From Nannocystales bacterium (GTDB taxonomy: Bacteria > Myxococcota_A > Polyangia > Nannocystales > Nannocystaceae), in NCBI GenBank assembly GCA_050633305.1, contig JBOEGF010000018.1, positions 576,001-640,000 of the forward strand: 64,000 nt of DNA, read 5' to 3'. Shown one piece after another: positions 1 to 64,000 of the stretch. A program made the translations under genes and the position numbers. The notes beneath the pieces are model-generated. The model was not told the origin of the DNA and searched no databases. It saw only the letters and a program-made list of their open reading frames with translations. Positions within the stretch are counted from its first letter, which is position 1; the number at the start of each line of letters is the position of its first letter.

Positions 1-1376
1 ACAAACCGGTAGTCCCGATCGCGGGCTCGCCACGCTTCGCGCATCCAAGCCTCGAGTGCCGCGTAGTCCTCGTCGAGTTCGGGCAGTCGAGGGATCCGGG
101 TTCGCTGGATCTCCGAAACCGGGTTCTTGTCGAATTCCTCGCCCTGTTGTTTGCCGATAAAGCCGATCGTCGCGAGGACAAGCGCGACCGACACTCCGCT
201 GAGAGCGCGGGGAGCGGTTCCGCCGAGTGTCCACAACTTGCGGGCGAGGTGCGCAACGCCCCCGACCATCGCACCCGCCATCAGGAACAGTCCGGGCTTC
301 GCCGCGGTCAGGAACCGCTGGTACTGCAGGTGAGTGAACCCCTCGCTGACGAGGTCGAGGCGGAACTCCCAAGGAATGTCCCGGGACGACATCACCCAAA
401 GCCCAAGGGCGACGACGGCGAATGACCGCGCGGGTCGATTCCCCACCACGGCGACCAACACAATGCCGGCGGTCACGCAGTGTCCGGCCAAGGAGGGCAT
501 GGATTGGGCCCACTGTCCTTCGAGGGCTCGCTCGAGCAGCGTGTCGAGCGGCTGCCACAGCCAGCCGTAGCTCGCCATCCATGCTTGGTGCCTGAGCATC
601 GGGGCAACCCACCACAGCGCGAGCGCGACGCCGAGCGCTCCGGTCACCAGCCCGCGAGCGGTGGACCTGCGAAGTCTCGCCGCCGAACCGACTCCGGTCA
701 CAAACACCACGGTCGGGCCGGCCAGGGCGAGGACCGCCATGGACATCGGGTGTGCGAGGAGAGCGGCACCCATCGCTGCGGCTGCGCGGGCGACCGTATT
801 GCGCACCTCGGTGGGGGTCTTTGCGTCGGGAAGCCGGCTCAGTTCGGCCAGGCCCAGCCACGTGAAGCTGGTGGCCAGGGCCTGGGGCCACACGCCGTAG
901 TAGACGGTGTAGATGAAGCCGCCTTCGCGGTACGAGCCGACGTCGACGAGGGCGAGTGTGGCGGCGACGAGGCCTGGCACGACACCCCACCCCATCACAC
1001 GGCCCGCCCGGAGCAGGACCCAACCCTGGGTCAGGAAGACGAGCGTGAAGCCCAAGGCGTAGGCCGACGACCAGTCGAGGAACCCCAGCGACAGCACTCG
1101 GACGCCGATGACGATCGCATCGCCGAGGACCGGGTAGAGCTCCCCGACCGGGGTGCCGAAGAACCACACCGGGCTCCAGCCTCGGATGTCGCCGTTGCCG
1201 AGCTCTTGCGCCCACATCCAGGTGCGGGTGAGGTGAACCGTATGGTCGGCCGACAGTGGCATCTGTCCCAGCGGGATCGGCCACAGCAGGGCGAGCCCGA
1301 TGAGTGTGACGAGCAGCGTGGGCCACCACCGGGCGACACGCGTCAGGTGGCCGAGGCGAGGCACCAGCGCCCGCAT
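1..1376 (-). CDS. Multi-pass membrane protein, PTPS-related/YfhO-like GT-C-type glycosyltransferase (runs off window start)
   Basis: Hand translation from ATG at 1376: MRALVPRLGHLTRVARWWPTLLVTLIGLALLWPIPLGQMPLSADHTVHL...GWSPVWFFGTPVGELYP, then many hydrophobic helices. Absent from the ORF track, probably because its stop lies outside the window. Confidence 0.7.
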   Translation of the reverse strand, partial: MRALVPRLGHLTRVARWWPTLLVTLIGLALLWPIPLGQMPLSADHTVHLTRTWMWAQELGNGDIRGWSPVWFFGTPVGELYPVLGDAIVIGVRVLSLGFLDWSSAYALGFTLVFLTQGWVLLRAGRVMGWGVVPGLVAATLALVDVGSYREGGFIYTVYYGVWPQALATSFTWLGLAELSRLPDAKTPTEVRNTVARAAAAMGAALLAHPMSMAVLALAGPTVVFVTGVGSAARLRRSTARGLVTGALGVALALWWVAPMLRHQAWMASYGWLWQPLDTLLERALEGQWAQSMPSLAGHCVTAGIVLVAVVGNRPARSFAVVALGLWVMSSRDIPWEFRLDLVSEGFTHLQYQRFLTAAKPGLFLMAGAMVGGVAHLARKLWTLGGTAPRALSGVSVALVLATIGFIGKQQGEEFDKNPVSEIQRTRIPRLPELDEDYAALEAWMREAWRARDRDYRF

Positions 1377-1380
1377 CCTG

Positions 1381-1983
1381 TCAGCGGGCAGGGGCACCGA
1401 GCAGCATCGTCCACGGCAGCGGGGAGCGCCGCTGGAGAATCGACAGGTGTCGGCCGGCCAGCGTCTCGAGCCCGCGCCGCGAGAAATGCTGGATGTGGCC
1501 GGGCGTGTTGCCGAGGTGAGTCAGGTATTTGCCACGGGCCATGTTCATGGCCCGCCAGATCGGCTCTCGCGGGGTGGAGACCAGGACTCGATGTTTGGCC
1601 ACCCGGGTGACCTCGGCGAGCCCCGCCTCCGGATCTTCGAGGTGTTCGAGAACCTCACAGCACACGACGAGGTCGAACGATGCGTCGGGGTAGGGAAGCT
1701 CGTAGACGTCGGCTTGCTTGGGTTCGAGCGGCGCGGGGAGATCGGCAGGAACGCGACCGATGTCGAGGTCGGTGATCTCGAAACGCGAAGGCTTGGACGC
1801 ACTGGCGAGCAGAGCCCGCGCGAGATGCCCTTCGCCGCACCCGACCTCGAGCACAGTGTCGGCCGCAGCCATCCGGTACAGCGAGGTTGCCCCCCGCATG
1901 AAGCCGGCCATCAGCGCGCGCGCGATCGGGTTGCTCGTCCCGTACTTGTTGTAGTGGTTGCCCACCACGTTGGCTGTGCTCAT
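1381..1983 (-). CDS. Class I SAM-dependent methyltransferase
   Basis: MSTANVVGNHYNKY...; motif VLEVGCGEG, LPYPDASFDLVVCCEVLEHL; ATGA overlap with the upstream GT2. Confidence 0.9.
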   Translation of the reverse strand: MSTANVVGNHYNKYGTSNPIARALMAGFMRGATSLYRMAAADTVLEVGCGEGHLARALLASASKPSRFEITDLDIGRVPADLPAPLEPKQADVYELPYPDASFDLVVCCEVLEHLEDPEAGLAEVTRVAKHRVLVSTPREPIWRAMNMARGKYLTHLGNTPGHIQHFSRRGLETLAGRHLSILQRRSPLPWTMLLGAPAR

Positions 1984-3008
1984 GGGCTGTCCTCCGCGTG
2001 CCAGGGCTTGGCCTCGGTGGACTCCACGCCTTCGACGGCCTCGCCATCCCCGGCGACTCGGGCGTCGAGGCGACGGACCCGGTGCAGTAACTCTTCGGTG
2101 AGTCGGCGGTTGCTTGCGAGCAGGTCTCCGAGCAACGCCATCAGGCCCACCAGGAACGCGAGGATGAACGCGCCGACCCCGACCAGCAACGACTGGATGT
2201 GTCCGCTGTAGTCCGGGTTTTGTAGATAGAAGTACGTGAATCGGCCGCCCAAGGAGAGGCCGATGAGCAGCAGCACCAGCGCGACGAACCCAAAGGTCTG
2301 CACGGGCCAGTACATGTTGTAGGCCCGCAGGATGACCGCGCCGTTGCGTCGCAGGTATTCGGGGATCGAGCCGAAGAGCCGAGACTCCCGCGTCTTGGGG
2401 TTGGTCGTGATCGGGACGTTCGCGATCACGAGTCCGGCTTGTCCGGCCTGAATGATGGTCTCGAGCGTGTACGTGAATCGGTTGTGGACGAAGAAGTGGT
2501 ACGCCGCGTGTCGGTTGAACGCTCGAAATCCGCTGGTCGAGTCGGCGACTTCGGTCCCCGAAGCTCGCCGCACCACCTGAGAGCCCCAGCGCTGCAGGAC
2601 CTTCTTCAACAACGAAAAGTGCTCGATCGTATCGGTCTGCCGGTCGCCGATCACGACGTCGGCGCTGCCCTCGACCAGCGGCTCCACCAGGCGTGCGATG
2701 TCCGAGCCTTTGTATTGGTTGTCGGCGTCGGTGTTGACGATCACATCCGCCCCGAGCCGGATGCACGCGTCGATGCCAGCCATGTGTGCGGCCGCGAGAC
2801 CCTGGTTCCTCGGGAACGAAATGATGTGATGGACGCCAAGCTCGCGGGCGAGGGCGGCGGTCCCATCGGTGCTTCCGTCGTCAATGATCAAGACCTCGAT
2901 ACTCCCCACCCCGGGGATGGAGCGGGGAAGGTCGGCGAACGTGCCGCCCAAATGATCGCGCTCGTTGAGGCACGGGATCTGGATCAGCAGCTTCAGGGGA
3001 CGACTCAT
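1980..3008 (-). CDS. Family 2 glycosyltransferase (polyprenol-phosphate sugar synthase-like, two C-terminal TM helices)
   Basis: IQIPCLNE, IIDDGSTDGT, NTDADNQY (DxD), DSTSGFRAF; hydrophobic C-terminus. Confidence 0.92.
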   Translation of the reverse strand: MSRPLKLLIQIPCLNERDHLGGTFADLPRSIPGVGSIEVLIIDDGSTDGTAALARELGVHHIISFPRNQGLAAAHMAGIDACIRLGADVIVNTDADNQYKGSDIARLVEPLVEGSADVVIGDRQTDTIEHFSLLKKVLQRWGSQVVRRASGTEVADSTSGFRAFNRHAAYHFFVHNRFTYTLETIIQAGQAGLVIANVPITTNPKTRESRLFGSIPEYLRRNGAVILRAYNMYWPVQTFGFVALVLLLIGLSLGGRFTYFYLQNPDYSGHIQSLLVGVGAFILAFLVGLMALLGDLLASNRRLTEELLHRVRRLDARVAGDGEAVEGVESTEAKPWHAEDSP

Positions 3009-3114
3009 ACGGAGGCTGTTGGCCGGTTGTACCAAGGCTGCCGCCGGGGCGGTAGGATGCCGCATCGACGCTTCGAGCACCCCGCCGACCCCCAGTCGAG
3101 TCACGCCCCTGGCC

Positions 3115-4698
3115 ATGGTGCTGGTGCTGGCCATCCTCGCCGCCTTCGTGGTGCAGGCGCGCGCGTGGGCGTTTCTTTGCGATGACGCCTTCATCTCGTT
3201 CCGGTACGCGGAACATCTGGGCCAGTACGGGATGCCGGTGTTCAACGTGGTGGACCCGCCCGAGCGGGTCGAGGGCTACACGAACTTCTCCTGGGTGGTC
3301 CTGCTGGCGTTGGGCTCGGCGGTCGGGCTCGAGCCAACGTCGTGGGCTCCCGTCCTGACCGTTCTCTCGGCGGGCTTCATCTTGGTTCTGTCGGTCTTGC
3401 TGCTACGGGCGCTCCGGGAGGAATGGGGCGCACCTCTTCGGCCGCTTCACCTCGCGCCTGCAATGCTCTTGGTCGCGCTGCCCGAGGTGATGGTGTGGAG
3501 CGGGAGCGGCCTCGAGACGAGTTTCGCTGCGGCGGTTGTGTTGGGCTCGATGCTGGCGTGGTCGCGCGGACGAATGGTGACTGCGGGAGCGATGGCCGCC
3601 CTCGCTGGCCTGACGCGGCCCGATGCTCTGTTGCCTATCTCGATGTACGGGGTCGGATGGCTGGTCGCACAGATCGTCGCGCAGCGTCGCATCGCGGTTC
3701 GCGACGTACCTTGGAGGAAGATCGGGCTGGCAAGCGTCGTGTTCGCAGCACCGCTGCTCGCCCACCTGCTGTGGCGGCATGGGTACTACGGAGCGTGGGT
3801 GCCGAACACCTGGCCGATCAAGGCCCACGGGATGCTCCTGCGCGACACCTACGGGGTCGCCTACGTCGAAGCTTGGGTCACGCATGTGCACCTGTGGTGG
3901 TTTGCGCCCCTGGCCTTGGCACTTCGACCTCGCCATACGTGCGCGTTGCTCCCGGTCGCGGCCGTGGTGGGCTACGGATACGCGGTCGGTGGAGACTTCA
4001 TGGCGTACTCGCGTTTCTACATCGTCGCGACGGCTGCGCTCGCGGTGTTGGTGGGATGGCTGCTCGCCGATGTGGCGGATTGGGCGGCCTCCAAGTTGGG
4101 CGCGCGCGCTCGTTGGGGCGCCCTCGCAGCGGTCGTCGTGGTCTCCGGGTTGTTGGGTCGGGAAGCGCGGGCTCGGCACGCGCATGACGTCGCTCAAGGC
4201 GGAAAGTGGATCGACGGGAAGTGGGAAGGCACGGTCGCGATGGACCGCTTTGCCAAGGTCGGGTTGGCAGCCGGGCGATGGATGCACTCGAACCTCCCTG
4301 CCGACACCTGGATCGCGGTGGGCGCGGCCGGGGCCGTGCCGTACGGGGCCAAGTTGCCGACGATCGATGCGTACGGGTTGATCGACCCGGTCATCGCGAC
4401 GATGCCGGAAGCCGGCCCCTACACAGGAAAAGGGGCACGCCCCGGCCATCAGCTCCAAGCTCCACGCGACTACATCCTCAGTCGCGATCCTGACCTGCTC
4501 TGTCACGTCGGATACCGCGGGCCGAGGCCGCCCTCGGAGCGAAGGAAGCCGAGGGGGTACGGGCGCAACTACCGCTGGGCCTGCATCGACCTCCCCGAGA
4601 TCGAGGACCGCCACGGCGAACCGCTGCCCGCGGGTGTGTACTGCTGTCGTCGACCTGCCGAGCGCGCGGTCGGTCCGTTCGGCCAGGAGACGCGATGA
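3115..4698 (+). CDS. GT-C-type membrane glycosyltransferase (AftB-like)
   Basis: CDDAFISFRYA, ERVEGYTNF, SGLET, TRPDA, GGDFM motifs across many TM segments; start approximate. Confidence 0.75.
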   Translation: MVLVLAILAAFVVQARAWAFLCDDAFISFRYAEHLGQYGMPVFNVVDPPERVEGYTNFSWVVLLALGSAVGLEPTSWAPVLTVLSAGFILVLSVLLLRALREEWGAPLRPLHLAPAMLLVALPEVMVWSGSGLETSFAAAVVLGSMLAWSRGRMVTAGAMAALAGLTRPDALLPISMYGVGWLVAQIVAQRRIAVRDVPWRKIGLASVVFAAPLLAHLLWRHGYYGAWVPNTWPIKAHGMLLRDTYGVAYVEAWVTHVHLWWFAPLALALRPRHTCALLPVAAVVGYGYAVGGDFMAYSRFYIVATAALAVLVGWLLADVADWAASKLGARARWGALAAVVVVSGLLGREARARHAHDVAQGGKWIDGKWEGTVAMDRFAKVGLAAGRWMHSNLPADTWIAVGAAGAVPYGAKLPTIDAYGLIDPVIATMPEAGPYTGKGARPGHQLQAPRDYILSRDPDLLCHVGYRGPRPPSERRKPRGYGRNYRWACIDLPEIEDRHGEPLPAGVYCCRRPAERAVGPFGQETR

Positions 4699-6698
4699 GC
4701 CGAATCCTCGTCGGTGTCTCCATCGTCGTCATCAGCGTGGTCTTGCTGGTGATGGTGCTGCGCATCGGGTTTCCGTTGGAACTCGAGTGGATGGAAGGCG
4801 GCGTCCTGCACCAGGCCCAACGTTTTGCGCACGGGGAGGCTCTATATCCGCCTCCGGGTCGCGACTTCGTTCCGTTTCTGTACACCCCGGGGTTCGCGGT
4901 CTTGCTCGGGTCGCTCGGCAAGGTGTTCGGGGTGAGTTACACGCTCGGTCGATTGATCAGCATCGTCTCCTGCGTGGCGATCGGTTGGGCGATCTGGCGA
5001 GCGGTCGAGCTTGCGGGCAAGCCCCGGGCGCACCGCATCGCGGCCGTCGCCCTGTTCGCCTCCGGCTATGTGTTCACGTTTCGCTGGCTCGACTTGGCGC
5101 GACCGGACACGCTCGCCATGGCCCTGTGTGTCTGGGCGCTCGTGGTGCTGCGCGATGCTCGGGGAAGTCACCGGAAGGCGATCTTCGCCGGAGTGCTGAT
5201 GGCGCTCTCGTTTTGGACCAAACAAACCGCGGCGACGTTTGTGATCGCCAGCGGTGTGGGGGCGCTGCTCGTGGCGCCCCGGCAACTCCCCGCCTACGCG
5301 CTGAGCATCGCGGTGATCGACGGAGGAGGCGTGCTTGTGGGCAACGCGCTCACCGAGGGTCGCTTGTGGCACTACATCTACGAGCTCCACCAGAGCCACG
5401 CGTTTAACGACGAGCGCTTCGAGAAGAAGACTTGGGGCATGTTTCTGCACGCAGGCCCGTTCGTGCTGCTCGCGGCCAGTGTGAGTCTCGGTGCCTGGCT
5501 CAACCGACTGAGGACCTCCAGCGAACGGTGGGTGGAGGCAGCCGAGCCGGCGTACTGGGGGCTGATGGCGTTCACCGGTCTGCTCGTGTCGGCGCTGGGA
5601 TACTCCACCCAGTGGGCCGAGCCCAACGCGTTCATTCCCGGGGTGCTGATGGGCTCGATCGCCGTCGGTGTTCTCCTCCCGACATCGGGTCGTTTGAGCT
5701 TGGTGGGGAAGGGGCTGGTGGGTCTTCAGTTGTGCTTCGCCCTGGCGGTGGAGCCGATGTATCAGCCGATCCAGAACAAGGGGTTCGCGGGCCTCGAGCG
5801 GAGCTATGCCTGGCAGTCATGGGCACGAACCGTCCCCTCCGATGAACGGCGGGCACGGGCGGACACCCTACGCAAAGAGCTCGAGGCCGGGCCCGGACCG
5901 GTGCTCGCACTTCAACGGCCGTGGTGGACCGTCTTGGCCGGCGGGGAAGGGCACGTGGGGAGCATGGGCATCACCGACGTGTTGCCCGAGGACCGGGCCG
6001 CCATAGAGAAAGCGTTGGTGGGGGAGCTGCGCGACGGGCAGTTCGCGCAGGTTTGGACCGAAGGCGATCCCCCACGGTGGATGATGCGGGGATTGAGTGG
6101 GTACAGCCTCGGCCGGAGGCTTCATGGTGCGCAACGGGTTCGCCCGATGTCGGGGTACATGTCCGATGCTGGCATGGTGACGCGGTACCGGGCGGACCAG
6201 CTGCAGTTCGTTCCCGCCGGGCCCCGTCCTTTGCCGGAGGGGACGGTGGTGGTTGCCGACTTCGAGTCGGGTCGGGCTGACGGATTCACGGCGCGAGGGC
6301 GCGCGTTTGGACGACGCGCCACCCGGAGCGTCAACTCGTCCTTCCCTGCAGTAGGTCCCACGGGCGGCCGCTACTACTACTCGAGCGCTGGGCTTCGGGG
6401 CGACTTGAAGGCGACGGGCTCGTCTCGTTCGGCCCCGTTTGTGTTGCCTCGCGATGGCAGCGTCGAACTGCTCCTCGGGGCTGTCGGCAAGCACGACCGG
6501 CTCGCGGTCGCGCTGGTCGGAGGAGAGGACCGGGTGCCGCTTGCGATTCCGCCAACGCACCTCTCGATGGCTCCGGTTCGATGGAACGTGCCGCCGGAGT
6601 GGGCCGACCGAGAGGTGGTGCTCGAGTTGCGCGACGACGCGAAAAACGCCGCGCTGTTCGTGGACGACGTTCGGCTGTTGCCGACGTCCCTCCCTTGA
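4695..6698 (+). CDS. ArnT/PMT-like (GT-C) membrane glycosyltransferase with extracellular C-terminal domain
   Basis: LEWMEG, LYTPG, ARPDTL, FWTKQT motifs; multi-TM N-half; ATGA overlap with the previous gene. Confidence 0.75.
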   Translation: MSRILVGVSIVVISVVLLVMVLRIGFPLELEWMEGGVLHQAQRFAHGEALYPPPGRDFVPFLYTPGFAVLLGSLGKVFGVSYTLGRLISIVSCVAIGWAIWRAVELAGKPRAHRIAAVALFASGYVFTFRWLDLARPDTLAMALCVWALVVLRDARGSHRKAIFAGVLMALSFWTKQTAATFVIASGVGALLVAPRQLPAYALSIAVIDGGGVLVGNALTEGRLWHYIYELHQSHAFNDERFEKKTWGMFLHAGPFVLLAASVSLGAWLNRLRTSSERWVEAAEPAYWGLMAFTGLLVSALGYSTQWAEPNAFIPGVLMGSIAVGVLLPTSGRLSLVGKGLVGLQLCFALAVEPMYQPIQNKGFAGLERSYAWQSWARTVPSDERRARADTLRKELEAGPGPVLALQRPWWTVLAGGEGHVGSMGITDVLPEDRAAIEKALVGELRDGQFAQVWTEGDPPRWMMRGLSGYSLGRRLHGAQRVRPMSGYMSDAGMVTRYRADQLQFVPAGPRPLPEGTVVVADFESGRADGFTARGRAFGRRATRSVNSSFPAVGPTGGRYYYSSAGLRGDLKATGSSRSAPFVLPRDGSVELLLGAVGKHDRLAVALVGGEDRVPLAIPPTHLSMAPVRWNVPPEWADREVVLELRDDAKNAALFVDDVRLLPTSLP

Positions 6699-6844
6699 GG
6701 GATTTCGAAGCGACCCACCACCAACGGACAACGTAAAACGCCACAGACCGAAGCCCGTGGCGTGTTCGCGTTGGAGTCTGTTCGACGTTGTCGACCTTGC
6801 CGGGCCGAGATCAACAGACGCTGTATCCGCTGTCTTGACGGCCG

Positions 6845-7276
6845 CTAGTACCGCACGCGGACGATGTCGCGGGTCACGAAGACCCGCTTCTTGCCGCCGC
6901 ACGGGTAGGCGAGCTCCATCTCGAAGCTCGAGCCAGGCTCGCCGCGGATCGCCGACGCCCACTGCTCGACCGAGCGCAGACGCTCGCCCTCGATGCGGAG
7001 GAGTCGTGCGCCGGGGAGGATCTTGCCGTCTGCCGGGGAACCTTTGATGACGCGAGACACGACCACGTGCCCCCGCTCTCGCTCGATGACCACTCCGATT
7101 CCGCTGTACGTGTACGCGCGGTTGACCTGGTGCTGCATGCCGCACTGCGTCGCAGCCATGCGGTACATCACGGCGCCGGACGTGGCGACGGTCCCTGCCA
7201 GGAGAATCGAACCGAGGACAACACGCCGACCGAGGCGCCAGCGCTGAAGAGAGGAGCGAGTTTCGCGAGAGCTCAT
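6845..7276 (-). CDS. PDZ-domain protein
   Basis: YSGIGVVI...VSRVIKGSPADGKILPGARLLRIEG...IRGEPGS PDZ signature after an N-terminal TM/signal. Confidence 0.75.
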   Translation of the reverse strand: MSSRETRSSLQRWRLGRRVVLGSILLAGTVATSGAVMYRMAATQCGMQHQVNRAYTYSGIGVVIERERGHVVVSRVIKGSPADGKILPGARLLRIEGERLRSVEQWASAIRGEPGSSFEMELAYPCGGKKRVFVTRDIVRVRY

Positions 7277-7537
7277 GTGTGGGTTGTTCCGAACGCGTTG
7301 AGAGAACCAGCACGCCCAGGATCCCGGGCGACATCCTCATTCTTCCACATGGCGAGAGTTGTTGCCACCCCTCGATCGGTCCACAGCCGGACCAAAATGC
7401 TAAGCGTTTCCGGCGCCTTCGGAGATCCGCCGGGTCGCAGGCTGCGCCAGTCCCGCGGACAGCGCACGACCGGGTGGACCGCTCCAGAGTTTCTGCGTTA
7501 TTTCGGCGGGCCCTCTAACCGGGATAGCGTTCCAACC

Positions 7538-8491
7538 ATGACCCGAGCCTCTGCGGTCACGCCCCTCCTCCTCCTCGCTCTCTGCGTGAGCGGATGCGAC
7601 AAGAGTTCGACCCCTGCCGCGGCGGGTTCGGATGCCACCGTTGCGGAGGCTCCTGCGCCTTCCGAGCCTGCGCCCGAGCCCAAGGCCGAAGCTCCGACGC
7701 CCGCGGACGAGCCAACCCTCGCCAACGCCGCTGTGGATGCGTCCAGTTTGGCCAAGGCCGAGCCTGCACCCGAGGCCGAAGCCGCGCCGGAGCCCGCCGA
7801 GCCAGAAGAGCCAGCAGAGCTACCGACGTACAAGGTACTTATCCTCGGCGATAGCCTGATCGCGACGGGCTTCGGAGCACTGCTCGAGAAGAGCCTCGAC
7901 GCGCATCCGCAGGTCACCTGCTACCGCAAGGGCAAGTCGTCCTCGGGTCTGGCGCGACCGGACTTCTTCGACTGGATTGCCGAGGCCAAGCGCCAGGTTG
8001 ACCTCCGCAAGCCCGACCTCGTCGTCGTTCTGATGGGCGGCAACGACGGGCAGGACCTCACGCACCGGAACAAGAAGGCCGGGCGGCGCGTCACGTGGAA
8101 GCATGAGAACTGGGAAGCCGGGTACCGGGAACGGGTGGATAGCCTTCTCGCGCAGGTCTCCGCCCCCGACCGCGACATCGTGTGGCTCGGGATGCCGACG
8201 ATGGGCCTTCGTAGCCTGGAGAAGAAACTCGTCACGATCCGCGGTGTGCAGAAAGCTGCGGTCGAGGCCCACGAGTCGGCCTCGTACGTCGACACGGCAC
8301 CGTTCGTCTCCAATGACGATGGCGGCATGCTCACCCATGCAGTGGTGGGCCCCAGAAAAAAGAAGAAGGCCATCCGCGCAGACGACCGGATCCACTTCAC
8401 GATGGCCGGCAGCCAGTTCTTCGCCGACGCGGTGTACCCCGAGGTTCTCGCGGCGCTGGAGGTCGAGGATGTGGTCGCGGACGAGGACTGA
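7538..8491 (+). CDS. DUF459/SGNH-GDSL hydrolase lipoprotein
   Basis: Lipobox VSGC, Pro/Ala/Glu linker, ILGDSL, SSGLARPDFFDW, GGND, DRIHFT. Confidence 0.85.
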   Translation: MTRASAVTPLLLLALCVSGCDKSSTPAAAGSDATVAEAPAPSEPAPEPKAEAPTPADEPTLANAAVDASSLAKAEPAPEAEAAPEPAEPEEPAELPTYKVLILGDSLIATGFGALLEKSLDAHPQVTCYRKGKSSSGLARPDFFDWIAEAKRQVDLRKPDLVVVLMGGNDGQDLTHRNKKAGRRVTWKHENWEAGYRERVDSLLAQVSAPDRDIVWLGMPTMGLRSLEKKLVTIRGVQKAAVEAHESASYVDTAPFVSNDDGGMLTHAVVGPRKKKKAIRADDRIHFTMAGSQFFADAVYPEVLAALEVEDVVADED

Positions 8492-8554
8492 GGCCGCCGC
8501 GAACATTTCGACTCCGCGGTCGTCTGAACTGAAGATGACCCGAGGAGGCCAGCG

Positions 8555-9691
8555 GTGAACCCCCGCGCTCTGCTGCTCTGTGCCGCAGTGTGGGTGGCTG
8601 GATGTGCGACGCCTGGCGCATGGAGTCGTTCGGGACTCGGCTCGGCGCGTGCGGACGCAGGTGCGGCCGAGTTCGGTGCCGGGAAGGGCGAAGAGACCGA
8701 GCGTCCTTGGGTGAAGCACAAGGTCGTTCCACGGGAGCGTATCGAGGACATCGAGAACCGCTACGGCGTGTCCAAGAAGGAGCTCATCCGATGGAACAAG
8801 CGGCTGAAGCAGAAACAGTGGATCTACGCGGGCCAGGTCCTGCGCATCAAGGCGCGCCGTGTTCCTCCGCCCCGCGAGAAGATCACCTACGTCGTCAAGC
8901 GCGGCGACCGGTGGGTCGAGATCGCGAAGGCCCACAACATTCGGGAGAGCGACCTGCGCTCATGGAACCGCAAGGTTCCGCGCGCCTTCAAGGTCGGGCA
9001 GAAGCTGACCGTCTACACCAACCCGCTCGAGGTGGTGGCGCCGCCGTCCGATGACGAGGGAGAGCCGGCGGGCTCGGGTTCGAACCCTGACCGTCTCAGT
9101 GTGCGCTCCAATGCCTTGTCGATCGGCAAGCCCAACCGAGGTCGGATCCAGAACGGAATCCAGCTTCCACAGAGTGAGCACTACACCCTGCGGGATCCAG
9201 ACCGCTCGTATGGCTCCTCGCACGCGGTTACGATCATTCACGATTCGATCGCAGCGTTTCGAGCTGAGACCGGGTACCGCGGCGAGATCAAGATCGCGGA
9301 CATGAGCAAGAAGGGGGGCGGACGGCTTCGCCCGCACGGCTCGCATCAGGCGGGCCGCGACGTCGACATCCGATTGCCCCGTCGCGCAGGCGTGTCCACG
9401 GACAACAAGAGCATCTCCGCGATGGACTGGGACCTGTCCTGGGCGTTGGTGAAGGCGTTCATCGACACCGGCGAGATCGAGTACATCTTCTTGGAGACGG
9501 GCCGGCAGAAGGCGCTTCGGAAGGCCGCGCAACGAGCCGGTGCGTCGGCGTCGGAGCTGGCGCGCGCGATCCAATACCCGAGCAAGCGCGGCACCAACAA
9601 GGGCATTGTTCGGCATGCCAGCGGACACCGGATCCACATCCACATCCGGATCAAGTGCGCCAAGAGCAACAGCCGCTGCAAGTCCTACTGA
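8555..9691 (+). CDS. LysM-repeat lipoprotein with penicillin-insensitive murein endopeptidase (MepA-like) domain
   Basis: Lipobox VAGC; two LysM repeats (HKVVPRE...WN, YVVKRGD...WN); ADMSKKGGGRLRPHGSHQAGRDVD and HIHIR zinc motifs. Confidence 0.88.
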   Translation: MNPRALLLCAAVWVAGCATPGAWSRSGLGSARADAGAAEFGAGKGEETERPWVKHKVVPRERIEDIENRYGVSKKELIRWNKRLKQKQWIYAGQVLRIKARRVPPPREKITYVVKRGDRWVEIAKAHNIRESDLRSWNRKVPRAFKVGQKLTVYTNPLEVVAPPSDDEGEPAGSGSNPDRLSVRSNALSIGKPNRGRIQNGIQLPQSEHYTLRDPDRSYGSSHAVTIIHDSIAAFRAETGYRGEIKIADMSKKGGGRLRPHGSHQAGRDVDIRLPRRAGVSTDNKSISAMDWDLSWALVKAFIDTGEIEYIFLETGRQKALRKAAQRAGASASELARAIQYPSKRGTNKGIVRHASGHRIHIHIRIKCAKSNSRCKSY

Positions 9692-9803
9692 GCGCGGCCC
9701 CAAGCTTTGATGACGGTCCCGCGGCCTGCTCGGAGTCCGAGCCGTTGTTCTCGGTGGCTGTGCTGGCCCGAGGTGTCCCAGTCTTTTTCTTGCTGCGCTA
9801 CAC

Positions 9804-9832
9804 TTGACGCTCGTGAGCTACGCTTGTAGCTT
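9804..9832 (+). promoter_or_regulatory. Sigma70-type promoter of blaI overlapped by a palindromic BlaI/MecI/CopY-type operator
   Basis: TTGACG (9804-9809), 17 nt, TAGCTT (9827-9832), 6 nt, GTG start. Inverted repeat AGCTAC-gctt-GTAGCT at 9816-9831 contains TACGctTGTA, one mismatch from TACAnnTGTA. Confidence 0.72.
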
Positions 9833-9838
9833 TGATTC

Positions 9839-10192
9839 GTGACTGACGCTGAGTGGGACATTCTTGAGGTGCTGTGGCGCCTTGAACAGGCAACGAGCTC
9901 TCAGGTTGCGGAGGCGCTCGCGCAGACCCGCGGGTGGGCGCCATCCACCGTCCGAACGTTCCTGTCCCGGATGAAGGACAAGGGGATGCTCAAGGCGGAC
10001 CGCGTAGGAAAGAACTGGGTCTACCGGGCGGCGAGCGACCCGACGGAGACCCGTCGGTCGGCCTGGCAGAGCTTTGCCCAGACCGCGTTTGGCTCGGTCG
10101 GTGGGGCGCTTCGCTTCCTCGCCGAGGACGCCAAGCTCACCCGAACGCAGAGGACTCGGCTGCTCGAGATGTTGGAGGCCAAAGATGACTGA
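9839..10192 (+). CDS. BlaI/MecI/CopY family transcriptional repressor
   Basis: TDAEWDILEVLW...WAPSTVRTFLSRMKDKGML...FGSVGGALRFL winged-helix pattern. Confidence 0.92.
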   Translation: MTDAEWDILEVLWRLEQATSSQVAEALAQTRGWAPSTVRTFLSRMKDKGMLKADRVGKNWVYRAASDPTETRRSAWQSFAQTAFGSVGGALRFLAEDAKLTRTQRTRLLEMLEAKDD

Positions 10193-11615
10193 TCCATGGT
10201 CCTGGTTGTGGTCTGCGACGCTGTTGACCGGCTTGGTGTACGCGGTGGTTCGTCTCTGCGAGGTGACGTTCGGCCGGCGAATCCCCGCGGTGGTGCGCAT
10301 GGCCGGATACGCGCTGGTGTTCTTTCGACTGTTGACGCCGGCCACTGCGACGCACAGCGCAGCGGTGCTGCCCAAGGAGGTGCTGGCGGTCTCCGTCACA
10401 ACCGCGGAGGCTGTTTCAACCGATTCTTCCGTTTCCCACGAGCTCAAGGCCACGTCGAACTCTGGCAGACCGCTGCCATGGACGCAGACCCTGTACGGGG
10501 CAGGTGTCCTGGTGGTCTTGGGGACCGCGGTGGTGGGCCGACGCCGCGAGCGTTCGTTGCTTCGTACATCGACGCGCGAGATGGGCACCGACGGGGCCCC
10601 GGTTTGGGTCCATCCCACCGCCGGCCCCTGCGTCGTCGGCACGTTTCGGCCCCGTATTGTGGTGCCGGTCGAATTCCGGGAGCTGCCTCACTCGGTACGC
10701 TTGTGCATTCTGGCTCACGAGCGGGCGCACGTTCGTGGCCGTGACCCCTGGATCATGGCGGCACTTCAAGTCGCCGTCGCGGTCTCGTGGCCAGTCGTTC
10801 CATGCTGGCTCGCGGCGGCTCGCATACGAGCGCTCCTCGAGGTGCGGGCGGATGCGACGGCGGTCCGAACACTCGACTCCAACGCCACGCTCTACGGACG
10901 GGCGCTGATTGGGATGGCGTCCGTTCGGCCGCTGGGGAGTCTCCCTGGCCTGTCGGGCTACCGTGCCCTCGCCGAGAGGATTGCGGCCGTGGCGGCAGGT
11001 CCGTCGTCCCCACGGGGGTCCGGCGGTCTGCTGTTGGGGCTCAGCGTTGCAGCCCTCGCATGCAGCGTGCAGGCGGAGTCCTACCCAGCCGTGGAGGCCT
11101 CCGCCGTATCACCGGCCGAACCGCTTCCGGTTTCAGCACGACCCAGCGGTCTGGTGCAGGTTCAGGGCAGCGATGTCTTGCGGGTGGCCCACCCCGAACT
11201 CGCTTGGGCCACCCCCGCCGTCGCTCGAGAACTCGCCGACCTTGCAGCACGCCTTCGATTGAGCAGCCCCGGGGCGATCCTCACGGTCGGCGACCTGAGT
11301 CGGCGTGGCGGAGGACGCTTCCCACCGCACAAGAGCCATCGCGATGGACGGGAGGTGGATCTCCCATGGCCGGTCGATGAGGACGGTCAACTCCTCGCCC
11401 CCCAGGCTTGGGAGCTTCTGCAGGCGTTGGCGGAGAGCGGGAGTGTCGAGGCCATCGTCATCGATGGCGAGTTGCACGAGGGGATTCGCGAGGCAGCAAT
11501 CGCCGACGGAGCGACGGCGGAGGCCCTCGCGGCGCTGTTGCCAGAGCCGTCGGAGGATCCGACGCACCGCTCTCGACACGTTCATGTGCGCTTCCGTGCG
11601 GGCGGAGCGTCCTGA
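10185..11615 (+). CDS. BlaR1-like M56 metallopeptidase fused to a C-terminal MepA-like murein endopeptidase domain
   Basis: TM helices, GPCVVGTFRPRIVVP, LAHERAHVR (HExxH), EVRADA, YGRALI; C-terminal VGDLSRRGGGRFPPHKSHRDGREVD...HVHVRF. Confidence 0.85.
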   Translation: MTDPWSWLWSATLLTGLVYAVVRLCEVTFGRRIPAVVRMAGYALVFFRLLTPATATHSAAVLPKEVLAVSVTTAEAVSTDSSVSHELKATSNSGRPLPWTQTLYGAGVLVVLGTAVVGRRRERSLLRTSTREMGTDGAPVWVHPTAGPCVVGTFRPRIVVPVEFRELPHSVRLCILAHERAHVRGRDPWIMAALQVAVAVSWPVVPCWLAAARIRALLEVRADATAVRTLDSNATLYGRALIGMASVRPLGSLPGLSGYRALAERIAAVAAGPSSPRGSGGLLLGLSVAALACSVQAESYPAVEASAVSPAEPLPVSARPSGLVQVQGSDVLRVAHPELAWATPAVARELADLAARLRLSSPGAILTVGDLSRRGGGRFPPHKSHRDGREVDLPWPVDEDGQLLAPQAWELLQALAESGSVEAIVIDGELHEGIREAAIADGATAEALAALLPEPSEDPTHRSRHVHVRFRAGGAS

Positions 11616-11682
11616 GGACCGGAACAGTCGGTTCCGCCGCGGGGGCCTCGCAAGTCGGGCAATGCGTGGCAGCCTGGCGGCC

Positions 11683-12648
11683 ATGGGACACCTGTTCGAA
11701 GGCACCTGGCGGACCGAGGACCACTTTCCGACAGACAGTGAAGGCCGGTTCGTCCGGAAATCTGCGAGCTTTCGCAACCAGGTGAAAGCTGATGGATCGA
11801 CGCCCTATACGCCCGAGGCAGGTCGTTACCACCTCTACGTCTCGTACGCCTGTCCGTGGGCGCATCGTACGTTGATCGCGCGGGCGCTGCTCGGTCTCGA
11901 GGATGCGATCTCGGTCTCGGTCTGCCACCCGCTGATGCTCGAGGACGGTTGGGTGTTCTCCGAGGGCAAGGCCGAGGTCGCCGACACCGTCAATGGCATC
12001 GACTTCCTCCATCAGCTCTACTCGAAGGCCGACTCCAGCTACACCGGCCGCGCCACGGTGCCGGTGTTGTGGGACAAGAAGACCGGGACGCTGGTCAACA
12101 ACGAGTCGCGGGACATCCTTCGCATGCTCACGACAGAGTTTCGTGGGCTGTGGACTCGCGAGTTGGAGCTGGCACCGACGGGGTTGGTCGGGGAGATCGA
12201 CGAGGTGGCGGCGTCTTTCTACAACGAGATCAACAACGGGGTTTACCGCTCTGGCTTCGCTCGAACCCAAGAGGCCTACGAGAGCGCGGTGACCGAGCTG
12301 TTCGGGGCGCTGGATCACTGGGAAGAGCATCTGTCCACGCGACGGTTCCTCGTGGGCAATCGTTTCACCGAGGCCGACCTCTGCCTCTTCCCTACGCTGC
12401 TGCGGTTCGATCCTGTCTACGTCACCCATTTCAAGTGCAACATCCGGCGACTCGTCGACTACCCGAACCTGTGGGGCTACACGCGCGACATCTTCCAGGT
12501 GCCCGGCGTCGCTTCGACGTGCAGCTTCGAACACATCAAGGCCCACTACTATGGGTCACACGAATCGGTGAACCCGTTCGGAATCGTGCCGCTTGGACCG
12601 GAACTCGATCACACGGCGCCGCATGGCCGTGAGTCGCTCTCCGCGTAG
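11683..12648 (+). CDS. Glutathione S-transferase, glutathionyl-hydroquinone reductase (YqjG/ECM4-like)
   Basis: GRYHLYVSYACPWAHR, TVPVLWD, NNES, NNGVYRSGFA, HIKAHYYGSH. Confidence 0.93.
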   Translation: MGHLFEGTWRTEDHFPTDSEGRFVRKSASFRNQVKADGSTPYTPEAGRYHLYVSYACPWAHRTLIARALLGLEDAISVSVCHPLMLEDGWVFSEGKAEVADTVNGIDFLHQLYSKADSSYTGRATVPVLWDKKTGTLVNNESRDILRMLTTEFRGLWTRELELAPTGLVGEIDEVAASFYNEINNGVYRSGFARTQEAYESAVTELFGALDHWEEHLSTRRFLVGNRFTEADLCLFPTLLRFDPVYVTHFKCNIRRLVDYPNLWGYTRDIFQVPGVASTCSFEHIKAHYYGSHESVNPFGIVPLGPELDHTAPHGRESLSA

Positions 12649-12723
12649 CGCCGCCGATCGGTCAAGAAGCCCGCCTCGGGGTTCCGAGGGCGGTGGGTCC
12701 GGTGCCGCCAACGGCAGGAGCTA

Positions 12724-13182
12724 TCAGGGATGTTCGAGCTTGTCGGTTTTTGCTTCGCGCTCGCACACCCAGGCCTGCGCGGTGAACACGAGATTCCCAT
12801 TCATCGCCCGCAACTCGTCGAGTTCATGGATCAGGTAGCGGGGACGGTCGGCGGTGTCCCCGGGCCCGAACAAGGTCATCAAGAACGCATGCGGCAACAG
12901 TTCCCGGAAGATCCGCAGGGAGAGCGCGAGGTTGCTGTGGAGTTGGGTGGAGCCTTGCAGTGTCCAGAGATAGGCTTCCTCGAGGTCTCCGCGCTCGTGT
13001 TCGCCACGGACTTCTTCCATGAAGCGGGTGAACAGCTCTCCGAGTCGGTGTTCGGCTTCTTCGGCCCGAAGCAAAACCCGGATCGTTGCGCGCTGGTGAG
13101 GCTCGGCCGGAGGGCCGAACCCCGGGTCGAGGACACGAATTTGGGTTGAGTCGACGGCGGCGTTGGACGCGAAACACTCCAT
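12724..13182 (-). CDS. Hypothetical protein
   Basis: Globular-looking ORF filling the gap between GST and pirin; no motif recognised. Confidence 0.6.
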   Translation of the reverse strand: MECFASNAAVDSTQIRVLDPGFGPPAEPHQRATIRVLLRAEEAEHRLGELFTRFMEEVRGEHERGDLEEAYLWTLQGSTQLHSNLALSLRIFRELLPHAFLMTLFGPGDTADRPRYLIHELDELRAMNGNLVFTAQAWVCEREAKTDKLEHP

Positions 13183-13272
13183 GGCGAGCACACCCGGGCG
13201 GGCCGTTCAGTCTCCGTCGCGCCATGACGCTGGGCAAACATCTCGGCGTCCAAGGGACACCCTCCCCCCGGA

Positions 13273-14109
13273 TCAGTCGACGAACGGGCCCCGGTGCACG
13301 ATGGGCTCGCCGTGCGGTCGTCCGCTCAGGAACGCGAATCGGCTTCCGCGCGCTCCGCCGACGTCGAGGACCCCCGGTTCGAGCAGCAGCGCTTCTCCCC
13401 GCCGAGCTGTATGGGCACCCACTGTGACCGCGCCTTCGATGGCGTACACAAGGGAGTTTCGGCCCGCGGGGATCGTGGTCGACCAGCTCTGGGCGAGCAG
13501 TGTGACGTCTCGATAGTCGACCTCGGTGTGCAACGCTACTGGGGAGCGGCTCCCCGAGATGACACGGGTGCGTTCATCGGAACTCTCGAGGAGCGGCAAG
13601 GCGTTGCTCTGGTGTCCGGTGTACTCCGGCTCCATCCGCTTGAGTCTGCGCGGAAGGTTGACCCACAACTGCAAGCCCCGGTTGCTACCCGCGCTCGCGG
13701 GCATCTCGGAGTGTTTCGCCCCGCGGCCGGAGTTGAACCGTTGCGTGCCGCCGGAGGTGATCTTCGAGACGTTGCCCATCGTATCGCGGTGCTCGAACGC
13801 GCCCTCGATCATGTAGGTGAAGGCCTCGAACCCGCGGTGGGGATGGGTCGGGAACCCCGCTGGCGATCGCACGTCGAAGTCGTCCATGAGGACGAACGGG
13901 TCGAAGTTGCGGAGCTGGGGCGAGGGGAAGATACGGGCCAGCGTGGCACCATCGCCGTCGGTCGTGCCGCGGGCGTGGATCTTGGTCCGTACGGACGACG
14001 TCGGACCGCGCTCCTGCTCGACCGGTGGGGCTGGCTTTCCACGACATGCAGGAAGCCACAGGCTCAACATGCTGCCGGCCCCCAGTTCGAGCACTTCGCG
14101 TCGTTGCAT
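13273..14109 (-). CDS. Pirin family protein with Tat/lipoprotein-like signal
   Basis: DPFVLMD, GFPTHPHRGFE, HRDTMGN, HSEMP, LQLWVNLP, HRGPFV; N-terminus MQRREVL...LPAC. Confidence 0.93.
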   Translation of the reverse strand: MQRREVLELGAGSMLSLWLPACRGKPAPPVEQERGPTSSVRTKIHARGTTDGDGATLARIFPSPQLRNFDPFVLMDDFDVRSPAGFPTHPHRGFEAFTYMIEGAFEHRDTMGNVSKITSGGTQRFNSGRGAKHSEMPASAGSNRGLQLWVNLPRRLKRMEPEYTGHQSNALPLLESSDERTRVISGSRSPVALHTEVDYRDVTLLAQSWSTTIPAGRNSLVYAIEGAVTVGAHTARRGEALLLEPGVLDVGGARGSRFAFLSGRPHGEPIVHRGPFVD

Positions 14110-14171
14110 GCCCTGAGGCTACCGTGGAAGTCGCGACACGCGGCGGAACGCACCGTTGCGGCGGGCGAATC

Positions 14172-15275
14172 TCAGTCTGAAGATGCTGCGAGCTCGTCCT
14201 CGTGCCGCTCGGCGAGGTTCTTCTGCGCGAGTCTCGTGACCACGGGCTCGAGCGCGTGCACGAAGGCCGCGAGCATAGCTTGTGCGTCCATCTCCGGGAG
14301 ACGCTCACCAAAGGCGCTGTGCAGCTCGATCGCGCCGTCGACCGGTCGGGCGAGTTCGTCCGCCGTATCTCCCCATCGCAGAATATGGCCGGCGAGGACA
14401 TGGCGTACGGTGGGCCCCAACAGGCGCGGCGCCCGTTGTTCGAGGACGGCGCCGAGCAGTGCCACGATCTCCTCGGGCAGGGCTTGACCGAGCAGCCTCG
14501 TTGGCGCGGCAGGGAGCGGCGCGGCGGGACCCACGGGAGTTCCGTCGGCTTCGAAACTGAGGACGTCGTGCCAACGGATACCACCAAGATCGACGTAGGC
14601 GACCCAGCGGTCCCCTTCGGCGCGAAGCCTGCGTGTCCCGAGCTGGTGGAGGGCGTAGCTACGGCCTTCGATGTACACGCGCTCCAGCCCGTCGCGAAGC
14701 TGTACGCACACGTGTTCGGTAGGCCAGTGCCATTCGAACGGTGCCGGGTGGAACGGCACACCGACCTCGACCATGGAACCGCGAATCGCACGAGACTCGA
14801 CGTCCTGCGTGAATCGTTCCAGGGCCGCGGGTGGATCGTCGACTCGAAAACTGTGGGTGAGGGCGTCGAACAGGGTGGCGGTGGGGTAGGGGCCGCGGTA
14901 GCGCAGCGAACTCGCGCCCGAGCGCTGGGCCGACCCGGAGAGCCAGTTCAGCAGAGCCGATCCCGCACCTGAGGGCAGAGCACCCGGCACGTCGACGGGG
15001 GGAATGTGCGTGGGCCGACTCCACTGCGTCTGACCGCACTTGGCCACGATGGTCTCGGCGAAGCGGAGATCGTGTGCGCGGTGAAACAACGGGTGTGGGC
15101 TCGCCTCGCCCTGCAGGACGAGCGCAGAACGGTCTGGTCGAAACAGGGTGAGCGTGTGAAGGGCGTCCCCGTTCCACCGGGCGGCCCAGACCTCGTGCCC
15201 ATGCCGGTCCACGGCTCGTCGCACGCGACCGCCGGCGGAGTGAATCACCGTGCCGTGAAGGAGCGAGGTCTCCAT
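14172..15275 (-). CDS. Hypothetical protein
   Basis: 367-aa ORF with normal composition (YRGPYPTATLFDAL, PAPFE); no family recognised. Confidence 0.7.
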   Translation of the reverse strand: METSLLHGTVIHSAGGRVRRAVDRHGHEVWAARWNGDALHTLTLFRPDRSALVLQGEASPHPLFHRAHDLRFAETIVAKCGQTQWSRPTHIPPVDVPGALPSGAGSALLNWLSGSAQRSGASSLRYRGPYPTATLFDALTHSFRVDDPPAALERFTQDVESRAIRGSMVEVGVPFHPAPFEWHWPTEHVCVQLRDGLERVYIEGRSYALHQLGTRRLRAEGDRWVAYVDLGGIRWHDVLSFEADGTPVGPAAPLPAAPTRLLGQALPEEIVALLGAVLEQRAPRLLGPTVRHVLAGHILRWGDTADELARPVDGAIELHSAFGERLPEMDAQAMLAAFVHALEPVVTRLAQKNLAERHEDELAASSD

Positions 15276-15342
15276 GCGCGCCGAACCCTACTGCACCCGG
15301 CGGCCTCGGGCGAACCAACCTCCCGCCTGAGGCTCAGGACAC

Positions 15343-15380
15343 AAAAAAACGAGCGGGGAACCCGGGGGCTCCACCGCTCG
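15343..15380 (-). terminator. Intrinsic terminator downstream of the Cys-rich lipoprotein
   Basis: Minus strand CGAGCGGTGGAGCCCCCGGGTTCCCCGCTCG hairpin followed by T7. Confidence 0.8.
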
Positions 15381-15398
15381 CTCTTGCGAAGAGGGGTC

Positions 15399-15977
15399 TC
15401 AACCGTCGCAGGCGGGGCACATGCCAGCTTGGCAGCCCGAGAGCGCGAGCACGGCAGGGGGAAGCCCGACGACGTCGCACTCCGTCTGACACGCGGGGAG
15501 CGCTTTGGTGCCCATGTCCATGACGTCAAGGCAGTCGAGGATGCAGTTGCAGTCCTCGTCGTCGCGGCAGGCCTGCAGCTCATCGCAGCAGGTGGTCTTG
15601 AGGCACGTCGAGCACTCGTCGTCGTCCTTGGCGGCTTCGCATGCTGCGTTGTCGCCACCGCCGGTGGTGTCGGCACCGCCGGTGGAGGTGTCGGCGCCGG
15701 TGGTCGCGCTGTCGGTCGCGGTCTCAGTTGCGGTCTCGGACGCGCTTTCGGATGCGGACTCGCTCGCGCTCTCGGACTCGGACGCGGTTGCGCTGGCGGT
15801 CTCGGACTCCGACGCGCTGGCGGTCTCAGTGTCGCTGGCGGTCGCGGTTTCGGTTCCGGCGCCGGTCGAGGATGCCGTGGCGGTGGCACCGGTATCGCCG
15901 TCGCCGCCGTCGTCACCGCAGGCGGCGAGAGGAAGGGCGAGAGCGAGACCGAGGAAGAGGCAGACGTTACGGGTCAT
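15399..15977 (-). CDS. Lipoprotein with Ser/Thr/Ala/Glu linker and Cys-rich C-terminal domain
   Basis: Lipobox LAAC; ASESETASAT low-complexity repeats; CSTCLKTTCCDELQAC...CNCILDC...CPAC. Confidence 0.8.
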   Translation of the reverse strand: MTRNVCLFLGLALALPLAACGDDGGDGDTGATATASSTGAGTETATASDTETASASESETASATASESESASESASESASETATETATDSATTGADTSTGGADTTGGGDNAACEAAKDDDECSTCLKTTCCDELQACRDDEDCNCILDCLDVMDMGTKALPACQTECDVVGLPPAVLALSGCQAGMCPACDG

Positions 15978-16227
15978 GTCGAGTTTCCAATTGAAAGGGA
16001 GCCGGGAAAGACCGACTCCGCGACGTCTTCTATCGAACGCCCCTCGCGTTGCCAAGGTCCGGGCGGATCGCCGGGCTCGTGCCGGTGGCTATCCTAGGTT
16101 TGTGAGTCTGCAAAGCAGAATGAGCTGAGACGACCGTGGTGTGCGGAGACATTTCGGCGGGCTCCGGTCGTACGGCCCGACCCCCACGCCCGTGCAGATC
16201 GGGTTGAGCCCGACCCGAACCAGCCGC

Positions 16228-16833
16228 CTACGGCCCGCCGACGGAGGCGAGGTAGGCCAGCGGAATCGCGATGCCAGCGAGGACCAACACCGCGCCCCGG
16301 CCCCGCAGCCCCTTGCGACCGGGAATCATGAACATGCCCGAGACCGCCAGCAGCAGCAGAGCGCCCGCGTATCCGTCGGCGAAGTAGGTCCACGCCTTCT
16401 TGCCGCGGTTGAGGTGGAGCCAGTTGGCCGCTCTGAGGGCGAAGCGCTCCTGCTGGCCCTCCTCGTAGACCTTGCCCGTCCTTGTGGCGACAAACAGGGT
16501 GCTCTTCTCCAACGTGATCTCCAGCTCGCCCTCGGCCGGGCTGTAGACGTCCAATGGGACTTCGTCGATCCCCACCGAGTACATGACGACCGCGGCCGCT
16601 TCCTGTTCGTCCTCCGGGAGTGGAGCCTCGACGACGAACTCACGCTCGAAGTTGGTGAAGTTGGGATCCCAGTCCGCGATGTGGTTCACCGCGAGGCCGC
16701 TCAGAGCGTAAACAAAGGTGAGGCCGACCGCGAGGTAGCCGAAGTCGCGGTGCAACGCCCGAAGCCAGGGGCGCCACTTGAACTTCTTCTTTCGGTCGGT
16801 CTTGCCCGGTGAGGGAGGCGCCTCTTCAGGCAT
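16228..16833 (-). CDS. PepSY-associated TM helix protein
   Basis: RALHRDFGY...YALSGLAVNH, NWLHLN, WTYFADGYAG...SG. Confidence 0.85.
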   Translation of the reverse strand: MPEEAPPSPGKTDRKKKFKWRPWLRALHRDFGYLAVGLTFVYALSGLAVNHIADWDPNFTNFEREFVVEAPLPEDEQEAAAVVMYSVGIDEVPLDVYSPAEGELEITLEKSTLFVATRTGKVYEEGQQERFALRAANWLHLNRGKKAWTYFADGYAGALLLLAVSGMFMIPGRKGLRGRGAVLVLAGIAIPLAYLASVGGP

Positions 16834-17536
16834 ACCGCTCTTCTTTCCACGGGTCGGCGTGGTTGTTGTAGCCGCGGGTCTCCCAGTAGCCCGGTTGGTC
16901 TCGCCGGGTGAACCGGATACCGGTGAGCCACTTGGAGCTCTTCCAGAAGTAGAGATCGGGGACGAGCGCGCGGACCGGGGCTCCGTGGGGGCGACGCAGC
17001 GGGCGACCGTCGTGCTCCCAGGCGACCATCACGTTGTCGGCGAGCCCCTCGTCGAGCCGGACGTTGGCGGTGTAGCCGTGGGCGGACTCGAAGATGACGT
17101 GCCGGGCGGAGTCTTTGAGGCCCGCCTTTTCGGCGAGGTCCTTGACCCGTACGCCTTTCCAGCGCGCGTCGAGCATCGTCCAGCCGGTCACGCAGTGAAC
17201 GTCGGCGTTGGTTTCGACGGCGTCCATGCCGAGGAGCTGGCGAAAGTCCACCTCGAACGGACGCTCGACCTCGCCGTGGATCTTGATCTTGACGTTGCTG
17301 CGCGCCGGATCGCCGGGTTGGCCACCCATCGGTTTGAGGGCTGAGATGACACGCTGACCCGGCGGTACGCGAGCGCGGCCATCGGCCCTGGACTGTGCTT
17401 TCGCCTCGCTGGTGAGGTGGTCGCTGATCGTGTACAGGCCACCACCCATAGCGGCGATCACGGTGCCGGAGGCAGCCTTGCGGATGAAGTCGCGGCGGGC
17501 GATCGTTTTGGCGAGGGACGGAGCTGGGTCGGTCAT
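16826..17536 (-). CDS. Tat-exported molybdopterin-dependent oxidoreductase (sulfite oxidase family, MsrP/YuiH-like)
   Basis: ARRDFIR Tat motif; RVPPGQ, DVHCVTGW, HGAPVR, YFWKSSKW, GYWETRGY. Confidence 0.9.
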   Translation of the reverse strand: MTDPAPSLAKTIARRDFIRKAASGTVIAAMGGGLYTISDHLTSEAKAQSRADGRARVPPGQRVISALKPMGGQPGDPARSNVKIKIHGEVERPFEVDFRQLLGMDAVETNADVHCVTGWTMLDARWKGVRVKDLAEKAGLKDSARHVIFESAHGYTANVRLDEGLADNVMVAWEHDGRPLRRPHGAPVRALVPDLYFWKSSKWLTGIRFTRRDQPGYWETRGYNNHADPWKEERYA

Positions 17537-17661
17537 GGTCGTCGTCCTTGGGCAAGGGTGCGGCACTGGGGAGACGGGTGCCATCGAGATGGTGTTACGG
17601 GCGCCGAGGTGGCGTTTTGCGGCGCACTTCGAGTATCCCTGAGGACGCGTCGCGGTTACCC

Positions 17662-18741
17662 ATGCGAATTCTGTACGTCGAGCCGTTCGAGAGTGGATCA
17701 CATGCGGCGTTCTCGCGGGTCCTCACCCGCGCGATTGACGCAAGGTGGACGTCCCTGACGCTTCCGGGTCGCCATTGGAAGTGGCGGATGCGTGGGAGTG
17801 CGGCCTACTTCGCACTGGCGCACGCCGAGGCGCTCGCGAAGCCCTACGACCTCGTGGTCGCGTCCTCGTACGTGCCGTTGGCCGAGCTGGTCGGACTCGT
17901 GCCGGCGCTACGAGACGTGCCCCGGGTGCTGTACTTCCACGAGAACCAGCTCGCGTTTCCGACGCTGGGACCTGCGGAGCCTCGTGACCACCACTTCGGG
18001 TTCACGCAGCTGGTCTCGGCACTGGCCGCCGACCGGTGCGTGTTCAACTCCGCGTTCAATCGGGACTCGTTCCTCGATGCGGGGGATGCGTTGCTCCGAC
18101 GGATGCCGGACGCGGTGCCCTGCGGGTGGGTTCAACGCATTCGGGACCGCTCCTGTGTCCTCGGCGTACCGCTCGAGCTGACTTCGGACCCCGTTGCGGA
18201 GGCTTCGGACGATCCGGAGGGGCCGCTGCTGCTGTGGAACCATCGCTGGGAGCACGACAAGAACCCGCAGACCTGCCTGGAGGGCCTTGCCCAAGTCGCC
18301 TCCGAGGGACGGGCGTTTCGTGTCGCCGTGTGTGGCCAGCGGTTCTCCCGCGTACCGCCCGTCTTCGCAGCGACCGAATCCGCGCTGCGCTCGCGGGCTG
18401 TGCAGTGGGGTCCAGCAGACGCGGCGGGCTATCGGGCGTTGCTCGATCGTGCCGACGTCGTGTTGTCGACCGCGCATCACGAGTTCTTCGGTGTCTCGGT
18501 GATGGAGGCAGTCCACCACGGGGCGCGCCCGCTGGTACCCGACCGCCTCGCGTACCGCGAGCTGTGGCCTGAAGAGTTCCGCTACGAGGATGACGCGGCG
18601 TTCGTTCCCACACTGCGCGCGCTGCTGGACTCTGGGGCTCCGTTGCGGGCGGACCGTCGTGACCTCACGAAGCCATTCTCGGCACCCAAGCTCATTCCGC
18701 GTTTCGCGGAGCTGTTCGACGAACTCGTCTCGAAAGCTTGA
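17662..18741 (+). CDS. DUF3524-domain GT4 glycosyltransferase (GTDC1/QTMAN-like)
   Basis: EPFESGSH, LPGRHWKWRMRG, YFHENQL, FNSAFN, WNHRWEHDKNP, HEFFG. Confidence 0.9.
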   Translation: MRILYVEPFESGSHAAFSRVLTRAIDARWTSLTLPGRHWKWRMRGSAAYFALAHAEALAKPYDLVVASSYVPLAELVGLVPALRDVPRVLYFHENQLAFPTLGPAEPRDHHFGFTQLVSALAADRCVFNSAFNRDSFLDAGDALLRRMPDAVPCGWVQRIRDRSCVLGVPLELTSDPVAEASDDPEGPLLLWNHRWEHDKNPQTCLEGLAQVASEGRAFRVAVCGQRFSRVPPVFAATESALRSRAVQWGPADAAGYRALLDRADVVLSTAHHEFFGVSVMEAVHHGARPLVPDRLAYRELWPEEFRYEDDAAFVPTLRALLDSGAPLRADRRDLTKPFSAPKLIPRFAELFDELVSKA

Positions 18742-18765
18742 ACGGGCCGCGATACAGTCCGCCCG

Positions 18766-19887
18766 ATGTCCGTCGCCCGCCCGTACAACTTCTCCGCTGG
18801 CCCCGCGATTCTGCCCACGTCGGTGTTCGAAGAGACCGCGGCCGCCGTCCGGCAGCTCAACGTCCCCGGTGACGAGTCGCTCGAGTCCAAGCTCTCCATC
18901 CTCGAGATCTCGCACCGAAGCAAGACGTTCGACGCGATTCACAACGATGCCATCGCGCTCGTGCACGAGGTGCTCGGTGTGCCCGACGACTACGAGGTGC
19001 TGTTGCTTCAGGGCGGGGCGAGCCTGCAGTTCGCGATGCTTCCGATGAACCTGGGCGTCCAAGGCAAACCCGCTGCCTACGTGGACACCGGAGCCTGGTC
19101 TGCCAAGGCGATCAAGGAGAGCAAGGGCTTGGGCGACACGCTCGTCGTCGCGTCGAGCAAAGAGACGACCTACGACCACATCCCTGCGCGGGATACGTGG
19201 TCCGACTTCGCCGGGTCCAGCTACCTGCACGTCACGTCGAACAACACGATCTACGGCACCGAGTTCGCCGAACTCCCCGAGTCCGGCGATGTGCCGCTCA
19301 TCGTCGACCTCAGCAGCAACATCGGCAGCCGTCCCATGGCGCTCGAGAACGTCGCGCTGGGCTATGCGGGCGCGCAGAAGAACCTCGGCCCCTCTGGGGT
19401 CACTCTCGTCTTCGCGCGCAAGGACCTGCTGGCACGCGAGGCGCCCGGCTACGTGCCCACGATCCTTCGCTACGGGACGCACGTCGAGAAGAACAGCCTG
19501 TTCAACACGCCCAACACGTTCGGCATCCTCGTTCTGCGCAACGTGCTTCGATGGGTCAAGCGAAGCGGTGGGGTCGAGGCCGTGGGCAAGGTCAACGCCG
19601 CAAAGGCGGGCAAGCTCTACGCTGCTCTGGATGAGAGCAGCTTGTTCGGCGCTCACGCCAAGGATGGGAGTCGCTCCCAGATGAACGTGACGTGGACCCT
19701 CCAGGGCGATGAGAGCGGGGAGAAAACCAAGGCCTTCCTCGCCGCCACGGCACAAGCCGGCCTCAGTGGCCTCAAGGGACACCGATCGGTGGGGGGCTGT
19801 CGCGCCTCGATCTACAACGCGTTCCCCGAAGATGGCGTCGATGCCCTCGTCGAGTTCATGCGAGAGTTTGAGCGTACGCAAGGATGA
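18766..19887 (+). CDS. serC: Phosphoserine aminotransferase
   Basis: YNFSAGPAILP, EISHRS, QGGASLQF, NNTIYG, YAGAQKNLGP, GHRSVGGCRASIYNA. Confidence 0.97.
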   Translation: MSVARPYNFSAGPAILPTSVFEETAAAVRQLNVPGDESLESKLSILEISHRSKTFDAIHNDAIALVHEVLGVPDDYEVLLLQGGASLQFAMLPMNLGVQGKPAAYVDTGAWSAKAIKESKGLGDTLVVASSKETTYDHIPARDTWSDFAGSSYLHVTSNNTIYGTEFAELPESGDVPLIVDLSSNIGSRPMALENVALGYAGAQKNLGPSGVTLVFARKDLLAREAPGYVPTILRYGTHVEKNSLFNTPNTFGILVLRNVLRWVKRSGGVEAVGKVNAAKAGKLYAALDESSLFGAHAKDGSRSQMNVTWTLQGDESGEKTKAFLAATAQAGLSGLKGHRSVGGCRASIYNAFPEDGVDALVEFMREFERTQG

Positions 19888-20573
19888 GCGCGCAGTACCC
19901 AGTCGAGGCCCCCGGGTGGGCCGCGCTCGACCGTGTCGGGCTCACGATCTACCCAGGGCAAACCCCGCACCAGTTCGCGAGCCAGACCGGCTACGACCTC
20001 GATAGTCCCAACCCGCTCCCCGCGATCTGTGTGTGGGAGGGCTCCAATCCGGAGCATTGGCACTACGTCACCTATGGCCTGACCGAGCTGTTCGAAAAGT
20101 CATCGGACGACCCCAAGGTCTCGGGCTTCGGATTTGAGATCACGTTTCGGCTGCCTCGAGCGGCTGACGAGACCCAGCCTCCGACCTGGCCGATCCACAT
20201 GCTGCAAGGCATCGGGCACTACGCACTGTCCGGTCATGGTGGGTTCGACACCGGGCACATGATCGACCTCGGGGGTCCACTGGCCGCAGTGTCAGAGGGC
20301 GGAGAACCCTCGAAGTTGCACGGAGTGATCACCATCCCGGATCCCAGTTTCGGCAAGGTCGACACCCAGTTCGGCTCGATTCTGTTTCTGCAACTGTTCG
20401 GGATCACATCCGAAGAACTCGAGTCCATGCAGAACTGGCCGATGGAGCGGCGGGTGGGGCTGGTGCGCGAGGTCGAGCCTTTCGGGCTGACTCGCGTGGA
20501 GCGCGGCGCGTTCTCGGAGAGCCGCGAGACCGCGGCGGCTTGGCGTCGCCATGCGCTGGGTGTGTTGGTGTAG
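19884..20573 (+). CDS. Suppressor-of-fused (SUFU) domain protein
   Basis: APGWAAL, HWHYVTYGLTEL, SGFGFEITFRL, FLQLFGIT; ATGA overlap with serC. Confidence 0.88.
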   Translation: MSAQYPVEAPGWAALDRVGLTIYPGQTPHQFASQTGYDLDSPNPLPAICVWEGSNPEHWHYVTYGLTELFEKSSDDPKVSGFGFEITFRLPRAADETQPPTWPIHMLQGIGHYALSGHGGFDTGHMIDLGGPLAAVSEGGEPSKLHGVITIPDPSFGKVDTQFGSILFLQLFGITSEELESMQNWPMERRVGLVREVEPFGLTRVERGAFSESRETAAAWRRHALGVLV

Positions 20574-20631
20574 GGACATCTTTCGCTCAGCGCTTGGGTC
20601 CGCACGACTCGGTGCGCTATCGTTGCTTCGG

Positions 20632-21489
20632 ATGCGGGTTTGGACGGACTCCTTGCGGTGCTTGGTGGCGTGTGTGCTGCCGATGACTGCGTGCGCGGGG
20701 GGTGCGGACGTCGACAGCGGCAACTGTGGGACGTTCGGTCAAGGCTGTGTCAACGACTCCGCGTCCATGACGGAAGGATCCGCCACGTCCGGCACTGCGC
20801 CGACCTCGGGCGGCAACAGCAACACCGACAGCAACTCGGGTTTCGTCACCACGGGGATGGGCTCGAGTTCGGGGACCGGCGGGGGCCCCGGCGGCAACTG
20901 CATCGACGTCGATGGCGATGGCTACGGGGAAGGCTGCGTGCCTGGGGACGACTGCGACGACGACAACGTCGACATCAACCCTGGGGTCATGGAGCAGTGT
21001 GATGCCATCGACTGGAACTGCGACGACGATCCCGCAGCCGGGTGCGAGTGCGAGGACGACGGCGTGGGGAGCAACTGCAACCTTCCTTTCGACCTCGGCG
21101 TGATCGCTGTCGACACCTCGAAGACCGGGGTGGTGGGCAACGTGCCAGTCGAGAACAACTTCGACTGGTACCAGGTCAGCTTCCCCACGGAGGGGAGACC
21201 CGGCGAGGGCACCCCGACGATCGGATTCGCGGTCAACACCGAGGAGCAGTTCGTCTTCGATGTCCTGACCGACCAGTGTGGCGCCGGCGGGATGCCATGC
21301 GGTAACGCGGGCGCCCCCGAAGGGCTGGCCGAGGGACTCACCGACTTCAGCTTTGTCGACGACGACCCTGGATGCTGTACCGAGCCGATGCACGCTTTGG
21401 TTCAGTGGCCTGACCTCGTCTACATCCGTGTCTATCGGACGACACCCGGCAGCAGCTGCGCCGTCTACCAGCTCGAAGTTTCGCGCTGA
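20632..21489 (+). CDS. Lipoprotein with MopE-related/putative metal-binding Cys-Asp motif
   Basis: TAC lipobox, G/S/T linker, CIDVDGDGYG...DCDDDNVDINPGVMEQCDAIDWNCD. Confidence 0.78.
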   Translation: MRVWTDSLRCLVACVLPMTACAGGADVDSGNCGTFGQGCVNDSASMTEGSATSGTAPTSGGNSNTDSNSGFVTTGMGSSSGTGGGPGGNCIDVDGDGYGEGCVPGDDCDDDNVDINPGVMEQCDAIDWNCDDDPAAGCECEDDGVGSNCNLPFDLGVIAVDTSKTGVVGNVPVENNFDWYQVSFPTEGRPGEGTPTIGFAVNTEEQFVFDVLTDQCGAGGMPCGNAGAPEGLAEGLTDFSFVDDDPGCCTEPMHALVQWPDLVYIRVYRTTPGSSCAVYQLEVSR

Positions 21490-21513
21490 GTCGCCCCGCC
21501 CAACCCTGACCGG

Positions 21514-22368
21514 CTACTCGTGCACCGCCCAGAACGTGTTGCTGGCTGAGTACACTGCCGCGGGGTCCTCGACGTGCGGATAGTGGCCGATGTTGGGGAT
21601 GTGTACGACGTCGGCGTCAGGCACGAGGTCTGCGTACCGTTGTGCCGCATGTCGGCCTGAGACCGGGTCGGCGTTGCCGTTGATCACACGAGTGGGGACC
21701 AGGTTGTCCAGGAGCGGGCGCACCCATCGCTCACGGTGCGTCTTTCGCTCCTCCATGTAGCGGATCAAGTGCGGCAGGGCGGTGCGTCCTCCGTCGGCGA
21801 CGAGCAGCGCCCAGCTCCCGCGAAGGAAGGCGTCGCTCGGCGGCGTGTCCGGCCCGAAGATGCGCTCCATCGAACGCCGAAACGTGCGCTCGCTCGACAG
21901 CCGAGCGACCCACCGCCCCAGCGGGGAGATCAGCAAGCGCTGAATGGGCCTTGGTCGATGCGTCTCGGGGAACAATCCGCCGTTGAGGAACACCGCCGAC
22001 GTCCACTTGATGTGGCTCGAGCCGTCGGCTTGGCGGGCGAGGAGCTCCTGCCCTACGCTGTCGCCAAGGTCGTGGCAAAAGAGGTGCGCCTGCTTCACGC
22101 CACAGGACTCGAGCACCGCCTCGGCGAGATCGGCTTGCTGCGAGACGGGGAGTGGGCGGTCTGGCTTAGAGGCCCGACCGAGTCCGAACAGGTCGAATGC
22201 GATGGCGCGACGGTGCGCGGTCAGGTCGGCCCACAGCGGCTCGAAGTCCCACGACGATGTCGGAAACCCGTGCAGGCACAAGACGGCTGGACCATCGCCT
22301 TCGTCACGAACCACGGTCGAGTCGGAGCCATGTTGCAACCGGTTGGTGTGTGCGTACCAATCGTCCAC
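21514..22368 (-). CDS. Alpha/beta hydrolase (MEST/epoxide-hydrolase-like)
   Basis: LHGFPTSSWD, HDLGDSV nucleophile elbow, NGGLFP, DPVSG, GHYP. Confidence 0.92.
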   Translation of the reverse strand: MDDWYAHTNRLQHGSDSTVVRDEGDGPAVLCLHGFPTSSWDFEPLWADLTAHRRAIAFDLFGLGRASKPDRPLPVSQQADLAEAVLESCGVKQAHLFCHDLGDSVGQELLARQADGSSHIKWTSAVFLNGGLFPETHRPRPIQRLLISPLGRWVARLSSERTFRRSMERIFGPDTPPSDAFLRGSWALLVADGGRTALPHLIRYMEERKTHRERWVRPLLDNLVPTRVINGNADPVSGRHAAQRYADLVPDADVVHIPNIGHYPHVEDPAAVYSASNTFWAVHE

Positions 22369-22562
22369 CGCGGCAGGCTAGCACCGGCGGACCTCGCGTC
22401 TCGGGGTCCCTTGGCCCCGACTCGGGCGACGGCTCGGCTTGGGTGCCGAGTTGGGTTCAATCGAGGCCGGGTTGGTGGAACCCCCAACGCGAGGTTGCTG
22501 CCGAAGGGGGAACCATCCTTGGTGCGGACGGCACGCCGGCCGTCGTCACCGAACGCCCGAGC

Positions 22563-23150
22563 TCACCCAGACGTTGTGCCGCCCGTGCTGGTGTCCGTGC
22601 CCGTGCTGGTGTCCGTGCCCGTGCTGGTGTCCGTGCCCGTGCTGGTGGCAGTGCCCGTTCCGCTGGTGCCGTCCCCATCCGTATCGTCACCTCCATCGGA
22701 CCCGGTTGACACATAGGTGTCCTGGGGGGGGACGCAACCGTCGTAGAATCCAAACGACAGCTCGCGGCTATTCTGGTCCGGACAGACTGCGCCGGTTGTG
22801 CTCAATGCGCTCTCGTCGCAGTCTTGGTATCGGGCGAAAACTTCGATCGGCTGCCCCGCGCCCTCGTAGATGAAACACGCGCCTTGGGTGCAGTTCTCCG
22901 CCGGGGTTCGGGGGCCGCCCGCGACGCTGTATTCGACCTCTGCGGACACCAATCCTCCGGTGTTGAGCGCGAGCCAGACGACAACGGTGGGTTGCATCGA
23001 ACAGTCCGTGGGCGTCGCTCCGCTGGAGGCATTCCCTGTACCGCCGGAACCGACGCCTGCGGTGTCGGTCTCGCCGGCTTGCGGGGATGAACCCCCGCAC
23101 CCTACGGCACACATCACTATCAACAGTCCAATCCTGGATAAGCTATTCAT
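22563..23150 (-). CDS. Hypothetical lipoprotein with C-terminal Thr/Gly/Ser repeats
   Basis: MNSLSRIGLLIVMCAVGC lipobox; Cys-containing core; GTDTST repeats. Confidence 0.7.
   Translation of the reverse strand: MNSLSRIGLLIVMCAVGCGGSSPQAGETDTAGVGSGGTGNASSGATPTDCSMQPTVVVWLALNTGGLVSAEVEYSVAGGPRTPAENCTQGACFIYEGAGQPIEVFARYQDCDESALSTTGAVCPDQNSRELSFGFYDGCVPPQDTYVSTGSDGGDDTDGDGTSGTGTATSTGTDTSTGTDTSTGTDTSTGGTTSG
22581..22647. repeat. 18-bp perfect tandem repeat (GCCCGTGCTGGTGTCCGT x3 plus partial), coding TGTDTS
   Basis: Read directly from the sequence. Confidence 0.9.
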
Positions 23151-23289
23151 AGTGTCACAATAGCATGTGGCCGAGGCATCTCGATGCCTCATCTGCAGCC
23201 AGGGACACCCCGCTCCGGCCCGAGAGCGCAACCCGCTGCGGGGGGCACACGGCCGACGTCATTGCTGGTTCAAGGGCAGTGCAGCCCGC

Positions 23290-24726
23290 CTACTCGCGCA
23301 TGCCCAACTCGCATGTCAGGCGTCCGTTTTTTTTGACGATTTCCCATGGCGGAAGTGGGGGCAAGGGCTGCGCAGCGTCGGTGCAGCCGGGATCGGCGCC
23401 ATCGGCTTCGTGGTCGAAGTCGTTGTCGACCTGGTCGGTGCACGCCGTCGTGGAATCCTTGGACTCCGGGTCGGGGTTTGCGGTGAGCCAGGTATCGGGA
23501 ATGTCGTTCCACAACATCTCGAAGAACGTCTCGTACTGCTTCGCGAGCGCAGGGCTGTGCACGATGATGGTGTTTTCGTCGTTCTTCGTATCACCCGAGG
23601 AGGTCCAGTTCATCGAGCCGGTGACCACGGTCTCACCGTCGATGACGGCGGACTTCATGTGCATCTTGCCGCCCCAGTTCTCAACCTTGACGGCGATACC
23701 CGCGGCCCGCAGCAACTCGTGCTTGGTGTAGCCGTTCTTGGCCCCTGTCGCGTCCATGATCACGCGCACTCGAACGCCGCGGCGGTAGGCATCGATGAGG
23801 TCGGCGACGACGTGCTTGTGCGTCAGGAAGAACACGGCGATGTCGATCCTGCTCTGCGCGTTGCGAAGGAGCGGCCGTAGTCGTGAGCTGATCGGGGACT
23901 CTTGCGGGGAGAAGTAGACCTCCAACTCGGCGTCCGGGAGTTTGAGCTTCTTCTCCCCTCTCGGCTTGGGCTTACGCCCGTGGTACCGGCCGTCCTCGTA
24001 CATCTGCTCGAACTCTTCGGTGTACCAGGCGGCGAGTGTCTTCGACTCGACCACGGTGACGAGGTTGGCATTGTAGCCACCGGTGCCGGAGTCACTGACG
24101 TTGGTCGACCCGGTCCAGACGTGGCGCCCATCCACGATGAAGAACTTGTCGTGCATGATCTTGGCGCCGCCTTCGATGGGCTCGCGGCTGGCATGGGCCG
24201 CGAGCAGACACGATTCTCCGAGGTCGTAGGCGAGGCACTGCAACGGCCCTTCAAATCCGTCGGGGCGGTCGCACTTGGGCTCGCGGTCGTAGCGTGCCCG
24301 AGCTTCCTGCTTGGCGATCTTGCGGTCGGCTTTGAGGTCGCTACGGACGTTCTCAATCACCGCGACGAGCTCCTCGGTGCTCGAGTAGTAGTTCTGCCCT
24401 TCGAGGTCTCGATCGACGACACCCCGGACCTCAACGCCGCGGGACTTGGCCGCGACCAGGGCGGTCTTGATCACGGTTTGGTTTCGCATCCCATAGATCG
24501 CGAAGTCGATGCTGGTCTGTGCGCTCTCGATCAGCCCGAGGAGCGCCTTGCAGTGCTCGGCCTCGCAGATATCCTGCGGGCGGTCGAACTGCGTGGGGTC
24601 GTTGAGGATGAGCTGGATCGAGCCGTCTTCGATGACCGGCTTGCCGTCCATAGGCAGGTCGGATGCTGTCTTGGGCTCGCAGCCGAGGAGGCCGAGCAGA
24701 GGGAGCAGGGGCAACGCCGTGCGCAC
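23290..24726 (-). CDS. Phospholipase D superfamily lipoprotein (two HKD motifs)
   Basis: LLGC lipobox; MHDKFFIVD...GSTN and MHMKSAVID...GSMN; C-terminal [20 protein letters not shown] motif. Confidence 0.92.
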
Positions 24727-24815
24727 CGGCCCAGTCTACTCCGCCCGGTGTCCTCCTGCTGCCTCGGTCAGTTCTCGGTCGCACGGTACCGATGGCATCG
24801 GCTACTGTGGACGCC

Positions 24816-25388
24816 ATGCACGGCCAAGGCAACGGTGGCGGACAGTGGGGGAATGGACAGCCGCCCGGCGGACAGCCTCCGCAGCCCGGGCATCCTCAGC
24901 AAGGCTACCCGCAGCCGGGTCATCCTCAGCAGGGCTACCCGCAGCCAGGTCATCCGCAGCAGGGGCATCCGCAGCCGGGCCATCCGCCGCAAGGGTATCC
25001 ACAGCCGGGGCATCCGCCCCCAGGCCATCCGCCCCCAGGCCATCCGCAGCAACCCTACGCGGGACCACCTGCTCAACTCACGTCCGGGCTGTACATCACC
25101 GCGGAGTTCATCTTCTTGCAGTGGATGCTCCTGATGACCAACCCGGTGGTCACCGTGTATGGCAGGCCGATCCCGTTCAAATGGAATCGCCCGCAAGTGG
25201 TCCCGCTGCCACCGGGCAACCACCCGATCAACATCCACTTTCCGTGGGTGTTTCAGAAGGGCAACAGCACGGACGCGGTTGTCCCGGTTCACCCCGGGCA
25301 CGCCACCGAGCTGAAGTACAGCACCGCGCTGTTCGTCTTCACCTCAGGAACGATCGTCCCACGCGGCTTTCGCCCGTGGGGGACCTAA
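24816..25388 (+). CDS. Pro/Gln/Gly/His-rich repeat protein with small C-terminal beta domain
   Basis: [10 protein letters not shown] repeats followed by ...[14 protein letters not shown]...; TACTGT box 7 nt upstream supports the start. Confidence 0.75.
24879..25058 (+). repeat. Six imperfect 30-bp coding repeats ([10 protein letters not shown])
   Basis: ccgcagcccgggcatcctcagcaaggctac-type units with synonymous divergence. Confidence 0.85.
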
Positions 25389-25628
25389 GGCTGAGGCTCC
25401 GCCACACTCGCCGCGTCCATCGTTGAGCCGCGAGGAGTGATCGGAGTTTCCCTGCCTCTTTTCTTCTGCCTTCGGGGTCGAAACGCACCTGGAATGGCCG
25501 CGGTTCGACGCTGAGCCAAGGAGAGCAGGGTCTTCCCCCAGGTGCGGTGCGACCGAGCGTCACGGCTCGACGCGTTGGAACCAGCCGAGTTATTGTGCGC
25601 GCTCTCGGCTGCAGGCTGGAGCGACGAG

Positions 25629-27143
25629 ATGCACGACGACAAGGATTCCAAGACGAGCACTCTGGGTAGGATGGGTGCGGAGGCGCGCGTTCGAGGAGTC
25701 TTGGCGGCGCTGCCTGACTTGATGTTCGTCATCTCGAGAGACCTGGTCTTCGAGGAGTACCAAACCCCGGATCCTGAGAAATTGCTGATGCCGCCGAGCA
25801 GTTTCGTCGGCAAGCGGGTGGACGAGGTCCTGCCGCCGGATGTGGCGAGTCGAGTGAACGATGCGGTGCGCGGGACCCTCGCGGACGGGGAGCGCCGAAC
25901 GGTCCCGTACGCGCTCGACTTCCCCGACGGACGACAGTGGTTCGAGGCAATCTCCGGTCTGTGTGATGAAGACTCTGTTCTCTTTGTCGTTCGCGATCGA
26001 ACACGACAGGTGCTCCTCGAGGAGCGCCTTCGGATGCGAGATCGGATGGCATCCCTGGGGACGCTCGCCTCGGGCGTCGCCCATGAGATCAACAACCCTC
26101 TGACCTACGTCTTGGGCAATCTCGACTTCATCCGCGACTCCATTGAGCCAGGCGGAGATGAGGACCTCCTCGGTGCGTTCTCGGACGTCGTCCACGGGCT
26201 CGAGCAGGTGTCAGGGTTGATCGCGGACCTTCGGGTGTTCTCGCACCCAGGAAGCACCGAGCCCACGGCTGTCGATCTCAACCACGTCGTTGAAGCGACC
26301 CTTCGTCTCGCCAAGGGGGCGCTCAATCGACACGCCGTGTGGACGTACGAGGCTCAAGAGCTCCCTGCGGTCGCCGGGAATGCCAGCCAGGTGGGCCAGG
26401 TCGTGCTGAACCTCGTGACCAACGCGATCGACGCCATCGGGTCGGGCGCGGCGACCGACAACGAGATTCGCATCGAGACGCATCACGATGACGAGAGGGT
26501 CACGTTGACCGTCAGCGACACGGGCGCTGGGATTCCTCCGGAGATCCGAGAACGCATCTTCGACCCCTTCGTCACGAGCCAAACGGTCGGCACGGGCACT
26601 GGGCTGGCACTCGCGGTCTGTCGCAGCCTCGTCGTGTCGCTCGGCGGCACCATTCGTGCTGAGTGTCGTTCGCCTCGCGGTACTGTGGTCACCGTCGCGT
26701 TCCCCCGCCACGAGGCCAAACCGACCGCCGTCCCCGAACGCAAGACCGAGCCGTGCACGTTCGCGCCGCAAGAGGCACGAATCCTCGTGGTGGACGACGA
26801 TGATCGCGTCGCACAGGTCACGGCCCGGGCCCTGGAGGGCTACGAAGTTGTTGTCGCCCTCGATGGAAGGGCTGCCCTCGAGGAGATTCGGCGAGGTCAG
26901 GCGTTCGACCTGGTGCTGTGCGACCTCATGATGCCGGGGATGACGGGCATGGAGCTGTACCGGGCCGTCGAGGACTCGGACCCCGACTTGGCCGGGCGTT
27001 TCGTTTTCATGACCGGTGCGGCCTACAGCCCCGACGCTCGCTCTTTTGTCGAGTCGACTGCCCGTCCGTTGCTGCAGAAGCCGTTCGCGCTCGCGAGCCT
27101 TCGGATGACGATCGCCGAACGGCTCCGCGTCTCACAGGCGTAG
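25629..27143 (+). CDS. Hybrid histidine kinase (PAS-HisKA-HATPase-REC)
   Basis: AHEINNPL H-box, NLVTNAIDA N-box, DTGAGI, REC with LVVDDD and DLMMPGMTG, QKPF; start approximate. Confidence 0.93.
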   Translation: MHDDKDSKTSTLGRMGAEARVRGVLAALPDLMFVISRDLVFEEYQTPDPEKLLMPPSSFVGKRVDEVLPPDVASRVNDAVRGTLADGERRTVPYALDFPDGRQWFEAISGLCDEDSVLFVVRDRTRQVLLEERLRMRDRMASLGTLASGVAHEINNPLTYVLGNLDFIRDSIEPGGDEDLLGAFSDVVHGLEQVSGLIADLRVFSHPGSTEPTAVDLNHVVEATLRLAKGALNRHAVWTYEAQELPAVAGNASQVGQVVLNLVTNAIDAIGSGAATDNEIRIETHHDDERVTLTVSDTGAGIPPEIRERIFDPFVTSQTVGTGTGLALAVCRSLVVSLGGTIRAECRSPRGTVVTVAFPRHEAKPTAVPERKTEPCTFAPQEARILVVDDDDRVAQVTARALEGYEVVVALDGRAALEEIRRGQAFDLVLCDLMMPGMTGMELYRAVEDSDPDLAGRFVFMTGAAYSPDARSFVESTARPLLQKPFALASLRMTIAERLRVSQA

Positions 27144-27185
27144 CCAGCTGGCGTCTGTCTCGGCTTGGATGGGCGAGGCCGACGC

Positions 27186-28112
27186 CTACTTCTCGTGGCA
27201 GCTGTAGTCGAGCTTGGCTCGGCCTTTTTGTACGGTATCGCCGTTGCCGAGCGTGACCGACATTGCGATCACATTGCCTTGGTCGTCGTAGCGGTAGTCC
27301 AGCCGCCGATCCGTCGAGCCGTCGCTGCCGTGGTCTTCCTTGATGCGCTCGAGTTGCCCGACCTTGCTGTAGCCGAAGGTGACCGTCATCGGCTCGCCCT
27401 GCCAGGGCTTCTTCACGGTGGCTTTTCGAGCGATACCTTGTCGCAGGTAGACCTTCGCGTCCTTGCGCTTGGCGTAGATCGGATAGCCAGGAGTGAGCCC
27501 GGTGAACCCCGCAACTTCGACCAGCGTGACGTCGCGCGACTTGCCGCCCTCGTCGAAGCTGGCGGTCGCGACGTTGGACTTGGGGTCGTAGGTGGGCTCG
27601 ATCGTGGATTCGACCGAGTCGTCACAGCCCTCGTCGATCTCGACCTTGGTGGTCTTGCCCTCGGCGATGGTGAACGTGCCACAGGCCTCGGGTTTACCGT
27701 TGCCGTCGCTATCCACCTTGACCGTGCCGCCCTCGCCCTCGTACGCGAACGTGAGCTTGGCTCCGGTGCTCCAGGTGACCTTGCAGGGGCCGGGATACGC
27801 AGCCTCGGCGTGCGGCACCTCTTCGGGAAGCGGCTCTTCAGGATCGATGGCCGCGACTTCGGGGTCCACGGCCTCGTCTGCCGTGTCTCCAGCGGGCGCC
27901 TCCCACTCACCGCCCTCCGCCGAGCCGTCCCCCAAGTCCGCCTTGGCGTCGCCGTCGGCATCGGGCTCAGCCTTGTCACCCGCGGTGTCGACCTTGGGGG
28001 CTGCTTTGGAGTCACCGGCGGTCGCGGCCGTTTGCCCAGGGGCGTCTTTGTCGCTGCCGCAGGCGAGGGTGGCGATTCCGAAGAGGGCGAGGGCGAGGGC
28101 GCGCGTGCTCAT
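27186..28112 (-). CDS. Lipoprotein with acidic linker and DxDxNG/YD-like beta repeats
   Basis: MSTRALALALFGIATLAC lipobox; VDSDGNG, EDHGSDGSTDRRLDYRYDDQGN; ATGA overlap with the radical SAM gene. Confidence 0.75.
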   Translation of the reverse strand: MSTRALALALFGIATLACGSDKDAPGQTAATAGDSKAAPKVDTAGDKAEPDADGDAKADLGDGSAEGGEWEAPAGDTADEAVDPEVAAIDPEEPLPEEVPHAEAAYPGPCKVTWSTGAKLTFAYEGEGGTVKVDSDGNGKPEACGTFTIAEGKTTKVEIDEGCDDSVESTIEPTYDPKSNVATASFDEGGKSRDVTLVEVAGFTGLTPGYPIYAKRKDAKVYLRQGIARKATVKKPWQGEPMTVTFGYSKVGQLERIKEDHGSDGSTDRRLDYRYDDQGNVIAMSVTLGNGDTVQKGRAKLDYSCHEK

Positions 28113-29929
28113 GAGGGGTCCGTGGGCAGGTCCGTAGAGGTTGAACGATCGAGAACGGGGCGCAGCGCTTCGGTTCCGTAAAGATCTGCATAGCCCCGCC
28201 TGAGGCCGAAGCAGCGGGTTTGTAGCACACAAGATGCGCATCCTGCGGGCTTCACGAACTCCTCTGTGCTCAAACCGTGGACGGCGTCCGCCAACGGGAC
28301 GAAGCGACGCAGGTCGCCGGGGACCAGGCACAAGGGAAGTCCGCACATCGACTCGAACCCATCGACGGTCAATCCCGCATCTTCGCCCAGTCGCATGCCC
28401 TCGCCGACGAGCGGAAGCACCTCCTCGTAGCGGGGAATCAGCGCACGTGTGCGGGGGACGAGGTCCGTGGATGGAGCCACGAACGAGACATTGACCGCCG
28501 CCGAGGGCCACCGAGCGGCGACCATGCGAATGAACCCGGGGAACTGCCGGTAGTTGAGCTGGCACAACACGAAGTTCAGCCGGAGTTCGATCGGTGTCGC
28601 GGCAAGCGCATCGATCCCGGCGACCGTCGCCTCGAAGGTTCCCGGCGCCTCGGTCACCTTGTCGGAAGTCTCGGCGTCGGTGCCGTGCAATGAGATGAAG
28701 GCGCGGTCCACCCCGGCATCGGCCAGCTTCGCGGCCAGGTCGTCTTTCGCCAGCCGGGTTGCGTTGGTCTGAAGCTCGACCTCGGCGACCCCGCGTTGCT
28801 TTGCGTAGCGTACGTACTCCAACAGTCGGCGGTTGAGCGTGGGCTCGCCGCCGGAGAGCGCGAGACTGCCGCGCTCGGCGGCGATGGCATCGATCGCCTT
28901 GCGCACGTCTGCGTCTGCAGGGTCGGGGAGGTGAGTGCTGACGAAGCAGAACGTACAGCTCTGGTTGCAGCGGAAGTTCACGCGAACGATCGCCGCGGGC
29001 ACCGAGGACCCGTCGGGTCGTCGGTAGACTTCGCGAGTCACCAGCTCCCGCTGCGCCTGGGCTGCAGCGGTCCCGATGACGGTTAAGCGTCGCCTCAGCG
29101 TGGACGACGACAGTGGGCGTGCTCGATGCTGAAGTCCAATTGGGAGACCGGGGCAGCGTTCCCGCACAACGCATGTTTCGCACTCGGGTGCTTGTGCGAA
29201 CTTGCTGCGGGTGCCCGCACCTGGGTTCAGGGCGAACACATGGGCGACCCTCGAGGGATGCTCGAAGGCGCACGGAGGAACGAACGCTGCAGGGTCGAGG
29301 CTTGCCGGGAGTTCGACGCGACGCGCCGCGCGAACGAAGGCTTCAGCGATGGCCGTCGCTTCCGAGAGCTCGGCCAGTGCTTCGGTCCGTGGGGACGATG
29401 TGGGAACGCCGAACCAAAGAGTTCGCGGGGACAGGCCATGGTCAGCGAGCCGCTCGGGCAGCGCGGCCACGTCTTGGAGGTTGTCTGACACGACCGGTGT
29501 TGCCGTCTCGTAGTCCAGCGTCGAGCCCTCGAGCGCGAGAAGTGTCTCGAGGACCGCAGCGCCTGTGCCCGCCTGACCGGTGAACGCATCGAGGTCTGGG
29601 CCCCATGCTGGAAGATGAACGCGCACCACGTCGAGGCCTGCGTCCTGCAGCGCCCCGAGGTCGAGGTGAGCGCCGTGGGTCTCCAGGACCAACTCAGCGT
29701 CCGTCCGCGCCCGCGTCCACGCTACCAGGCGAACCAAGTCATCTCGCAGGGTTGGCTCGCCACCACTGAGCACGAGCGTGTGCGGCGAGGCCTCCATGGC
29801 CTTGAGCAAGGCTGCTCGAAGTGCGGGCCCCCCGGCGACCTCGGCCCTCTCTTGATCGCGACGCCCGTTGCAAAACCGGCAGCGCAGGTCACAGGTCTCG
29901 TTGGTCAGGACCCGAAGTGTGCGACTCAC
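28109..29929 (-). CDS. Tandem two-domain radical SAM protein
   Basis: CDLRCRFC...SGGEPTL...CETCVVRERCPG and CNQSCTFC...SGGEPTL...QTN...CASCVLQTRCFG; GTG start overlaps the upstream stop. Confidence 0.92.
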   Translation of the reverse strand: MSRTLRVLTNETCDLRCRFCNGRRDQERAEVAGGPALRAALLKAMEASPHTLVLSGGEPTLRDDLVRLVAWTRARTDAELVLETHGAHLDLGALQDAGLDVVRVHLPAWGPDLDAFTGQAGTGAAVLETLLALEGSTLDYETATPVVSDNLQDVAALPERLADHGLSPRTLWFGVPTSSPRTEALAELSEATAIAEAFVRAARRVELPASLDPAAFVPPCAFEHPSRVAHVFALNPGAGTRSKFAQAPECETCVVRERCPGLPIGLQHRARPLSSSTLRRRLTVIGTAAAQAQRELVTREVYRRPDGSSVPAAIVRVNFRCNQSCTFCFVSTHLPDPADADVRKAIDAIAAERGSLALSGGEPTLNRRLLEYVRYAKQRGVAEVELQTNATRLAKDDLAAKLADAGVDRAFISLHGTDAETSDKVTEAPGTFEATVAGIDALAATPIELRLNFVLCQLNYRQFPGFIRMVAARWPSAAVNVSFVAPSTDLVPRTRALIPRYEEVLPLVGEGMRLGEDAGLTVDGFESMCGLPLCLVPGDLRRFVPLADAVHGLSTEEFVKPAGCASCVLQTRCFGLRRGYADLYGTEALRPVLDRSTSTDLPTDPS

Positions 29930-30813
29930 AGGAGGTCCTCCACACGCGCAGGAGCGCCGGATGCCCATGCACGGGCCTGAGCTGCGAAGAGGGTGCACCA
30001 GGTGTTCCGGTCCGCCGAGTCTGGTTCGTAACGAACGGCCCCCTGCTCGTCGGTCAGCGAGTCCAAGAATGCGAGACCTCGGTCGATCGACCCGCGGTGT
30101 CCCTCCGGGTCATGGAGGACCCAAAGTCGAATCGCCTGCGCTGTCCCATCGGCACGGCTAGGGCCCCCGTCGCTCCAGGCCGGGATGCCGCCGTCCTCCC
30201 GTTGAACGCGACATAGGAACTCGATTGCTCCATCGATGTCGACCGGGGCTGGGACGTCCAAGGCGCGGAGGGCGAGCAGTCCTTCACAGGCGTAGGCGTG
30301 TGCGTGGACATAGGTTGGTTCGTGGGGGGGCGTCCGCAGGCGGCCGGTTGCATCTTGTTGGACTCGTACGTCTGCCAGTCGGTCCAGGGTTGGCGTGCTC
30401 CAGCCGCGCTGGGCCCGTGCGGCGCACCCCACGGCCAGCTTCAGCATGTGGGGTCCCGCGACCGAGCTCCAGCGGGGGGGCGCGGCAGGGTGGACAACTG
30501 GGGTGGTGGTCAGGCGCCGACGCGCTTCGGTCCATCGCGGGTCTTCGTGTTCGTCGAGCGTCTCCAGTCCAGCCAGGGCGACTGCGGTGTCGAATGCGTA
30601 GACGAGTCCGTCTCGGCCAACCCGCCCTTCGTCGACCTGTATGGCGAGTCGCGTCGTGACGTCTCGGGGCGCGGGGATGCCTTGAAGCGCGAACCATCGA
30701 AGCAGGAGTCCGGCCGCCTCGGGATACGCGTACCCGCGGTGATCCGGGTTGACCCACGACAGGACGGCGTCGCCGTGCACGGCATGCTCCGATAGCCAGG
30801 CCTCGGGGTTCAC
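29926..30813 (-). CDS. (alpha/alpha)-toroid protein (prenyltransferase/squalene-cyclase repeat-like)
   Basis: GYAYPEAAG, YAFDTA, HAHAYACEGL, FLCRVQREDGG (QW-like repeat), WCTLFAAQA; coupled by GTGA overlaps on both sides. Confidence 0.7.
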   Translation of the reverse strand: MNPEAWLSEHAVHGDAVLSWVNPDHRGYAYPEAAGLLLRWFALQGIPAPRDVTTRLAIQVDEGRVGRDGLVYAFDTAVALAGLETLDEHEDPRWTEARRRLTTTPVVHPAAPPRWSSVAGPHMLKLAVGCAARAQRGWSTPTLDRLADVRVQQDATGRLRTPPHEPTYVHAHAYACEGLLALRALDVPAPVDIDGAIEFLCRVQREDGGIPAWSDGGPSRADGTAQAIRLWVLHDPEGHRGSIDRGLAFLDSLTDEQGAVRYEPDSADRNTWCTLFAAQARAWASGAPARVEDLL

Positions 30814-31883
30814 GGCGTCCCCCTGGCACGTACCCGCTGCAGCAGTCGGCGGGCGGTGACGGTGGCGGTCCGCAGGGGAGCGCCGGCAAGAGCCGGGTAG
30901 GCCTCGCATGCGCTGAAGCAGCCGCCGCACGACAACGACTCGATATCGCGCCGCGCCTGCTTCACATCGTCCCCGTGCCACAGCGATTCGAAGGCCTGCT
31001 CGCGAAGGTTTCCCAACGGACGGTCGTAGAGGTGGCACGGGTACAGGTCGCCCTCGGGGGCGATGAACGCCGCACTGCGCAGGGCTTGGCAAGGCACGCC
31101 CGATGGCTCCCCGGCCGCAACGGCATCGAGGTTGACCAGGTACACGGACTCCATCAACTCCACGAGCGTCCGCGGGAGGCCGCGGCGAGCCATGTGACGC
31201 TGGAGGAGGTCCCCCGGTGGCACAGCCTGGGGACCGATGTCTTCGTTGCCGAAGAAGTGCGCGGAGGTCTGTAGCCAGTTCCAGTGCCAGCGCCGGAGGT
31301 CGAACCCTTCGGCGCGCAGCATCGCCTCTGTCCTCGGCAGCGCATCAACCGTTTGGCTGGAGACCGTGGTGCCCACGTGCACCTCCACCCCACGTAACGC
31401 CTGCAGACGCCGCAGTGTTTCCAACGCACGTTCTGCGGAGCCGGACCGTCCGCGTACCTCGTCGTGCACGTCGGGCGGTCCGTCGAGGCTGACCGTCACG
31501 ATCAGCTCGATGTCCTCGCGCGCCGCCCGAACGGCGGCCGTCACGGCTTCGACGCGCTCCGTCATCCATCCGTTGGTTTGGTAGTGCAGCACCGTGAGGG
31601 CATTGGGGATCGTGGCCGCAGCCCGCAGCACCCGCTCGATGTCCGGGCGGACAAAGGGCTCGCCCCCGGTGACATCGAGCCAGGTCAGTCGTCCCAACTG
31701 ACCGAAGATGGTCTCGATCTCCTCCGCCGTGAGCGCGCCTGTGCCCGGGTGTTCCCAAGTCCGGCACATCGAGCACCGCAGGTTGCACCGCCGCGTGACG
31801 TCGAACACCACCCGGGTCGGGGTCGGCGGTCGATGCACCCATGTCTCCGCGAGACGGGCGATCATCTCCAAACGACGCGGCAC
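30810..31883 (-). CDS. Radical SAM protein with SPASM/twitch domain
   Basis: CNLRCSMC, TGGEPF, TNG, SLDG; C...FIAPEGDLYPC...LGNL...CGGCFSAC. Confidence 0.92.
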   Translation of the reverse strand: MPRRLEMIARLAETWVHRPPTPTRVVFDVTRRCNLRCSMCRTWEHPGTGALTAEEIETIFGQLGRLTWLDVTGGEPFVRPDIERVLRAAATIPNALTVLHYQTNGWMTERVEAVTAAVRAAREDIELIVTVSLDGPPDVHDEVRGRSGSAERALETLRRLQALRGVEVHVGTTVSSQTVDALPRTEAMLRAEGFDLRRWHWNWLQTSAHFFGNEDIGPQAVPPGDLLQRHMARRGLPRTLVELMESVYLVNLDAVAAGEPSGVPCQALRSAAFIAPEGDLYPCHLYDRPLGNLREQAFESLWHGDDVKQARRDIESLSCGGCFSACEAYPALAGAPLRTATVTARRLLQRVRARGTP

Positions 31884-31968
31884 CCGGTGAGCATGCCACG
31901 GACCCAGTGCGGCGAGGCCGTCTCGACGATCTTGCTACAATGCGGGGGCGAATGGATGTTGCGCCCCA

Positions 31969-33246
31969 ATGCTGAGACGCCACGCCAAGCAGGTGGTGCT
32001 CTCCTTCACGAGCCTGGTCCTTGCTGCGAGTTGTTCGGATGCGGACTTGGAGGGCTCTGGCGGACCAACTGAGGATGTCGAGGACGAAGCCGCCTCCGAC
32101 ACCGAATCCGATGCCGGGCCGTCGGACGAAGCCTGCGTTGGTGCAGGCGGCGATTTCGGGATCCTGGCGACGCACTCGCTGAGCGGAGAGCTTTCGGGGG
32201 CGGAGGGACGATTGTCTGCTCCCGGTCTGATCCTTGGGCCGGACGGACTGTGGGCGAGCTTGGTGGCGGCCGAGGGAACCGACGCTTCCGGTCCGGTCGG
32301 CGTCGAGATGCTGCTGGCCCACGACGGAGCGGTGCTTCAACCTACGGACCTCGTGGACGGTCGTTGGGCTGGGGGGATGTGGTGGCCCGGCGTGACTGGA
32401 GCTGTGGTGAGTCAGTGCGAGGACCGCGTTCCGGGCTGGACGTTTGTGGGTCCGCTCGGTGTACCGCTGTCGCCGCGCGATGATCCTGGCGAAGCGTCGG
32501 CCTGCGGACAGCCACCAAGCGCGGCGTGGGTCTCGGAGTCCAGCGCCTTGCTGGCCTGGCTGGATACCGACGTTCGCTGTGAAACGGGCCCGAGCTGTGT
32601 CCGGGTCACCCGAGCAAACTCGCAGGGGCACGGACCCATCTACGACTTGTTCGATGGGGGCGACTCTGGGCCGGGAAACTCGGTCTCGGTGGCGGCGGGA
32701 GCCGAGTCTGCGATGGTCGCGATGCTTCGTCTCGAGGAACAGGTCGAACTCGTGACCCAGCCGTTGGACCTCGAAGGAAACCCGACCGCTGCTCCGACCG
32801 TGGCGGTGCTCCCGCCTTCGCCGGAGCCCGGAGAATCCGCGGTGTTCCTCGAGGCGCGGGTTGTCGCGGAGCAGGACGGGAGCTTCCACGTCTACGTCGG
32901 CGGGTGGGGGTTCTCGATGGGTCGTATGCATGTTGCTGCCGACGGCGAGCCCCTCGAGCCGGTCACGGCGCTGCCTCCCGTCGTCGGTCTCAACGTGTGG
33001 GGCGTCTACAACAGCGAACTCCGCGGGGTGTACCCTCGTCCCGGTGGGTGGGTTGCTGTCGGACAAGCGGTCATGGGCGGGCAGGTCCTCACCTTGCTCT
33101 GTGCGCTCAGCTACGAAGGCGAGCTGGTCGGACATGTCGTTCTCCCCCGCTACGACGTCGCGGTCGTCGCCGACGCGGAGCGGTTGTGGGCGCTGGGGGT
33201 GAGTGGCGGGGTTGACCTCTACGAGCTTGGCTGTGTCCCGCCTTGA
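31969..33246 (+). CDS. Hypothetical lipoprotein
   Basis: LAASC lipobox, acidic linker, beta-rich body. Confidence 0.7.
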   Translation: MLRRHAKQVVLSFTSLVLAASCSDADLEGSGGPTEDVEDEAASDTESDAGPSDEACVGAGGDFGILATHSLSGELSGAEGRLSAPGLILGPDGLWASLVAAEGTDASGPVGVEMLLAHDGAVLQPTDLVDGRWAGGMWWPGVTGAVVSQCEDRVPGWTFVGPLGVPLSPRDDPGEASACGQPPSAAWVSESSALLAWLDTDVRCETGPSCVRVTRANSQGHGPIYDLFDGGDSGPGNSVSVAAGAESAMVAMLRLEEQVELVTQPLDLEGNPTAAPTVAVLPPSPEPGESAVFLEARVVAEQDGSFHVYVGGWGFSMGRMHVAADGEPLEPVTALPPVVGLNVWGVYNSELRGVYPRPGGWVAVGQAVMGGQVLTLLCALSYEGELVGHVVLPRYDVAVVADAERLWALGVSGGVDLYELGCVPP

Positions 33247-33253
33247 ACCGATG

Positions 33254-34492
33254 TCAGGGGGTCGCCAGCAGCTGGTGGATGCCGTCTAAACCGCCCACCA
33301 CAAGGTCCTGGTTCCCGTCGCGGTCGACATCGAAGAGGACGACCGAGCCGACACCGTGGGGGTAGGAGATGGAGCGTCGCTCGAACACGCCGGGGTGCGT
33401 TTGAGCGAGCACGACGATGTGGTCGAAGTCCGGGGGCTCGTTCTCCGCTGGAGGCGACGTGACGTCGCGCGTGAGCATGTCTAGTCGACCGTCTCCGTCG
33501 ATGTCACCGACGCTGAGCGTCAGCGGTGGCCACCCAAGCTGGAGCGAGTCGGAGATCGTGACCCCGCTTGTGGGGTCGTACCGGGCAATCAGAAGCTCGG
33601 CGCTTGGGGTGCTGAGCAGCAGTTCGTCCCGCGAGTCGCCGTCGAGGTCTGTGACCGCAAGAAGTGTGGTGTCCACAGGGATCGTGAGTGTGGCGCTCAC
33701 CTCGTACCCGATCCCTGTCTCGTCCAAGCGAAGCACGGCGAGGTTGCCGTCGACCGGCGCGGCGAGCTCGGGGACCGCGTCCCCGTCCAAGTCGCCGGAG
33801 AGCAAGGAGTCCGTCGGGAACACTGGAAGCGGGGCCGCTCCGACCACTCCGGAGGGATAGACCAACCAGCTATCCCAGCGGTCTCGGGCATGGTTCGGGC
33901 TGAATATGCGACCGGGGAGATCTCCATGAGAGGGCACTCCGTCGACCTGAGATGAGCCGCCGGAGACCGCGGCGATCGGCACCAGTGCGTCCTCCTCAAA
34001 GGACAGAACTTGGCAGACGCCAATACTGTAGGCGCTGCAGTACAAAAACTCGTCAAAACCGTCGCCGTCGATGTCGAGAACTTCACCCTCGACTCGCTCT
34101 GTGGTTGAGCCGAACCACTGCTCACGGAGGGAGTCCGTGCCGTCGCGAAACAAGACCCGGACATGCACTTCGCGATTGTCGACGAGCAAGGCATCGCCCT
34201 CGGACAGATGTACGGGCTCGAGCCGGCCTGAGCGTTCGGCGACCAGAGTCCGGGCCCCAAAGCAGAGTTTGCCCGGCGCCGTCACTCCCGTCCCGCAGGG
34301 GGCGCAGACGCCTTCATCGCAGAATAGGCCGTTCGTGCAGCCCAAGGTCGCTTCACAGGGCGCGCCCGCTTCCTGGGTCGGGCCGAGACCGGTTCCCTCG
34401 GCGCCCTCAGGCGATGACTCCTCCGCACAGCCCAATGTAGCGAGCAATCCCAACAGCACCAGGGGGCGGCGCCGGATTCGAAGTCTAAGCAC
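33254..34492 (-). CDS. FG-GAP/VCBS repeat lipoprotein
   Basis: TLGC lipobox; DIDGDGFDE, GDLDGDAVPE, DLDGDSRDE, GDIDGDGRLD, DVDRDGNQD repeats. Confidence 0.85.
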   Translation of the reverse strand: MLRLRIRRRPLVLLGLLATLGCAEESSPEGAEGTGLGPTQEAGAPCEATLGCTNGLFCDEGVCAPCGTGVTAPGKLCFGARTLVAERSGRLEPVHLSEGDALLVDNREVHVRVLFRDGTDSLREQWFGSTTERVEGEVLDIDGDGFDEFLYCSAYSIGVCQVLSFEEDALVPIAAVSGGSSQVDGVPSHGDLPGRIFSPNHARDRWDSWLVYPSGVVGAAPLPVFPTDSLLSGDLDGDAVPELAAPVDGNLAVLRLDETGIGYEVSATLTIPVDTTLLAVTDLDGDSRDELLLSTPSAELLIARYDPTSGVTISDSLQLGWPPLTLSVGDIDGDGRLDMLTRDVTSPPAENEPPDFDHIVVLAQTHPGVFERRSISYPHGVGSVVLFDVDRDGNQDLVVGGLDGIHQLLATP

Positions 34493-34513
34493 GTGCCATC
34501 ATTGTATCAGCCC

Positions 34514-35404
34514 ATGCCCGTGCGCCTCGAACTTGTGGTCTCGACCATCTTTGCCCTGGGTTGCAATCCGGGCCGCTCGGGTCAATCCAACAGCGGCGGC
34601 ATGGGCGACAGTGGGTCGATGGAATCGATGGCTGCTACCGGTTTGGTGGGAGCGACGGAGGGTTCAGGCATGGTCCCAGAGGCGTCCACGCAGGGGGCAT
34701 CCGAGGAGACGGGCGGCGAGTCATCCGTCTGCACCGAGGTCCACATTGGCGACCTCGTCCTCAGTACACAAGATGACGTCGAGGCTTCGGCTCGATTGCG
34801 TGAGGTTCAGGGCTCGCTCACGATCTCGGGAAACGTGGCGAGCCTGGCGGCGCTCGGTTGCCTCGAGACAATCGCGGGCGGGCTGACTGTCGATGAGACC
34901 CGTGGCCTCCGGAACCTCGAGGGGTTGGGGCAGCTCGCGGATGTTGGCGGTTGGCTCACCGCCACAAGCAACCCCGACCTCGAGAGCCTCGAAGGCCTCT
35001 CTTCGCTCCGTTTCGTGTCCTGGATCTACCTCGGGCGAAACGGTCTGACCCACCTTGGTCTCTCAGACTTGCAAGCTGCTGAGGGGATCGTGGTGGGGGG
35101 ATGCAGTCTGGATGGGGCTCGGGACTCGGGGGAGCCGCTGCTCGTCGACTTTGATGGGCTCGACGCTCTCCTCGCGCTGGGTGTCGTCGCGATCTACGAA
35201 TCGCCGATGCTCATGCGGCTGAGTGGACTCGAAGCCTTCGCCCAGCGGGGCGGACAGATCCTCTCACTGTCGTTGTGGTTCAACGAACAGTTCGATCTTG
35301 GGTCTGTGACGGACGCTACGGACCTCTTCGAGGGCACCCATATCGATGCGTGTGGAAACGAAGGTCAGAGCACGGAGCGGTGTTTCTGTCCTCCACCGCC
35401 ATAG
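34514..35404 (+). CDS. Receptor L-domain/leucine-rich repeat lipoprotein
   Basis: ALGC lipobox; LREVQGSLTI, LRNLEGLGQL, LESLEGLSSL repeats. Confidence 0.8.
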   Translation: MPVRLELVVSTIFALGCNPGRSGQSNSGGMGDSGSMESMAATGLVGATEGSGMVPEASTQGASEETGGESSVCTEVHIGDLVLSTQDDVEASARLREVQGSLTISGNVASLAALGCLETIAGGLTVDETRGLRNLEGLGQLADVGGWLTATSNPDLESLEGLSSLRFVSWIYLGRNGLTHLGLSDLQAAEGIVVGGCSLDGARDSGEPLLVDFDGLDALLALGVVAIYESPMLMRLSGLEAFAQRGGQILSLSLWFNEQFDLGSVTDATDLFEGTHIDACGNEGQSTERCFCPPPP

Positions 35405-35474
35405 TCGGGACCCGGACTCACGGGATGGCAAGCTCCAGCCGTCACGCCGTAGAGTCTGCTAGGGTCTGCGACTG

Positions 35475-36443
35475 GTGAGGGGCTCTTCGTTCAGCGGCCG
35501 CCGCGTTCTCGTGACGGGCGCGGATGGCTTCATGGGTTCGCATCTCACCGAGCGTCTGCTCGGACTGGGTGCGGAGGTGAGCGTCCTCGTTCGTCCGCGC
35601 TCGGTCACGGGGACGGTCGGCGCGGAGTTCCGCAACTTGGGCCCGGTGGCGGGCAAGCTTCATCGGGTGGTCGCGACGGACGTTGCGGGGCCCGATGCAG
35701 AGGCCGCGATCGCGGACCTTTGCCCATCGGTGATCTTCCATCTCGCCGCCGATGCCTACGTCGAGCGTTCGTTCTCACACCCTCGGGAGGTCTTGCGAAC
35801 CAACATGGACGGCACGATGACGGTGCTGGAAGCTGCGCGTCGCAACCCGGGCATCGAGCGTGTGGTCGTGACGAGTAGCTCGGAGGTCTATGGACCGGCG
35901 CAAGACGAGCGGATGGCGGAGGACCACCCGCTGCAGCCCACGTCGCCGTATGCGGCGTCGAAGGTCGCCGCGGACCGGATGGCGATCGCGTACCACCGGA
36001 CGTACGGGACCCCGGTGGCGATCATCCGGCCGTTCAACACCTACGGACCCCGCCATGTCTACGACGTGATCCCCAAGTTCATCGCCCGCGCGCTGGCGGG
36101 GCAGCCGCTGCTGGTGTTCGGCGACGGTCTCCAGAGTCGTGACTTCACCTATGTGGACGACATGGTTGCGGCGTTCTTGTGCATGGGCGCGCACCCGGAT
36201 GCGTTGGGTCAGGTTGTGCACTTTGGCTCCGGCCAGGCGACCAGCATCGCGGCTCTCGCCAAGGCCGTGGCGGCTGCGGTCGGGGGGGACGTCCGCATCG
36301 AGTCCGCCCCGGCCCGAGCCGCGGAGGTCGCACGCCTGTGCTGTGACGCGACGCGGGCCGAGTCGTTGCTCGGTTGGACACCCCGGGTTGCCTTGAGCGA
36401 GGGTTTGGCTCGCAACGTTGCATGGATGCGCGAGCGAGCCTGA
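35475..36443 (+). CDS. NAD-dependent nucleotide-sugar epimerase/4,6-dehydratase
   Basis: VTGADGFMGSHL, HLAA, SSSEVYG, PYAASK, RPFNTYGPR, RDFTYV. Confidence 0.93.
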   Translation: MRGSSFSGRRVLVTGADGFMGSHLTERLLGLGAEVSVLVRPRSVTGTVGAEFRNLGPVAGKLHRVVATDVAGPDAEAAIADLCPSVIFHLAADAYVERSFSHPREVLRTNMDGTMTVLEAARRNPGIERVVVTSSSEVYGPAQDERMAEDHPLQPTSPYAASKVAADRMAIAYHRTYGTPVAIIRPFNTYGPRHVYDVIPKFIARALAGQPLLVFGDGLQSRDFTYVDDMVAAFLCMGAHPDALGQVVHFGSGQATSIAALAKAVAAAVGGDVRIESAPARAAEVARLCCDATRAESLLGWTPRVALSEGLARNVAWMRERA

Positions 36444-38035
36444 CGCGCGGCCCTCTAGGGCTGGTCCTCCTGCTGGCGGGGTTCTGCGCCTTGGCAGGGC
36501 TGGGGTTGAAGGACGGCCGGTACCTGCACGACGAGGGGCTGCTGACCCACCTGTTTGCGCTTGTCACGTCGCGTGACCCCGCGGCGGGGTTCTTCCTGCA
36601 GAAGAGCCGGCCGCCCATCAGCGCTCTGTACGCACCGTTGTCCGGGTCTCTCGAACTGTTCTTCTGGGCCCACATTCTCGTCGGTGCGCTTGGCATCGCC
36701 GCGCTGTGGGGCGCTGCGCGGGCGCTGGGCCATCGCGTCCCTCTACTCGCCCCAGGCGTCCTGGCTCTCTCGCCGCTGTTCATCGGCGGATCGGTGGCGG
36801 GTCTCTCCAACGCCGATGTGGTGACCGGCCTGTGCGTCGTCGCTTGGCTGCATGCCAGCGATCGGCGGGGCGCCGCGGCGGTGGTGCTCGGAGTGTTGCC
36901 GTGGATTCGCGCGGAGGTGGCGGTGCTTGCGATGTTGTTCGCCATCTCCGCGGTCCGTCGCGCCGCATGGAAGGAACTCGGCGCCCTCGCTGCGTTTGGC
37001 GCAGTCTACGGGCTCGCGGGCATCAGCTATCACCGCGACCCCGTATGGTTCCTGCACTTCCCGCCCGCGCTTCCCGAGCCGATGCCGAACAATCCGTACT
37101 GGGCGGATCACGCCGGGGCTGCAAGCCTGGCCACGCTTGTCGGCGCCGCGGTGGCGCTCACTCCCGTTTCGCCGGCGCTTGCGCTGGTCCGCTGGAAGAG
37201 CCTACGTAGCACCGAACGACTGGGCCTGTGGTTCTGCCTGACGTTCGTCGGGGCGTTGGTCGTGCTTCCAGTGTGGCAGGTCTTCAACTTCGACACCTCG
37301 CCGCGTTACCTGCTTCCGGTGGTGCCCTTCGTCGGCCTGGCGATTGGCCGAGCTGCAGGGGGATGGATCGATGAACTGGATGAGCCGGGCCGCTTCGCGC
37401 TGCCGCTGCTGTGCCTCATGGCGTTGTTGGCCTACGCGGGAGCCGCATCGGCTTCGCATCCCACGGGACTGATCGCCGTGTGCGTTGTTGCGGTGGCACT
37501 CACAGCGCACCGCGCTGCCGCGGCGGGGCTTGCCGGGACCACGCTCGGGGTGCTGGCACTGTGTGGGCCGTGGTTTTTCGCGGACGGGGGCCAACTCGAC
37601 AGTCGAGCGACGGTGCCCCACTTGGCGCCCATGATCGACCGCCTGGGTGAAGTCGTGGGCGAGCAGCCGAAGGTGGTCTACACGAACGAGCCGCTGCTGG
37701 CTTCGAGCTTGGCACGCTCCGGGCGGTTGCCGAACGTGACGGTGTTCTACATCGTGCAAGAGGACCAACGCTTCGAACTCGAGCGGCTGGCGAACCCTGC
37801 GGTTGGGCAGCGAGAGGCGCTGTGGGAGGCGATGACGCCCAACGCATACGGACGGCCGGTGCGTCCTGACGCGTTGCGCCCAGATACCGTGCCCGTGGGA
37901 GCCATCTTCGCGTTGACCAAGGACAGCCGCCTGCCCTTGGTCATGCCGCCGGAGCGATGGAAGGGTCTGTTGCGTGTCGTGGCGCCGGGCTACGACATGA
38001 CGATCGAAGAGCGCGTCGAGCGGGGGACTCCATGA
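36422..38035 (+). CDS. Multi-pass membrane protein, GT-C-like
   Basis: LHDEG acidic motif after the first TM helix, RAE, PRYLLP; many TM segments and a soluble C-terminus. Confidence 0.7.
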   Translation: MDARASLTRGPLGLVLLLAGFCALAGLGLKDGRYLHDEGLLTHLFALVTSRDPAAGFFLQKSRPPISALYAPLSGSLELFFWAHILVGALGIAALWGAARALGHRVPLLAPGVLALSPLFIGGSVAGLSNADVVTGLCVVAWLHASDRRGAAAVVLGVLPWIRAEVAVLAMLFAISAVRRAAWKELGALAAFGAVYGLAGISYHRDPVWFLHFPPALPEPMPNNPYWADHAGAASLATLVGAAVALTPVSPALALVRWKSLRSTERLGLWFCLTFVGALVVLPVWQVFNFDTSPRYLLPVVPFVGLAIGRAAGGWIDELDEPGRFALPLLCLMALLAYAGAASASHPTGLIAVCVVAVALTAHRAAAAGLAGTTLGVLALCGPWFFADGGQLDSRATVPHLAPMIDRLGEVVGEQPKVVYTNEPLLASSLARSGRLPNVTVFYIVQEDQRFELERLANPAVGQREALWEAMTPNAYGRPVRPDALRPDTVPVGAIFALTKDSRLPLVMPPERWKGLLRVVAPGYDMTIEERVERGTP

Positions 38036-38487
38036 TCTGGCGATGGGGACCGTCGGCACTGCTGTGTCTGCTTTGCATCGCGGGTGTGCTGCATCGTCTT
38101 GGCGGGTCGGCACCGCAAGAGAGAGCCAGTCGACAACAACCCGCGCCCCCAGAGGCCTTGGCGTTGCTGGACGGTCTCCAAGTGGGGGAGAAACTGGCAG
38201 GGTGGACGGTGCTGGGCATCACCGGACCGAAGGATCGGGTGCTTCGTATCGACGTTGCGCACGCCGAGATTCGGTTCTCGATCTCTGTCGCCGCCCAGGG
38301 GGCGGTGGAGTATCCGGCGCCGCGCACGACCGAAACCTACGAACTCTACTACGGGCATCCGCACCCACGGGACACGGAGATCCCCGAGTCCGCCACGCGT
38401 GCGATCATGGCCGGAATCGAGCGCCGCGTCCGCCGGAACGAGGCCACGGTCGAGGTTCCTGGCATGTCGACCGAGACGCCTCCATAA
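38032..38487 (+). CDS. Small exported protein, probable paralog of 39581-40096
   Basis: N-terminal TM; LQVGEKLAGWTV...FSISV...TETYELY...RRNE; ATGA overlap. Confidence 0.7.
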   Translation: MIWRWGPSALLCLLCIAGVLHRLGGSAPQERASRQQPAPPEALALLDGLQVGEKLAGWTVLGITGPKDRVLRIDVAHAEIRFSISVAAQGAVEYPAPRTTETYELYYGHPHPRDTEIPESATRAIMAGIERRVRRNEATVEVPGMSTETPP

Positions 38488-38530
38488 AAATCCGAAGGCG
38501 GCGCGAACCGCCGGAGGGTACGGTTGTTGG

Positions 38531-39049
38531 ATGCGGGGTAGGGCGATCGTGGGAGTGCTGGTGTCGGCGGTCGTCTCCGGTTGTGACTCCGCACCCTGCG
38601 TCGAGATGCTCAGCGCTCCGGAGAAGGCCCTTCATGCCCTCCCGGGGATGTTGGTCGCCTACGCCGTCGCATGGGCTGGTCTCGACGCGGCGCGCTTCGT
38701 GCTGAGGGCACCTGAGACCGGGGCGGGTCGGGTCGCTGGGATCTGTGCGTTGGGGGTCGGAACCGTCGGCCTCGCGGGCGTGGTGCCGGATTTCTTTCCG
38801 CTGCTGCTGGGTGTGCTCGTGGTGTGCTTGCTTCCGATGGCGTGGGTCGGTCGCATGGTCCGAGCGACGTCGGAGCGCTCCGTCTGGCGTACGGCCGGCG
38901 CACTGGCCTGCACCGCCGCCACGGGGGTGTTCCTCTGTGGGCTCGCGGCGGCGAACGTCGCGTTGGTGACCGGGGCGGGTCGAGTCTGCGCTCCGTCAGC
39001 GGTGAGCGCACCGAGCGTCGCCCCGGCGGACATCCGTTCGCAACAGTAG
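38531..39049 (+). CDS. Hypothetical membrane protein
   Basis: VSGC lipobox-like sequence, then about four hydrophobic helices; TACGGT box 6 nt upstream. Confidence 0.55.
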   Translation: MRGRAIVGVLVSAVVSGCDSAPCVEMLSAPEKALHALPGMLVAYAVAWAGLDAARFVLRAPETGAGRVAGICALGVGTVGLAGVVPDFFPLLLGVLVVCLLPMAWVGRMVRATSERSVWRTAGALACTAATGVFLCGLAAANVALVTGAGRVCAPSAVSAPSVAPADIRSQQ

Positions 39050-39080
39050 GGTCGGTCGCCTCGATCCCCGCGGCGCGGAG

Positions 39081-39584
39081 TCAGCCCCGAACCGCGCGCA
39101 GTTCGAGGTCTTTCCCAAACGACTCGAGGTACGACTCGGGCACTCCGGGGCACGCGGGGCGGGCGTCACATCCTTCGCAGACTTCGGCGAAGGTATGCGA
39201 GGTCGATGGCGCAGCGAATTCAGCGTGCGGTCCGAGGACACACGCGGGGAGTCCCGAGGTCCGAACGAGGAGGCCCGCCCGCCGCGCAATGCTGGCGGCG
39301 TGCAGGACTCGCGGGGCAACCATGCCCAGTCGAGAGGGGGACAATCCGTGCCGCTGGGGCCCGGGCCAGGTCAGCGTCCACCGACGGACCTTCTCTCGCA
39401 GGGGCGGCCCGGACAGCCAGCGAGCGAGCCCTGCCAGGTTCCGGACGTTGGCACGAGTGACCAGGGAAACGATCTCGACCGCCGCCGCTGCGCGCAGCGT
39501 GGAAATCGCTTCGTCGTAGTCACCGGGCTGCCCGGCGACGTGGTCATGGATCGCAGCGGTGGCACCGTGGAGCGCGAGCGTCAC
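39081..39584 (-). CDS. Radical-SAM-like C-terminal half protein lacking CxxxCxxC
   Basis: LHGATAAIHD...PG, LPACVL, CEGCDARPACPGVPESY; GTGA-coupled to the upstream gene. Confidence 0.72.
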   Translation of the reverse strand: MTLALHGATAAIHDHVAGQPGDYDEAISTLRAAAAVEIVSLVTRANVRNLAGLARWLSGPPLREKVRRWTLTWPGPQRHGLSPSRLGMVAPRVLHAASIARRAGLLVRTSGLPACVLGPHAEFAAPSTSHTFAEVCEGCDARPACPGVPESYLESFGKDLELRAVRG

Positions 39585-40096
39585 GACTGCAACGGAACGC
39601 CGAAGGTGCCGTCGGGGTGCTCGGTCTCTCGGGCCCGCAGCGTCAACAGCGAGGGCAAGTCGTTCTCGCTCGCCTCGAGCACGCGGGCCAGCGCCATCGC
39701 GCCCAAGCCCTCGGTCTCATCCGTGGATGTGCCACCGTCTCCACGGTTGGAGACGTAGACGCTGAAGTGCTCCGTGTTGCCCACGCCTTGTGGTCCGCCC
39801 GGGTCTCGGGCGAGGACATCGACTTGGTAGCGCTCGCCTGCGTGGGTTTCGAGGACCACCGGAAGGGCGCCGAGAGTGACCGGGTAGACCGCGATCACGC
39901 GGACTTTGGTCCCGGGGAGCACGGTCCCTGGCTCGAGCGAGGGCATCTCGATTGTGGCGACCTGGGTCTCGCCGTCCTTGCGGTTCTGCGCGAGTGCGCC
40001 CGCGCCGACGGCCGCGCCTGCGACCGCCAAGCCAGCCACGACGGTGCGTCGCCGCATCTGAGGATTGCCGTCGTTGCTGTCGCGTTGCTCGTCCAT
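39581..40096 (-). CDS. Small exported protein with Tat-like signal, probable paralog of 38032-38487
   Basis: MRRRTVVAGLAVAGAAVGA; LEPGTVLPG...YQVDVLARD...TEHFSVY...LEASE. Confidence 0.75.
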   Translation of the reverse strand: MDEQRDSNDGNPQMRRRTVVAGLAVAGAAVGAGALAQNRKDGETQVATIEMPSLEPGTVLPGTKVRVIAVYPVTLGALPVVLETHAGERYQVDVLARDPGGPQGVGNTEHFSVYVSNRGDGGTSTDETEGLGAMALARVLEASENDLPSLLTLRARETEHPDGTFGVPLQS

Positions 40097-40179
40097 CGCC
40101 ATCCCGCCCTGACAACCACGGTAGAGCCCCGCGCCCCGATGGGTCAAGAACGTCGCCTGATAAGGTTCTGCCGACCCCT

Positions 40180-41130
40180 GTGGCAGGCCTGCTCGACATC
40201 ATCCTCGGCTACGACTGCAACCTGGCCTGTACCTACTGCACCATCACCGAATCGATGCGCGCACGCGCGCTTCCGGCTCGGGCGGTCGCAGCGGAGTTGA
40301 GCCGCGGGCGCAGCAACGGGTTCGACCAGGTGTCGTTTACCGGGGGCGAACCGACGATTCGAGGCGATCTGCTGCCCTTGGTGCGCCGCGCCGCCGAGTT
40401 GGGGTACCGCAGCATCAAGGTCCAGAGCAATGGGCTGCTGCTGGGGGTCGGAGACAACGCCGCGCGTCTGTTGGATGCAGGGGTTACCTGTGTGCACATC
40501 TCGATTCACACCCACGAAGTCGCGGCCTACGAAGCGATGGTTCGGCGGGAGGGCACGCATCGGCACATGAAACGCGGCCTCGAGGTCCTCGCAGCGACCG
40601 GCGTCGAGCTTGGCGCCGACGTGATCCTCGAGGCCGATACGCTCTCCAGGCTGCCATCGGCCGTCGATTGGCTGGCGGCCCGGGGGGTGCGGGCAGCCGA
40701 CCTGTGGTTCGTCTCGCTGACCGACGGCAACGCGAAGCGGACCGCGAGTCTGCCCAGCATGAGCGAGGCCGTGCCCTTCATCGGCCAGGCCCGAGTTCGA
40801 GCCGAGTCTCATGGCATGAGGCTCCGCTCGTTGCACATCCCGCCATGCATCCTTGGCGAGCACGCCGACTTGGCGCATAACCCCGCGCTGCAGCGGGTTC
40901 GCGTGGTCAGTCCCGATGCCGTCTTCGACCTCGCCGACAGTGCGATCACTCCCCGCGAACACGTTCCGGCTTGCGACGGATGTACCGAGCGGACGACCTG
41001 CGGCGGTCTGCGCCCGGACTACATCGCCGAGATGGGAGACGTGGAGGTCGCCATGGCCCGTGGAATGGAGCCGTCCCGTCGGGGCCGGCGCAGACTCTCG
41101 GTGGTGAGGTCTGCGACGCCCGAGGGCTGA
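40180..41130 (+). CDS. Radical SAM protein
   Basis: CNLACTYC, FTGGEPTIR, QSNG, IPPCIL, CDGCTERTTCGGLRPDY; start approximate. Confidence 0.92.
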   Translation: MAGLLDIILGYDCNLACTYCTITESMRARALPARAVAAELSRGRSNGFDQVSFTGGEPTIRGDLLPLVRRAAELGYRSIKVQSNGLLLGVGDNAARLLDAGVTCVHISIHTHEVAAYEAMVRREGTHRHMKRGLEVLAATGVELGADVILEADTLSRLPSAVDWLAARGVRAADLWFVSLTDGNAKRTASLPSMSEAVPFIGQARVRAESHGMRLRSLHIPPCILGEHADLAHNPALQRVRVVSPDAVFDLADSAITPREHVPACDGCTERTTCGGLRPDYIAEMGDVEVAMARGMEPSRRGRRRLSVVRSATPEG

Positions 41131-41190
41131 GGAACCCGTACACCGCAGAGGTGGCGAGGCCTCTCGATGCGCTCTACCCTGCGGACATCC

Positions 41191-42021
41191 ATGCGTGCGC
41201 CGTCGTGTCTGCTTGTGTTGCCCCTGGTCTCCGGCTGTGCCCCCGCTCCCGCGACGGGGGAGGCGGCACCCGAGGACGCCAGTGCTGTGCGTCCAGGCCC
41301 CGTCGCGGCGCCCCAACCCGAGCCGCTGCGTGTCCTCGTGACGGGGTTCAATGACTGGAAGGACCTCGGTGACCCGCCCAACCTGTGGCGATGCCGCGAC
41401 AACCCGAGTTGCCGTTTGTTGGTGGGGGACCCTCTCGTGGATGCTCCCGCGAAGTTCGAAGGCCCGCTTGTTCCCGCGTTGCATGCTGCGGCGGGAGACC
41501 GGGCGATCGTGTGGTCGTTCGCGACCCTTCCAGTGACGTGGGGCGTGAGCACCGAGCGAACCCCCTACACAGAGCACGATGTCGTTGTCCATGTGGGCCT
41601 GGGGGTCTACGACCGCGACGATGAGGTCTTTGTCGAGGCAGGTGCCTACAACCTCCGCAGGGGAACCGATGCTGCGGGGAAGCGAGCCGAAGAGGCGATC
41701 TTCGAATCGCAGCCTCAGGTGATGGAGGCTCCGCCCAAGGTCGCCGCAGCGGTACAGGCTGTTGACGGTCTGGTCTTCGGCACGATGACGGCGCGAACGA
41801 TGCCCGCTCGGCCGCAGAACACCTACCTGTGCAACGAGACGCACTCGCTCGCCCTCGATGCCGTTCGCCGCAGCCAAGCGGAGGGCGGCCCCCTCGAGGC
41901 GGCCTTCTTTGTGCACATTCCCCAGCCCGCGGGCGAGGACTGGCCCGCGCTCGCGGAGTCGGTCGCGGGGGTTGTGCTCGCCCTCGTCGGTGATGGCGCG
42001 GGAGACTCTTCGGCGGATTGA
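41191..42021 (+). CDS. Pyroglutamyl-peptidase I (C15)-like lipoprotein
   Basis: VSGC lipobox; VLVTGF...NPS, LPVTW, VHVGL, VEAGAYN, YLCN, FVHIP. Confidence 0.82.
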   Translation: MRAPSCLLVLPLVSGCAPAPATGEAAPEDASAVRPGPVAAPQPEPLRVLVTGFNDWKDLGDPPNLWRCRDNPSCRLLVGDPLVDAPAKFEGPLVPALHAAAGDRAIVWSFATLPVTWGVSTERTPYTEHDVVVHVGLGVYDRDDEVFVEAGAYNLRRGTDAAGKRAEEAIFESQPQVMEAPPKVAAAVQAVDGLVFGTMTARTMPARPQNTYLCNETHSLALDAVRRSQAEGGPLEAAFFVHIPQPAGEDWPALAESVAGVVLALVGDGAGDSSAD

Positions 42022-42032
42022 GGCGGGCCCCC

Positions 42033-42353
42033 TCAGTCGAGGTCCAGCCGCGCGTAGGAGGGAAACTCCATGTGCTCACAGATCGCACCCATGGGCTCCC
42101 AGACCGCCATGACCTCCGGCGTCTTGTGGGCGAGTTGGGGGCCGCTGGCATCCTTCCACGAGAACATCTCGACGTAGCAGCGCTCGGCACCGTGGTGCGG
42201 GTCCGGCAGGCCCTTGTAGACCACGGCGGGGGTGTCACTCACCAGGCCGGCGGCGTGAAGTGCTGGCCAGTGTTTTGCCAGCAGCTCCTCCATTTCGGCT
42301 TCTTTTCCAGGTTTGACGCGGTACTGACAGATATTGAGGACTGGGGATGGCAT
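42033..42353 (-). CDS. Small dimeric alpha/beta barrel (ABM-like) protein
   Basis: YRVKPGKEAEMEELL...YVEMFSW...AH pattern. Confidence 0.65.
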   Translation of the reverse strand: MPSPVLNICQYRVKPGKEAEMEELLAKHWPALHAAGLVSDTPAVVYKGLPDPHHGAERCYVEMFSWKDASGPQLAHKTPEVMAVWEPMGAICEHMEFPSYARLDLD

Positions 42354-42388
42354 GGTCTCTTCCGGGAGCAGGGTTGGGCGTGTCGTCG

Positions 42389-43150
42389 TCAGGCAAGGAC
42401 GCCGCCATCGATGATCAGCGTCTGCCCAGTCATGAACGCGGCCTCCTCGCTGGCGAGGTAGGCGGCGGCGAATCCGATGTCGCCGGGTTGACCCAACCGT
42501 TGGAGCGGTTGGTCTCCGACGAGCTTGTCTCGGCGCGCTTCGTCGTCCCAGAAGTAGCGGCTGAAGTCGGTCTTGATGAGTCCCGGGGCGATGCCATTGA
42601 CCCGCACGTTCCAGCGTCCGAACTCTCTGGCCCAGGTGCGGGTCAGCATGTTGAGCCCCGCCTTGGTGAAGCTGTACAGCAGCCCTCCGGGCTGCGGCTG
42701 AAAGCCCGAGATCGAGGAGATGTTGATGATGCTGCCGCCGCCGCGCTCCCGCATCGAAGGGACGACTCGATGCACGAGGTTCATCGCCGCCTTCACGTTG
42801 ACGTTCATCATCTTGTCGAGCATGGCGGGTGTGGTGTCCAGAGAGCCGCCTTGTCCGAGGTTGGTCGCGCTGTTGTTGACGACGATGTCGACGGGCCCCA
42901 CATCGGACTCGGTTTGGGCGACGAGCGCTTCGATCTGCTCCGCTTCACCCACGTGGCATTGCACCGGAACGATGCGGGGTCCGAGGTCCGCCAGTTCGGC
43001 GGCGGTCGCCTCGAGGTTCTCGAGCTTGCGCGACGCAATCACGACGTTCGCCCCCGCCTCAGCAAGGCGTGCCGTGATCGCTTTTCCGATGCCGCGGCCG
43101 CCTCCGGTGACGATCGCGGTCTTGCCTTCGAGCGAGAGGGTGATGGGCAT
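42389..43150 (-). CDS. SDR family oxidoreductase (DHRS4-like)
   Basis: [47 protein letters not shown]. Confidence 0.95.
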
Positions 43151-43268
43151 GCGCCGGAGGATAACCGCTGCATGGCGCCTGATCCTGCCCGCGGACTTGG
43201 TCCACCGGTCCTTTTCCACGAATCGGGGCGGGGCGGGGTCGTGGACGGAGCCGGTCGCGAGGCCCGTT

Positions 43269-44177
43269 TTAGAAGTGCAGTGTGGCTTCGTAGCCGGCGT
43301 AGTCCGGGGAGAGCCGGGGGCCATGACGGAGCCGCGGGTCGGCGGCACGCTGCCGTTGGAGCCCGTAGACGATCATGACCGCGGCACCGCCGAGCATCAG
43401 TGGACTGAGCACGCCTCCTGCGATGGCGACACGGTTGGAGGTCCGGCCGGCACGACGTGCCTCTGCGGCGTCGGCCAGATACAACGTCCGTTGCGGTTCC
43501 GACGTCGTGTTGGCGGCGTTGAGCGTCGAGACGGTGTAGATGTTTTCGGCGTTGCGGCCTAATGCCGCCCCCAACGGGATCATTGTGAGCCCGACGGCGA
43601 GGCCCAGAACGCCCAAGCCAATCCCGCCGACCAGCAGCCCGCTGCCGTTGTGGGTCGACACCGGTTGGGTGTGGACTCTTGGGGAGGGGGGGAGGGCGGT
43701 GGCGTCGTAGGAGAGTGAAGCGGGGGCAGGGGTGCTCTCGGGTTGGGCGCCATCCATCGCAACGGCCAATGTGGACGCCCGTTCTTGGACCGGCGCGGTG
43801 ACGGCTTTGGACTCGCCATAGGCTGCCGCGTGGGCCCGTAGATACCGGCGGAGGGCGATCTGGGCCTCGACCAGGTGCAGGGGTTCTTTCTCGCCCTCGG
43901 CGTTGATCTGCCGCCCGTAGGCCTCGATGCGGGCGTCGATGGCATTGCAGATCATGGCTTCGCGACCCGTCGCGGTGGCTTCGGACTCTGGAGTTTGGGC
44001 GAGCAGGGACTCCCAGATCTCTGCCGCGCCAACGTGGTCGCCGTTCTCGAGCAGTTCTTGAGCCTGGGAATAGCGCTCCGCAGCTGGGAGCTGGGTGGGG
44101 GGAGCGGCCTGGGCTGACTGCGCGAGGAGAGTGGAAACCAGGGCACACGCCAGCACCCGCAAACGAGATGTGCTCAT
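43269..44177 (-). CDS. Exported TPR-like protein with C-terminal hydrophobic segments
   Basis: Signal peptide AQA; helical [21 protein letters not shown]; Pro linker; two hydrophobic helices; ends ATLHF. Confidence 0.7.
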
Positions 44178-44609
44178 GAGGCCAGCGTGCTGCGCCCGTC
44201 ACCCGGCGTCAAAAAGGATCGCTGTACAGGGACAGGGTATTGCGGCGGTGCATCGCCAGCCTCGACCTCGACGCGGAGCTCCGGTTCGGCCGGCGCGGGC
44301 CCTCGTGGTCCTCGATTTGCACCTCGACACGACTCGGGAGCAGCAGGCCTGAGCGGCGGACTCGGCCAGGGGAAGGGCTCGTGCCTGTTCTGCGCTTCCC
44401 CGTCGACCACCGAACCTAGGGCTCGGTGCGAGAGCATGCCGCCCGTGGTTCGGTATACGGCCGCGTCGAGTGAGTTGACGTCTGTGTCCGTAGGAGACAG
44501 GTCATCGAAGTGCTCGAGGATCGAGGCCTCGATGGCGCCCGGGTCCGGCGACCCCACAGACTCGAGGGCCACACCAAGCCGAGCCGCGTCCACAGGGGAG
44601 CCCCGGCTG

Positions 44610-44641
44610 CGGAGCCCAAGTCGTTCGCGACTTGGGCTCCG
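44610..44641. other. Perfect 14-bp hairpin with TTCG loop
   Basis: CGGAGCCCAAGTCG-TTCG-CGACTTGGGCTCCG. Confidence 0.85.
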
Positions 44642-45085
44642 TCGTTAGGAACCGGCGCGGATGGGGCGGGCGTTCGCTCCCTACTCGTTGCCCGCGCCGT
44701 CCGACGCGTCCAACCCGAGCGGTCTTGCATGGCGCGCAGCTTGTGCGGCCCCGAGTCCGCTGACCGAGGGTACGCCCCGCTGGAGAGGACCCGTGACCAT
44801 CGACGGAACCATGGACGGGGACCTCTGTCTTCGCAGCAGCCAACGCAGCTTCGGCGTCGTGGGCCGGGTCTACACCACGTCGTCCAGACCTGCACCCAGC
44901 CCGGGGAACTGGTCGAACTCGTCGTCGAGGCCCGGCCTGGTCGACATCGCGCAGGCCTTCATCGACCCACTGCGCAGCGTGTGAGCCGTGGCGAGACGCT
45001 CGGCGCTGTTGGAGCGACGCAATCGTCAGGCGAGCCGAATCTCGACTGACAGTTTTGGGGCCGGCCGGTGTTGTTGGCAGTCACC

Positions 45086-46606
45086 ATGACTTTGACTCGT
45101 ACGACTTGTCTGTCCTTGCTTATTTGTCTCGCTGTGGGCTGTGGAGACGACTCGAATCCCGCCGCGGAAAGCTCCGGCTCGACCTCGAGCGGTGACGGCT
45201 CAACGGGAGCCCCGCCCTCCTCGGACACGAGCGGGAACGAGACGGGCGATAGCAGCGCAGCCGACACCGAGAGCACCACTGCGGGGAGTGAGTCCTCCAC
45301 AGGGCACGATGGCGGGGTCTTGGATGGCATATGGCGCACAGAAGGCTACGGCTGGATCTATGCGGTCGAAGGGGACGACATCGTGGTCTACGAGGTCACC
45401 TCCGACAGCTGCATGCAAGTCGTGGTGGGTACGGTGGTCGAACCCAACACGGCAGACGCGGCCCGTGTGGACCTGGAGGTTCCGGGCCTCTTCACGTTGG
45501 GCATGTCGGTGATTGAGGGCGATGCCGGGGCGCTGCACTTCTTGGCGGATGGACTGATCGTTGCACCCCCCGCCCACACGGTGGATGCCCTCCCGGATGC
45601 CTGTGCTGAAGCGCCCGATGGCAGCGATGTTGCGGTGTTCGACACGCTGACCGCGTGGTTTGACGAGCACTACGCGCTGTTCGGCGATCGTGATGCCGAC
45701 TGGCCAGGACTGGTTGCTCAGCATCGCGCGGACCTCACCGGTGAGGACCCGCCGCCGCTGTTCGAGGTGTTCTCCTCGCTCCTCGGGCCGCTCGAGGACG
45801 CGCACATCTCGCTTCAAGGGCCCGAAGGCGTGTTCGAGGGGCGCCGCATCGAGGCTGAGCCCGTGACTGAGGCGATGGTCGAAGAGGCCCAGGCCTTGAT
45901 CTCGGAGGGCTACCTCGTGACCGAGCGGCAGAGCTGGGTGGACGGGCAGATCGAGTTTGCACGCTTGCCTGGCGACGTTGGGTACCTCGCGGCGCATGGC
46001 TTTGGTCCGCTGGTGGGTGAGGACGGTCGCTTGGACTACCTCGCGGCAGTGGCCGAGTTCGAAGGTGCACTCGACGAGGTGTTCTCCGGCGAAGCGATGG
46101 CAGGGCTCGTGATCGACCTGCGAACGAACGGCGGTGGCTCGGATCTGTACGGGTTGGCGTTGGCATCACGGCTGACGACCGAGAGCTACACCGCGTACTC
46201 GGTACGGGCTCGCATCGATACCGACGACGACTCGGTGTTCAGCGAGTTGGAGGCCGTGATGGTGGAGCCGAGCGCAAACCCGGGTTTCGATGGTCCGGTC
46301 GCCGTCCTGGTCGGGCGGGACACGGTGAGTGCCGCCGAGACGGCTGCACTCGCGCTGCGGGGGCGGCCCGAGATCACGGTGTTCGGGGAACGGACCCAGG
46401 GTGCGTTCTCGTCGGTGCTCAACCACTTCCTGCCAAATGGGTGGCTGATGGGGCTCCCCAACGAGCACTATCTGACCGAGGCGGGGGAGCGCTTCGACGT
46501 GGTTGGCATTCCGCCAGATGTGGAGACGCCCGTGTTCACGACCGACGACCTCTCGGCGGCCCGGGACAGTGCGCTCGACGCTGCGCTCGCGTCGTTCGAG
46601 CTCTGA
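45086..46606 (+). CDS. S41 family peptidase lipoprotein
   Basis: AVGC lipobox, S/T/G linker; DAHISL, IDLRTNGGG, TVSAAE, GERTQGAFS, GIPPD. Confidence 0.92.
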   Translation: MTLTRTTCLSLLICLAVGCGDDSNPAAESSGSTSSGDGSTGAPPSSDTSGNETGDSSAADTESTTAGSESSTGHDGGVLDGIWRTEGYGWIYAVEGDDIVVYEVTSDSCMQVVVGTVVEPNTADAARVDLEVPGLFTLGMSVIEGDAGALHFLADGLIVAPPAHTVDALPDACAEAPDGSDVAVFDTLTAWFDEHYALFGDRDADWPGLVAQHRADLTGEDPPPLFEVFSSLLGPLEDAHISLQGPEGVFEGRRIEAEPVTEAMVEEAQALISEGYLVTERQSWVDGQIEFARLPGDVGYLAAHGFGPLVGEDGRLDYLAAVAEFEGALDEVFSGEAMAGLVIDLRTNGGGSDLYGLALASRLTTESYTAYSVRARIDTDDDSVFSELEAVMVEPSANPGFDGPVAVLVGRDTVSAAETAALALRGRPEITVFGERTQGAFSSVLNHFLPNGWLMGLPNEHYLTEAGERFDVVGIPPDVETPVFTTDDLSAARDSALDAALASFEL

Positions 46607-46833
46607 TCTTCGGGGACAGTGCGGACAGGTGCCGCTGGGTCGCGTGCCCTCCTGCCCCCGCGGGAGGTTCAGGAGCCTACGCCCCCGCGAGTGAGGTCGA
46701 GGCTGAGGTGATGATCTCTGCCTCTCGCGAGGTCCGTCTTCGTGAGGTCAACGGAGCTGCGCCCTCCGAACTCGTCGTCTGGGGCAGTGAGCGCCGCCGG
46801 AGCTAGGAATGCCCGTGCTACCGTCCAATCACG

Positions 46834-47385
46834 ATGGCACCTCGGCGGCGGCTGACTCTCCTCTTCCTTTTTTGCAGCCTGGGATGCGACGATCTCGGGC
46901 GTAGCGAAGAGACCCTCGACGCACTTCGCATCGCGAGGGACGTTGCCAAGGATGACGACGCCGCGCTGCTCGAGATCGTGACCGCGTGCGCGGGGGGCTT
47001 TGCCAAGGCGACGGTGGGCGATGATGGTCGGTCCGTCTCGGTGGCGACCTCGGTCACGGGGTGGGGCCAAGGTGGATCGGCGGACTCGTTTCTTGCCGCT
47101 ACCCGTCGCGAGCTGGGCAAGCGGGCGCTGTGCATTCACGTCGCAGGCCGCGAGCGCAATCTGCAAACGGTCCGCTTCAAGCATACGCTGGCGGAGTCGA
47201 ACACGGTGCTCTACGAGCTCACCAGCTCCGTTGCTGCGCTCGACCGGGACGTGAAGGATTGGAGCAAGGCACAGTTCGGGGGGGGTCCCGACAAAAAGCA
47301 CGCGCTGCACGACGCGGTGTTTGAGTCCTTCGAAGTGCATTCGAAGAACGAGGCTCTCCAGGCGTTCGAAGTCCAGGCGCCGTAG
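46834..47385 (+). CDS. Hypothetical lipoprotein
   Basis: SLGC lipobox; 183-aa globular ORF. Confidence 0.6.
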   Translation: MAPRRRLTLLFLFCSLGCDDLGRSEETLDALRIARDVAKDDDAALLEIVTACAGGFAKATVGDDGRSVSVATSVTGWGQGGSADSFLAATRRELGKRALCIHVAGRERNLQTVRFKHTLAESNTVLYELTSSVAALDRDVKDWSKAQFGGGPDKKHALHDAVFESFEVHSKNEALQAFEVQAP

Positions 47386-47698
47386 AGGAAAAATCATCGT
47401 GCTACGAGCCGAGGGACACGGGGGCCCGGCCGCGGACGATCACGGTCATGCCGCCCGCGAACCCCGGAAGGCCGACTCCGATGGGTGCCCGTCCTGCGGC
47501 TCCGGCTCGTCGCGTGGTGTTTCGAATCGCCAGCAGCCGTCGGGGACGAGCGGGGGAGGTTGTCGTGTAGGTGGAGTCCCGCTCCGTTTGGTGCCTCGGG
47601 GAGGGTCGGGAGTCGTCGTCGTCCAGCGGTGGTGAGTTTTTCCCGTTCTGGGTGAACCACCGACGCTCCTCGCAGTCAGCGGGTAGGCAGGAAACTCT

Positions 47699-47998
47699 AT
47701 GACCGCACGTTCGATGCTTCTGATGGGAGTGCTTCTTTGTGGCTCCAGCTGCTACTCGGGGGCGAATGGCGTCGCTGCAACCGATGGAGGCGAGACCGGC
47801 CAGGGTGATGGGAGCGGAGGCAGTGGGGGGTCCGATGGCGGGAGCGACTCCGACGATACGGACGACCCCACGACCTTGGACGAGGAGCCCACTCCCGACG
47901 CGGGTTGGCGACGTCTGTCAAGGATTGATTGGATGCTGGGTAGATCCCCGGCACAACCTCGCGCGGCAGCAGGTCGAGCGCCCCCGCAACGCTTGTGA
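47699..47998 (+). pseudogene. Truncated N-terminus of a DUF1592-family lipoprotein
   Basis: Signal with CY, G/S/D linker, WRRLSRIDW (DUF1587-like start), then junk and a stop; same layout as the start of 61721-63430. Confidence 0.65.
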
Positions 47999-47999
47999 A

Positions 48000-48983
48000 C
48001 ACCGCGTCGGCAACAACCAGGAGAACGCGCTGGCGTTGTTCGAGCAGCTGTTCGTGCCAGGCGACTCCCCTTCGAAGCCAACCGGGCCGAGTGAGCTCGA
48101 ACTGAGGCGAAAGCTGGTCGTCGACCGGGTGTTCGCTCATTGGACCGAACTCCGACACGGTGCCTATGGCGACGCGGCGCGGTTGGGTTCGGACGACCGT
48201 GCCCGACTCGACGACGTCATGGATCGCCTTCGCGACCTGCAGAATAGACTCGACCCCAATGGCCAAGGCGAACCGGTGCCGTCCTGCCATGAGCTGGAAG
48301 CACCGGAAGGGGAGCCCAATGGGATCTTCCAGTGGGAGGGAGGCTCTGCCGAGGAGCTGCAGCAGGTGATTCGCGCCTACCAGACCCTGAACGAGGTGAT
48401 CGCAGTCGGGTTGCTGTGCGGAACGAACCGTGTCGCCTCGTTGAGCGTCAGCAACCGTCTGCACACGCTGGCGGGAGACTGGCATGACATCGTGATGCAC
48501 AACGTCTTCAACGAGCAGCCGCATCAGTGGATGCTGGAGTCGCAGCAGACGTTCTTCCGCGATGTGTTCCTCGATCTGTGTCGCCGCCTCGAGGTCGACG
48601 AGGGGGACGGCACGGTCCTCGACAACACTCTCGTCGTGGGGCACTTCCGCCATGGCGCAGAAGTGCACTGGTGCGACTCAGCCCCCATCGTGACGGCGGG
48701 ATCGGCAGGAGGCCGGATCTCGACCGGTTCCTTCATCGACTACCGAAACCACCAGAACACGAGCTTGCAAGGGTCCTCCGGCGAAAATGCACACGTGTAC
48801 CGTCGGCCGGGATTGCTGCTGAACCAGTGGTTCGGGACCGTGCTTCAAGCCTTCGGTGTGCCCGAAGAGCAATACATCCAAGACGGCGGGTTCTACGGCG
48901 TGACCTACGTACAGAGCAGTGAAGCACACTCCGCGTCGGTGCTCGCACAAGCGAGCGAGCCCCTGCCGTACCTCCTGGGCTGA
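48000..48983 (+). pseudogene. C-terminal part of a DUF1552-family protein with no N-terminus
   Basis: NALALFEQLF, LGSDDRARLD, LLCGTNRVASL, EGDGTVLDNTLV, PIVTAGSAGG; no Tat signal or credible start. Confidence 0.7.
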
Positions 48984-49214
48984 CGGCGACCGACCTCGAC
49001 TTCACACGAGCGTTGCTCCGAGCCTCGTCCCAAGCGAAGGCCCAGGCTCTCACGGGATGGCGGGAGACGAGGGAAGGGGAACGTGGGCGCGGGCCACCGG
49101 AGCCAAGGGGGCGCTGGGGACGGAACCGGGTGCACCGAGGGGTGGAGGGCGTCGACGGGACGCCCGAGGAGTGGGCCGCCCGCCTCCGCGAACATTTGCT
49201 CGACGAGGGGTCGC

Positions 49215-50342
49215 TCAAGCCGCCGTCTTCAACAGTTCGACGAGGCGTGGGCCGATCGCGTCCAAGCCGAGCACCTCGTCGGCGGCTCCCCGGTCGATCG
49301 CAGCTTTCGGCATCGACCAGACGACCGAGCTCTCCTCGTCCTGTGCCAGCGTTCGGGCGCCGGCCTCGTGCAGCGCGTGCAGGCCTGCGGCGCCGTCACG
49401 GCCCATTCCCGTGAGCAGGGCCGCGATCACGCGTGTTGGGCCCGCGGAGAGAAGAGACCGGAACATCACGTCCACCGACGGTCGATGGCGGTTCACAGGA
49501 GGTGCATCGCTGAGCTTGCTCGCCAGTCCCCCTGGTGCTCGACCGACCATGAGGTGTCGATCACCGGGCGCGATGTACACCGTTCCCGACCGCAGCAGCT
49601 CGCCGTCCTTCGCCTCCTGCACATGCATTGCGCAACACAGGTCGAGGCGCCGAGCGAGCGGAGCGCTGAACGCCTTGGGAATGTGCTGGGTTACCAGGAC
49701 CGCAGGAAACGACTCGGGAAGACGAGACAGGATCGCCTCCAGAGCGACCGTGCCTCCCGTCGACGCTCCGATCGCACACAGCGGCGCGTGGGGGGTGACA
49801 CGGTCTCCCTGACCCCGTGAAGCCGAACCCGCTCCCACACCCAGGCTCGAACCGCCCGACGCGAGCCGAATGGGCCGCGGTGGCGGACGCCGTCGCCGAA
49901 ATGTCGTGGCCGCACGTCTGATGACCGTGTGCAACCGCTTCAGATACGCGTCCAGCGACTCACCGCTCGACACGTCGTGTTTTCCGATGCAACCGACCGC
50001 GCCGGCCTTCATCGCCTCCGCACACTCTCGGCCGCCACCCTCGTCGTGTCCCGAGACGACGACTACGGGCACCGGGAACGACGCCATGAGCTCTTTGATG
50101 GCTGCAACCCCGCCGACCTGCCGCATCTGCAGGTCCATGGTGATCACGCTCGGTAGAAGCTTTCGCGCCTTGTCGAGCACGAACCGCCCGTCCGAAACCA
50201 CGCCGACGACCTCGAACCCCGGGTCGTCGCTCAGGTAGCGGGTCATGCACTCTCGGATCAACGCCGAGTCGTCGACGATGAGAACTCGGACCGGATGTTC
50301 TCCCGTCGGTGGCTTCGGCTTCGGCTTTGTCCGCACTGTCAC
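49215..50342 (-). CDS. cheB: Chemotaxis response-regulator methylesterase
   Basis: REC (VLIVDDS, TMDLQM) plus IGASTGG, QHIP, HRPSVDVMF, TGMGRDGA. Confidence 0.96.
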   Translation of the reverse strand: MTVRTKPKPKPPTGEHPVRVLIVDDSALIRECMTRYLSDDPGFEVVGVVSDGRFVLDKARKLLPSVITMDLQMRQVGGVAAIKELMASFPVPVVVVSGHDEGGGRECAEAMKAGAVGCIGKHDVSSGESLDAYLKRLHTVIRRAATTFRRRRPPPRPIRLASGGSSLGVGAGSASRGQGDRVTPHAPLCAIGASTGGTVALEAILSRLPESFPAVLVTQHIPKAFSAPLARRLDLCCAMHVQEAKDGELLRSGTVYIAPGDRHLMVGRAPGGLASKLSDAPPVNRHRPSVDVMFRSLLSAGPTRVIAALLTGMGRDGAAGLHALHEAGARTLAQDEESSVVWSMPKAAIDRGAADEVLGLDAIGPRLVELLKTAA

Positions 50343-51211
50343 CCCGCCTGCCTCGAGGAGCACTCCGACGCCCGCTTGCGATAGATCGTGGGACCAACAC
50401 GCTCGACCAGGTTCTGGTCCAGACACCCGCCCTCGGAGTGGCCGAGAAACAGGTAGCCTTCGGGTCGCACCGCTTCGAGCAACTTTGCGCAGATTGCCTC
50501 CACGTCTGCGTTCTTGAAGTAGATCAACACGTTTCGACAGAACGCCACGTCGTATTGCCCAGGTCGCGTCGACGCACTCAACATGTTCTCCCGGTTGAAC
50601 CGCACGACGGACCTGACCTCGGGTTTCACTCTCACGAGACCCGCGTTGGCACCGGTCCCTTGCTGAAAGAACCGACGCATGTGGGCCGGTACACTCCGTC
50701 CACAGTCGACCTTGTAGATGCCTCGGGCCGCCCGGTCGATGACCTTCTGGTCGACGTCTGTCCCCACGACCTCGTGACTCCAGCCATCCGAGGCTGGCAG
50801 CGACGAAAGCAATGTCATGGCAATGCTGTACGTTTCTTCGCCGCTGGAACAACCCGCGGACCAGACCCGAAGGCGCTTGGAGTCTCGCGACTGCCATTGG
50901 CGCGCAAGGTTCTTTTCGAGATATCCGAAGTGGTGCACTTCGCGAAAGAAGCTCGTCACGTGCGTCGTGATCGCGCTGATGAACTCAGTACGAATTCGCT
51001 CGTCTCCAGCATCGACCCGGCCGATGTAGTCGGCAATGCTGCTCAGCCCGTGGCCCCGGACCAGCCGCGTGAGGCGGCTAAAGACCAGCTGTTTCTTCCG
51101 GTCGATGATGTCGACCCCAGTCAGGCGGTACGCGAGAGCCTGTACCAACCGGAAGTCCGAGTCCGTATACCGAAGGCTCGTGCCATCGAGGAGCACCAAG
51201 GACTTGGTCAC
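50339..51211 (-). CDS. cheR: Chemotaxis methyltransferase
   Basis: TSFFREVHHF, RVWSAGCSSGEETYS, FCRNVLIYF, LFLGHSE. Confidence 0.96.
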   Translation of the reverse strand: MTKSLVLLDGTSLRYTDSDFRLVQALAYRLTGVDIIDRKKQLVFSRLTRLVRGHGLSSIADYIGRVDAGDERIRTEFISAITTHVTSFFREVHHFGYLEKNLARQWQSRDSKRLRVWSAGCSSGEETYSIAMTLLSSLPASDGWSHEVVGTDVDQKVIDRAARGIYKVDCGRSVPAHMRRFFQQGTGANAGLVRVKPEVRSVVRFNRENMLSASTRPGQYDVAFCRNVLIYFKNADVEAICAKLLEAVRPEGYLFLGHSEGGCLDQNLVERVGPTIYRKRASECSSRQAG

Positions 51212-51705
51212 GCCGCGCTTTCCTCTTGGGTGAGGACACCGCCTCCAGTAATCCGTGAGACGACCTCGTCGATATCCAGCACGACGACACTCGTACCGTC
51301 GATGTAGGTCAGCGAGTCGACGACCTCCCCGCCGTCGCTGCACGCCTCGATCGAAGGCGCGCGCAGCTCGTCGACCGGAATGTCGCAAACGTCCGACACA
51401 CCGTCGGCCAGCATTCCCACCGTTCTCTCTTCGCCTGCGACTTCGGCGCGGACGAGAAAGACGACCGACGTTTTTCCGTACTCGTGCTCTTCACAGCCCA
51501 GAACACAGCGGAGCTCGATCACCGGAACGATCACCCCCCGAACATTGACCACACCCCTGATCGCCTTCGGCGCGTTGGGTACATGTGCAGCCCCCTCCCA
51601 GCGTCGAATCTCACTGACCCTGAGAATGTCGACGGCGTACATCGCATCATTCACGACAAAGCTCAGAAGCTGTTTGCAGTCGCCCATTTTTCCCTCCACC
51701 GTCAT
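51208..51705 (-). CDS. cheW: Chemotaxis coupling protein
   Basis: YAVDILRVSEI, VPNAP, GVVNVRGVIVPVIELR, VGMLADGVSDV. Confidence 0.95.
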   Translation of the reverse strand: MTVEGKMGDCKQLLSFVVNDAMYAVDILRVSEIRRWEGAAHVPNAPKAIRGVVNVRGVIVPVIELRCVLGCEEHEYGKTSVVFLVRAEVAGEERTVGMLADGVSDVCDIPVDELRAPSIEACSDGGEVVDSLTYIDGTSVVVLDIDEVVSRITGGGVLTQEESAA

Positions 51706-53651
51706 GCTGCGATCGTTTCCATCGGGGCCTGGCATAGCCGCCCGATCTCTACGACGTCCAGAATCATGGCGACGACCCCGTTGCCGAGGATCGTGGCAGC
51801 CGCGATACCCGGCGTCCGTCTGAAGTTCTCATCCAAGCTCTTGACCACGATTTGTTGCTGCCCCAGCAGGGCATCGACACACAAGGCGACCGGCCCGCCC
51901 TCGGCCTCCACCAACACGGCGAGACTCGGTGCCCGGCGCTGCGGCAGGGAGAGTATGGCTCCGGCCTCGGCGAGCGGGACGTCACTTCCCCGAAACCGGT
52001 ACAACGAACGGCCACCTGGGATCGTCCGTACGCGGGATCGGTCGAGTCGCTGCGATTCCAAGATCGAAAGCACGGGCACCACAAACGTCTGCCCGCAGAC
52101 CTCGATGAGCTGTCCATCCATGATCGATAGCGTCAGCGGCAGTCGAATCTGAACCGTGGTTCCCTCTCCAGGGGTGGAAAGAATCGAGATCGAACCTCCG
52201 AGAGACTTGATGTTCTTCGCAACGACATCCATGCCGACGCCGCGTCCCGCAACGTCGGTGACCTCGGCCGCGGTCGACAACCCTGGCAAGAACAGTAGCT
52301 CGTTGAGGTTCGCCATCTGCGACGCCTGTGCGTCGGTGACCAGCCCCAACGACTTCGCCTTGGCGAGCACGCGCTCTGTATCGACGCCGCCACCGTCGTC
52401 ACTGACGGATACGTTCACGAAGCCACTCTTCTGCGCGACTTCCATGCGAATCTGGCCAACCTCGGGTTTGTTGCGCTCACGGCGGACCTCCGCCTCTTCG
52501 ATCCCGTGCGCGACGGCGTTGCGGAGGAGGTGCAAGAGCGGGTCGGCCAAGGACTCGAGAATGAGCATGTCCACCTCGGTTTGCTCTCCGACCAGCTGCA
52601 GTTCGGCCCGTTTGCCCAGACTCTTCGTAGCATCCCGAAGAACCCGCGGCATTCGTGAGAGCACATGCGAAGCTGGGAGCATCCGGACTCGCATCACGCT
52701 CTCTTGCAGGCCTCGGGTGTCGCTCGCCAGCCGCTCCAAACAGTCATACAGAGCGTTGAATTCGCGGCCCGATAGATCGAGCCCAACCTCCTGAAGCATC
52801 GACTGCGTGATCACCAACTCGCCGACCATGTTCATCAGCGCATCGAGTTTCTCTACGCCAATTCGCAACTCTCGCGTGCCACGTCCGCGCTTTTTTCCAC
52901 CCGTTGGAGCAGCCGCGTTCGAGACGGGCGCAGGATCGGTCTTGGGGGCCTGCTTTGCGGTGGGTTGGTCGACACGCTCGACCGAGACCTCGGCTTCGCC
53001 GGAAAGCCATGAGACGCAGTCCTCGACCGACTCTTGGTCCTTCTCGGTCGTGACCGTCGCAACGAACCGCAGATGGATATCCAGCGTGTCCAGGTCCTGC
53101 AGACTCGGGAGTCCCTCCCAAGTGCACTGCGTCTGGAGCTCACCGAGAGCGGCGAGAGCCTTGAGCGCCAGCCCGGGGTCGAGCCCCAGGAGCAGCAGCG
53201 GTCCCTCGGGTACGATTGTGACGCGCCAGGTCCCGACAGGCCCTCCGCCGACCTTGGCTCCCCCTGCGGCCATCGTCTCGATCATGGACTTCATCCGCGC
53301 CGACACTTCGGCGGCCACCTCGCCCCAGGCAGATTCGTCCTCCGGGTCGTCCAGCATGAGGTGAATGCAGTCGACCCCCGCGAGGAGTGCATCGATGGCT
53401 TGCTCGTCCATGGCCGCGCCGTGGGTTCGCACCTGGTCTGCCAGGCCTTCCATGGTGTGGGCCAGGCGCCGCAGCGCCGCGAATCCAACTGTGCCCGCGC
53501 CGCCCTTGAGCGAGTGTGCGGCCCTGAACAGCTCGTGAATCGCCTCGGGGTCCGTCGCGTGCCGCTTGCTCACGAGCACGTCTTCGATCGTCGCGAGGTG
53601 TTCGGAAGCCTCAGTCACGAATACGGCGAGCAGTTGATCGGACGGTTCCAT
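51702..53651 (-). CDS. cheA: Chemotaxis histidine kinase (no REC domain)
   Basis: FRAAHSLKGG (Hpt), LMNMVGELVI, HLLRNAVAHGIE, DDGGG, GRGVGMDVV, GIAAATILGNG. Confidence 0.96.
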   Translation of the reverse strand: MEPSDQLLAVFVTEASEHLATIEDVLVSKRHATDPEAIHELFRAAHSLKGGAGTVGFAALRRLAHTMEGLADQVRTHGAAMDEQAIDALLAGVDCIHLMLDDPEDESAWGEVAAEVSARMKSMIETMAAGGAKVGGGPVGTWRVTIVPEGPLLLLGLDPGLALKALAALGELQTQCTWEGLPSLQDLDTLDIHLRFVATVTTEKDQESVEDCVSWLSGEAEVSVERVDQPTAKQAPKTDPAPVSNAAAPTGGKKRGRGTRELRIGVEKLDALMNMVGELVITQSMLQEVGLDLSGREFNALYDCLERLASDTRGLQESVMRVRMLPASHVLSRMPRVLRDATKSLGKRAELQLVGEQTEVDMLILESLADPLLHLLRNAVAHGIEEAEVRRERNKPEVGQIRMEVAQKSGFVNVSVSDDGGGVDTERVLAKAKSLGLVTDAQASQMANLNELLFLPGLSTAAEVTDVAGRGVGMDVVAKNIKSLGGSISILSTPGEGTTVQIRLPLTLSIMDGQLIEVCGQTFVVPVLSILESQRLDRSRVRTIPGGRSLYRFRGSDVPLAEAGAILSLPQRRAPSLAVLVEAEGGPVALCVDALLGQQQIVVKSLDENFRRTPGIAAATILGNGVVAMILDVVEIGRLCQAPMETIAA

Positions 53652-53653
53652 GC

Positions 53654-53947
53654 TCAGCCTTCGGTCGCTTCGAGGCGGAGGACCCCGGCAAGGCCCGTGT
53701 GCCGAGCGAACTGCCGGAGCGGCTGAGACGCCGCATGCCACGTGAACTTCGGGCACTCGACCGCAAACGCGAGGAGGACCTGCAGCCCGGCTGTCCCGAC
53801 CCACTCGACATCGCCTCCATCGAGCGCCACCGCGGCATCCCCACCGACGTGACGCAAGAGTTCGTCACGGACATCGTCGGCCGTCGACACCCGGAGGTCA
53901 TCCGGCAGCCGCACGATGGTGGCGGCAGCAGTGTCAGGCCGCGTCAT
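53654..53947 (-). CDS. STAS-domain protein
   Basis: LDGGDVEWVGTAGLQVLLAF...TGL. Confidence 0.85.
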   Translation of the reverse strand: MTRPDTAAATIVRLPDDLRVSTADDVRDELLRHVGGDAAVALDGGDVEWVGTAGLQVLLAFAVECPKFTWHAASQPLRQFARHTGLAGVLRLEATEG

Positions 53948-56105
53948 GGTCGGCTCCGGGGGTGTTTGCGCTGGACTCTGCACCGTCCTCGGCCAGCGCC
54001 GTGCTGACGCTCGAGGCGCTTGTGTCGGCTGGAGACATCTCGGCCCAGCCGCCGCTTCCCGCTGGTGCCGGAGTTGTGTCGTCTGTCTCGGTGCCAGCAG
54101 GAGGCGCCGGGCGCCTCGGCTCGAGGGTCGCGTTGCCCCGGTCGCCTTGCCCCACTTCCCCCGCGGGAAGCTCGAAGATCGACAGGAGTTCGGTCGTGCG
54201 GACCGCCTGCCCGCGGAGATTCTCGGCGGTGCGGGAAGACTCTTCGACCATCGCAGCGGTCTGTTGCGCAGCGGCATCGAGGTCGGAGATCGCATCGTTG
54301 ACGTTGTTGATGCCCGCGGAGTGCTCTCGCGATCCGGCTGCGATTTCCGAGATCATCGAGCTGACCGAAGACGCCTGTTCGGCGATCTGCTCGAGGCTGT
54401 CCCGGGACCTGCCGACCCACACCATTCCGTCCTTCACCGTGGTCGCGCTGGACTCGATGATCTCGCGGATCTCCTTCGCCGACCCGGTCGTTCGTTTCGC
54501 CAGGGAGCGGACCTCGGTCGCCACGACCGCAAACCCTCTGCCTTGCTCACCTGCCCGCGCCGCCTCCACCGCGGCGTTGAGCGCCAAAAGGTTGGTCTGG
54601 AAGGCGATGTCGTTGATCACCTCGATGATCTCCGAGATCTTCGACGACTGACTCTCGATTTCCGACATCGTCGACAACGCCTGCGCAACGACTTCGCAGC
54701 CCGCAGACGCGTTCTTGGCAGCATCCGTCGCCAAGCCTTGCGCGTCGGCAGCATTGGACGCAGCGAGGTCGGTCGTGGACGCCATCTCCTCCATCGTCGC
54801 GGCCGATTCCTCGATCGCCGAGGCCTGTTGCAGTGCACGCGCGTTGAGGTCAGTGCTCGCCTGCGCGATACCGTTGGCCGACTCGAGCACTTCGACGGTC
54901 TCTTCGCGCACCTGGCTGACGACCCCACGCAAACTCGTCTGCATGTGGGCGAGGGCAGCGTGCAACTGGGCGAACTCGTCTTCGCCGTCGACACTGACAT
55001 CTCGGGTCAGGTCTCCTCGCGCAATGTCGGAGGCTATGCGAACCGACTCGTTGAGGACCGTGACCAGGCTCCGAAGCTGCCGCCGTCCCATGACGACGAG
55101 AGCACCGAGTAGAGTGACGACCACCCCGAAGAGGGCCGCCACGGTCGCGGTCGCGCCGTCTGCTTCCGCGCTGGTCACCAAGAGCAGATCCGCGCCCAGG
55201 TCCGATTCGAACCGCGCCATGGCGTCGATCTTTGCCGTTTGCAGCTCGAACCAGAGCTTTGGGTCTCCAGCGATCACCGCAGTCGAGGGGACGGAAGAAT
55301 CCGTGTCCGCCGCGGTTCCACTTCGTTGCGCTCCGAGAGCCTGGTCCCGCATCCGCTCCGCATCTCGGCTGACCGCCGCGGCCGAGAGCTCTTCGTAGCC
55401 AGCCTGGTTCTCCTCCGAAGCCAACCCCATGAATGCCTCGAGAAGGTCGGCCTGGCGTTGCACGGTCGCGAGCGTCGCCTCGTACGCCCCGGGTGCGAAG
55501 CGGCCAGACGCGAAGGCGCCCGCGATCCGAGCCCGCTCGATGCCGGCCTGCTCCTTTGCGGCCATGAATGCACCGTACGCACCCGCCTGCAGCAAGACAT
55601 CCGCATCCGAGGATTGGTTCGCCGCACCACGGACGAAGTCGATCAGCTGGGAGTTGATCGCGGTGTAGTATCCAACAGCCGCCGAGCGCTGGGCTGACAA
55701 GTCGTCGATCCGTTCGCGCGTGAGCTCCAGTTTCTCGGCATCGCGGAGGGCGCCGCTGAATGTCGCAGTCGCCTGCCGCCCGAATCGAGTGACGTCGGTC
55801 CCCGCGGCGAGACTCTTCAGCTCTTCCAGTTTTGCGTCCGTCTCGCGGCGCTGGGCCACGAGCTCTTCGCGGAACCTCGCCCCCTTGGAGGACATGAACA
55901 CGGCCGTCATCCCGCGCTCGACCTGCATCTGGTGGACGAACGCCGAGCTTGCCACTGACAGTGTCGCTAGTGTTTCGATCTCGCGCATTTCCGCGGCGCG
56001 ATGCCACTGATTGCGGACCAGGTAGGAAGAGACGAGGGCCAACGCGAGCGCTGGAATCGCCAACATCCAGGTGAGGCGCGCGCGAACGGTGAGTTTGTTG
56101 AACAT
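53934..56105 (-). CDS. Methyl-accepting chemotaxis protein with NIT (nitrate/nitrite-sensing) and HAMP domains
   Basis: HQMQVERGMT and KEQAGIERA NIT motifs, WFELQTAKID; two TM helices; IAFQTNLLALNAAVEAARAGEQGRGFAVVA. Confidence 0.95.
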   Translation of the reverse strand: MFNKLTVRARLTWMLAIPALALALVSSYLVRNQWHRAAEMREIETLATLSVASSAFVHQMQVERGMTAVFMSSKGARFREELVAQRRETDAKLEELKSLAAGTDVTRFGRQATATFSGALRDAEKLELTRERIDDLSAQRSAAVGYYTAINSQLIDFVRGAANQSSDADVLLQAGAYGAFMAAKEQAGIERARIAGAFASGRFAPGAYEATLATVQRQADLLEAFMGLASEENQAGYEELSAAAVSRDAERMRDQALGAQRSGTAADTDSSVPSTAVIAGDPKLWFELQTAKIDAMARFESDLGADLLLVTSAEADGATATVAALFGVVVTLLGALVVMGRRQLRSLVTVLNESVRIASDIARGDLTRDVSVDGEDEFAQLHAALAHMQTSLRGVVSQVREETVEVLESANGIAQASTDLNARALQQASAIEESAATMEEMASTTDLAASNAADAQGLATDAAKNASAGCEVVAQALSTMSEIESQSSKISEIIEVINDIAFQTNLLALNAAVEAARAGEQGRGFAVVATEVRSLAKRTTGSAKEIREIIESSATTVKDGMVWVGRSRDSLEQIAEQASSVSSMISEIAAGSREHSAGINNVNDAISDLDAAAQQTAAMVEESSRTAENLRGQAVRTTELLSIFELPAGEVGQGDRGNATLEPRRPAPPAGTETDDTTPAPAGSGGWAEMSPADTSASSVSTALAEDGAESSANTPGADHDAA

Positions 56106-56414
56106 CGTGCGAGACTCCAAGTGTCCGCTGCCGAGTACATCGGGGGACCCTTCGTCTCTACGGCCGGCACATCCTGCGGGCAACGTGCAACGCCTACCCC
56201 GCTGTTCCGTGTTGGGACGGTGACATGCCTCCGCGAGATGGGTTGCTGGCTCCGTGAGTCCGGCACTCAGGGGTGGTCGACCCCGAGACTCTCCGCGATG
56301 ACGTCCAAGGCGTTCGCTTCCGCGCGCATCCGCGAAGGTGGGATGAGGGCGTGCCGGGAGTTGAAGGTCGCGGTCGCGGCCGAGCGAAACCCGGCGTTCC
56401 ACAGGAGTGCCTTC

Positions 56415-57353
56415 TCAACCGCCCACGCGTTGCATGAAGGCGAGCACAGCATCGCGCATTTGGTCGACACCAGGCGCTTCGAGCGGGAAGTGTCCACAGT
56501 TCGGGAGGCGCATGAACGTGCTCTCGCCCGTGATGCGGGCCACGAATCGCTCGCTGAGTTCGGGCGGCGTCCATCGGTCGACGGCCGGGTGTACGACCAG
56601 GAGCGGCCCCCCTGCGTAGTCCTCGGGCTCGACCAGGAACGGGTCGTTGAGCAGCGTCCGCAAGAATCCCAGCTGCATCCTCGCGCCACCCACCGCCGGG
56701 TCGTTCTCGATCACCCGGACGAGCTCGGGGTCGTTCGCGATGGTCCCGAGCTTGGAAAACCACTTCATTGGGAGCCGGACCCGGTCCGTGAGGGCGTGCG
56801 TGAGGTTGAGGAACACGTTGCTCAGGCCGACGAGTGAAGGGGTGCGTGCGAGTGCTCTGCGTACGTCGTGCTGGCGTGGGTCGCTGAGCATCGTGGCGAT
56901 GGCCCCGACGACACGGGGCGAGGTCGCCGCAAGGTTGTATGCGCTGATGCCCCCGATGCTCATCCCGAACGCAACGAACGGGCGGTCGTCGTCGGCCGAC
57001 TCGCGTTCGACGAACTCGGAGAGGCATTCGACCCACGACGGGTAGGTCACCAGGGCTTTGGGGTCGACCTCGGTCATGCCGAAGCCGGGTAGGTCTGGGG
57101 CGAGAACCTCATAGTCCGCAGCGGCGAGCAATCGCGCGGCGGGCAGCAGCATGCGTCCATTGCCGCCTCCGCCGTGAATCAGCAGCACCCGCAACCGCCG
57201 CGGAGACGCAGGGGCTAGACGGTCGACGTGGACTCGATGACCGCGCCATCGCCACCACGACTCGTGGGGGGCGGTCTCGGGCGTAGAGCGCATTGGTTCG
57301 GGGAATCGTGGCTGGTAGCGGAGCCAGTACCCATCTTCGGCGTAGGTCTTCAT
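56415..57353 (-). CDS. Alpha/beta hydrolase
   Basis: IHGGGGNG, PDLPGFG, GMSIGG, DRWTP, GHFPLE. Confidence 0.9.
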   Translation of the reverse strand: MKTYAEDGYWLRYQPRFPEPMRSTPETAPHESWWRWRGHRVHVDRLAPASPRRLRVLLIHGGGGNGRMLLPAARLLAAADYEVLAPDLPGFGMTEVDPKALVTYPSWVECLSEFVERESADDDRPFVAFGMSIGGISAYNLAATSPRVVGAIATMLSDPRQHDVRRALARTPSLVGLSNVFLNLTHALTDRVRLPMKWFSKLGTIANDPELVRVIENDPAVGGARMQLGFLRTLLNDPFLVEPEDYAGGPLLVVHPAVDRWTPPELSERFVARITGESTFMRLPNCGHFPLEAPGVDQMRDAVLAFMQRVGG

Positions 57354-57732
57354 GCGACTTTCGGGGTTGTCGTGTCCGCTTAGTGTGTGTCCGCGCGCGG
57401 CGGTGTCGACTCGGGTTTGGCCGTTGCCGCAGACGGTGGCGCGCAGCCAAAGACGGGACTCCTTCCGTCCGGGGCTCGGTTTTCACCGGGGCGTGCGCTG
57501 GGCGAACTCGGACACGACGATGCCCGGCGGGACGCGACTCTGCGGTCCTCGGAACCACAGCGGTCCTCGGGACCGCCACGGGGAGGACCGAGAGCCCGGG
57601 GGCCGTCGCCCTCTCCACCCGCTCGGGTTTCCTGCACGACCCAGGTGTCGTGAGCGACCCCGCGTTCCTCGCCCAAGTTCGTGCTACGGAGCGCCGCTCC
57701 ACGTGGCGCGATACCTGCAGACCTCGGACGCG

Positions 57733-58836
57733 ATGCTCGCGCGAACACGAGGTCGGACCTTTCTTTCCGCGGCTGTCTTTGTGGGCTCTCTCGTCACGGT
57801 GTTCGATGCGGGCGCGGCGTCGAGCGACGCCGGCACTTGCCGCTCCTCGTATATCCCTGGCGTAGTCTCTGGGCTGCCTGCGGACGAGGTTTCCTCCGAA
57901 GGGGTCGTGCCGATCGCACTCTGGGATTTTCCGGTCGAAACACCAGGCCTCGGAATGGTCGAGGTGATCGATCCCGCAGGGGTTCCGTTGGTGGGTTCAC
58001 TCGAGGTTGTCGCGAGCAGGGTCATCGTGTGGCGGCCGGACGAGCCGTTGGTGCCAGGGCTCGTGTACTCGGTCACCGCGAGCACTGACGATCCCGAACA
58101 GCGGTTCGCGGTTCCGGACAATCCGACCGCGGTTTTGCAGTGGTCGTTCGTTGCGGCAGGTGCCCGACCATCCACGGCCGCGTCCGAAGAGATCATCACG
58201 GGCCTCGACTACGTGGTTTCCGAACAGCTGGTCGGCGGATCTCTGGTGTGCTGTGATGGAGCGTTCCCCGTCCTGTCCGGACACGGGGACTCCCTCTGCT
58301 TCAAAGGCCTTTGCGGGTCGACATTCGCAAATGGGTCGCTGAACCTCAGCGTCGAGCTCGCAGTCGCGACACCCGCGGCTGTCGCGGCCAATACGTTCGC
58401 GCGCCGCGTTGGCCTGCCGACCGAGGATGGAGAGCAGAGTTGTTACACCGTCGTCGCGACGGACCTGACCACGGCGAGCGAGACAGAACTGGAGCGCTGC
58501 CACACGCGGCCTCCTGGACAGACCGGCATGGTCGACGACCACGATCCGGTGCCGGCGTTACTCGAGGTCTGCACGCAGGAGCCGTACGTCTGCGGAATAC
58601 ACCGTGAGTCCGACCAGGGCTGGGATTGGAACCCTGAGGATTGCCAGCCGGTCACGGAGTTGGAAGACCTGGACCCCGAGCTCGACGAACCGGCATCCGG
58701 GGAGTCCGGGGAGGCTGGTGCCGAAGACACTCAAGGGTGTGCGTGCCAAGCCGGGCTCGGCGTGAGCCCCATGTCGTTTCTGGGGGCGCCGCTCTTGCTC
58801 TTTGGGCTTGCGTCTCGCTGGCCTCGTGGTCGCTGA
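57733..58836 (+). CDS. Surface protein with Ig-like domain and MYXO-CTERM-like sorting tail
   Basis: Signal peptide; WRPDEPLVPGLVY...WSF Ig-like domain; GCACQAG + hydrophobic stretch + RWPRGR. Confidence 0.78.
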   Translation: MLARTRGRTFLSAAVFVGSLVTVFDAGAASSDAGTCRSSYIPGVVSGLPADEVSSEGVVPIALWDFPVETPGLGMVEVIDPAGVPLVGSLEVVASRVIVWRPDEPLVPGLVYSVTASTDDPEQRFAVPDNPTAVLQWSFVAAGARPSTAASEEIITGLDYVVSEQLVGGSLVCCDGAFPVLSGHGDSLCFKGLCGSTFANGSLNLSVELAVATPAAVAANTFARRVGLPTEDGEQSCYTVVATDLTTASETELERCHTRPPGQTGMVDDHDPVPALLEVCTQEPYVCGIHRESDQGWDWNPEDCQPVTELEDLDPELDEPASGESGEAGAEDTQGCACQAGLGVSPMSFLGAPLLLFGLASRWPRGR

Positions 58837-58922
58837 GGCGACGCGACGGTGGGCTGCCTCGGTCGACGGAAAAATCGCGTGAGCGCGGAACCCTCGCTCC
58901 GGTTTGGTGTCATGGACCCGCG

Positions 58923-60929
58923 ATGGGCAGTGGAACCCCAACCGTGCTGCGCCTCCTCGCCAGCCTTCTCGCCGTGGGGACTGCTCTGACGGCTGGTGTC
59001 GCGTCTGGGGCTCCCTCGCAGATCATCGAGGTCGCGCACGACGTGGAGGTGGAGTTCCATGAGACCCACGCCACGCTCACCGTCCGCCGCACCCTCGAGA
59101 CGGAACACCTCAATCCCCTCGAGGCGCACCTAAGGATTGGAACGAAGCATCCGTTGGCGGCGACGAGTCTCGCGACACGAGGGAGTGACGGCCAGTGGTA
59201 CCGCGGCGAGCTCATGGACGTTCATGACGCGGTGGACACGTACTGGAAGTTGACCGGCTCCAAGAAGGTCGTCCCCGAGGGCAAACTTCCGCGCCGGATG
59301 CCCTCGCTCAAGCCCAAGGATCCTGCGCTGCTGATGTGGAGGGGCGACGGGCTTTCGTTGTTCGTGTTCCCGCTCTCCGAGGGGGAGTCTCGAAGCGTCG
59401 AGTACACCTTACAAGTCCCCTACGAGCACGAGTCGGGGGCCGATGTACTCTACATCCCGGTCGGAGGGGTCGATGCGCTATCCCCTCGGATTACGTTCTC
59501 ACGGCCGCCTCCGAAGACGGCCGTCACGACCGAAGGGCAGTCGGTCAAAGGTGGGCTCGTCCTGGTTCCGACCTCGACGGGCGAGCTCGCGGTTCGGCTC
59601 GAGTCGTACCGAAGCCCGACCCTGTCGGTGTCACTGGCCTCGATCCCGGCCGACCAACGCCACATGGCGCGGGTCGAGGTCGTGGCGGGGCGAGAGCTCG
59701 GGGTCGATCCCGCTGGCACCCATGCGATCATCGTGGTCGACCGCTCGCGATCGCTCGGTGAAGACAGCTTCTCCGCCGCACAAGCAGCCGTGCAGGCGTA
59801 CCTCGGTGAGCTCGCAGAGGTCGCGGATGCGAGGGTCCAGATCGTTGGGTTCGCGCGGAAGGCCGAGGCGCTGCACAGCGATTTCGTCTCGGCCTCCGTC
59901 GCCGCCGCCGACTTGCGCGACGCCGGGTGGGACCAGCGCAACGGCAGCGACCTGGGGGCTGCACTCCATCTGGCGGCGTCGCGGCTGGAGGACGCTCCGC
60001 GCGACGTGCCCCGACGGGTCCTCGTGTTGTCGGACACTGCACTCACGGACGCCGTCGAGGCCGACGCACTTGCGCAGATCGAGTCACTGTCAGCCGTGGT
60101 GCACCTGGTCGACGTCGAGGGGGCGCGATGGACCAGCATGGAGCCCGCCGAGGACCATCCTTGGGAGGACGAGGTCGTCGCGACGGGCGGCGCGGTGTGG
60201 GCGGCAGCGGTCGATGCCGTGGACGGGGAGACGGGCGAGGTCTTCGCGTCGTGGGTTCGGCCGCAAAGCATTCGGGATGTCAGGGTCAACCTCGACGGCG
60301 AGGAACTCGGTACGACGTGGCTGGACTCGGGCGAGGGGACGCTCGATGTCGAACTCTACGAGCGTGCTCCCCGGGTGCTGCGCGCGACGGGCCGGGTGTG
60401 GGGCCGGACGGTCGAGGCACGCGCGACTCGAACGACGAAGGGCGACCGGGCGTGGAAGACCACGGCTGCCGCGTACCTGGGCGGAGGCATGAGTGAGGCC
60501 GAGATCGTCGACGTCGCGCAGCGGGCCGGCGCCGTCTCTCCGCATACCGCCTTCTTGGCCCTGGAGCCGGGCGCGAGCCCTGGTGAAGCGATGCTGCCGG
60601 ATGATGCAGGGTCGCCGCGAACGGTCTTCGGTTGCAGGCTGCGCGCGGGTGGCTACAGCGGCGACTTCGGCCGCTACTCGTTGACGTTCGACGAGGAGGC
60701 GTTCATCCGCGACCAGGTGACCGAGGCCGTCACCGCCTGCAACGCGACCCACGAGCATGTCTCGGTCGAACTCACGACCACGTACGCCGAAGTCGTGAAC
60801 GTCGACCAGGTCGACATTGAAGGTCAACCCAAGCTCGTAGCGTGCGTGGAGGAGGCGCTTTGGAACGTGGAGTTTCCGCCAGGCCAGCATCGCCGAGCAA
60901 CGCACATCGTGGAGCACGACCCGACGTAG
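58923..60929 (+). CDS. VIT-like plus von Willebrand factor A domain protein
   Basis: KDPALL...VFP, VDRSRS MIDAS, LSD, VSPHTAFLALEPG, C-terminal ACVEEALWNVEFP. Confidence 0.8.
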   Translation: MGSGTPTVLRLLASLLAVGTALTAGVASGAPSQIIEVAHDVEVEFHETHATLTVRRTLETEHLNPLEAHLRIGTKHPLAATSLATRGSDGQWYRGELMDVHDAVDTYWKLTGSKKVVPEGKLPRRMPSLKPKDPALLMWRGDGLSLFVFPLSEGESRSVEYTLQVPYEHESGADVLYIPVGGVDALSPRITFSRPPPKTAVTTEGQSVKGGLVLVPTSTGELAVRLESYRSPTLSVSLASIPADQRHMARVEVVAGRELGVDPAGTHAIIVVDRSRSLGEDSFSAAQAAVQAYLGELAEVADARVQIVGFARKAEALHSDFVSASVAAADLRDAGWDQRNGSDLGAALHLAASRLEDAPRDVPRRVLVLSDTALTDAVEADALAQIESLSAVVHLVDVEGARWTSMEPAEDHPWEDEVVATGGAVWAAAVDAVDGETGEVFASWVRPQSIRDVRVNLDGEELGTTWLDSGEGTLDVELYERAPRVLRATGRVWGRTVEARATRTTKGDRAWKTTAAAYLGGGMSEAEIVDVAQRAGAVSPHTAFLALEPGASPGEAMLPDDAGSPRTVFGCRLRAGGYSGDFGRYSLTFDEEAFIRDQVTEAVTACNATHEHVSVELTTTYAEVVNVDQVDIEGQPKLVACVEEALWNVEFPPGQHRRATHIVEHDPT

Positions 60930-61720
60930 GCGGGTCTCGTTCATCGGGAAGCCGGTGGAATCCTGGCTCCTCATCCGTCCCCGGCGGGGGATACCAGATC
61001 ACGCACACTGTCACGCGGGGCCGCCAACGCGTCTGCACACCCCGAATCGGCAGTCGGGCGACCACAACGTCGCCGAACCGAAGCCGCACCGCTGTAGACC
61101 CAGGCCGACGCTGCGTCCGCCGGTCCGACCACGCGGTCACCGGGTTCGCCTGTTTCCCCGCAATTGCGTTTCGTCCGACAGTTTTACCGCCGAAGATGAC
61201 GGCCCGGTCCCCAGAAACCATCCCGTCGACCGAACAACGCGCTTCCAGCCTCTGCGAGTTCCGTGTTGAGCAGAAAACACGTCGCCCCCAGGTGTACGCG
61301 TCGAGCCAGCACACCCATGCCGTCGACCAAACCTTCTCGCTCGTTGCGTGACTTCGGGTCGCGTATCCGCGTGGTACGTGCGTCCTCCCCTCAAGAATCC
61401 GCGATGCGCCTTCGTGGCGGTATCAAGGGTGTTGCCGCTGCGTCAGCAACTTGAAAGTGCGCAAGGCGTTTCAGCACCACGACCGGGGCCTGCCACCCCT
61501 GTCGGCGAGTGCACTGTCCGATGTCCGCTTCGAGAACACGATGACGAGAACGGAGCCCTGGGCCGGTTGGCCCGGCCTCGCGTGAGGGTCGAGCCGGATT
61601 CTGTTGCGGAGGTAAGACCCTTCACGATCTGGACGGAGCGGTTGCACAACATGCGCAAACGTCCTGCGCGTACGCGGTGGGTACTTCAGCAGCTCGTACC
61701 GTGTGGTCATGGAGGCGTTG

Positions 61721-63430
61721 ATGAGGGACCGAAGAAGAGATGTATGGCTGACCCGAACGCTCGCAGTCGTGGGACTCTTGGCGCAGCCGGGATGCTACGA
61801 GGGGGTCTCCCAGTCGGGCGAGATACCGCCGGTCGAACCCGAGGGCTCGACCGGTGCTGAGGGCACTGGAGGCGGAGGCGGGGGCGGTGACAGTGGTGGC
61901 GGGGAGCTCCCGGATGACGACGTGTTGGGGTGTGCACTGCCCCAGACCCGAATCTGGAAACTGACGCCACGGCAGTACGAGCACACGATGCAAGCGCTGT
62001 TGGGCAACCTGGAGCTTCCGATCGGCGACGTCAAATCGACGATCGCGAGGTTTGCGCAGCGCTACTACCGAAATGAAGCCGACCACGCCGACTTGAACGA
62101 GGGGCATGCCGGGGCCCTCTTCCGAGCGGCGGAGTTCGCTGCGTCTAACCCGCCGCCCTCGCTGCAGTGTGTGCTGGACGAAGCGAACGCTGAGGGTACG
62201 TGTACCCAAGAGAGCTTCGAGGCGTTTGCAAGTCGTGCGTTTCGGCGTCCGGCGACCCAGGAAGAAATCGCCGCGATTCTCTCCGTGTTCGATGCATCGC
62301 TGGCGAGGGGCATCACGGTCGAGGACGCGATGAGAGACGCCCTTTCCTGGGTGTTCATGTCTCCGAACCTGCTTTTCCGTATGGAGTTGGGCGAGGCTAC
62401 CGACACCGCCTCGGAGGTGACGCCGCTGTCTAGGTACGAGCGTGCGTCGGCGCTCAGCTACGCACTCTTCGATGGCCCCCCCGACGAAGTGCTCATGACC
62501 CTGGCAGAGTATGGGGCGCTCTCGAGTCCCGACGGTGTCGAGGAGTACGTGCGGACAACCCTTGAGGAGCCCGGGCGCGCGCGCGGGCTGTTGCGGTTCT
62601 ACTCCGAGTACTCCCAGGCGTTTCTCGCTCACGAAACGGGGGTCGACCCAGCGGTCTACGAAGAGTTCTCGGCGTTGGGTCCCGACCTCGTACGTGAACA
62701 AGACGAGTTCGTCGCCCATGTTTTTGGCGAGGGCGACGGCCGATTCGAGACGCTGATGAGTGCGCCGTACACCGTTGCGAATCCCCGCTTGGCAAGTCTG
62801 TACGGGGTCCAAGCGCCGGTCGAAGAGGGGTGGGGGGTTGTCGAGCTTCCCCCGGACCAACGAGCCGGCATCATCACCCAAGGCGGTTTCCTCGTCGCAG
62901 GGAGCAAGTTCGACCACGGCGACCCAATCCGGCGGGGCCTGTTGATCCGCAATCGAATGTTCTGTCAGGAGTTGCCTGAGCCGCCGAAAGTCCCACCCAT
63001 TGAAGAGTCTTCGGGGGCGACGATGCGCGAGAGCCTGTCGCAGCACCAGAGCGACCCACAGTGCGCAAGCTGTCACATGTTGACGGACTTGCTCGGTTTC
63101 CCGCTGGAGCAGTATGACGCAGTCGTGCGCTTCCGAACCCACGAGGGGGAAGCGTTGATCGACCCCAGTGGGGAGTTGGTCGGGGCCGTGCCCGAGGCGA
63201 GTTTTGCGAACGCGGTGGAGATGGGCGAGGTGATCGGCACCCACCCGGCGGCGAGGGCGTGCTTCGTGAAGAACGCATTCCACTATGTGTACGGACGCGA
63301 GCCGTCGACGGCGGACGCGTGTGAGCTGGAGCGGCTGCAAGCAAACTTCGAGGAGGCGGACGGCGACATGGTGGAGCTATTCGTCGACATGATGACCGCA
63401 GAGCACTTTTTGACCCGAAGGAGAGGATGA
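61721..63430 (+). CDS. DUF1592-family multi-domain lipoprotein (DUF1587/1595/1592/1588/1585)
   Basis: WKLTPRQY, RAFRRP, SPNLLFRME, LSYALFDGPPD, RAGIITQ, PIRRG, CASCH, GFPLEQYDA. Confidence 0.92.
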   Translation: MRDRRRDVWLTRTLAVVGLLAQPGCYEGVSQSGEIPPVEPEGSTGAEGTGGGGGGGDSGGGELPDDDVLGCALPQTRIWKLTPRQYEHTMQALLGNLELPIGDVKSTIARFAQRYYRNEADHADLNEGHAGALFRAAEFAASNPPPSLQCVLDEANAEGTCTQESFEAFASRAFRRPATQEEIAAILSVFDASLARGITVEDAMRDALSWVFMSPNLLFRMELGEATDTASEVTPLSRYERASALSYALFDGPPDEVLMTLAEYGALSSPDGVEEYVRTTLEEPGRARGLLRFYSEYSQAFLAHETGVDPAVYEEFSALGPDLVREQDEFVAHVFGEGDGRFETLMSAPYTVANPRLASLYGVQAPVEEGWGVVELPPDQRAGIITQGGFLVAGSKFDHGDPIRRGLLIRNRMFCQELPEPPKVPPIEESSGATMRESLSQHQSDPQCASCHMLTDLLGFPLEQYDAVVRFRTHEGEALIDPSGELVGAVPEASFANAVEMGEVIGTHPAARACFVKNAFHYVYGREPSTADACELERLQANFEEADGDMVELFVDMMTAEHFLTRRRG

Positions 63431-64000
63431 CTGTGAAACTGATCAAACGTAGAAACTTTGTGCGCGGCTTCGGGTTGACCGTTGGGGCTGTTGCGTTGAC
63501 CCCCATGGCTCGAAGTCTGGTCGCCCAGGCCAATGGCGACGCAGTCACGCAGAAGCGGTGGGTCCTGCTGCACGATCAACATGGCCTTCAAGGGGTGGTG
63601 GAGGGGGCACCGGAGCGGTGGGTCCCCAGCAGCGCGAACCTGACGGCGGCCGGGGCGTTGTCGCCGAGCTTTGCTCCGTTGGCGCCGTGGGCCGCGGACA
63701 TGATCATCGCGGACCGGTTCTACAACCCGTACAACGCGGGACAGCATGGGAACCACTGGGCGAGCTTGTCGGCGGACGGCATTCCCAGGCCCGACGGCGT
63801 GAGTGGGGGCGCGCAGAGCGCTGAACTCTATCCGAACGCGCCAACGGGGCTGACGGTGGATGTGGCGGCAGCGCGGCACTTGAGCGCGGGCGCTCCATTC
63901 GAGATCCTCGCGGCGGGAACGGACTCCGGGGGATTCAGCGCCGACGAGAACCTTCATCCCATCGGGTATTCGAACAACCCCGTCGAGTTGTTTGCGCGGG
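63427..64000 (+). CDS. DUF1552-family protein (partial, runs off window end)
   Basis: MTVKLIKRRNFVRG Tat signal, LSPSFAPLAPW, TVDVAAA, NNPVELF; ATGA overlap with the DUF1592 gene. Confidence 0.82.
   Translation, partial: MTVKLIKRRNFVRGFGLTVGAVALTPMARSLVAQANGDAVTQKRWVLLHDQHGLQGVVEGAPERWVPSSANLTAAGALSPSFAPLAPWAADMIIADRFYNPYNAGQHGNHWASLSADGIPRPDGVSGGAQSAELYPNAPTGLTVDVAAARHLSAGAPFEILAAGTDSGGFSADENLHPIGYSNNPVELFAR

Follow-up and report, generated by a model that had tools for sequence, protein, structure and literature searches.

A gene that joins an M56-family membrane protease to a MepA-like domain was found directly behind a BlaI-type repressor gene in a 64,000-nucleotide stretch of DNA (here called the window) from a GC-rich, 11.0-Mb genome. 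We put at about even the chances that the pair constitutes a regulated-proteolysis switch of the BlaI/BlaR type, with a zinc endopeptidase domain of the MepA type (M74, LAS fold) standing where the penicillin-binding sensor would usually be. Such a system would be self-regulated and would read peptidoglycan through its endopeptidase-type domain. The observations behind this model are the domain identities, the fold of the outer domain, the conserved catalytic residues, the overlap with blaI, the operator footprint, purifying selection, and rarity.

Organization of the fusion gene

The M56-M74 fusion gene lies at positions 10185..11615 on the forward strand; its frame is open throughout and encodes 476 aa plus a stop codon. 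Seven full-length relatives share 44-73% identity, and the start Met is common to six of the seven (P0004-P0009). The ATG at 10185 and the stop of the upstream BlaI-type gene overlap by 8 nt. A Peptidase_M56 domain is followed by a short hydrophobic segment ending in Cys293 and then by the C-terminal MepA-like domain. This bears out the original prediction, which had proposed an M56 protease, a membrane segment, a MepA-type domain, and a BlaI partner, and the metal and catalytic residues are retained. Searches of the PDB with the whole fusion protein as a single sequence returned chance matches only, and a profile of eight full-length fusion sequences (A1) returned nothing at E up to 0.01. The full-length structure model was poor (pLDDT 52, pTM 0.34), and with this low-confidence model Foldseek recovered weak BlaR1 rows (E 5e-3) and MepA (E 0.4).

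The membrane protease and its predicted orientation

The Peptidase_M56 match covers residues 13-250 (10221..10934, +; Pfam PF05569, E 6.7e-17) and passes the family threshold at 62 bits versus a cut-off of 31. It spans a variable outer loop (residues 56-99) and three N-terminal hydrophobic helices, the latter as drawn by the low-confidence model. The zinc-binding and catalytic motif HERAH, described as intact in the original prediction, is located at residues 178-182 (10716..10730, +), with H178, E179, and H182 invariant in 8/8 sequences; its counterpart in S. aureus BlaR1 is H201EXXH, as given in passages of the BlaR1 paper (PMC9834060). The ExxxD gluzincin motif takes the form EVRAD (10839..10853, +), with E219 and D223 again invariant in 8/8. 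It starts at an offset of 41 residues from the first His, the same offset as in the H201EXXH/E242XXXD arrangement given in the same BlaR1 passages (PMC9834060), an equivalence drawn by spacing and not by a tool alignment. D187, also invariant in 8/8, matches by its spacing the D210 of BlaR1 in those passages (PMC9834060).

The protein is not a bona fide BlaR1/MecR1 beta-lactam sensor, which would carry a penicillin-binding C-terminal domain: the C-terminal domain here is MepA-like, and no Pfam transpeptidase family matched the fusion at E up to 0.1. Overall sequence similarity to BlaR1 is low, the NCBIfam model blaR1_generic scoring 20.5 bits versus a cut-off of 400 and covering residues 147-245 only, in keeping with the lack of a PDB match for the A1 profile.

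An outward-facing C-terminal domain had also been proposed, and here hydropathy, charge, and the published topology of BlaR1 agree, the placement itself being a prediction. Loops 118-190 and 210-278 contain 13 and 9 Lys/Arg residues, respectively, and the last 180 residues are net acidic (16 K/R versus 26 D/E). This pattern would fit a polytopic topology with a cytoplasmic protease site and an extracytoplasmic C-terminal domain, the full-length model being of low confidence (pLDDT 52). In BlaR1, the protease is cytoplasmic and the sensor extracellular, according to passages of PMC9834060. Taken with that topology, the hydropathy and charge suggest that the MepA-like domain lies outside the cytoplasm.

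A MepA-like domain in the sensor position

The MepA-like domain (Peptidase M74, LAS fold; predicted to be periplasmic) occupies residues 323-476 (11151..11612, +). Its Pfam match (PF03411) falls below the family threshold, at 23.1 bits versus a cut-off of 25 and over residues 338-393 only; a six-frame genome search gave 22 bits, or 28.2 when summed with neighboring same-frame matches, and the relative P0018 passes at 27.4 bits. The M74 assignment is nevertheless secure, because four other comparisons converge on it. BLASTP against a neighboring LysM-M74 protein gave E 3e-16 across residues 302-476. A 14-sequence domain profile (A2), which was what it took to reach MepA in the PDB, matched 1TZP along 170 residues (E 3.1e-12) and brought both motifs into register. 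The outer-domain model (pLDDT 83, pTM 0.76) retrieved MepA chains at all of Foldseek ranks 1-5 (E 1.5e-7 to 7.1e-7), and VIA-align superimposed it on MepA with Z 13.4 and an rmsd of 3.5 over 149 residues, the next families being Hedgehog domains (Z about 10) and LdcB/VanXY (Z about 7). The MepA fold that had been claimed from the letters alone is thus confirmed by profile, Foldseek, and VIA-align comparisons.

Both zinc-ligand motifs named in the original prediction are in place. SHRDGREVD is part of HKSHRDGREVD (residues 382-392; 11328..11360, +), an H-x-x-H-x6-D motif formed by H382, H385, and D392, and HVH (residues 465-467; 11577..11585, +) supplies the H-x-H motif through H465 and H467; both are invariant in A1 (8/8) and A2 (14/14). 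In the A2 profile alignment, the first pairs with GHASHQTGLDVD of MepA 1TZP and the second with HMH, the five residues corresponding to 1TZP chain positions 91, 94, 101, 190, and 192. We take their MepA counterparts to be H110, H113, D120, H209, and H211, with the metal-binding and catalytic roles of those residues. MepA cleaves the D-Ala-mDAP cross-link of peptidoglycan. The fusion-clade domain is without two segments that stand-alone relatives have, one some 10 residues long that follows the Asp motif and the other a conserved (I/V)-V-R-H stretch ahead of H-x-H, and substrate handling may therefore differ.

These two deletions, one of which removes a conserved His-containing stretch, would suit a pseudo-enzyme, that is, a non-cleaving domain that binds peptidoglycan and either positions the M56 protease or reports wall density. 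Canonical BlaR1 sensor domains are themselves crippled enzymes, and LAS-fold domains that lack catalysis are known, the Hedgehog N-domains that turned up as fold matches being examples. We nonetheless find this reading very doubtful, given that the five MepA metal/catalytic positions are invariant across eight fusion sequences at 44-73% identity and that dN/dS for the domain is 0.09-0.14. Degenerate LytM-type factors, by comparison, usually lose such residues, as stated in the abstract of PMC8416486.

The genome holds about 20 M74-like loci, one of them close by. Upstream of the repressor gene lies a gene for a lipoprotein that combines an M74 domain with two LysM repeats (8555..9691, +; Pfam LysM E 1.6e-17, Peptidase_M74 53.7 bits), which to judge from its sequence is a distant paralogue (25% identity) of the fusion outer domain. 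Descent of the outer domain from a recent duplication of this neighbor was rejected, since their identity of 25-28% is below the 33-39% of other paralogues in the genome. M74-like proteins of this genome and its relatives that stand alone or are linked to LysM (for example this neighbor and P0107-P0164) are 25-39% identical to the fusion domain and share with it invariant D, S, GG, H, H, G, D, W, H, H, and R columns; they differ in that they have signal peptides, either ordinary or of the lipoprotein kind, that LysM is often present, and that the two segments lost by the fusion clade are kept. A terminator-like hairpin (9728-9742) lies downstream of the LysM-M74 gene. Further upstream is a DUF459/SGNH-hydrolase lipoprotein gene (7538..8491, +; Pfam DUF459 E 3.2e-54; lipobox VSGC), and a GST-like gene (11683..12648, +; Pfam GST_C_2 and GST_N_2) begins 68 nt downstream of the fusion, with no terminator-like site found between the two. 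No beta-lactamase or PBP genes occur nearby.

A lipobox-like motif between the two halves

The last membrane segment (residues 276-297; 11010..11075, +), with a hydropathy peak at residues 279-297, ends in a lipobox-like ALAC|S. The hydrophobic segment ending in LAC that the original prediction described corresponds to residues 280-293, with Cys293 at nt 11061-11063; its lipobox-like character had been missed, and that character makes one ask whether the two halves remain a single chain. Cys293 is invariant in 8/8 fusion sequences. A lipobox regular expression of the PROSITE type matches residues 283-293, with Arg277 15 uncharged residues ahead of the Cys, and is present in 10/10 M56-M74 sequences. 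The same motif occurs in 97 of the 138 nearest M56 representatives, whatever their outer domain, at 107-126 residues after the HExxH His (mode 119), compared with 11 matches elsewhere in the 61,898 residues of those M56 proteins. In the M56 relatives it is preceded by an Arg-rich stretch and then a run free of charged residues (median length 16.5), with A, S, T, or G at +2 to the Cys in 88/97. We rejected the idea that the fusion descends from an M74 gene for a lipoprotein, with the signal peptide of that protein turned into the last membrane segment, since the motif belongs to the M56 subfamily (97/138) and the stand-alone M74 relatives inspected have no lipobox there.

Lipoprotein-type processing at Cys293 is possible on sequence grounds, and the motif could mean that the M56 and MepA-like halves part after export, which would count against the switch model. 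The protein would then be a pro-protein whose last membrane segment serves as an internal lipoprotein signal peptide, with Lgt lipidating Cys293 and LspA cutting before it. The released lipoprotein, a MepA-like endopeptidase, would be the induced effector, the M56 core would be left without a sensor, and the cut would have a part in maturation or turnover, comparable to that of signal peptidase I in S. aureus BlaR1. We hold this to be unlikely, though well short of negligible. The constancy of the motif in the M56-M74 sequences, its fixed distance from HExxH together with the few stray matches, the Arg-rich and uncharged stretches with the small residue at +2, and the three LspA and four Lgt loci carried by the genome all speak for it. 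To our knowledge, however, Lgt and LspA have not been documented to process a signal peptide located inside a polytopic protein, and our literature search for an M56 protein with a lipobox found none. An N-terminal signal peptide, as lipoproteins have, is missing, the motif lying 293 residues into a polytopic protein; at -2 there is often an L, V, or F, residues less typical of lipoboxes, and the conserved Cys could have another role. The motif is also present in 0/5 other M56 paralogues of the same genome and in 18/78 named-genome M56 loci, a scarcity which indicates that M56 function does not need it. Finally, both halves are kept in one frame in every relative, which argues that they work jointly at least for a time.

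A precedent for cleavage at this place does exist. In S. aureus BlaR1, passages of PMC9834060 describe SpsB cutting at Gly331|Gln332, just past the last helix, and thereby shedding the sensor; the lipobox-like motif is located where signal peptidase I cuts in that protein. A broader and, in our estimate, quite doubtful proposal would be that these proteins belong to a subfamily of BlaR-type M56 pro-proteins from which Lgt and LspA release a lipid-anchored outer domain, in this case an active MepA-type domain that would be both the sensor and the sole induced product of the operon under BlaI control.

Repressor, candidate operator, and proposed circuit

The repressor gene (9839..10192, +) encodes a BlaI/MecI/CopY-type winged-helix protein of 117 aa, with matches to Pfam Penicillinase_R (E 3.2e-26, 92.4 bits) and to MecI 1SD6 (E 1.2e-9). 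It is 90-91% identical in two other loci, L090 and L091, in both of which the blaI-fusion arrangement is conserved. The Asn-Phe pair at which BlaI and MecI are cleaved is not strictly preserved, and Arg92-Phe93 maps to within one position of that site in a part of the alignment that is of low confidence.

A candidate BlaI operator, the 14-bp palindrome GCTACGCTTGTAGC (9817..9830, +), is located 8 nt ahead of the blaI start and probably resembles the TACAnnTGTA box of BlaI/CopY repressors. Its arms are invariant in 3/3 loci (window, L090, and L091), the two central bases alone varying, and GCTACNNTTGTAGC has a single exact copy in the 11.0-Mb genome. An upstream box, GCTACACTTGACGC (9797..9810, +), is a degenerate copy with three mismatches, the full palindrome following 20 bp downstream; it holds TTGACG, a -35-like hexamer, and is invariant in the same three loci, where the rest of the spacer is not conserved. 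Further copies in the window are at chance level (five matches at <=3 mismatches, a number reached in 34/100 shuffles), and the genome-wide count of one exact and 11 one-mismatch copies is lower than that of a reversed-pattern control (108, 126). We make no claim for a regulon beyond the operon because these extra copies are below the control, and with no second operator copy, no effector gene besides the operon can be named.

In the switch that we favor, the M56 part would be an inner-membrane protease whose HExxH...ExxxD active site is turned toward the cytoplasm, and the last membrane segment would lead out to a MepA-like domain located in the periplasm. This domain would engage peptides of the peptidoglycan, D-Ala-mDAP cross-links or stem peptides being the likeliest, and its occupancy would be relayed to the M56 protease, leading to cleavage of the BlaI-type repressor. 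Release of the repressor from the palindrome before blaI would then raise expression of the two-gene operon. This topology, ligand, catalysis, repressor cleavage, and regulon are what we infer for the switch. Since the exact palindrome occurs once in the genome, the most economical output would be the fusion protein itself, making the sensing domain also the induced enzyme.

Rarity and selection

The M56-MepA fusion is rare. Three full-length fusion representatives were found among 1.84 billion sequences, and related sequences number about ten, the source being metagenomes or run assemblies save for the window's own protein and one other. Among sequencing runs, one DNA run was listed as containing it, with a share of 0.33, and no RNA run was. 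A scan of genome contigs (79 loci kept, with the window's own genome perhaps left out) gave no match to the M74 half, the furthest reach being residue 374 at 23% identity (L075). At the corresponding site, 6/6 same-genus genomes lack the cassette, which is accordingly accessory. The original prediction had known of no characterized M56-MepA fusion, and a literature search agrees, having found none. In precomputed annotation, however, P0006, P0009, and P0018 already bear both Pfam labels (including PF03411), and fusions of M56 with M23 or Amidase_3 have been surveyed.

Absence from the same-genus genomes would also be expected of a decaying accessory cassette with no present function. The fusion has evolved faster than its neighbors (dN 0.18-0.21 versus 0.05-0.06), and a form with an in-frame deletion of the M56 part occurs naturally (P0011 and P0169). 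Yet no relative has a broken frame, the fusion gene as a whole has a dN/dS of 0.16-0.19 and its M74 domain one of 0.09-0.14, the catalytic motifs are invariant, and the operator is conserved. Both domains are thus under purifying selection by dN/dS, and we give decay next to no chance.

Relation to known systems and implications

The closest known systems are BlaR1/BlaI and MecR1/MecI of S. aureus and Bacillus licheniformis (8EXP-8EXT; PMC9834060), with which, going by passages of that paper, the fusion shares an M56 gluzincin and its HExxH/ExxxD spacing. Also shared are an outer loop between helices 2 and 3, a last membrane segment leading to a domain that in the fusion is predicted to be extracytoplasmic, an adjoining BlaI-type repressor gene with a palindromic box at its own promoter, and a processing-type motif right after the last membrane segment. 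The outer domain of BlaR1 is penicillin-binding (class D beta-lactamase-like), whereas that of the fusion is a predicted zinc LAS-fold endopeptidase, and the motif after the helix is lipobox-like (type II) in the fusion and a type I signal peptidase site in BlaR1. MepA, the penicillin-insensitive murein DD-endopeptidase of E. coli (1TZP, 1U10), is the best fold match and has the same H-x-x-H-x6-D and H-x-H motifs. However, identity in structural alignments is 17-22%, the fusion domain has about 155 residues versus about 240 in the Pfam model, and MepA is a soluble periplasmic protein, whereas the fusion domain, which is under the Pfam threshold, is joined to a membrane protease.

The M56-MepA fusion is a variant of a surveyed M56-hydrolase design and no new system, because an InterPro survey in the CenIR paper (bioRxiv 10.64898/2026.04.08.717257; PMC13492132) lists, in passages of that paper, M56 with M23 or Amidase_3 among the common architectures. 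Those surveyed proteins likewise place a peptidoglycan-hydrolase-type domain at the sensor position, usually beside a BlaI homologue, and according to the same passages a BlaI homologue is encoded no more than five genes away for about 96% of the roughly 15,000 M56 proteins (PMC13492132). The fusion differs in that M74 is outside the nine architectures with at least 100 entries in the passages of the survey, and in the passages of the CenIR paper no M56-hydrolase fusion is described as characterized (PMC13492132).

BlaI/BlaR switches are mostly unrelated to beta-lactams, and almost no alternative sensor has a known ligand. The enzyme family of the outer domain described here does have a defined substrate, the D-Ala-mDAP cross-link, and so this domain provides an unusually concrete hypothesis for the ligand of a non-canonical BlaR protein. 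The arrangement suggests a minimal circuit in which one protein would be sensor, transducer, and induced cell-wall enzyme. If the lipobox-like motif is processed, our view of how this M56 subfamily works would change. Should the subfamily of M56 pro-proteins exist, the signal-peptidase turnover step of BlaR1 would have become a type II lipidating step, one that would couple turnover of the receptor to delivery of a cell-wall enzyme.

The fusion gene and its M56 half

The gene at positions 10185–11615 (+ strand) is an open reading frame encoding an M56-M74 fusion protein of 476 aa, P0001. Its ATG lies within the final codons of blaI (9839–10192; 8-nt overlap), which is directly upstream and encodes a 117-aa BlaI/MecI/CopY-type repressor matching Penicillinase_R (Pfam, E = 3.2e-26) and MecI (1SD6, E = 1.2e-9). 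The Pfam Peptidase_M56 model matches residues 13–250 of P0001 with a score of 62 bits (cut-off 31), and HERAH (178–182), Asp187, and EVRAD (219–223) show no variation in the eight full-length sequences aligned. According to PMC9834060, the BlaR1 family active site comprises H201EXXH and E242XXXD, with a near-strictly conserved Asp210; the motif spacings of 41 and 5 residues are identical in P0001. Hydrophobic helices lie at about residues 4–29, 35–55, and 100–127, and the final hydropathy peak is at 279–297; stretches 118–190 and 210–278 are Lys/Arg-rich (13 and 9 K/R), and acidic residues outnumber basic ones over the last 180 positions (16 K/R, 26 D/E). Hydropathy and charge agree with the BlaR1 layout, and on these three grounds we infer that the C-terminal domain is periplasmic.

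A MepA-like outer domain

The Pfam Peptidase_M74 model is by itself insufficient for the outer domain, since its score of 23.1 bits falls short of the cut-off of 25 and only residues 338–393 are covered. Four other lines concur in a MepA-like domain. By BLASTP, residues 302–476 match the neighboring LysM-M74 lipoprotein (E = 3e-16), the product of a gene at 8555–9691 with a Peptidase_M74 score of 53.7 bits (Pfam). A profile of 14 domain sequences retrieves E. coli MepA (PDB 1TZP/1U10) over 170 residues at E = 3.1e-12; the second-best match, a designed repeat protein, reaches 1.7e-4, with no stretch passing by itself. The AlphaFold2 model of residues 301–476 made with the same alignment is confident (pLDDT 83, pTM 0.76), and its first five Foldseek matches are MepA chains (E = 1.5e-7 to 7.1e-7, TM 0.58–0.64), followed by Hedgehog N-terminal domains and VanY/LdcB-type enzymes, with the LAS fold in common; VIA-align Z is 13.4 for MepA (rmsd 3.5, 149 residues), compared with roughly 10 for Hedgehog and roughly 7 for LdcB/VanXY. 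Finally, HKSHRDGREVD (382–392) pairs with GHASHQTGLDVD of MepA and HVH (465–467) with HMH in the profile alignment, and H382, H385, D392, H465, and H467 are invariant in 8/8 fusions and 14/14 domain sequences. The aligned MepA positions are reportedly the zinc ligands H113, D120, and H211 and the catalytic histidines H110 and H209 (Marcyjaniak et al. 2004). Two segments missing from the fusion clade cut the other way: in the domain alignment, stand-alone relatives have some 10 residues that follow the Asp motif, as well as a conserved (I/V)-V-R-H stretch preceding H-x-H, and the fusions have neither. The original prediction of an M56 domain with HERAH, joined to a MepA-like domain keeping SHRDGREVD and HVH, is borne out by these results, the predicted structure included.

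Rarity of the architecture

Fourteen proteins came out of a word-indexed search covering 5.8 billion clusters: the query itself; seven full-length relatives (P0004–P0010) at 44–73% identity, every one of them from a metagenome or run assembly; five M56 proteins of the ordinary kind; and the unusual P0011, described below. An exhaustive search with a profile, covering 1.84 billion representatives, yielded 35,582 proteins with E no higher than 1e-3. In the top 150, both halves are covered only in P0005, P0010, and P0018, with P0017 being a fragment; for eleven proteins the match is confined to the M74 half, and for the remaining 135 it lies in the M56 half. Pfam domains assigned to 83 of these 150 (P0018–P0100) include M56 in all 83 and M74 in P0018 alone; the remaining proteins have no second domain or carry TonB_C (6), ExbD (5), Secretin (2), T2SS-T3SS_pil_N (2), or TPR/YfiO (1). 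Further searches, with P0018 or only the outer domain as query, turned up no additional fusions, a one-genome-per-species scan (79 loci kept) held no locus matching the M74 half, and no second full-length copy was present among the best 150 of 321 matches in 39 related genomes.

In the window's own genome, about 20 loci carry an M74 domain, 6 carry M56, and one carries both. The M74/MepA-like domain is strongly expanded in these 11 Mb, with 22 matches at the roughly 20 loci in open frames of 316–777 aa (for example, C5:135831–136445, C18:751333–751908, and window 8555–9691). Of the 14 genomes used as controls, only that of E. coli had a match to M74, and same-family related genomes had 5–20 matches to P0001 each, mostly to the M74 half among the matches listed.

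The CenIR paper (bioRxiv 10.64898/2026.04.08.717257, also J Bacteriol 2026) counts about 15,000 M56 proteins in InterPro with 254 architectures, a penicillin-binding domain in only about 6%, and a BlaI homologue within five genes of about 96%. The architectures with at least 100 entries include Peptidase M23 and Amidase_3, and M74 does not appear among the common ones listed. A 2019 review of cell-wall hydrolases gives amidase, transglycosylase, LysM, and PG-binding domains as M74 partners and does not list M56 (PMC6403190). Our literature search found no characterized M56-M74 protein, in keeping with the original claim that none was known. The fusion thus belongs to the M56 family and the broad BlaI/BlaR kind without being a beta-lactam sensor in the strict sense, and represents a rare, uncharacterized version of the design that pairs M56 with a cell-wall hydrolase domain.

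A lipobox-like motif in the last membrane segment

The hydrophobic segment ending LAC that had been noticed earlier is present and more specific than described: residues 283–293, in the last membrane segment (11010–11075; Cys293 at 11061–11063), fit the lipoprotein lipobox (PROSITE-type pattern). The pattern matches in 10/10 M56-M74 sequences and, regardless of outer domain, in 97 of the 138 nearest HExxH-carrying M56 representatives, in which it stands where the last membrane segment ends on the outer side, 107–126 residues (mode 119) past the HExxH His; the rest of those proteins contains 11 matches in 61,898 residues. An Arg-rich stretch and an uncharged run (median 16.5 residues) lead up to the motif, and the residue after it is A, S, T, or G in 88/97. 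Such features make up the anatomy of a lipoprotein signal peptide, in this case internal to a polytopic protein.

Its consistency in the fusions and nearest relatives, with these signal-peptide-like surroundings, would suit a pro-protein in which type II processing at the motif leaves the outer domain lipid-anchored. There is published precedent at the same position: according to PMC9834060, S. aureus SpsB (signal peptidase I) cuts BlaR1 at Gly331/Gln332 in the linker after the last helix, where the motif stands in M56 relatives, and sheds the sensor domain, a cut that the authors tie to receptor turnover. The motif is not universal, occurring in 18/78 M56 loci from named genomes (Myxococcota 2/8, Clostridia 13/50, Alpha- and other Pseudomonadota 1/9, Acidobacteriota 1/3, unclassified 1/1) and in 0/5 other M56 paralogues of this genome. 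No literature joining M56 and a lipobox was found. We consider the pro-protein model rather unlikely. LspA has three homologues in the genome and Lgt has four (G000:C32:298673–300610, C47:62321–62743, C6, C8, and C12), with one Lgt gene between two LspA genes on C32.

Candidate operator and a fast-evolving fusion gene

The 147-nt spacer before blaI shows low conservation across three loci (the window and metagenome contigs L090 and L091) save one block, which consists of an upstream box (9797–9810, GCTACACTTGACGC), six bases of which two are invariant, and a palindromic candidate operator, GCTAC-nn-TTGTAGC (9817–9830), ending 8 nt before the blaI start codon. The palindrome core resembles the TACAnnTGTA box of BlaI/CopY repressors. 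One exact copy occurs in the 11.0-Mb genome, and the 11 one-mismatch copies are fewer than for the reversed control pattern; the only supported target of the putative repressor is its own operon. A terminator-like hairpin lies at 9728–9742, between the LysM-M74 gene and blaI, and no such site was found in the 68 nt between the fusion and the downstream GST-like gene.

Both metagenome contigs share the window's gene order, in L090 DUF459/SGNH lipoprotein, LysM-M74 lipoprotein, blaI, M56-M74, GST-like gene, and pirin; in L091, blaI is preceded by about 3 kb of additional DNA that includes an ECF sigma factor gene. Between the window and these contigs the neighbors are 88–92% identical, whereas the fusion is only 70–74% identical, with dN of 0.18–0.21 versus 0.05–0.06 for the neighbors, blaI included (about 3.5 times). 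With dN/dS of 0.16–0.19 for the whole gene, the fusion is therefore under purifying selection yet evolving faster than its surroundings. It changes most quickly in outer loop 56–99 (dN/dS 0.32–0.49, compared with 0.09–0.14 for the M74 domain) and linker 298–322. No blaI or M56 match lies beside the GST orthologue in 6/6 same-genus representative genomes, so the blaI and M56-M74 cassette is an accessory insertion, or was lost elsewhere, at a variable spot; in three of the six, the LysM-M74 gene end is 144–235 nt from the GST gene. Window 9692–11682 resembles a variable insertion site, L091 bearing its further insertion of about 3 kb there.

Directly upstream of the LysM-M74 gene, the DUF459 (SGNH hydrolase-type) gene (7538–8491) has its own lipobox, VSGC; both genes are kept in L090 at about 90% identity to the window and may work together in modifying the cell wall. 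An in-frame deletion form occurs naturally (P0011 and P0169, 306 aa, from metagenome and run assemblies; two members of one 90% cluster from different sources). It lacks the whole M56 part, joins a BlaI-type DNA-binding domain straight to the last membrane segment and MepA-like domain, and has Tyr in place of the lipobox Cys. In principle, such a protein would act as a ToxR-like membrane-tethered regulator.

Proposed mechanism and significance

In BlaR1, as set out in PMC9834060, the sensor state is relayed across the membrane to the protease, which cleaves BlaI directly. By analogy, the periplasmic MepA-like domain of the fusion would signal the state of peptidoglycan peptides to the cytoplasmic M56 site, which would inactivate the repressor and raise operon expression; because no other repressor target is visible, the induced product would be the very protein that bears the endopeptidase domain. 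Signals derived from peptidoglycan are nothing new to this family: for Bacillus licheniformis, a peptidoglycan fragment is reported to trigger beta-lactam resistance (PMC3305447). We give about even credence to this model as a whole, from MepA-like outer domain through M56 protease and BlaI-type repressor to operon induction, and each functional step is one that we infer. The original prediction stands as to open reading frame, motifs, and domains, and its interpretation, peptidoglycan sensing or cleavage leading to BlaI cleavage, is partly supported. Sensor swapping is common in the M56 family, which limits the novelty of the fusion. The value of the finding lies in the lipobox-like motif and in a hypothesis, both concrete and testable, for the ligand of a non-canonical BlaR.

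Follow-up and report, generated by a model that had tools for sequence, protein, structure and literature searches.

Two of the described systems closest to the locus studied here attach modified sugars to the cell envelope. In the Arn pathway (ArnA/B/C/D/T/E/F), which places L-Ara4N on lipid A, an extended short-chain dehydrogenase/reductase (SDR) acts on a UDP-sugar, a small GT2 enzyme loads undecaprenyl phosphate, and the GT-C protein ArnT performs the transfer in the periplasm; we know of no radical-SAM (rSAM) enzyme and no toroid protein in this pathway. The GalN decoration of mycobacterial arabinogalactan relies on a GT2 and GT-C pair, the polyprenyl-P-GalNAc synthase PpgS and the GT-C protein Rv3779. 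Sugar-acting rSAM enzymes such as BlsE, BtrN and DesII are typical of antibiotic pathways, and anSME and QhpD act in the cytoplasm on Tat or Sec substrates before export. In the literature searched, we found no combination of envelope attachment machinery for a lipid-carried sugar with several rSAM enzymes.

In this study we focus on a 14-kb interval (27186-41130) of a 64,000-nucleotide stretch, hereafter the window, from a marine-type myxobacterium of the Nannocystaceae, where a conserved gene cluster carries no annotation. The first-pass annotation had read this interval as one system with five rSAM-type domains in four genes, performing radical chemistry on a sugar carried by a nucleotide or lipid and then transferred outside the membrane, rather than as a RiPP pathway. 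The 11.0-Mb genome has PF04055 matches at 38 places and contains other rSAM-rich regions, for example six matches at 48-83 kb of contig C14. Four of the 38 lie within C18:604568-616608 (window 28568-40608), where a uniform spread would give about 0.045 per 13 kb; the clustering exceeds chance by far. The same interval holds a truncated fifth rSAM, an extended SDR, a GT-C membrane protein, a toroid-like protein, exported proteins and lipoproteins. The CX3CX2C motif is present in only four domains of three genes (two in a double rSAM protein, one each in an rSAM/SPASM enzyme and in RS3), the fourth gene of the initial count being a truncated half. No substrate is assigned, because no enzyme of the interval attains a curated NCBIfam cut-off. 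We propose, at about even chances, that this is a composite envelope-glycoconjugate locus of Nannocystaceae, with an Arn/PpgS-type core for lipid-linked sugar decoration, rSAM tailoring and two accessory modules.

The gene map switches strand five times, and the interval is a composite; the reading as a single operon fails. Most neighbouring genes are joined by overlapping stop and start codons, as had been noticed initially: 4-nt overlaps link rSAM-SPASM to toroid, double rSAM to lipoprotein, GT-C to Exp1 and Exp2 to half-rSAM, and longer ones link toroid to double rSAM (73 nt) and SDR to GT-C (22 nt). Three lipoprotein genes at 31969-35404 (31969-33246, + strand; an FG-GAP lipoprotein at 33254-34492, - strand; 34493-35404, + strand) have no tblastn match in any of the ten fetched relative regions, and in G006, G018 and G015 the rSAM/SPASM gene lies directly beside the SDR gene in divergent orientation. 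These three genes are an apparent insertion in the window genome and probably stand outside the system. Lipo4 (38531-39049, +; 172 aa, lipobox and 3-4 hydrophobic segments) is poorly conserved, being found in G006 only among the fetched regions and in 1 of 25 toroid-anchored loci. The 284-aa lipoprotein U284 (41167-42021, +) matches no family and is conserved only within the window's clade. The cluster membership of SDR2, a classical short-chain dehydrogenase (42389-43348, -), is uncertain; it is often beside the cluster in relatives (5/25 toroid-anchored loci).

The putative sugar core begins with the rSAM/SPASM enzyme (30810-31883, -; 357 aa). Its best solved relatives are the peptide maturases SkfB (3e-19) and CteB (2e-11), to which it aligns only past their N-terminal domains; its first cluster Cys is residue 33, the N-terminal peptide-recognition domain is absent, and there is no room for an RRE. 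The next gene, whose GTG start overlaps the rSAM/SPASM stop, encodes a cytoplasmic protein of 295 aa (29926-30813, -) with a QxxDGGxPAW motif. It had been called an (alpha/alpha) enzyme and is probably an alpha/alpha toroid, weak evidence pointing that way. The family comprises 1461 representative clusters at E <=0.001; among the best 150 of these are two metagenomic proteins in which the toroid is joined to a UDP-GlcNAc 2-epimerase domain (Epimerase_2). The one fusion checked with NCBIfam, P0140, reaches 333 bits for TIGR00236 wecB, against a cut-off of 210.

The extended SDR (35475-36443, +; 322 aa) belongs to the NDP-sugar epimerase/dehydratase/decarboxylase family and has the YxxxK motif. 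Its earlier assignment as an NDP-sugar dehydratase holds for the NDP-sugar part, but "dehydratase" is not established, because it lies below every NCBIfam cut-off (LegB 248 vs 475; RmlB 186 vs 365), the best of its solved relatives bears the label UDP-glucose 4-epimerase, and it reads SSE at the position where RmlB-type dehydratases read TDE. The glycosyltransferase-like membrane protein encoded next (36422-38035, +; 537 aa) has an invariant D37-E38 pair in its first loop. Its AF2 model (pLDDT 90.1, pTM 0.91) clearly indicates the GT-C fold proposed at first: the top Foldseek match is ArnT (5ezm/5f15, E 5e-7), and with VIA the model matches ALG12, STT3, ArnT and Pmt1/2/4 at Z 21-23, 48 GT-C entries scoring Z >=11.6 and the next entry 6.0. 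Translationally coupled to it is Exp1 (38032-38487, +), a small protein of 151 aa that is N-terminally anchored or exported, and whose gene adjoins the GT-C gene in 14 of the 16 GT-C-bearing toroid-anchored loci.

A GT2 gene is absent from the window cluster; the window genome's best homolog (52% identity) is on a different contig, away from any other cluster gene. In most relatives, the toroid gene is directly followed by, or lies near, a GT2 of polyprenyl-phosphate type. This GT2 passes the Pfam Glycos_transf_2 cut-off (92.5 bits), and its best NCBIfam matches, all polyprenyl/dolichyl-phosphate sugar transferases, are AglJ, a dolichyl-P hexose transferase, PpgS and ArnC, each below cut-off.

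Co-inheritance ties this core together. The genes for rSAM/SPASM, toroid and GT-C occur in an identical set of 14 of 40 related genomes, share the 10 of 24 family genomes in which they were not found, and are co-inherited even in G009, where toroid and GT-C lie 85 kb apart; such counts overstate independence, because the related genomes are kin. Paraliomyxa miuraensis and Plesiocystis pacifica SIR-1 are cultured carriers of the core. In the 25 toroid-anchored loci examined, many of them cut by contig ends, we counted rSAM/SPASM in 21, GT-C in 16, Exp1 and SDR in 14 each, GT2 and double rSAM in 13 each, and LipoA in 12. The genes do co-occur elsewhere, so that lack of co-occurrence does not refute a common system. 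An unlikely reading is that three neighbouring cassettes, one for sugar (rSAM/SPASM, toroid, SDR, GT-C, Exp1), one of double rSAM and lipoprotein and one of Exp2 and twitch rSAM, are functionally unrelated and owe their proximity solely to shared ancestry in a region with many lineage-specific genes. The strand switches, the three intervening genes without counterpart in the fetched relatives and the other rSAM-rich regions of the genome agree with it, as do G019 and G020, which have double rSAM and Exp2 without toroid, rSAM/SPASM or GT-C, and G007 and G009, where the double rSAM is on a contig other than the core's. Set against this, several genera keep the cassettes contiguous (G015, G018, L039-L041, L049, L051, L053), and all 14 core-bearing genomes also carry double rSAM and Exp2. 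The accessory modules are not obligatorily tied to the sugar core, because they are found without it or unlinked from it; double rSAM and lipoprotein form one separable module, the Tat-exported Exp2 and the adjacent twitch rSAMs another, and both may act on proteins.

In other families of Myxococcota, toroid, GT2, rSAM/SPASM, a carbamoyltransferase and a large membrane protein are kept together. By tblastn, 20 loci of these families contain rSAM/SPASM (15), GT2 (13), carbamoyltransferase (15) and WecB (4); a membrane protein of about 520 aa is present in 12 of the 20, and one copy attains Pfam PMT_2. Between the membrane protein of this module and the window GT-C, hhalign detects no homology (probability 8%). 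A diffusible glycolipid or aminoglycoside-like natural product, with no envelope decoration, could also be imagined as the output of the locus: among solved relatives BlsE comes closest to the twitch domains, Nannocystaceae are rich in secondary metabolism, and sugar-acting rSAMs belong typically to antibiotic pathways. We consider this highly improbable, as the interval contains no gene for a PKS, an NRPS, an exporter or resistance, the pairing of a GT-C with a polyprenyl-P-type GT2 typically serves periplasmic transfer onto envelope acceptors, and a core found in 14 of 24 family genomes and in related form across Myxococcota families fits a housekeeping envelope trait better than a metabolite specific to one strain.

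The first accessory module consists of the double rSAM (28109-29998, -; 629 aa) and LipoA (27186-28112, -). In the former, both of the two twitch-type domains contain CX3CX2C and end in a C-terminal CX2CX5C; 16 of 40 related genomes have a full-length ortholog. LipoA, with a lipobox LACG, a low-complexity linker and a conserved C-terminal domain of about 200 aa bearing four invariant Cys, matches RHS_repeat weakly (E 0.024). Its ATG (28112) overlaps the double rSAM stop, in line with the coupling described in the first-pass annotation, and it comes after the double rSAM in 12 of 13 toroid-anchored loci having that gene.

The second module comprises RS3, Exp2 and half-rSAM. RS3 (40189-41130, +), a twitch-type rSAM, is divergent from Exp2; its homology begins at 40189, in a frame open from 39952. 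The Tat-exported Exp2 (39581-40147, -), whose start is probably 40102 or 40057, has an alpha/beta domain (about 115 aa) that matches no known fold clearly. Exp1 and Exp2 had been taken for paralogs: BLASTP gives no match, but hhalign aligns 100 columns (probability 82%, E 1e-5), which points weakly to paralogy. The stand-alone half-rSAM (39081-39584, -; 167 aa) corresponds to the C-terminal half of a twitch-type enzyme and is missing about 105 N-terminal residues, CX3CX2C and GGEP among them; it has four invariant Cys and a dN/dS of about 0.2-0.5. When coordinates were compared at 18 Exp2 loci from 17 of 40 related genomes, at least 15 had a twitch-type rSAM gene no more than about 400 bp away. 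Such a gene immediately follows Exp2 in G007, G012, G014, G015, G019, G020 (C17) and G023, its counterpart in the window's clade being truncated, and a divergent upstream rSAM occurs in G000-G004, G006, G014, G017, G018 and others.

This conserved pairing makes a protein substrate possible for the Tat-protein/twitch-rSAM module, and it resembles a maturase and its substrate. Extended to the whole locus, the rSAMs would modify exported proteins (Exp2, perhaps LipoA and Exp1) in the cytoplasm and the GT-C would O-glycosylate them in the periplasm in a PMT-like manner, which we consider improbable. Such a role would fit the twin-arginine motif of Exp2, nearly invariant in 30 aligned homologs and followed by a hydrophobic stretch, the coupling of double rSAM to a lipoprotein, the peptide maturases nearest to rSAM/SPASM and the Pmt1/2/4 matches of the GT-C (Z 21-22). 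It is at odds with the Exp2 alignment, where no conserved Cys, repeat or leader-core layout was seen, with the lack of any RRE or PqqD-like domain among the cluster proteins, and with the window's clade, where the Exp2-adjacent rSAM has lost its catalytic half and Exp2 is still conserved; it also leaves the toroid-WecB fusions and the SDR/GT2 context without a role. Regarding a RiPP pathway, no ORF of at least 20 aa is conserved in the cluster's intergenic regions, and transporter or cofactor-pathway genes gave no Pfam or NCBIfam match in the interval, as initially reported. The comparative data favour a sugar pathway: GT2, the WecB fusions, the identical phyletic pattern, the other-family module and the lack of a conserved small ORF or RRE strengthen the core of the original proposal.

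With gene content, folds, motifs, co-inheritance and synteny as observed, we infer for the proposed glycoconjugate locus a sugar substrate class, donor lipid, acceptor, step order and accessory roles as follows. In the cytoplasm, the extended SDR and rSAM/SPASM with its toroid partner would remodel a nucleotide sugar, which a small GT2, clustered in most relatives and with its best homolog elsewhere in the window genome, would load onto polyprenyl phosphate. After flipping, the ArnT-like GT-C would transfer the sugar to an acceptor at the outer face of the inner membrane, with Exp1 as a possible partner or acceptor; no flippase, aminotransferase or acceptor was identified for the pathway. The rSAMs of the two attached modules could carry out further radical tailoring, or maturation of exported proteins before Tat export.

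Compared with the Arn pathway, the proposed pathway has the same succession of extended SDR, small GT2 and GT-C, but the cluster contains no ArnB aminotransferase, formyltransferase, deformylase or ArnE/F, and the scores for ArnC (42 vs 529 bits) and ArnA (50 vs 777 bits) stay far under the model cut-offs. PpgS and Rv3779 offer the parallel of a minimal GT2 and GT-C pair placing one modified sugar on an envelope polymer, PpgS being among the best matches of the relatives' GT2 at 88.7 bits (cut-off 370); they belong to another phylum and envelope, and no rSAM tailoring is known there. Sugar-acting rSAMs (BlsE, BtrN, DesII, HpnJ) are likewise twitch/SPASM-type, with (nucleoside-)sugars or lipid-linked sugars as substrates of redox, decarboxylation or rearrangement reactions, but only the rSAM core is similar and the gene contexts differ; BlsE, a nucleoside-sugar decarboxylase, is nearest to RS3 and the double rSAM C-domain at E 1e-9 to 1e-10, with TIGR04466 at 59 bits against 400. 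The His-Xaa-Ser system, with its paired HxsB/HxsC, also sets related rSAM genes side by side, but HxsC and HxsC4, although among the best NCBIfam matches of the twitch domains, score far under cut-off (112.8 and 72.1 bits vs 267.9 and 500), and the NCBIfam scan gave no HxsA/HxsD equivalent, nor is there a conserved small ORF. Finally, neither a sulfatase nor a QhpC-like sequence is present in Exp2, which also lacks a conserved Cys/Ser target motif, and anSME matches rSAM/SPASM only at E 4e-7, but the Exp2/rSAM pairing resembles anSME and QhpD, where a cytoplasmic SPASM/twitch rSAM is encoded next to a protein that bears a signal and leaves the cytoplasm once modified.

Three genes make up the strict core of the locus, those for a radical SAM (rSAM) enzyme with a SPASM domain (rSAM/SPASM, 30810-31883, minus strand), a 295-aa protein without a family match that we call 'aa' (29926-30813, minus) and a 537-aa membrane protein called GT-C after its predicted fold (36422-38035, plus). 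They are set apart as the core because their phyletic pattern is identical, whereas a 629-aa double rSAM protein with two twitch-type domains (28109-29998, minus) and Exp2, a protein with a Tat-type signal (39581-40147, minus), occur more widely. All three are present in exactly the same 14 of 40 related genomes (G000, the window's own, to G007, G009, G012, G014, G015, G018 and G023), kin among which co-occurrence counts are non-independent events, and the 24 family genomes include 10 in which none of the three was found. Full-length double rSAM genes are found in the 14 core genomes and in G019 and G020, and Exp2 in these 16 and in G017. The double rSAM with the lipoprotein LipoA (27186-28112, minus), and Exp2 with its twitch-type rSAM enzyme, are modules that can exist without the core.

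The association that the first-pass annotation had seen in one sequence is therefore borne out for the trio, and the surrounding genes follow it to varying degrees. Relatives, all Nannocystaceae (Paraliomyxa miuraensis, Plesiocystis pacifica SIR-1 and many MAGs), provided 25 loci anchored on 'aa', many of them ended by contig ends, in which neighbours were sought by tblastn. The rSAM/SPASM gene was found in 21 of the 25, GT-C in 16, Exp1 and an extended SDR in 14 each, the double rSAM and a small glycosyltransferase, GT2, in 13 each, LipoA in 12, Exp2 in nine and the single twitch-type enzyme RS3 in five. Of the cultured relatives, Paraliomyxa miuraensis SMH-27-4 has rSAM/SPASM, 'aa', GT2, SDR, GT-C, Exp1 and Exp2, and Plesiocystis pacifica SIR-1 has rSAM/SPASM, 'aa', GT2, GT-C and Exp1. 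In the usual layout SDR, GT-C and Exp1 are read in this order, divergently from rSAM/SPASM, 'aa', GT2, double rSAM and LipoA, with Exp2 and an rSAM gene nearby. Where the core genes are separated, as in G009 (85 kb) and G004 (about 20 kb), they are still co-inherited. That the locus consists of unrelated neighbouring cassettes is an unlikely explanation.

In the window, real and spurious ORFs were sorted by third-position G+C, chosen since the window has ~66% G+C, together with the frame plot, and then checked against Pfam and NCBIfam. Between the rSAM/SPASM gene and the SDR gene (35475-36443, plus) stand three lipoprotein genes (31969-33246, plus; 33254-34492, minus, FG-GAP; 34493-35404, plus), for which tblastn against the fetched regions of relatives gave no match. 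The rSAM/SPASM and SDR genes adjoin each other divergently in G006, G018 and G015, and on both grounds we treat 31969-35404 as an insertion; BLASTP detected no paralogy among the three products. Downstream of GT-C follow Exp1, exported or anchored (38032-38487, plus), Lipo4, which has a lipobox and hydrophobic segments (38531-39049, plus), a 167-aa product resembling half an rSAM enzyme (half-rSAM, 39081-39584, minus), Exp2, RS3 (about 40189-41130, plus) and the lipoprotein U284 (41167-42021, plus). Coupling is tight inside each unit, with start/stop overlaps of 4 nt at four junctions, as had been noticed at the outset, but there is no such continuity across the five strand switches of the region, which for this reason is not one operon; four or five transcription units are envisaged. 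The initial picture of a single contiguous system is replaced by one of separable modules interrupted by an apparent three-gene insertion.

The flanks are unrelated (a hybrid histidine kinase, a PLD-like enzyme, a classical SDR, an S41 peptidase and others). U284 has no match in Pfam or NCBIfam; its motifs VTGF..., YLCNETHS and FFVHIP may resemble those of pyroglutamyl peptidase (Peptidase_C15). An ORF of 106 aa between U284 and the classical SDR gene (42033-42353, minus) has the codon bias of a gene and is partially conserved in a single relative locus, L036. Farther off, the window has two genes of types that are unusual in bacteria, one (17548-18741, plus) whose N-terminal domain is that of a tRNA-queuosine alpha-mannosyltransferase (QTMAN_N, 189 bits) and one (19884-20573, plus) that is SUFU-like (99.7 bits). 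Among public sequencing runs containing the locus, one DNA run, from a microbial-mat metagenome, is listed, and no RNA run.

The AF2 model of the membrane protein is confident (pLDDT 90.1, pTM 0.91); Foldseek ranks ArnT first (E 5e-7), and VIA aligns 330-460 residues with ALG12, STT3, ArnT and Pmt1/2/4 at Z 21-23, with 48 GT-C entries at Z of at least 11.6 before a sharp drop to 6.0 in the next row. GT-C enzymes are defined by an acidic motif that is conserved in their first extracytoplasmic loop; in this loop of the window's protein, D37, E38 and G39 are invariant in 15 orthologs. As modelled, the protein thus has the GT-C fold and the loop-1 acidic motif, in agreement with its first description as GT-C-like. 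At the sequence level it matches no Pfam family at E up to 1, and so is not placed in a curated GT-C sequence family; single orthologs match GT87 (5e-4), STT3 (3e-3) and PMT_2 (0.014) weakly, and the ortholog profile returned nothing useful from PDB sequences.

The SDR is predicted to be an NDP-sugar epimerase/dehydratase-family enzyme. It had been called a dehydratase, a label we withdraw: it stays below every NCBIfam equivalog cut-off (LegB 248.4 against 475, RmlB 186 against 365.1), reads S-S-E at the catalytic-triplet position, where RmlB-type dehydratases read Thr-Asp-Glu (T-D-E), and its best solved relative is labelled UDP-glucose 4-epimerase. A hopanoid, Hpn-like reading was rejected, as HpnA scores 84.5 against 367.65 and 'aa', with its 295 aa, has just one domain; neither HpnH nor HpnJ is among the best 25 rSAM matches listed.

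GT2 is missing from the cluster in the window's clade, a well-supported group of seven rows on a long stem in the tree. In this clade the 'aa' and double rSAM genes overlap by about 70 nt (about 73 nt in the window, 29926-29998), and this overlap, which sits exactly where most relatives have the 225-aa GT2 gene, looks like a deletion scar common to the clade. The best GT2 homolog of the window's own genome (52% identity) is on contig C10, in a region where none of the other cluster genes is found. In relatives GT2 exceeds the Pfam Glycos_transf_2 cut-off, and its best NCBIfam matches, all below cut-off (AglJ, dolichyl-P hexose transferase, PpgS and ArnC), are without exception polyprenyl/dolichyl-phosphate sugar transferases. 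The occurrence of a GT2 of this type in 13 of the 25 loci bears indirectly on whether GT-C may use a sugar donor linked to polyprenyl phosphate.

For 'aa' an alpha/alpha toroid is plausible but unproven. A QxxDGGxPAW-type motif is conserved, Atlas feature matches score 0.94 to clusters with SQHop_cyclase_C in 17% of them (a weak link), the same Pfam family appears sub-threshold in three of 14 members scanned, and the PDB profile match to an alpha-2-macroglobulin thioester domain is weak (E 0.006). The family reaches well beyond Nannocystaceae: at E of at most 0.001 its profile matches 1461 representative clusters, and 44 of 401 evenly sampled Myxococcota genomes, from many families, contain a homolog at E of at most 1e-10. 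Two metagenomic proteins among the best 150, P0140 and P0199, fuse an N-terminal UDP-GlcNAc 2-epimerase domain (Epimerase_2, 287 and 217 bits) to an 'aa'-like domain, and P0140 exceeds the TIGR00236 wecB cut-off (333 bits against 210).

Neighbours outside the family were examined by tblastn in 20 fetched loci of 41 outside matches. The rSAM/SPASM gene and a carbamoyltransferase gene are each present in 15 of the 20, GT2 in 13, a membrane protein of about 520 aa in 12, an MBL-fold protein in ten and WecB in four; in the three loci scanned, Pfam confirmed these identities, one membrane protein matching PMT_2. The window's GT-C profile has no hmmsearch match at E of at most 0.001 in the non-Nannocystaceae loci, and no homology with it was detectable for the ~520-aa protein of one of them, L066 (hhalign probability 8%). 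An operon seen at L066:8029-17352 (G054), and similarly in L057-L071, is conserved in other Myxococcota families and holds GDSL-like, 'aa', GT2, carbamoyltransferase, rSAM/SPASM, WecB, ~520-aa membrane and MBL-fold proteins. In three Nannocystaceae loci without rSAM/SPASM (L042, L045 and L050) 'aa' lies directly 3' of a WecB gene. From these loci and the L066-type operons, the 'aa' family accompanies nucleotide-sugar enzymes, a polyprenyl-phosphate-type GT2 and large membrane proteins. That the locus makes a diffusible natural product is highly unlikely in our judgement.

Radical SAM domains are clustered far beyond chance, with four PF04055 matches in 13 kb where about 0.045 would be expected from 38 in the 11.0-Mb assembly. 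Five such domains had been counted initially; four, namely the N- and C-terminal domains of the double rSAM, rSAM/SPASM and RS3, have the CX3CX2C motif and a Pfam score over cut-off, while the fifth, half-rSAM, is non-catalytic. The rSAM/SPASM enzyme matches PF13186 (41.6 bits against a cut-off of 21.5), and C265, C283, C319, C322 and C326, invariant in 20 orthologs, place it in the SPASM subgroup. The nearest solved relatives of the twitch domains (BlsE, GDGT-MAS, PqqE and MoaA) are all distant. Other rSAM-rich regions exist: G000:C14:48000-83500 has six PF04055 matches in about 35 kb, and still larger arrays occur in relatives, where G020:C17:42-110 kb has at least ten twitch-rSAM matches and G019:C28 and G034 several.

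Half-rSAM aligns with twitch-type rSAM enzymes over their C-terminal half only; with neither CX3CX2C nor a PF04055 match, it is not a catalytic member of the family. The first ~105 residues, including CX3CX2C and GGEP, are gone in the window, G002, G006, L035 and L036, and full-length orthologs, known from other genera, follow Exp2 in G015 and L039. It is conserved in five species with four invariant cysteines, and its dN/dS in the two closest pairs is 0.21-0.24, against 0.11-0.12 for RS3, values that are rough as dS is near saturation. Given these cysteines and the low dN/dS, it seems to have been retained as a non-catalytic remnant and not to be decaying as a pseudogene.

In Exp2 the RR motif is almost invariant. 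The 323 homologs of Exp2 are without exception unnamed or 'hypothetical', and every labelled one comes from Myxococcota; the named homologs of Exp2 and 'aa' are all 'hypothetical protein'. The confidently modelled alpha/beta domain of Exp2 has no PDB match at E of at most 0.001 in Foldseek. The wide VIA comparison gave at best Z 5.6 (Mdm12 SMP domain), then Z 4-4.7 (MucB/RseB, Aha1 and SPLUNC1), and this lipid-binding hint was set aside, all scores being inside the stated noise range. Exp1 and Exp2, described earlier as paralogs, appear at best to be remote ones.

At 18 Exp2 loci compared by coordinates, a twitch-type rSAM gene lies within ~400 bp in at least 15, directly downstream or divergent upstream, which favours a protein substrate for part of the system, as do the nearest solved relatives of rSAM/SPASM, distant peptide maturases. 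Protein maturation as the main function is nevertheless improbable, and the sequence evidence speaks against a RiPP pathway. The interval 27000-43500 contains 11 non-genic ORFs of 20-120 aa, and none of those that are intergenic is conserved in relatives' loci, in line with the earlier failure to see a precursor peptide, and no product of the locus matches an RRE/PqqD-type domain in Pfam or NCBIfam. The cluster motif of rSAM/SPASM starts at its first cysteine, residue 33, and its matches start at residue 108 of SkfB and 92 of CteB, past their N-terminal recognition domains. The first-pass preference for a sugar pathway over a RiPP was right in direction; what has to be corrected is how many rSAM domains are catalytic, the label of dehydratase and the contiguity.

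Alongside the gene content, folds, motifs, synteny and co-inheritance observed, we infer a substrate, an order of steps, a donor lipid, an acceptor and a role for the accessory modules. We regard the chances as evenly balanced that the core is an Arn/PpgS-like pathway of lipid-linked sugar decoration, the likeliest of the readings weighed. The SDR and rSAM/SPASM, with its toroid partner 'aa', would remodel a nucleotide sugar, GT2 would load it on polyprenyl phosphate, and transfer by GT-C would take place on the periplasmic side, where Exp1 would be a partner or the acceptor. The double rSAM with LipoA, and RS3 with Exp2 and half-rSAM, would be accessory, for extra radical tailoring or exported-protein maturation. 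More tentatively, the whole may be an undescribed Myxococcota envelope decoration, in which rSAM/SPASM and the toroid remodel the sugar before or after polyprenyl-phosphate loading and GT-C then transfers it; to this Nannocystaceae would add a battery of twitch-type rSAM enzymes with a new-fold Tat-exported protein, including a stand-alone half-rSAM of auxiliary-cluster type that purifying selection maintains in the absence of a catalytic half.

If true, the strict co-inheritance of rSAM/SPASM, 'aa' and GT-C would mark a sugar chemistry that is new and open to testing, in a family that is little studied and mostly uncultured, and the phylum-wide 'aa' family (1461 representative clusters, source names all 'hypothetical') would gain a nucleotide- or lipid-linked-sugar context. 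How rSAM enzymes recruit partners is a separate question, raised on a smaller scale by the Exp2/twitch-rSAM pairing and by the conserved half-rSAM. Searches of full-text literature outside subscription journals found no description of an rSAM/SPASM and toroid pair linked to a GT2/GT-C pathway, their single match being a RiPP review (PMC10125368). To our knowledge no lipid-linked single-sugar decoration has been reported with radical-SAM tailoring, and these searches returned no such report.

In keeping with the first proposal, the locus was not recognised as a characterised pathway, and it falls outside the named families compared, Arn and His-Xaa-Ser included. The full set of ArnA, ArnB, ArnC, ArnD, ArnT and ArnE/F is absent, for all that was found of it is a fold like that of ArnT and an SDR of generic type; Arn models score low (ArnA 50.3 against 777, ArnC 42.4 against 529), and no aminotransferase or deformylase match was found in the interval with Pfam or NCBIfam. 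The His-Xaa-Ser system combines HxsB and HxsC equivalogs with HxsA and the HxsD peptide; its models fare likewise (HxsC 112.8 against 267.9, HxsC4 72.1 against 500), and no conserved small ORF was found among those of 20-120 aa. The likeness that we propose to Arn or PpgS/Rv3779 is one of working. Systems that decorate the envelope with a single lipid-linked sugar (Arn, PpgS/Rv3779, Gtr) affect antibiotic resistance, recognition by phages and predators, and surface charge.
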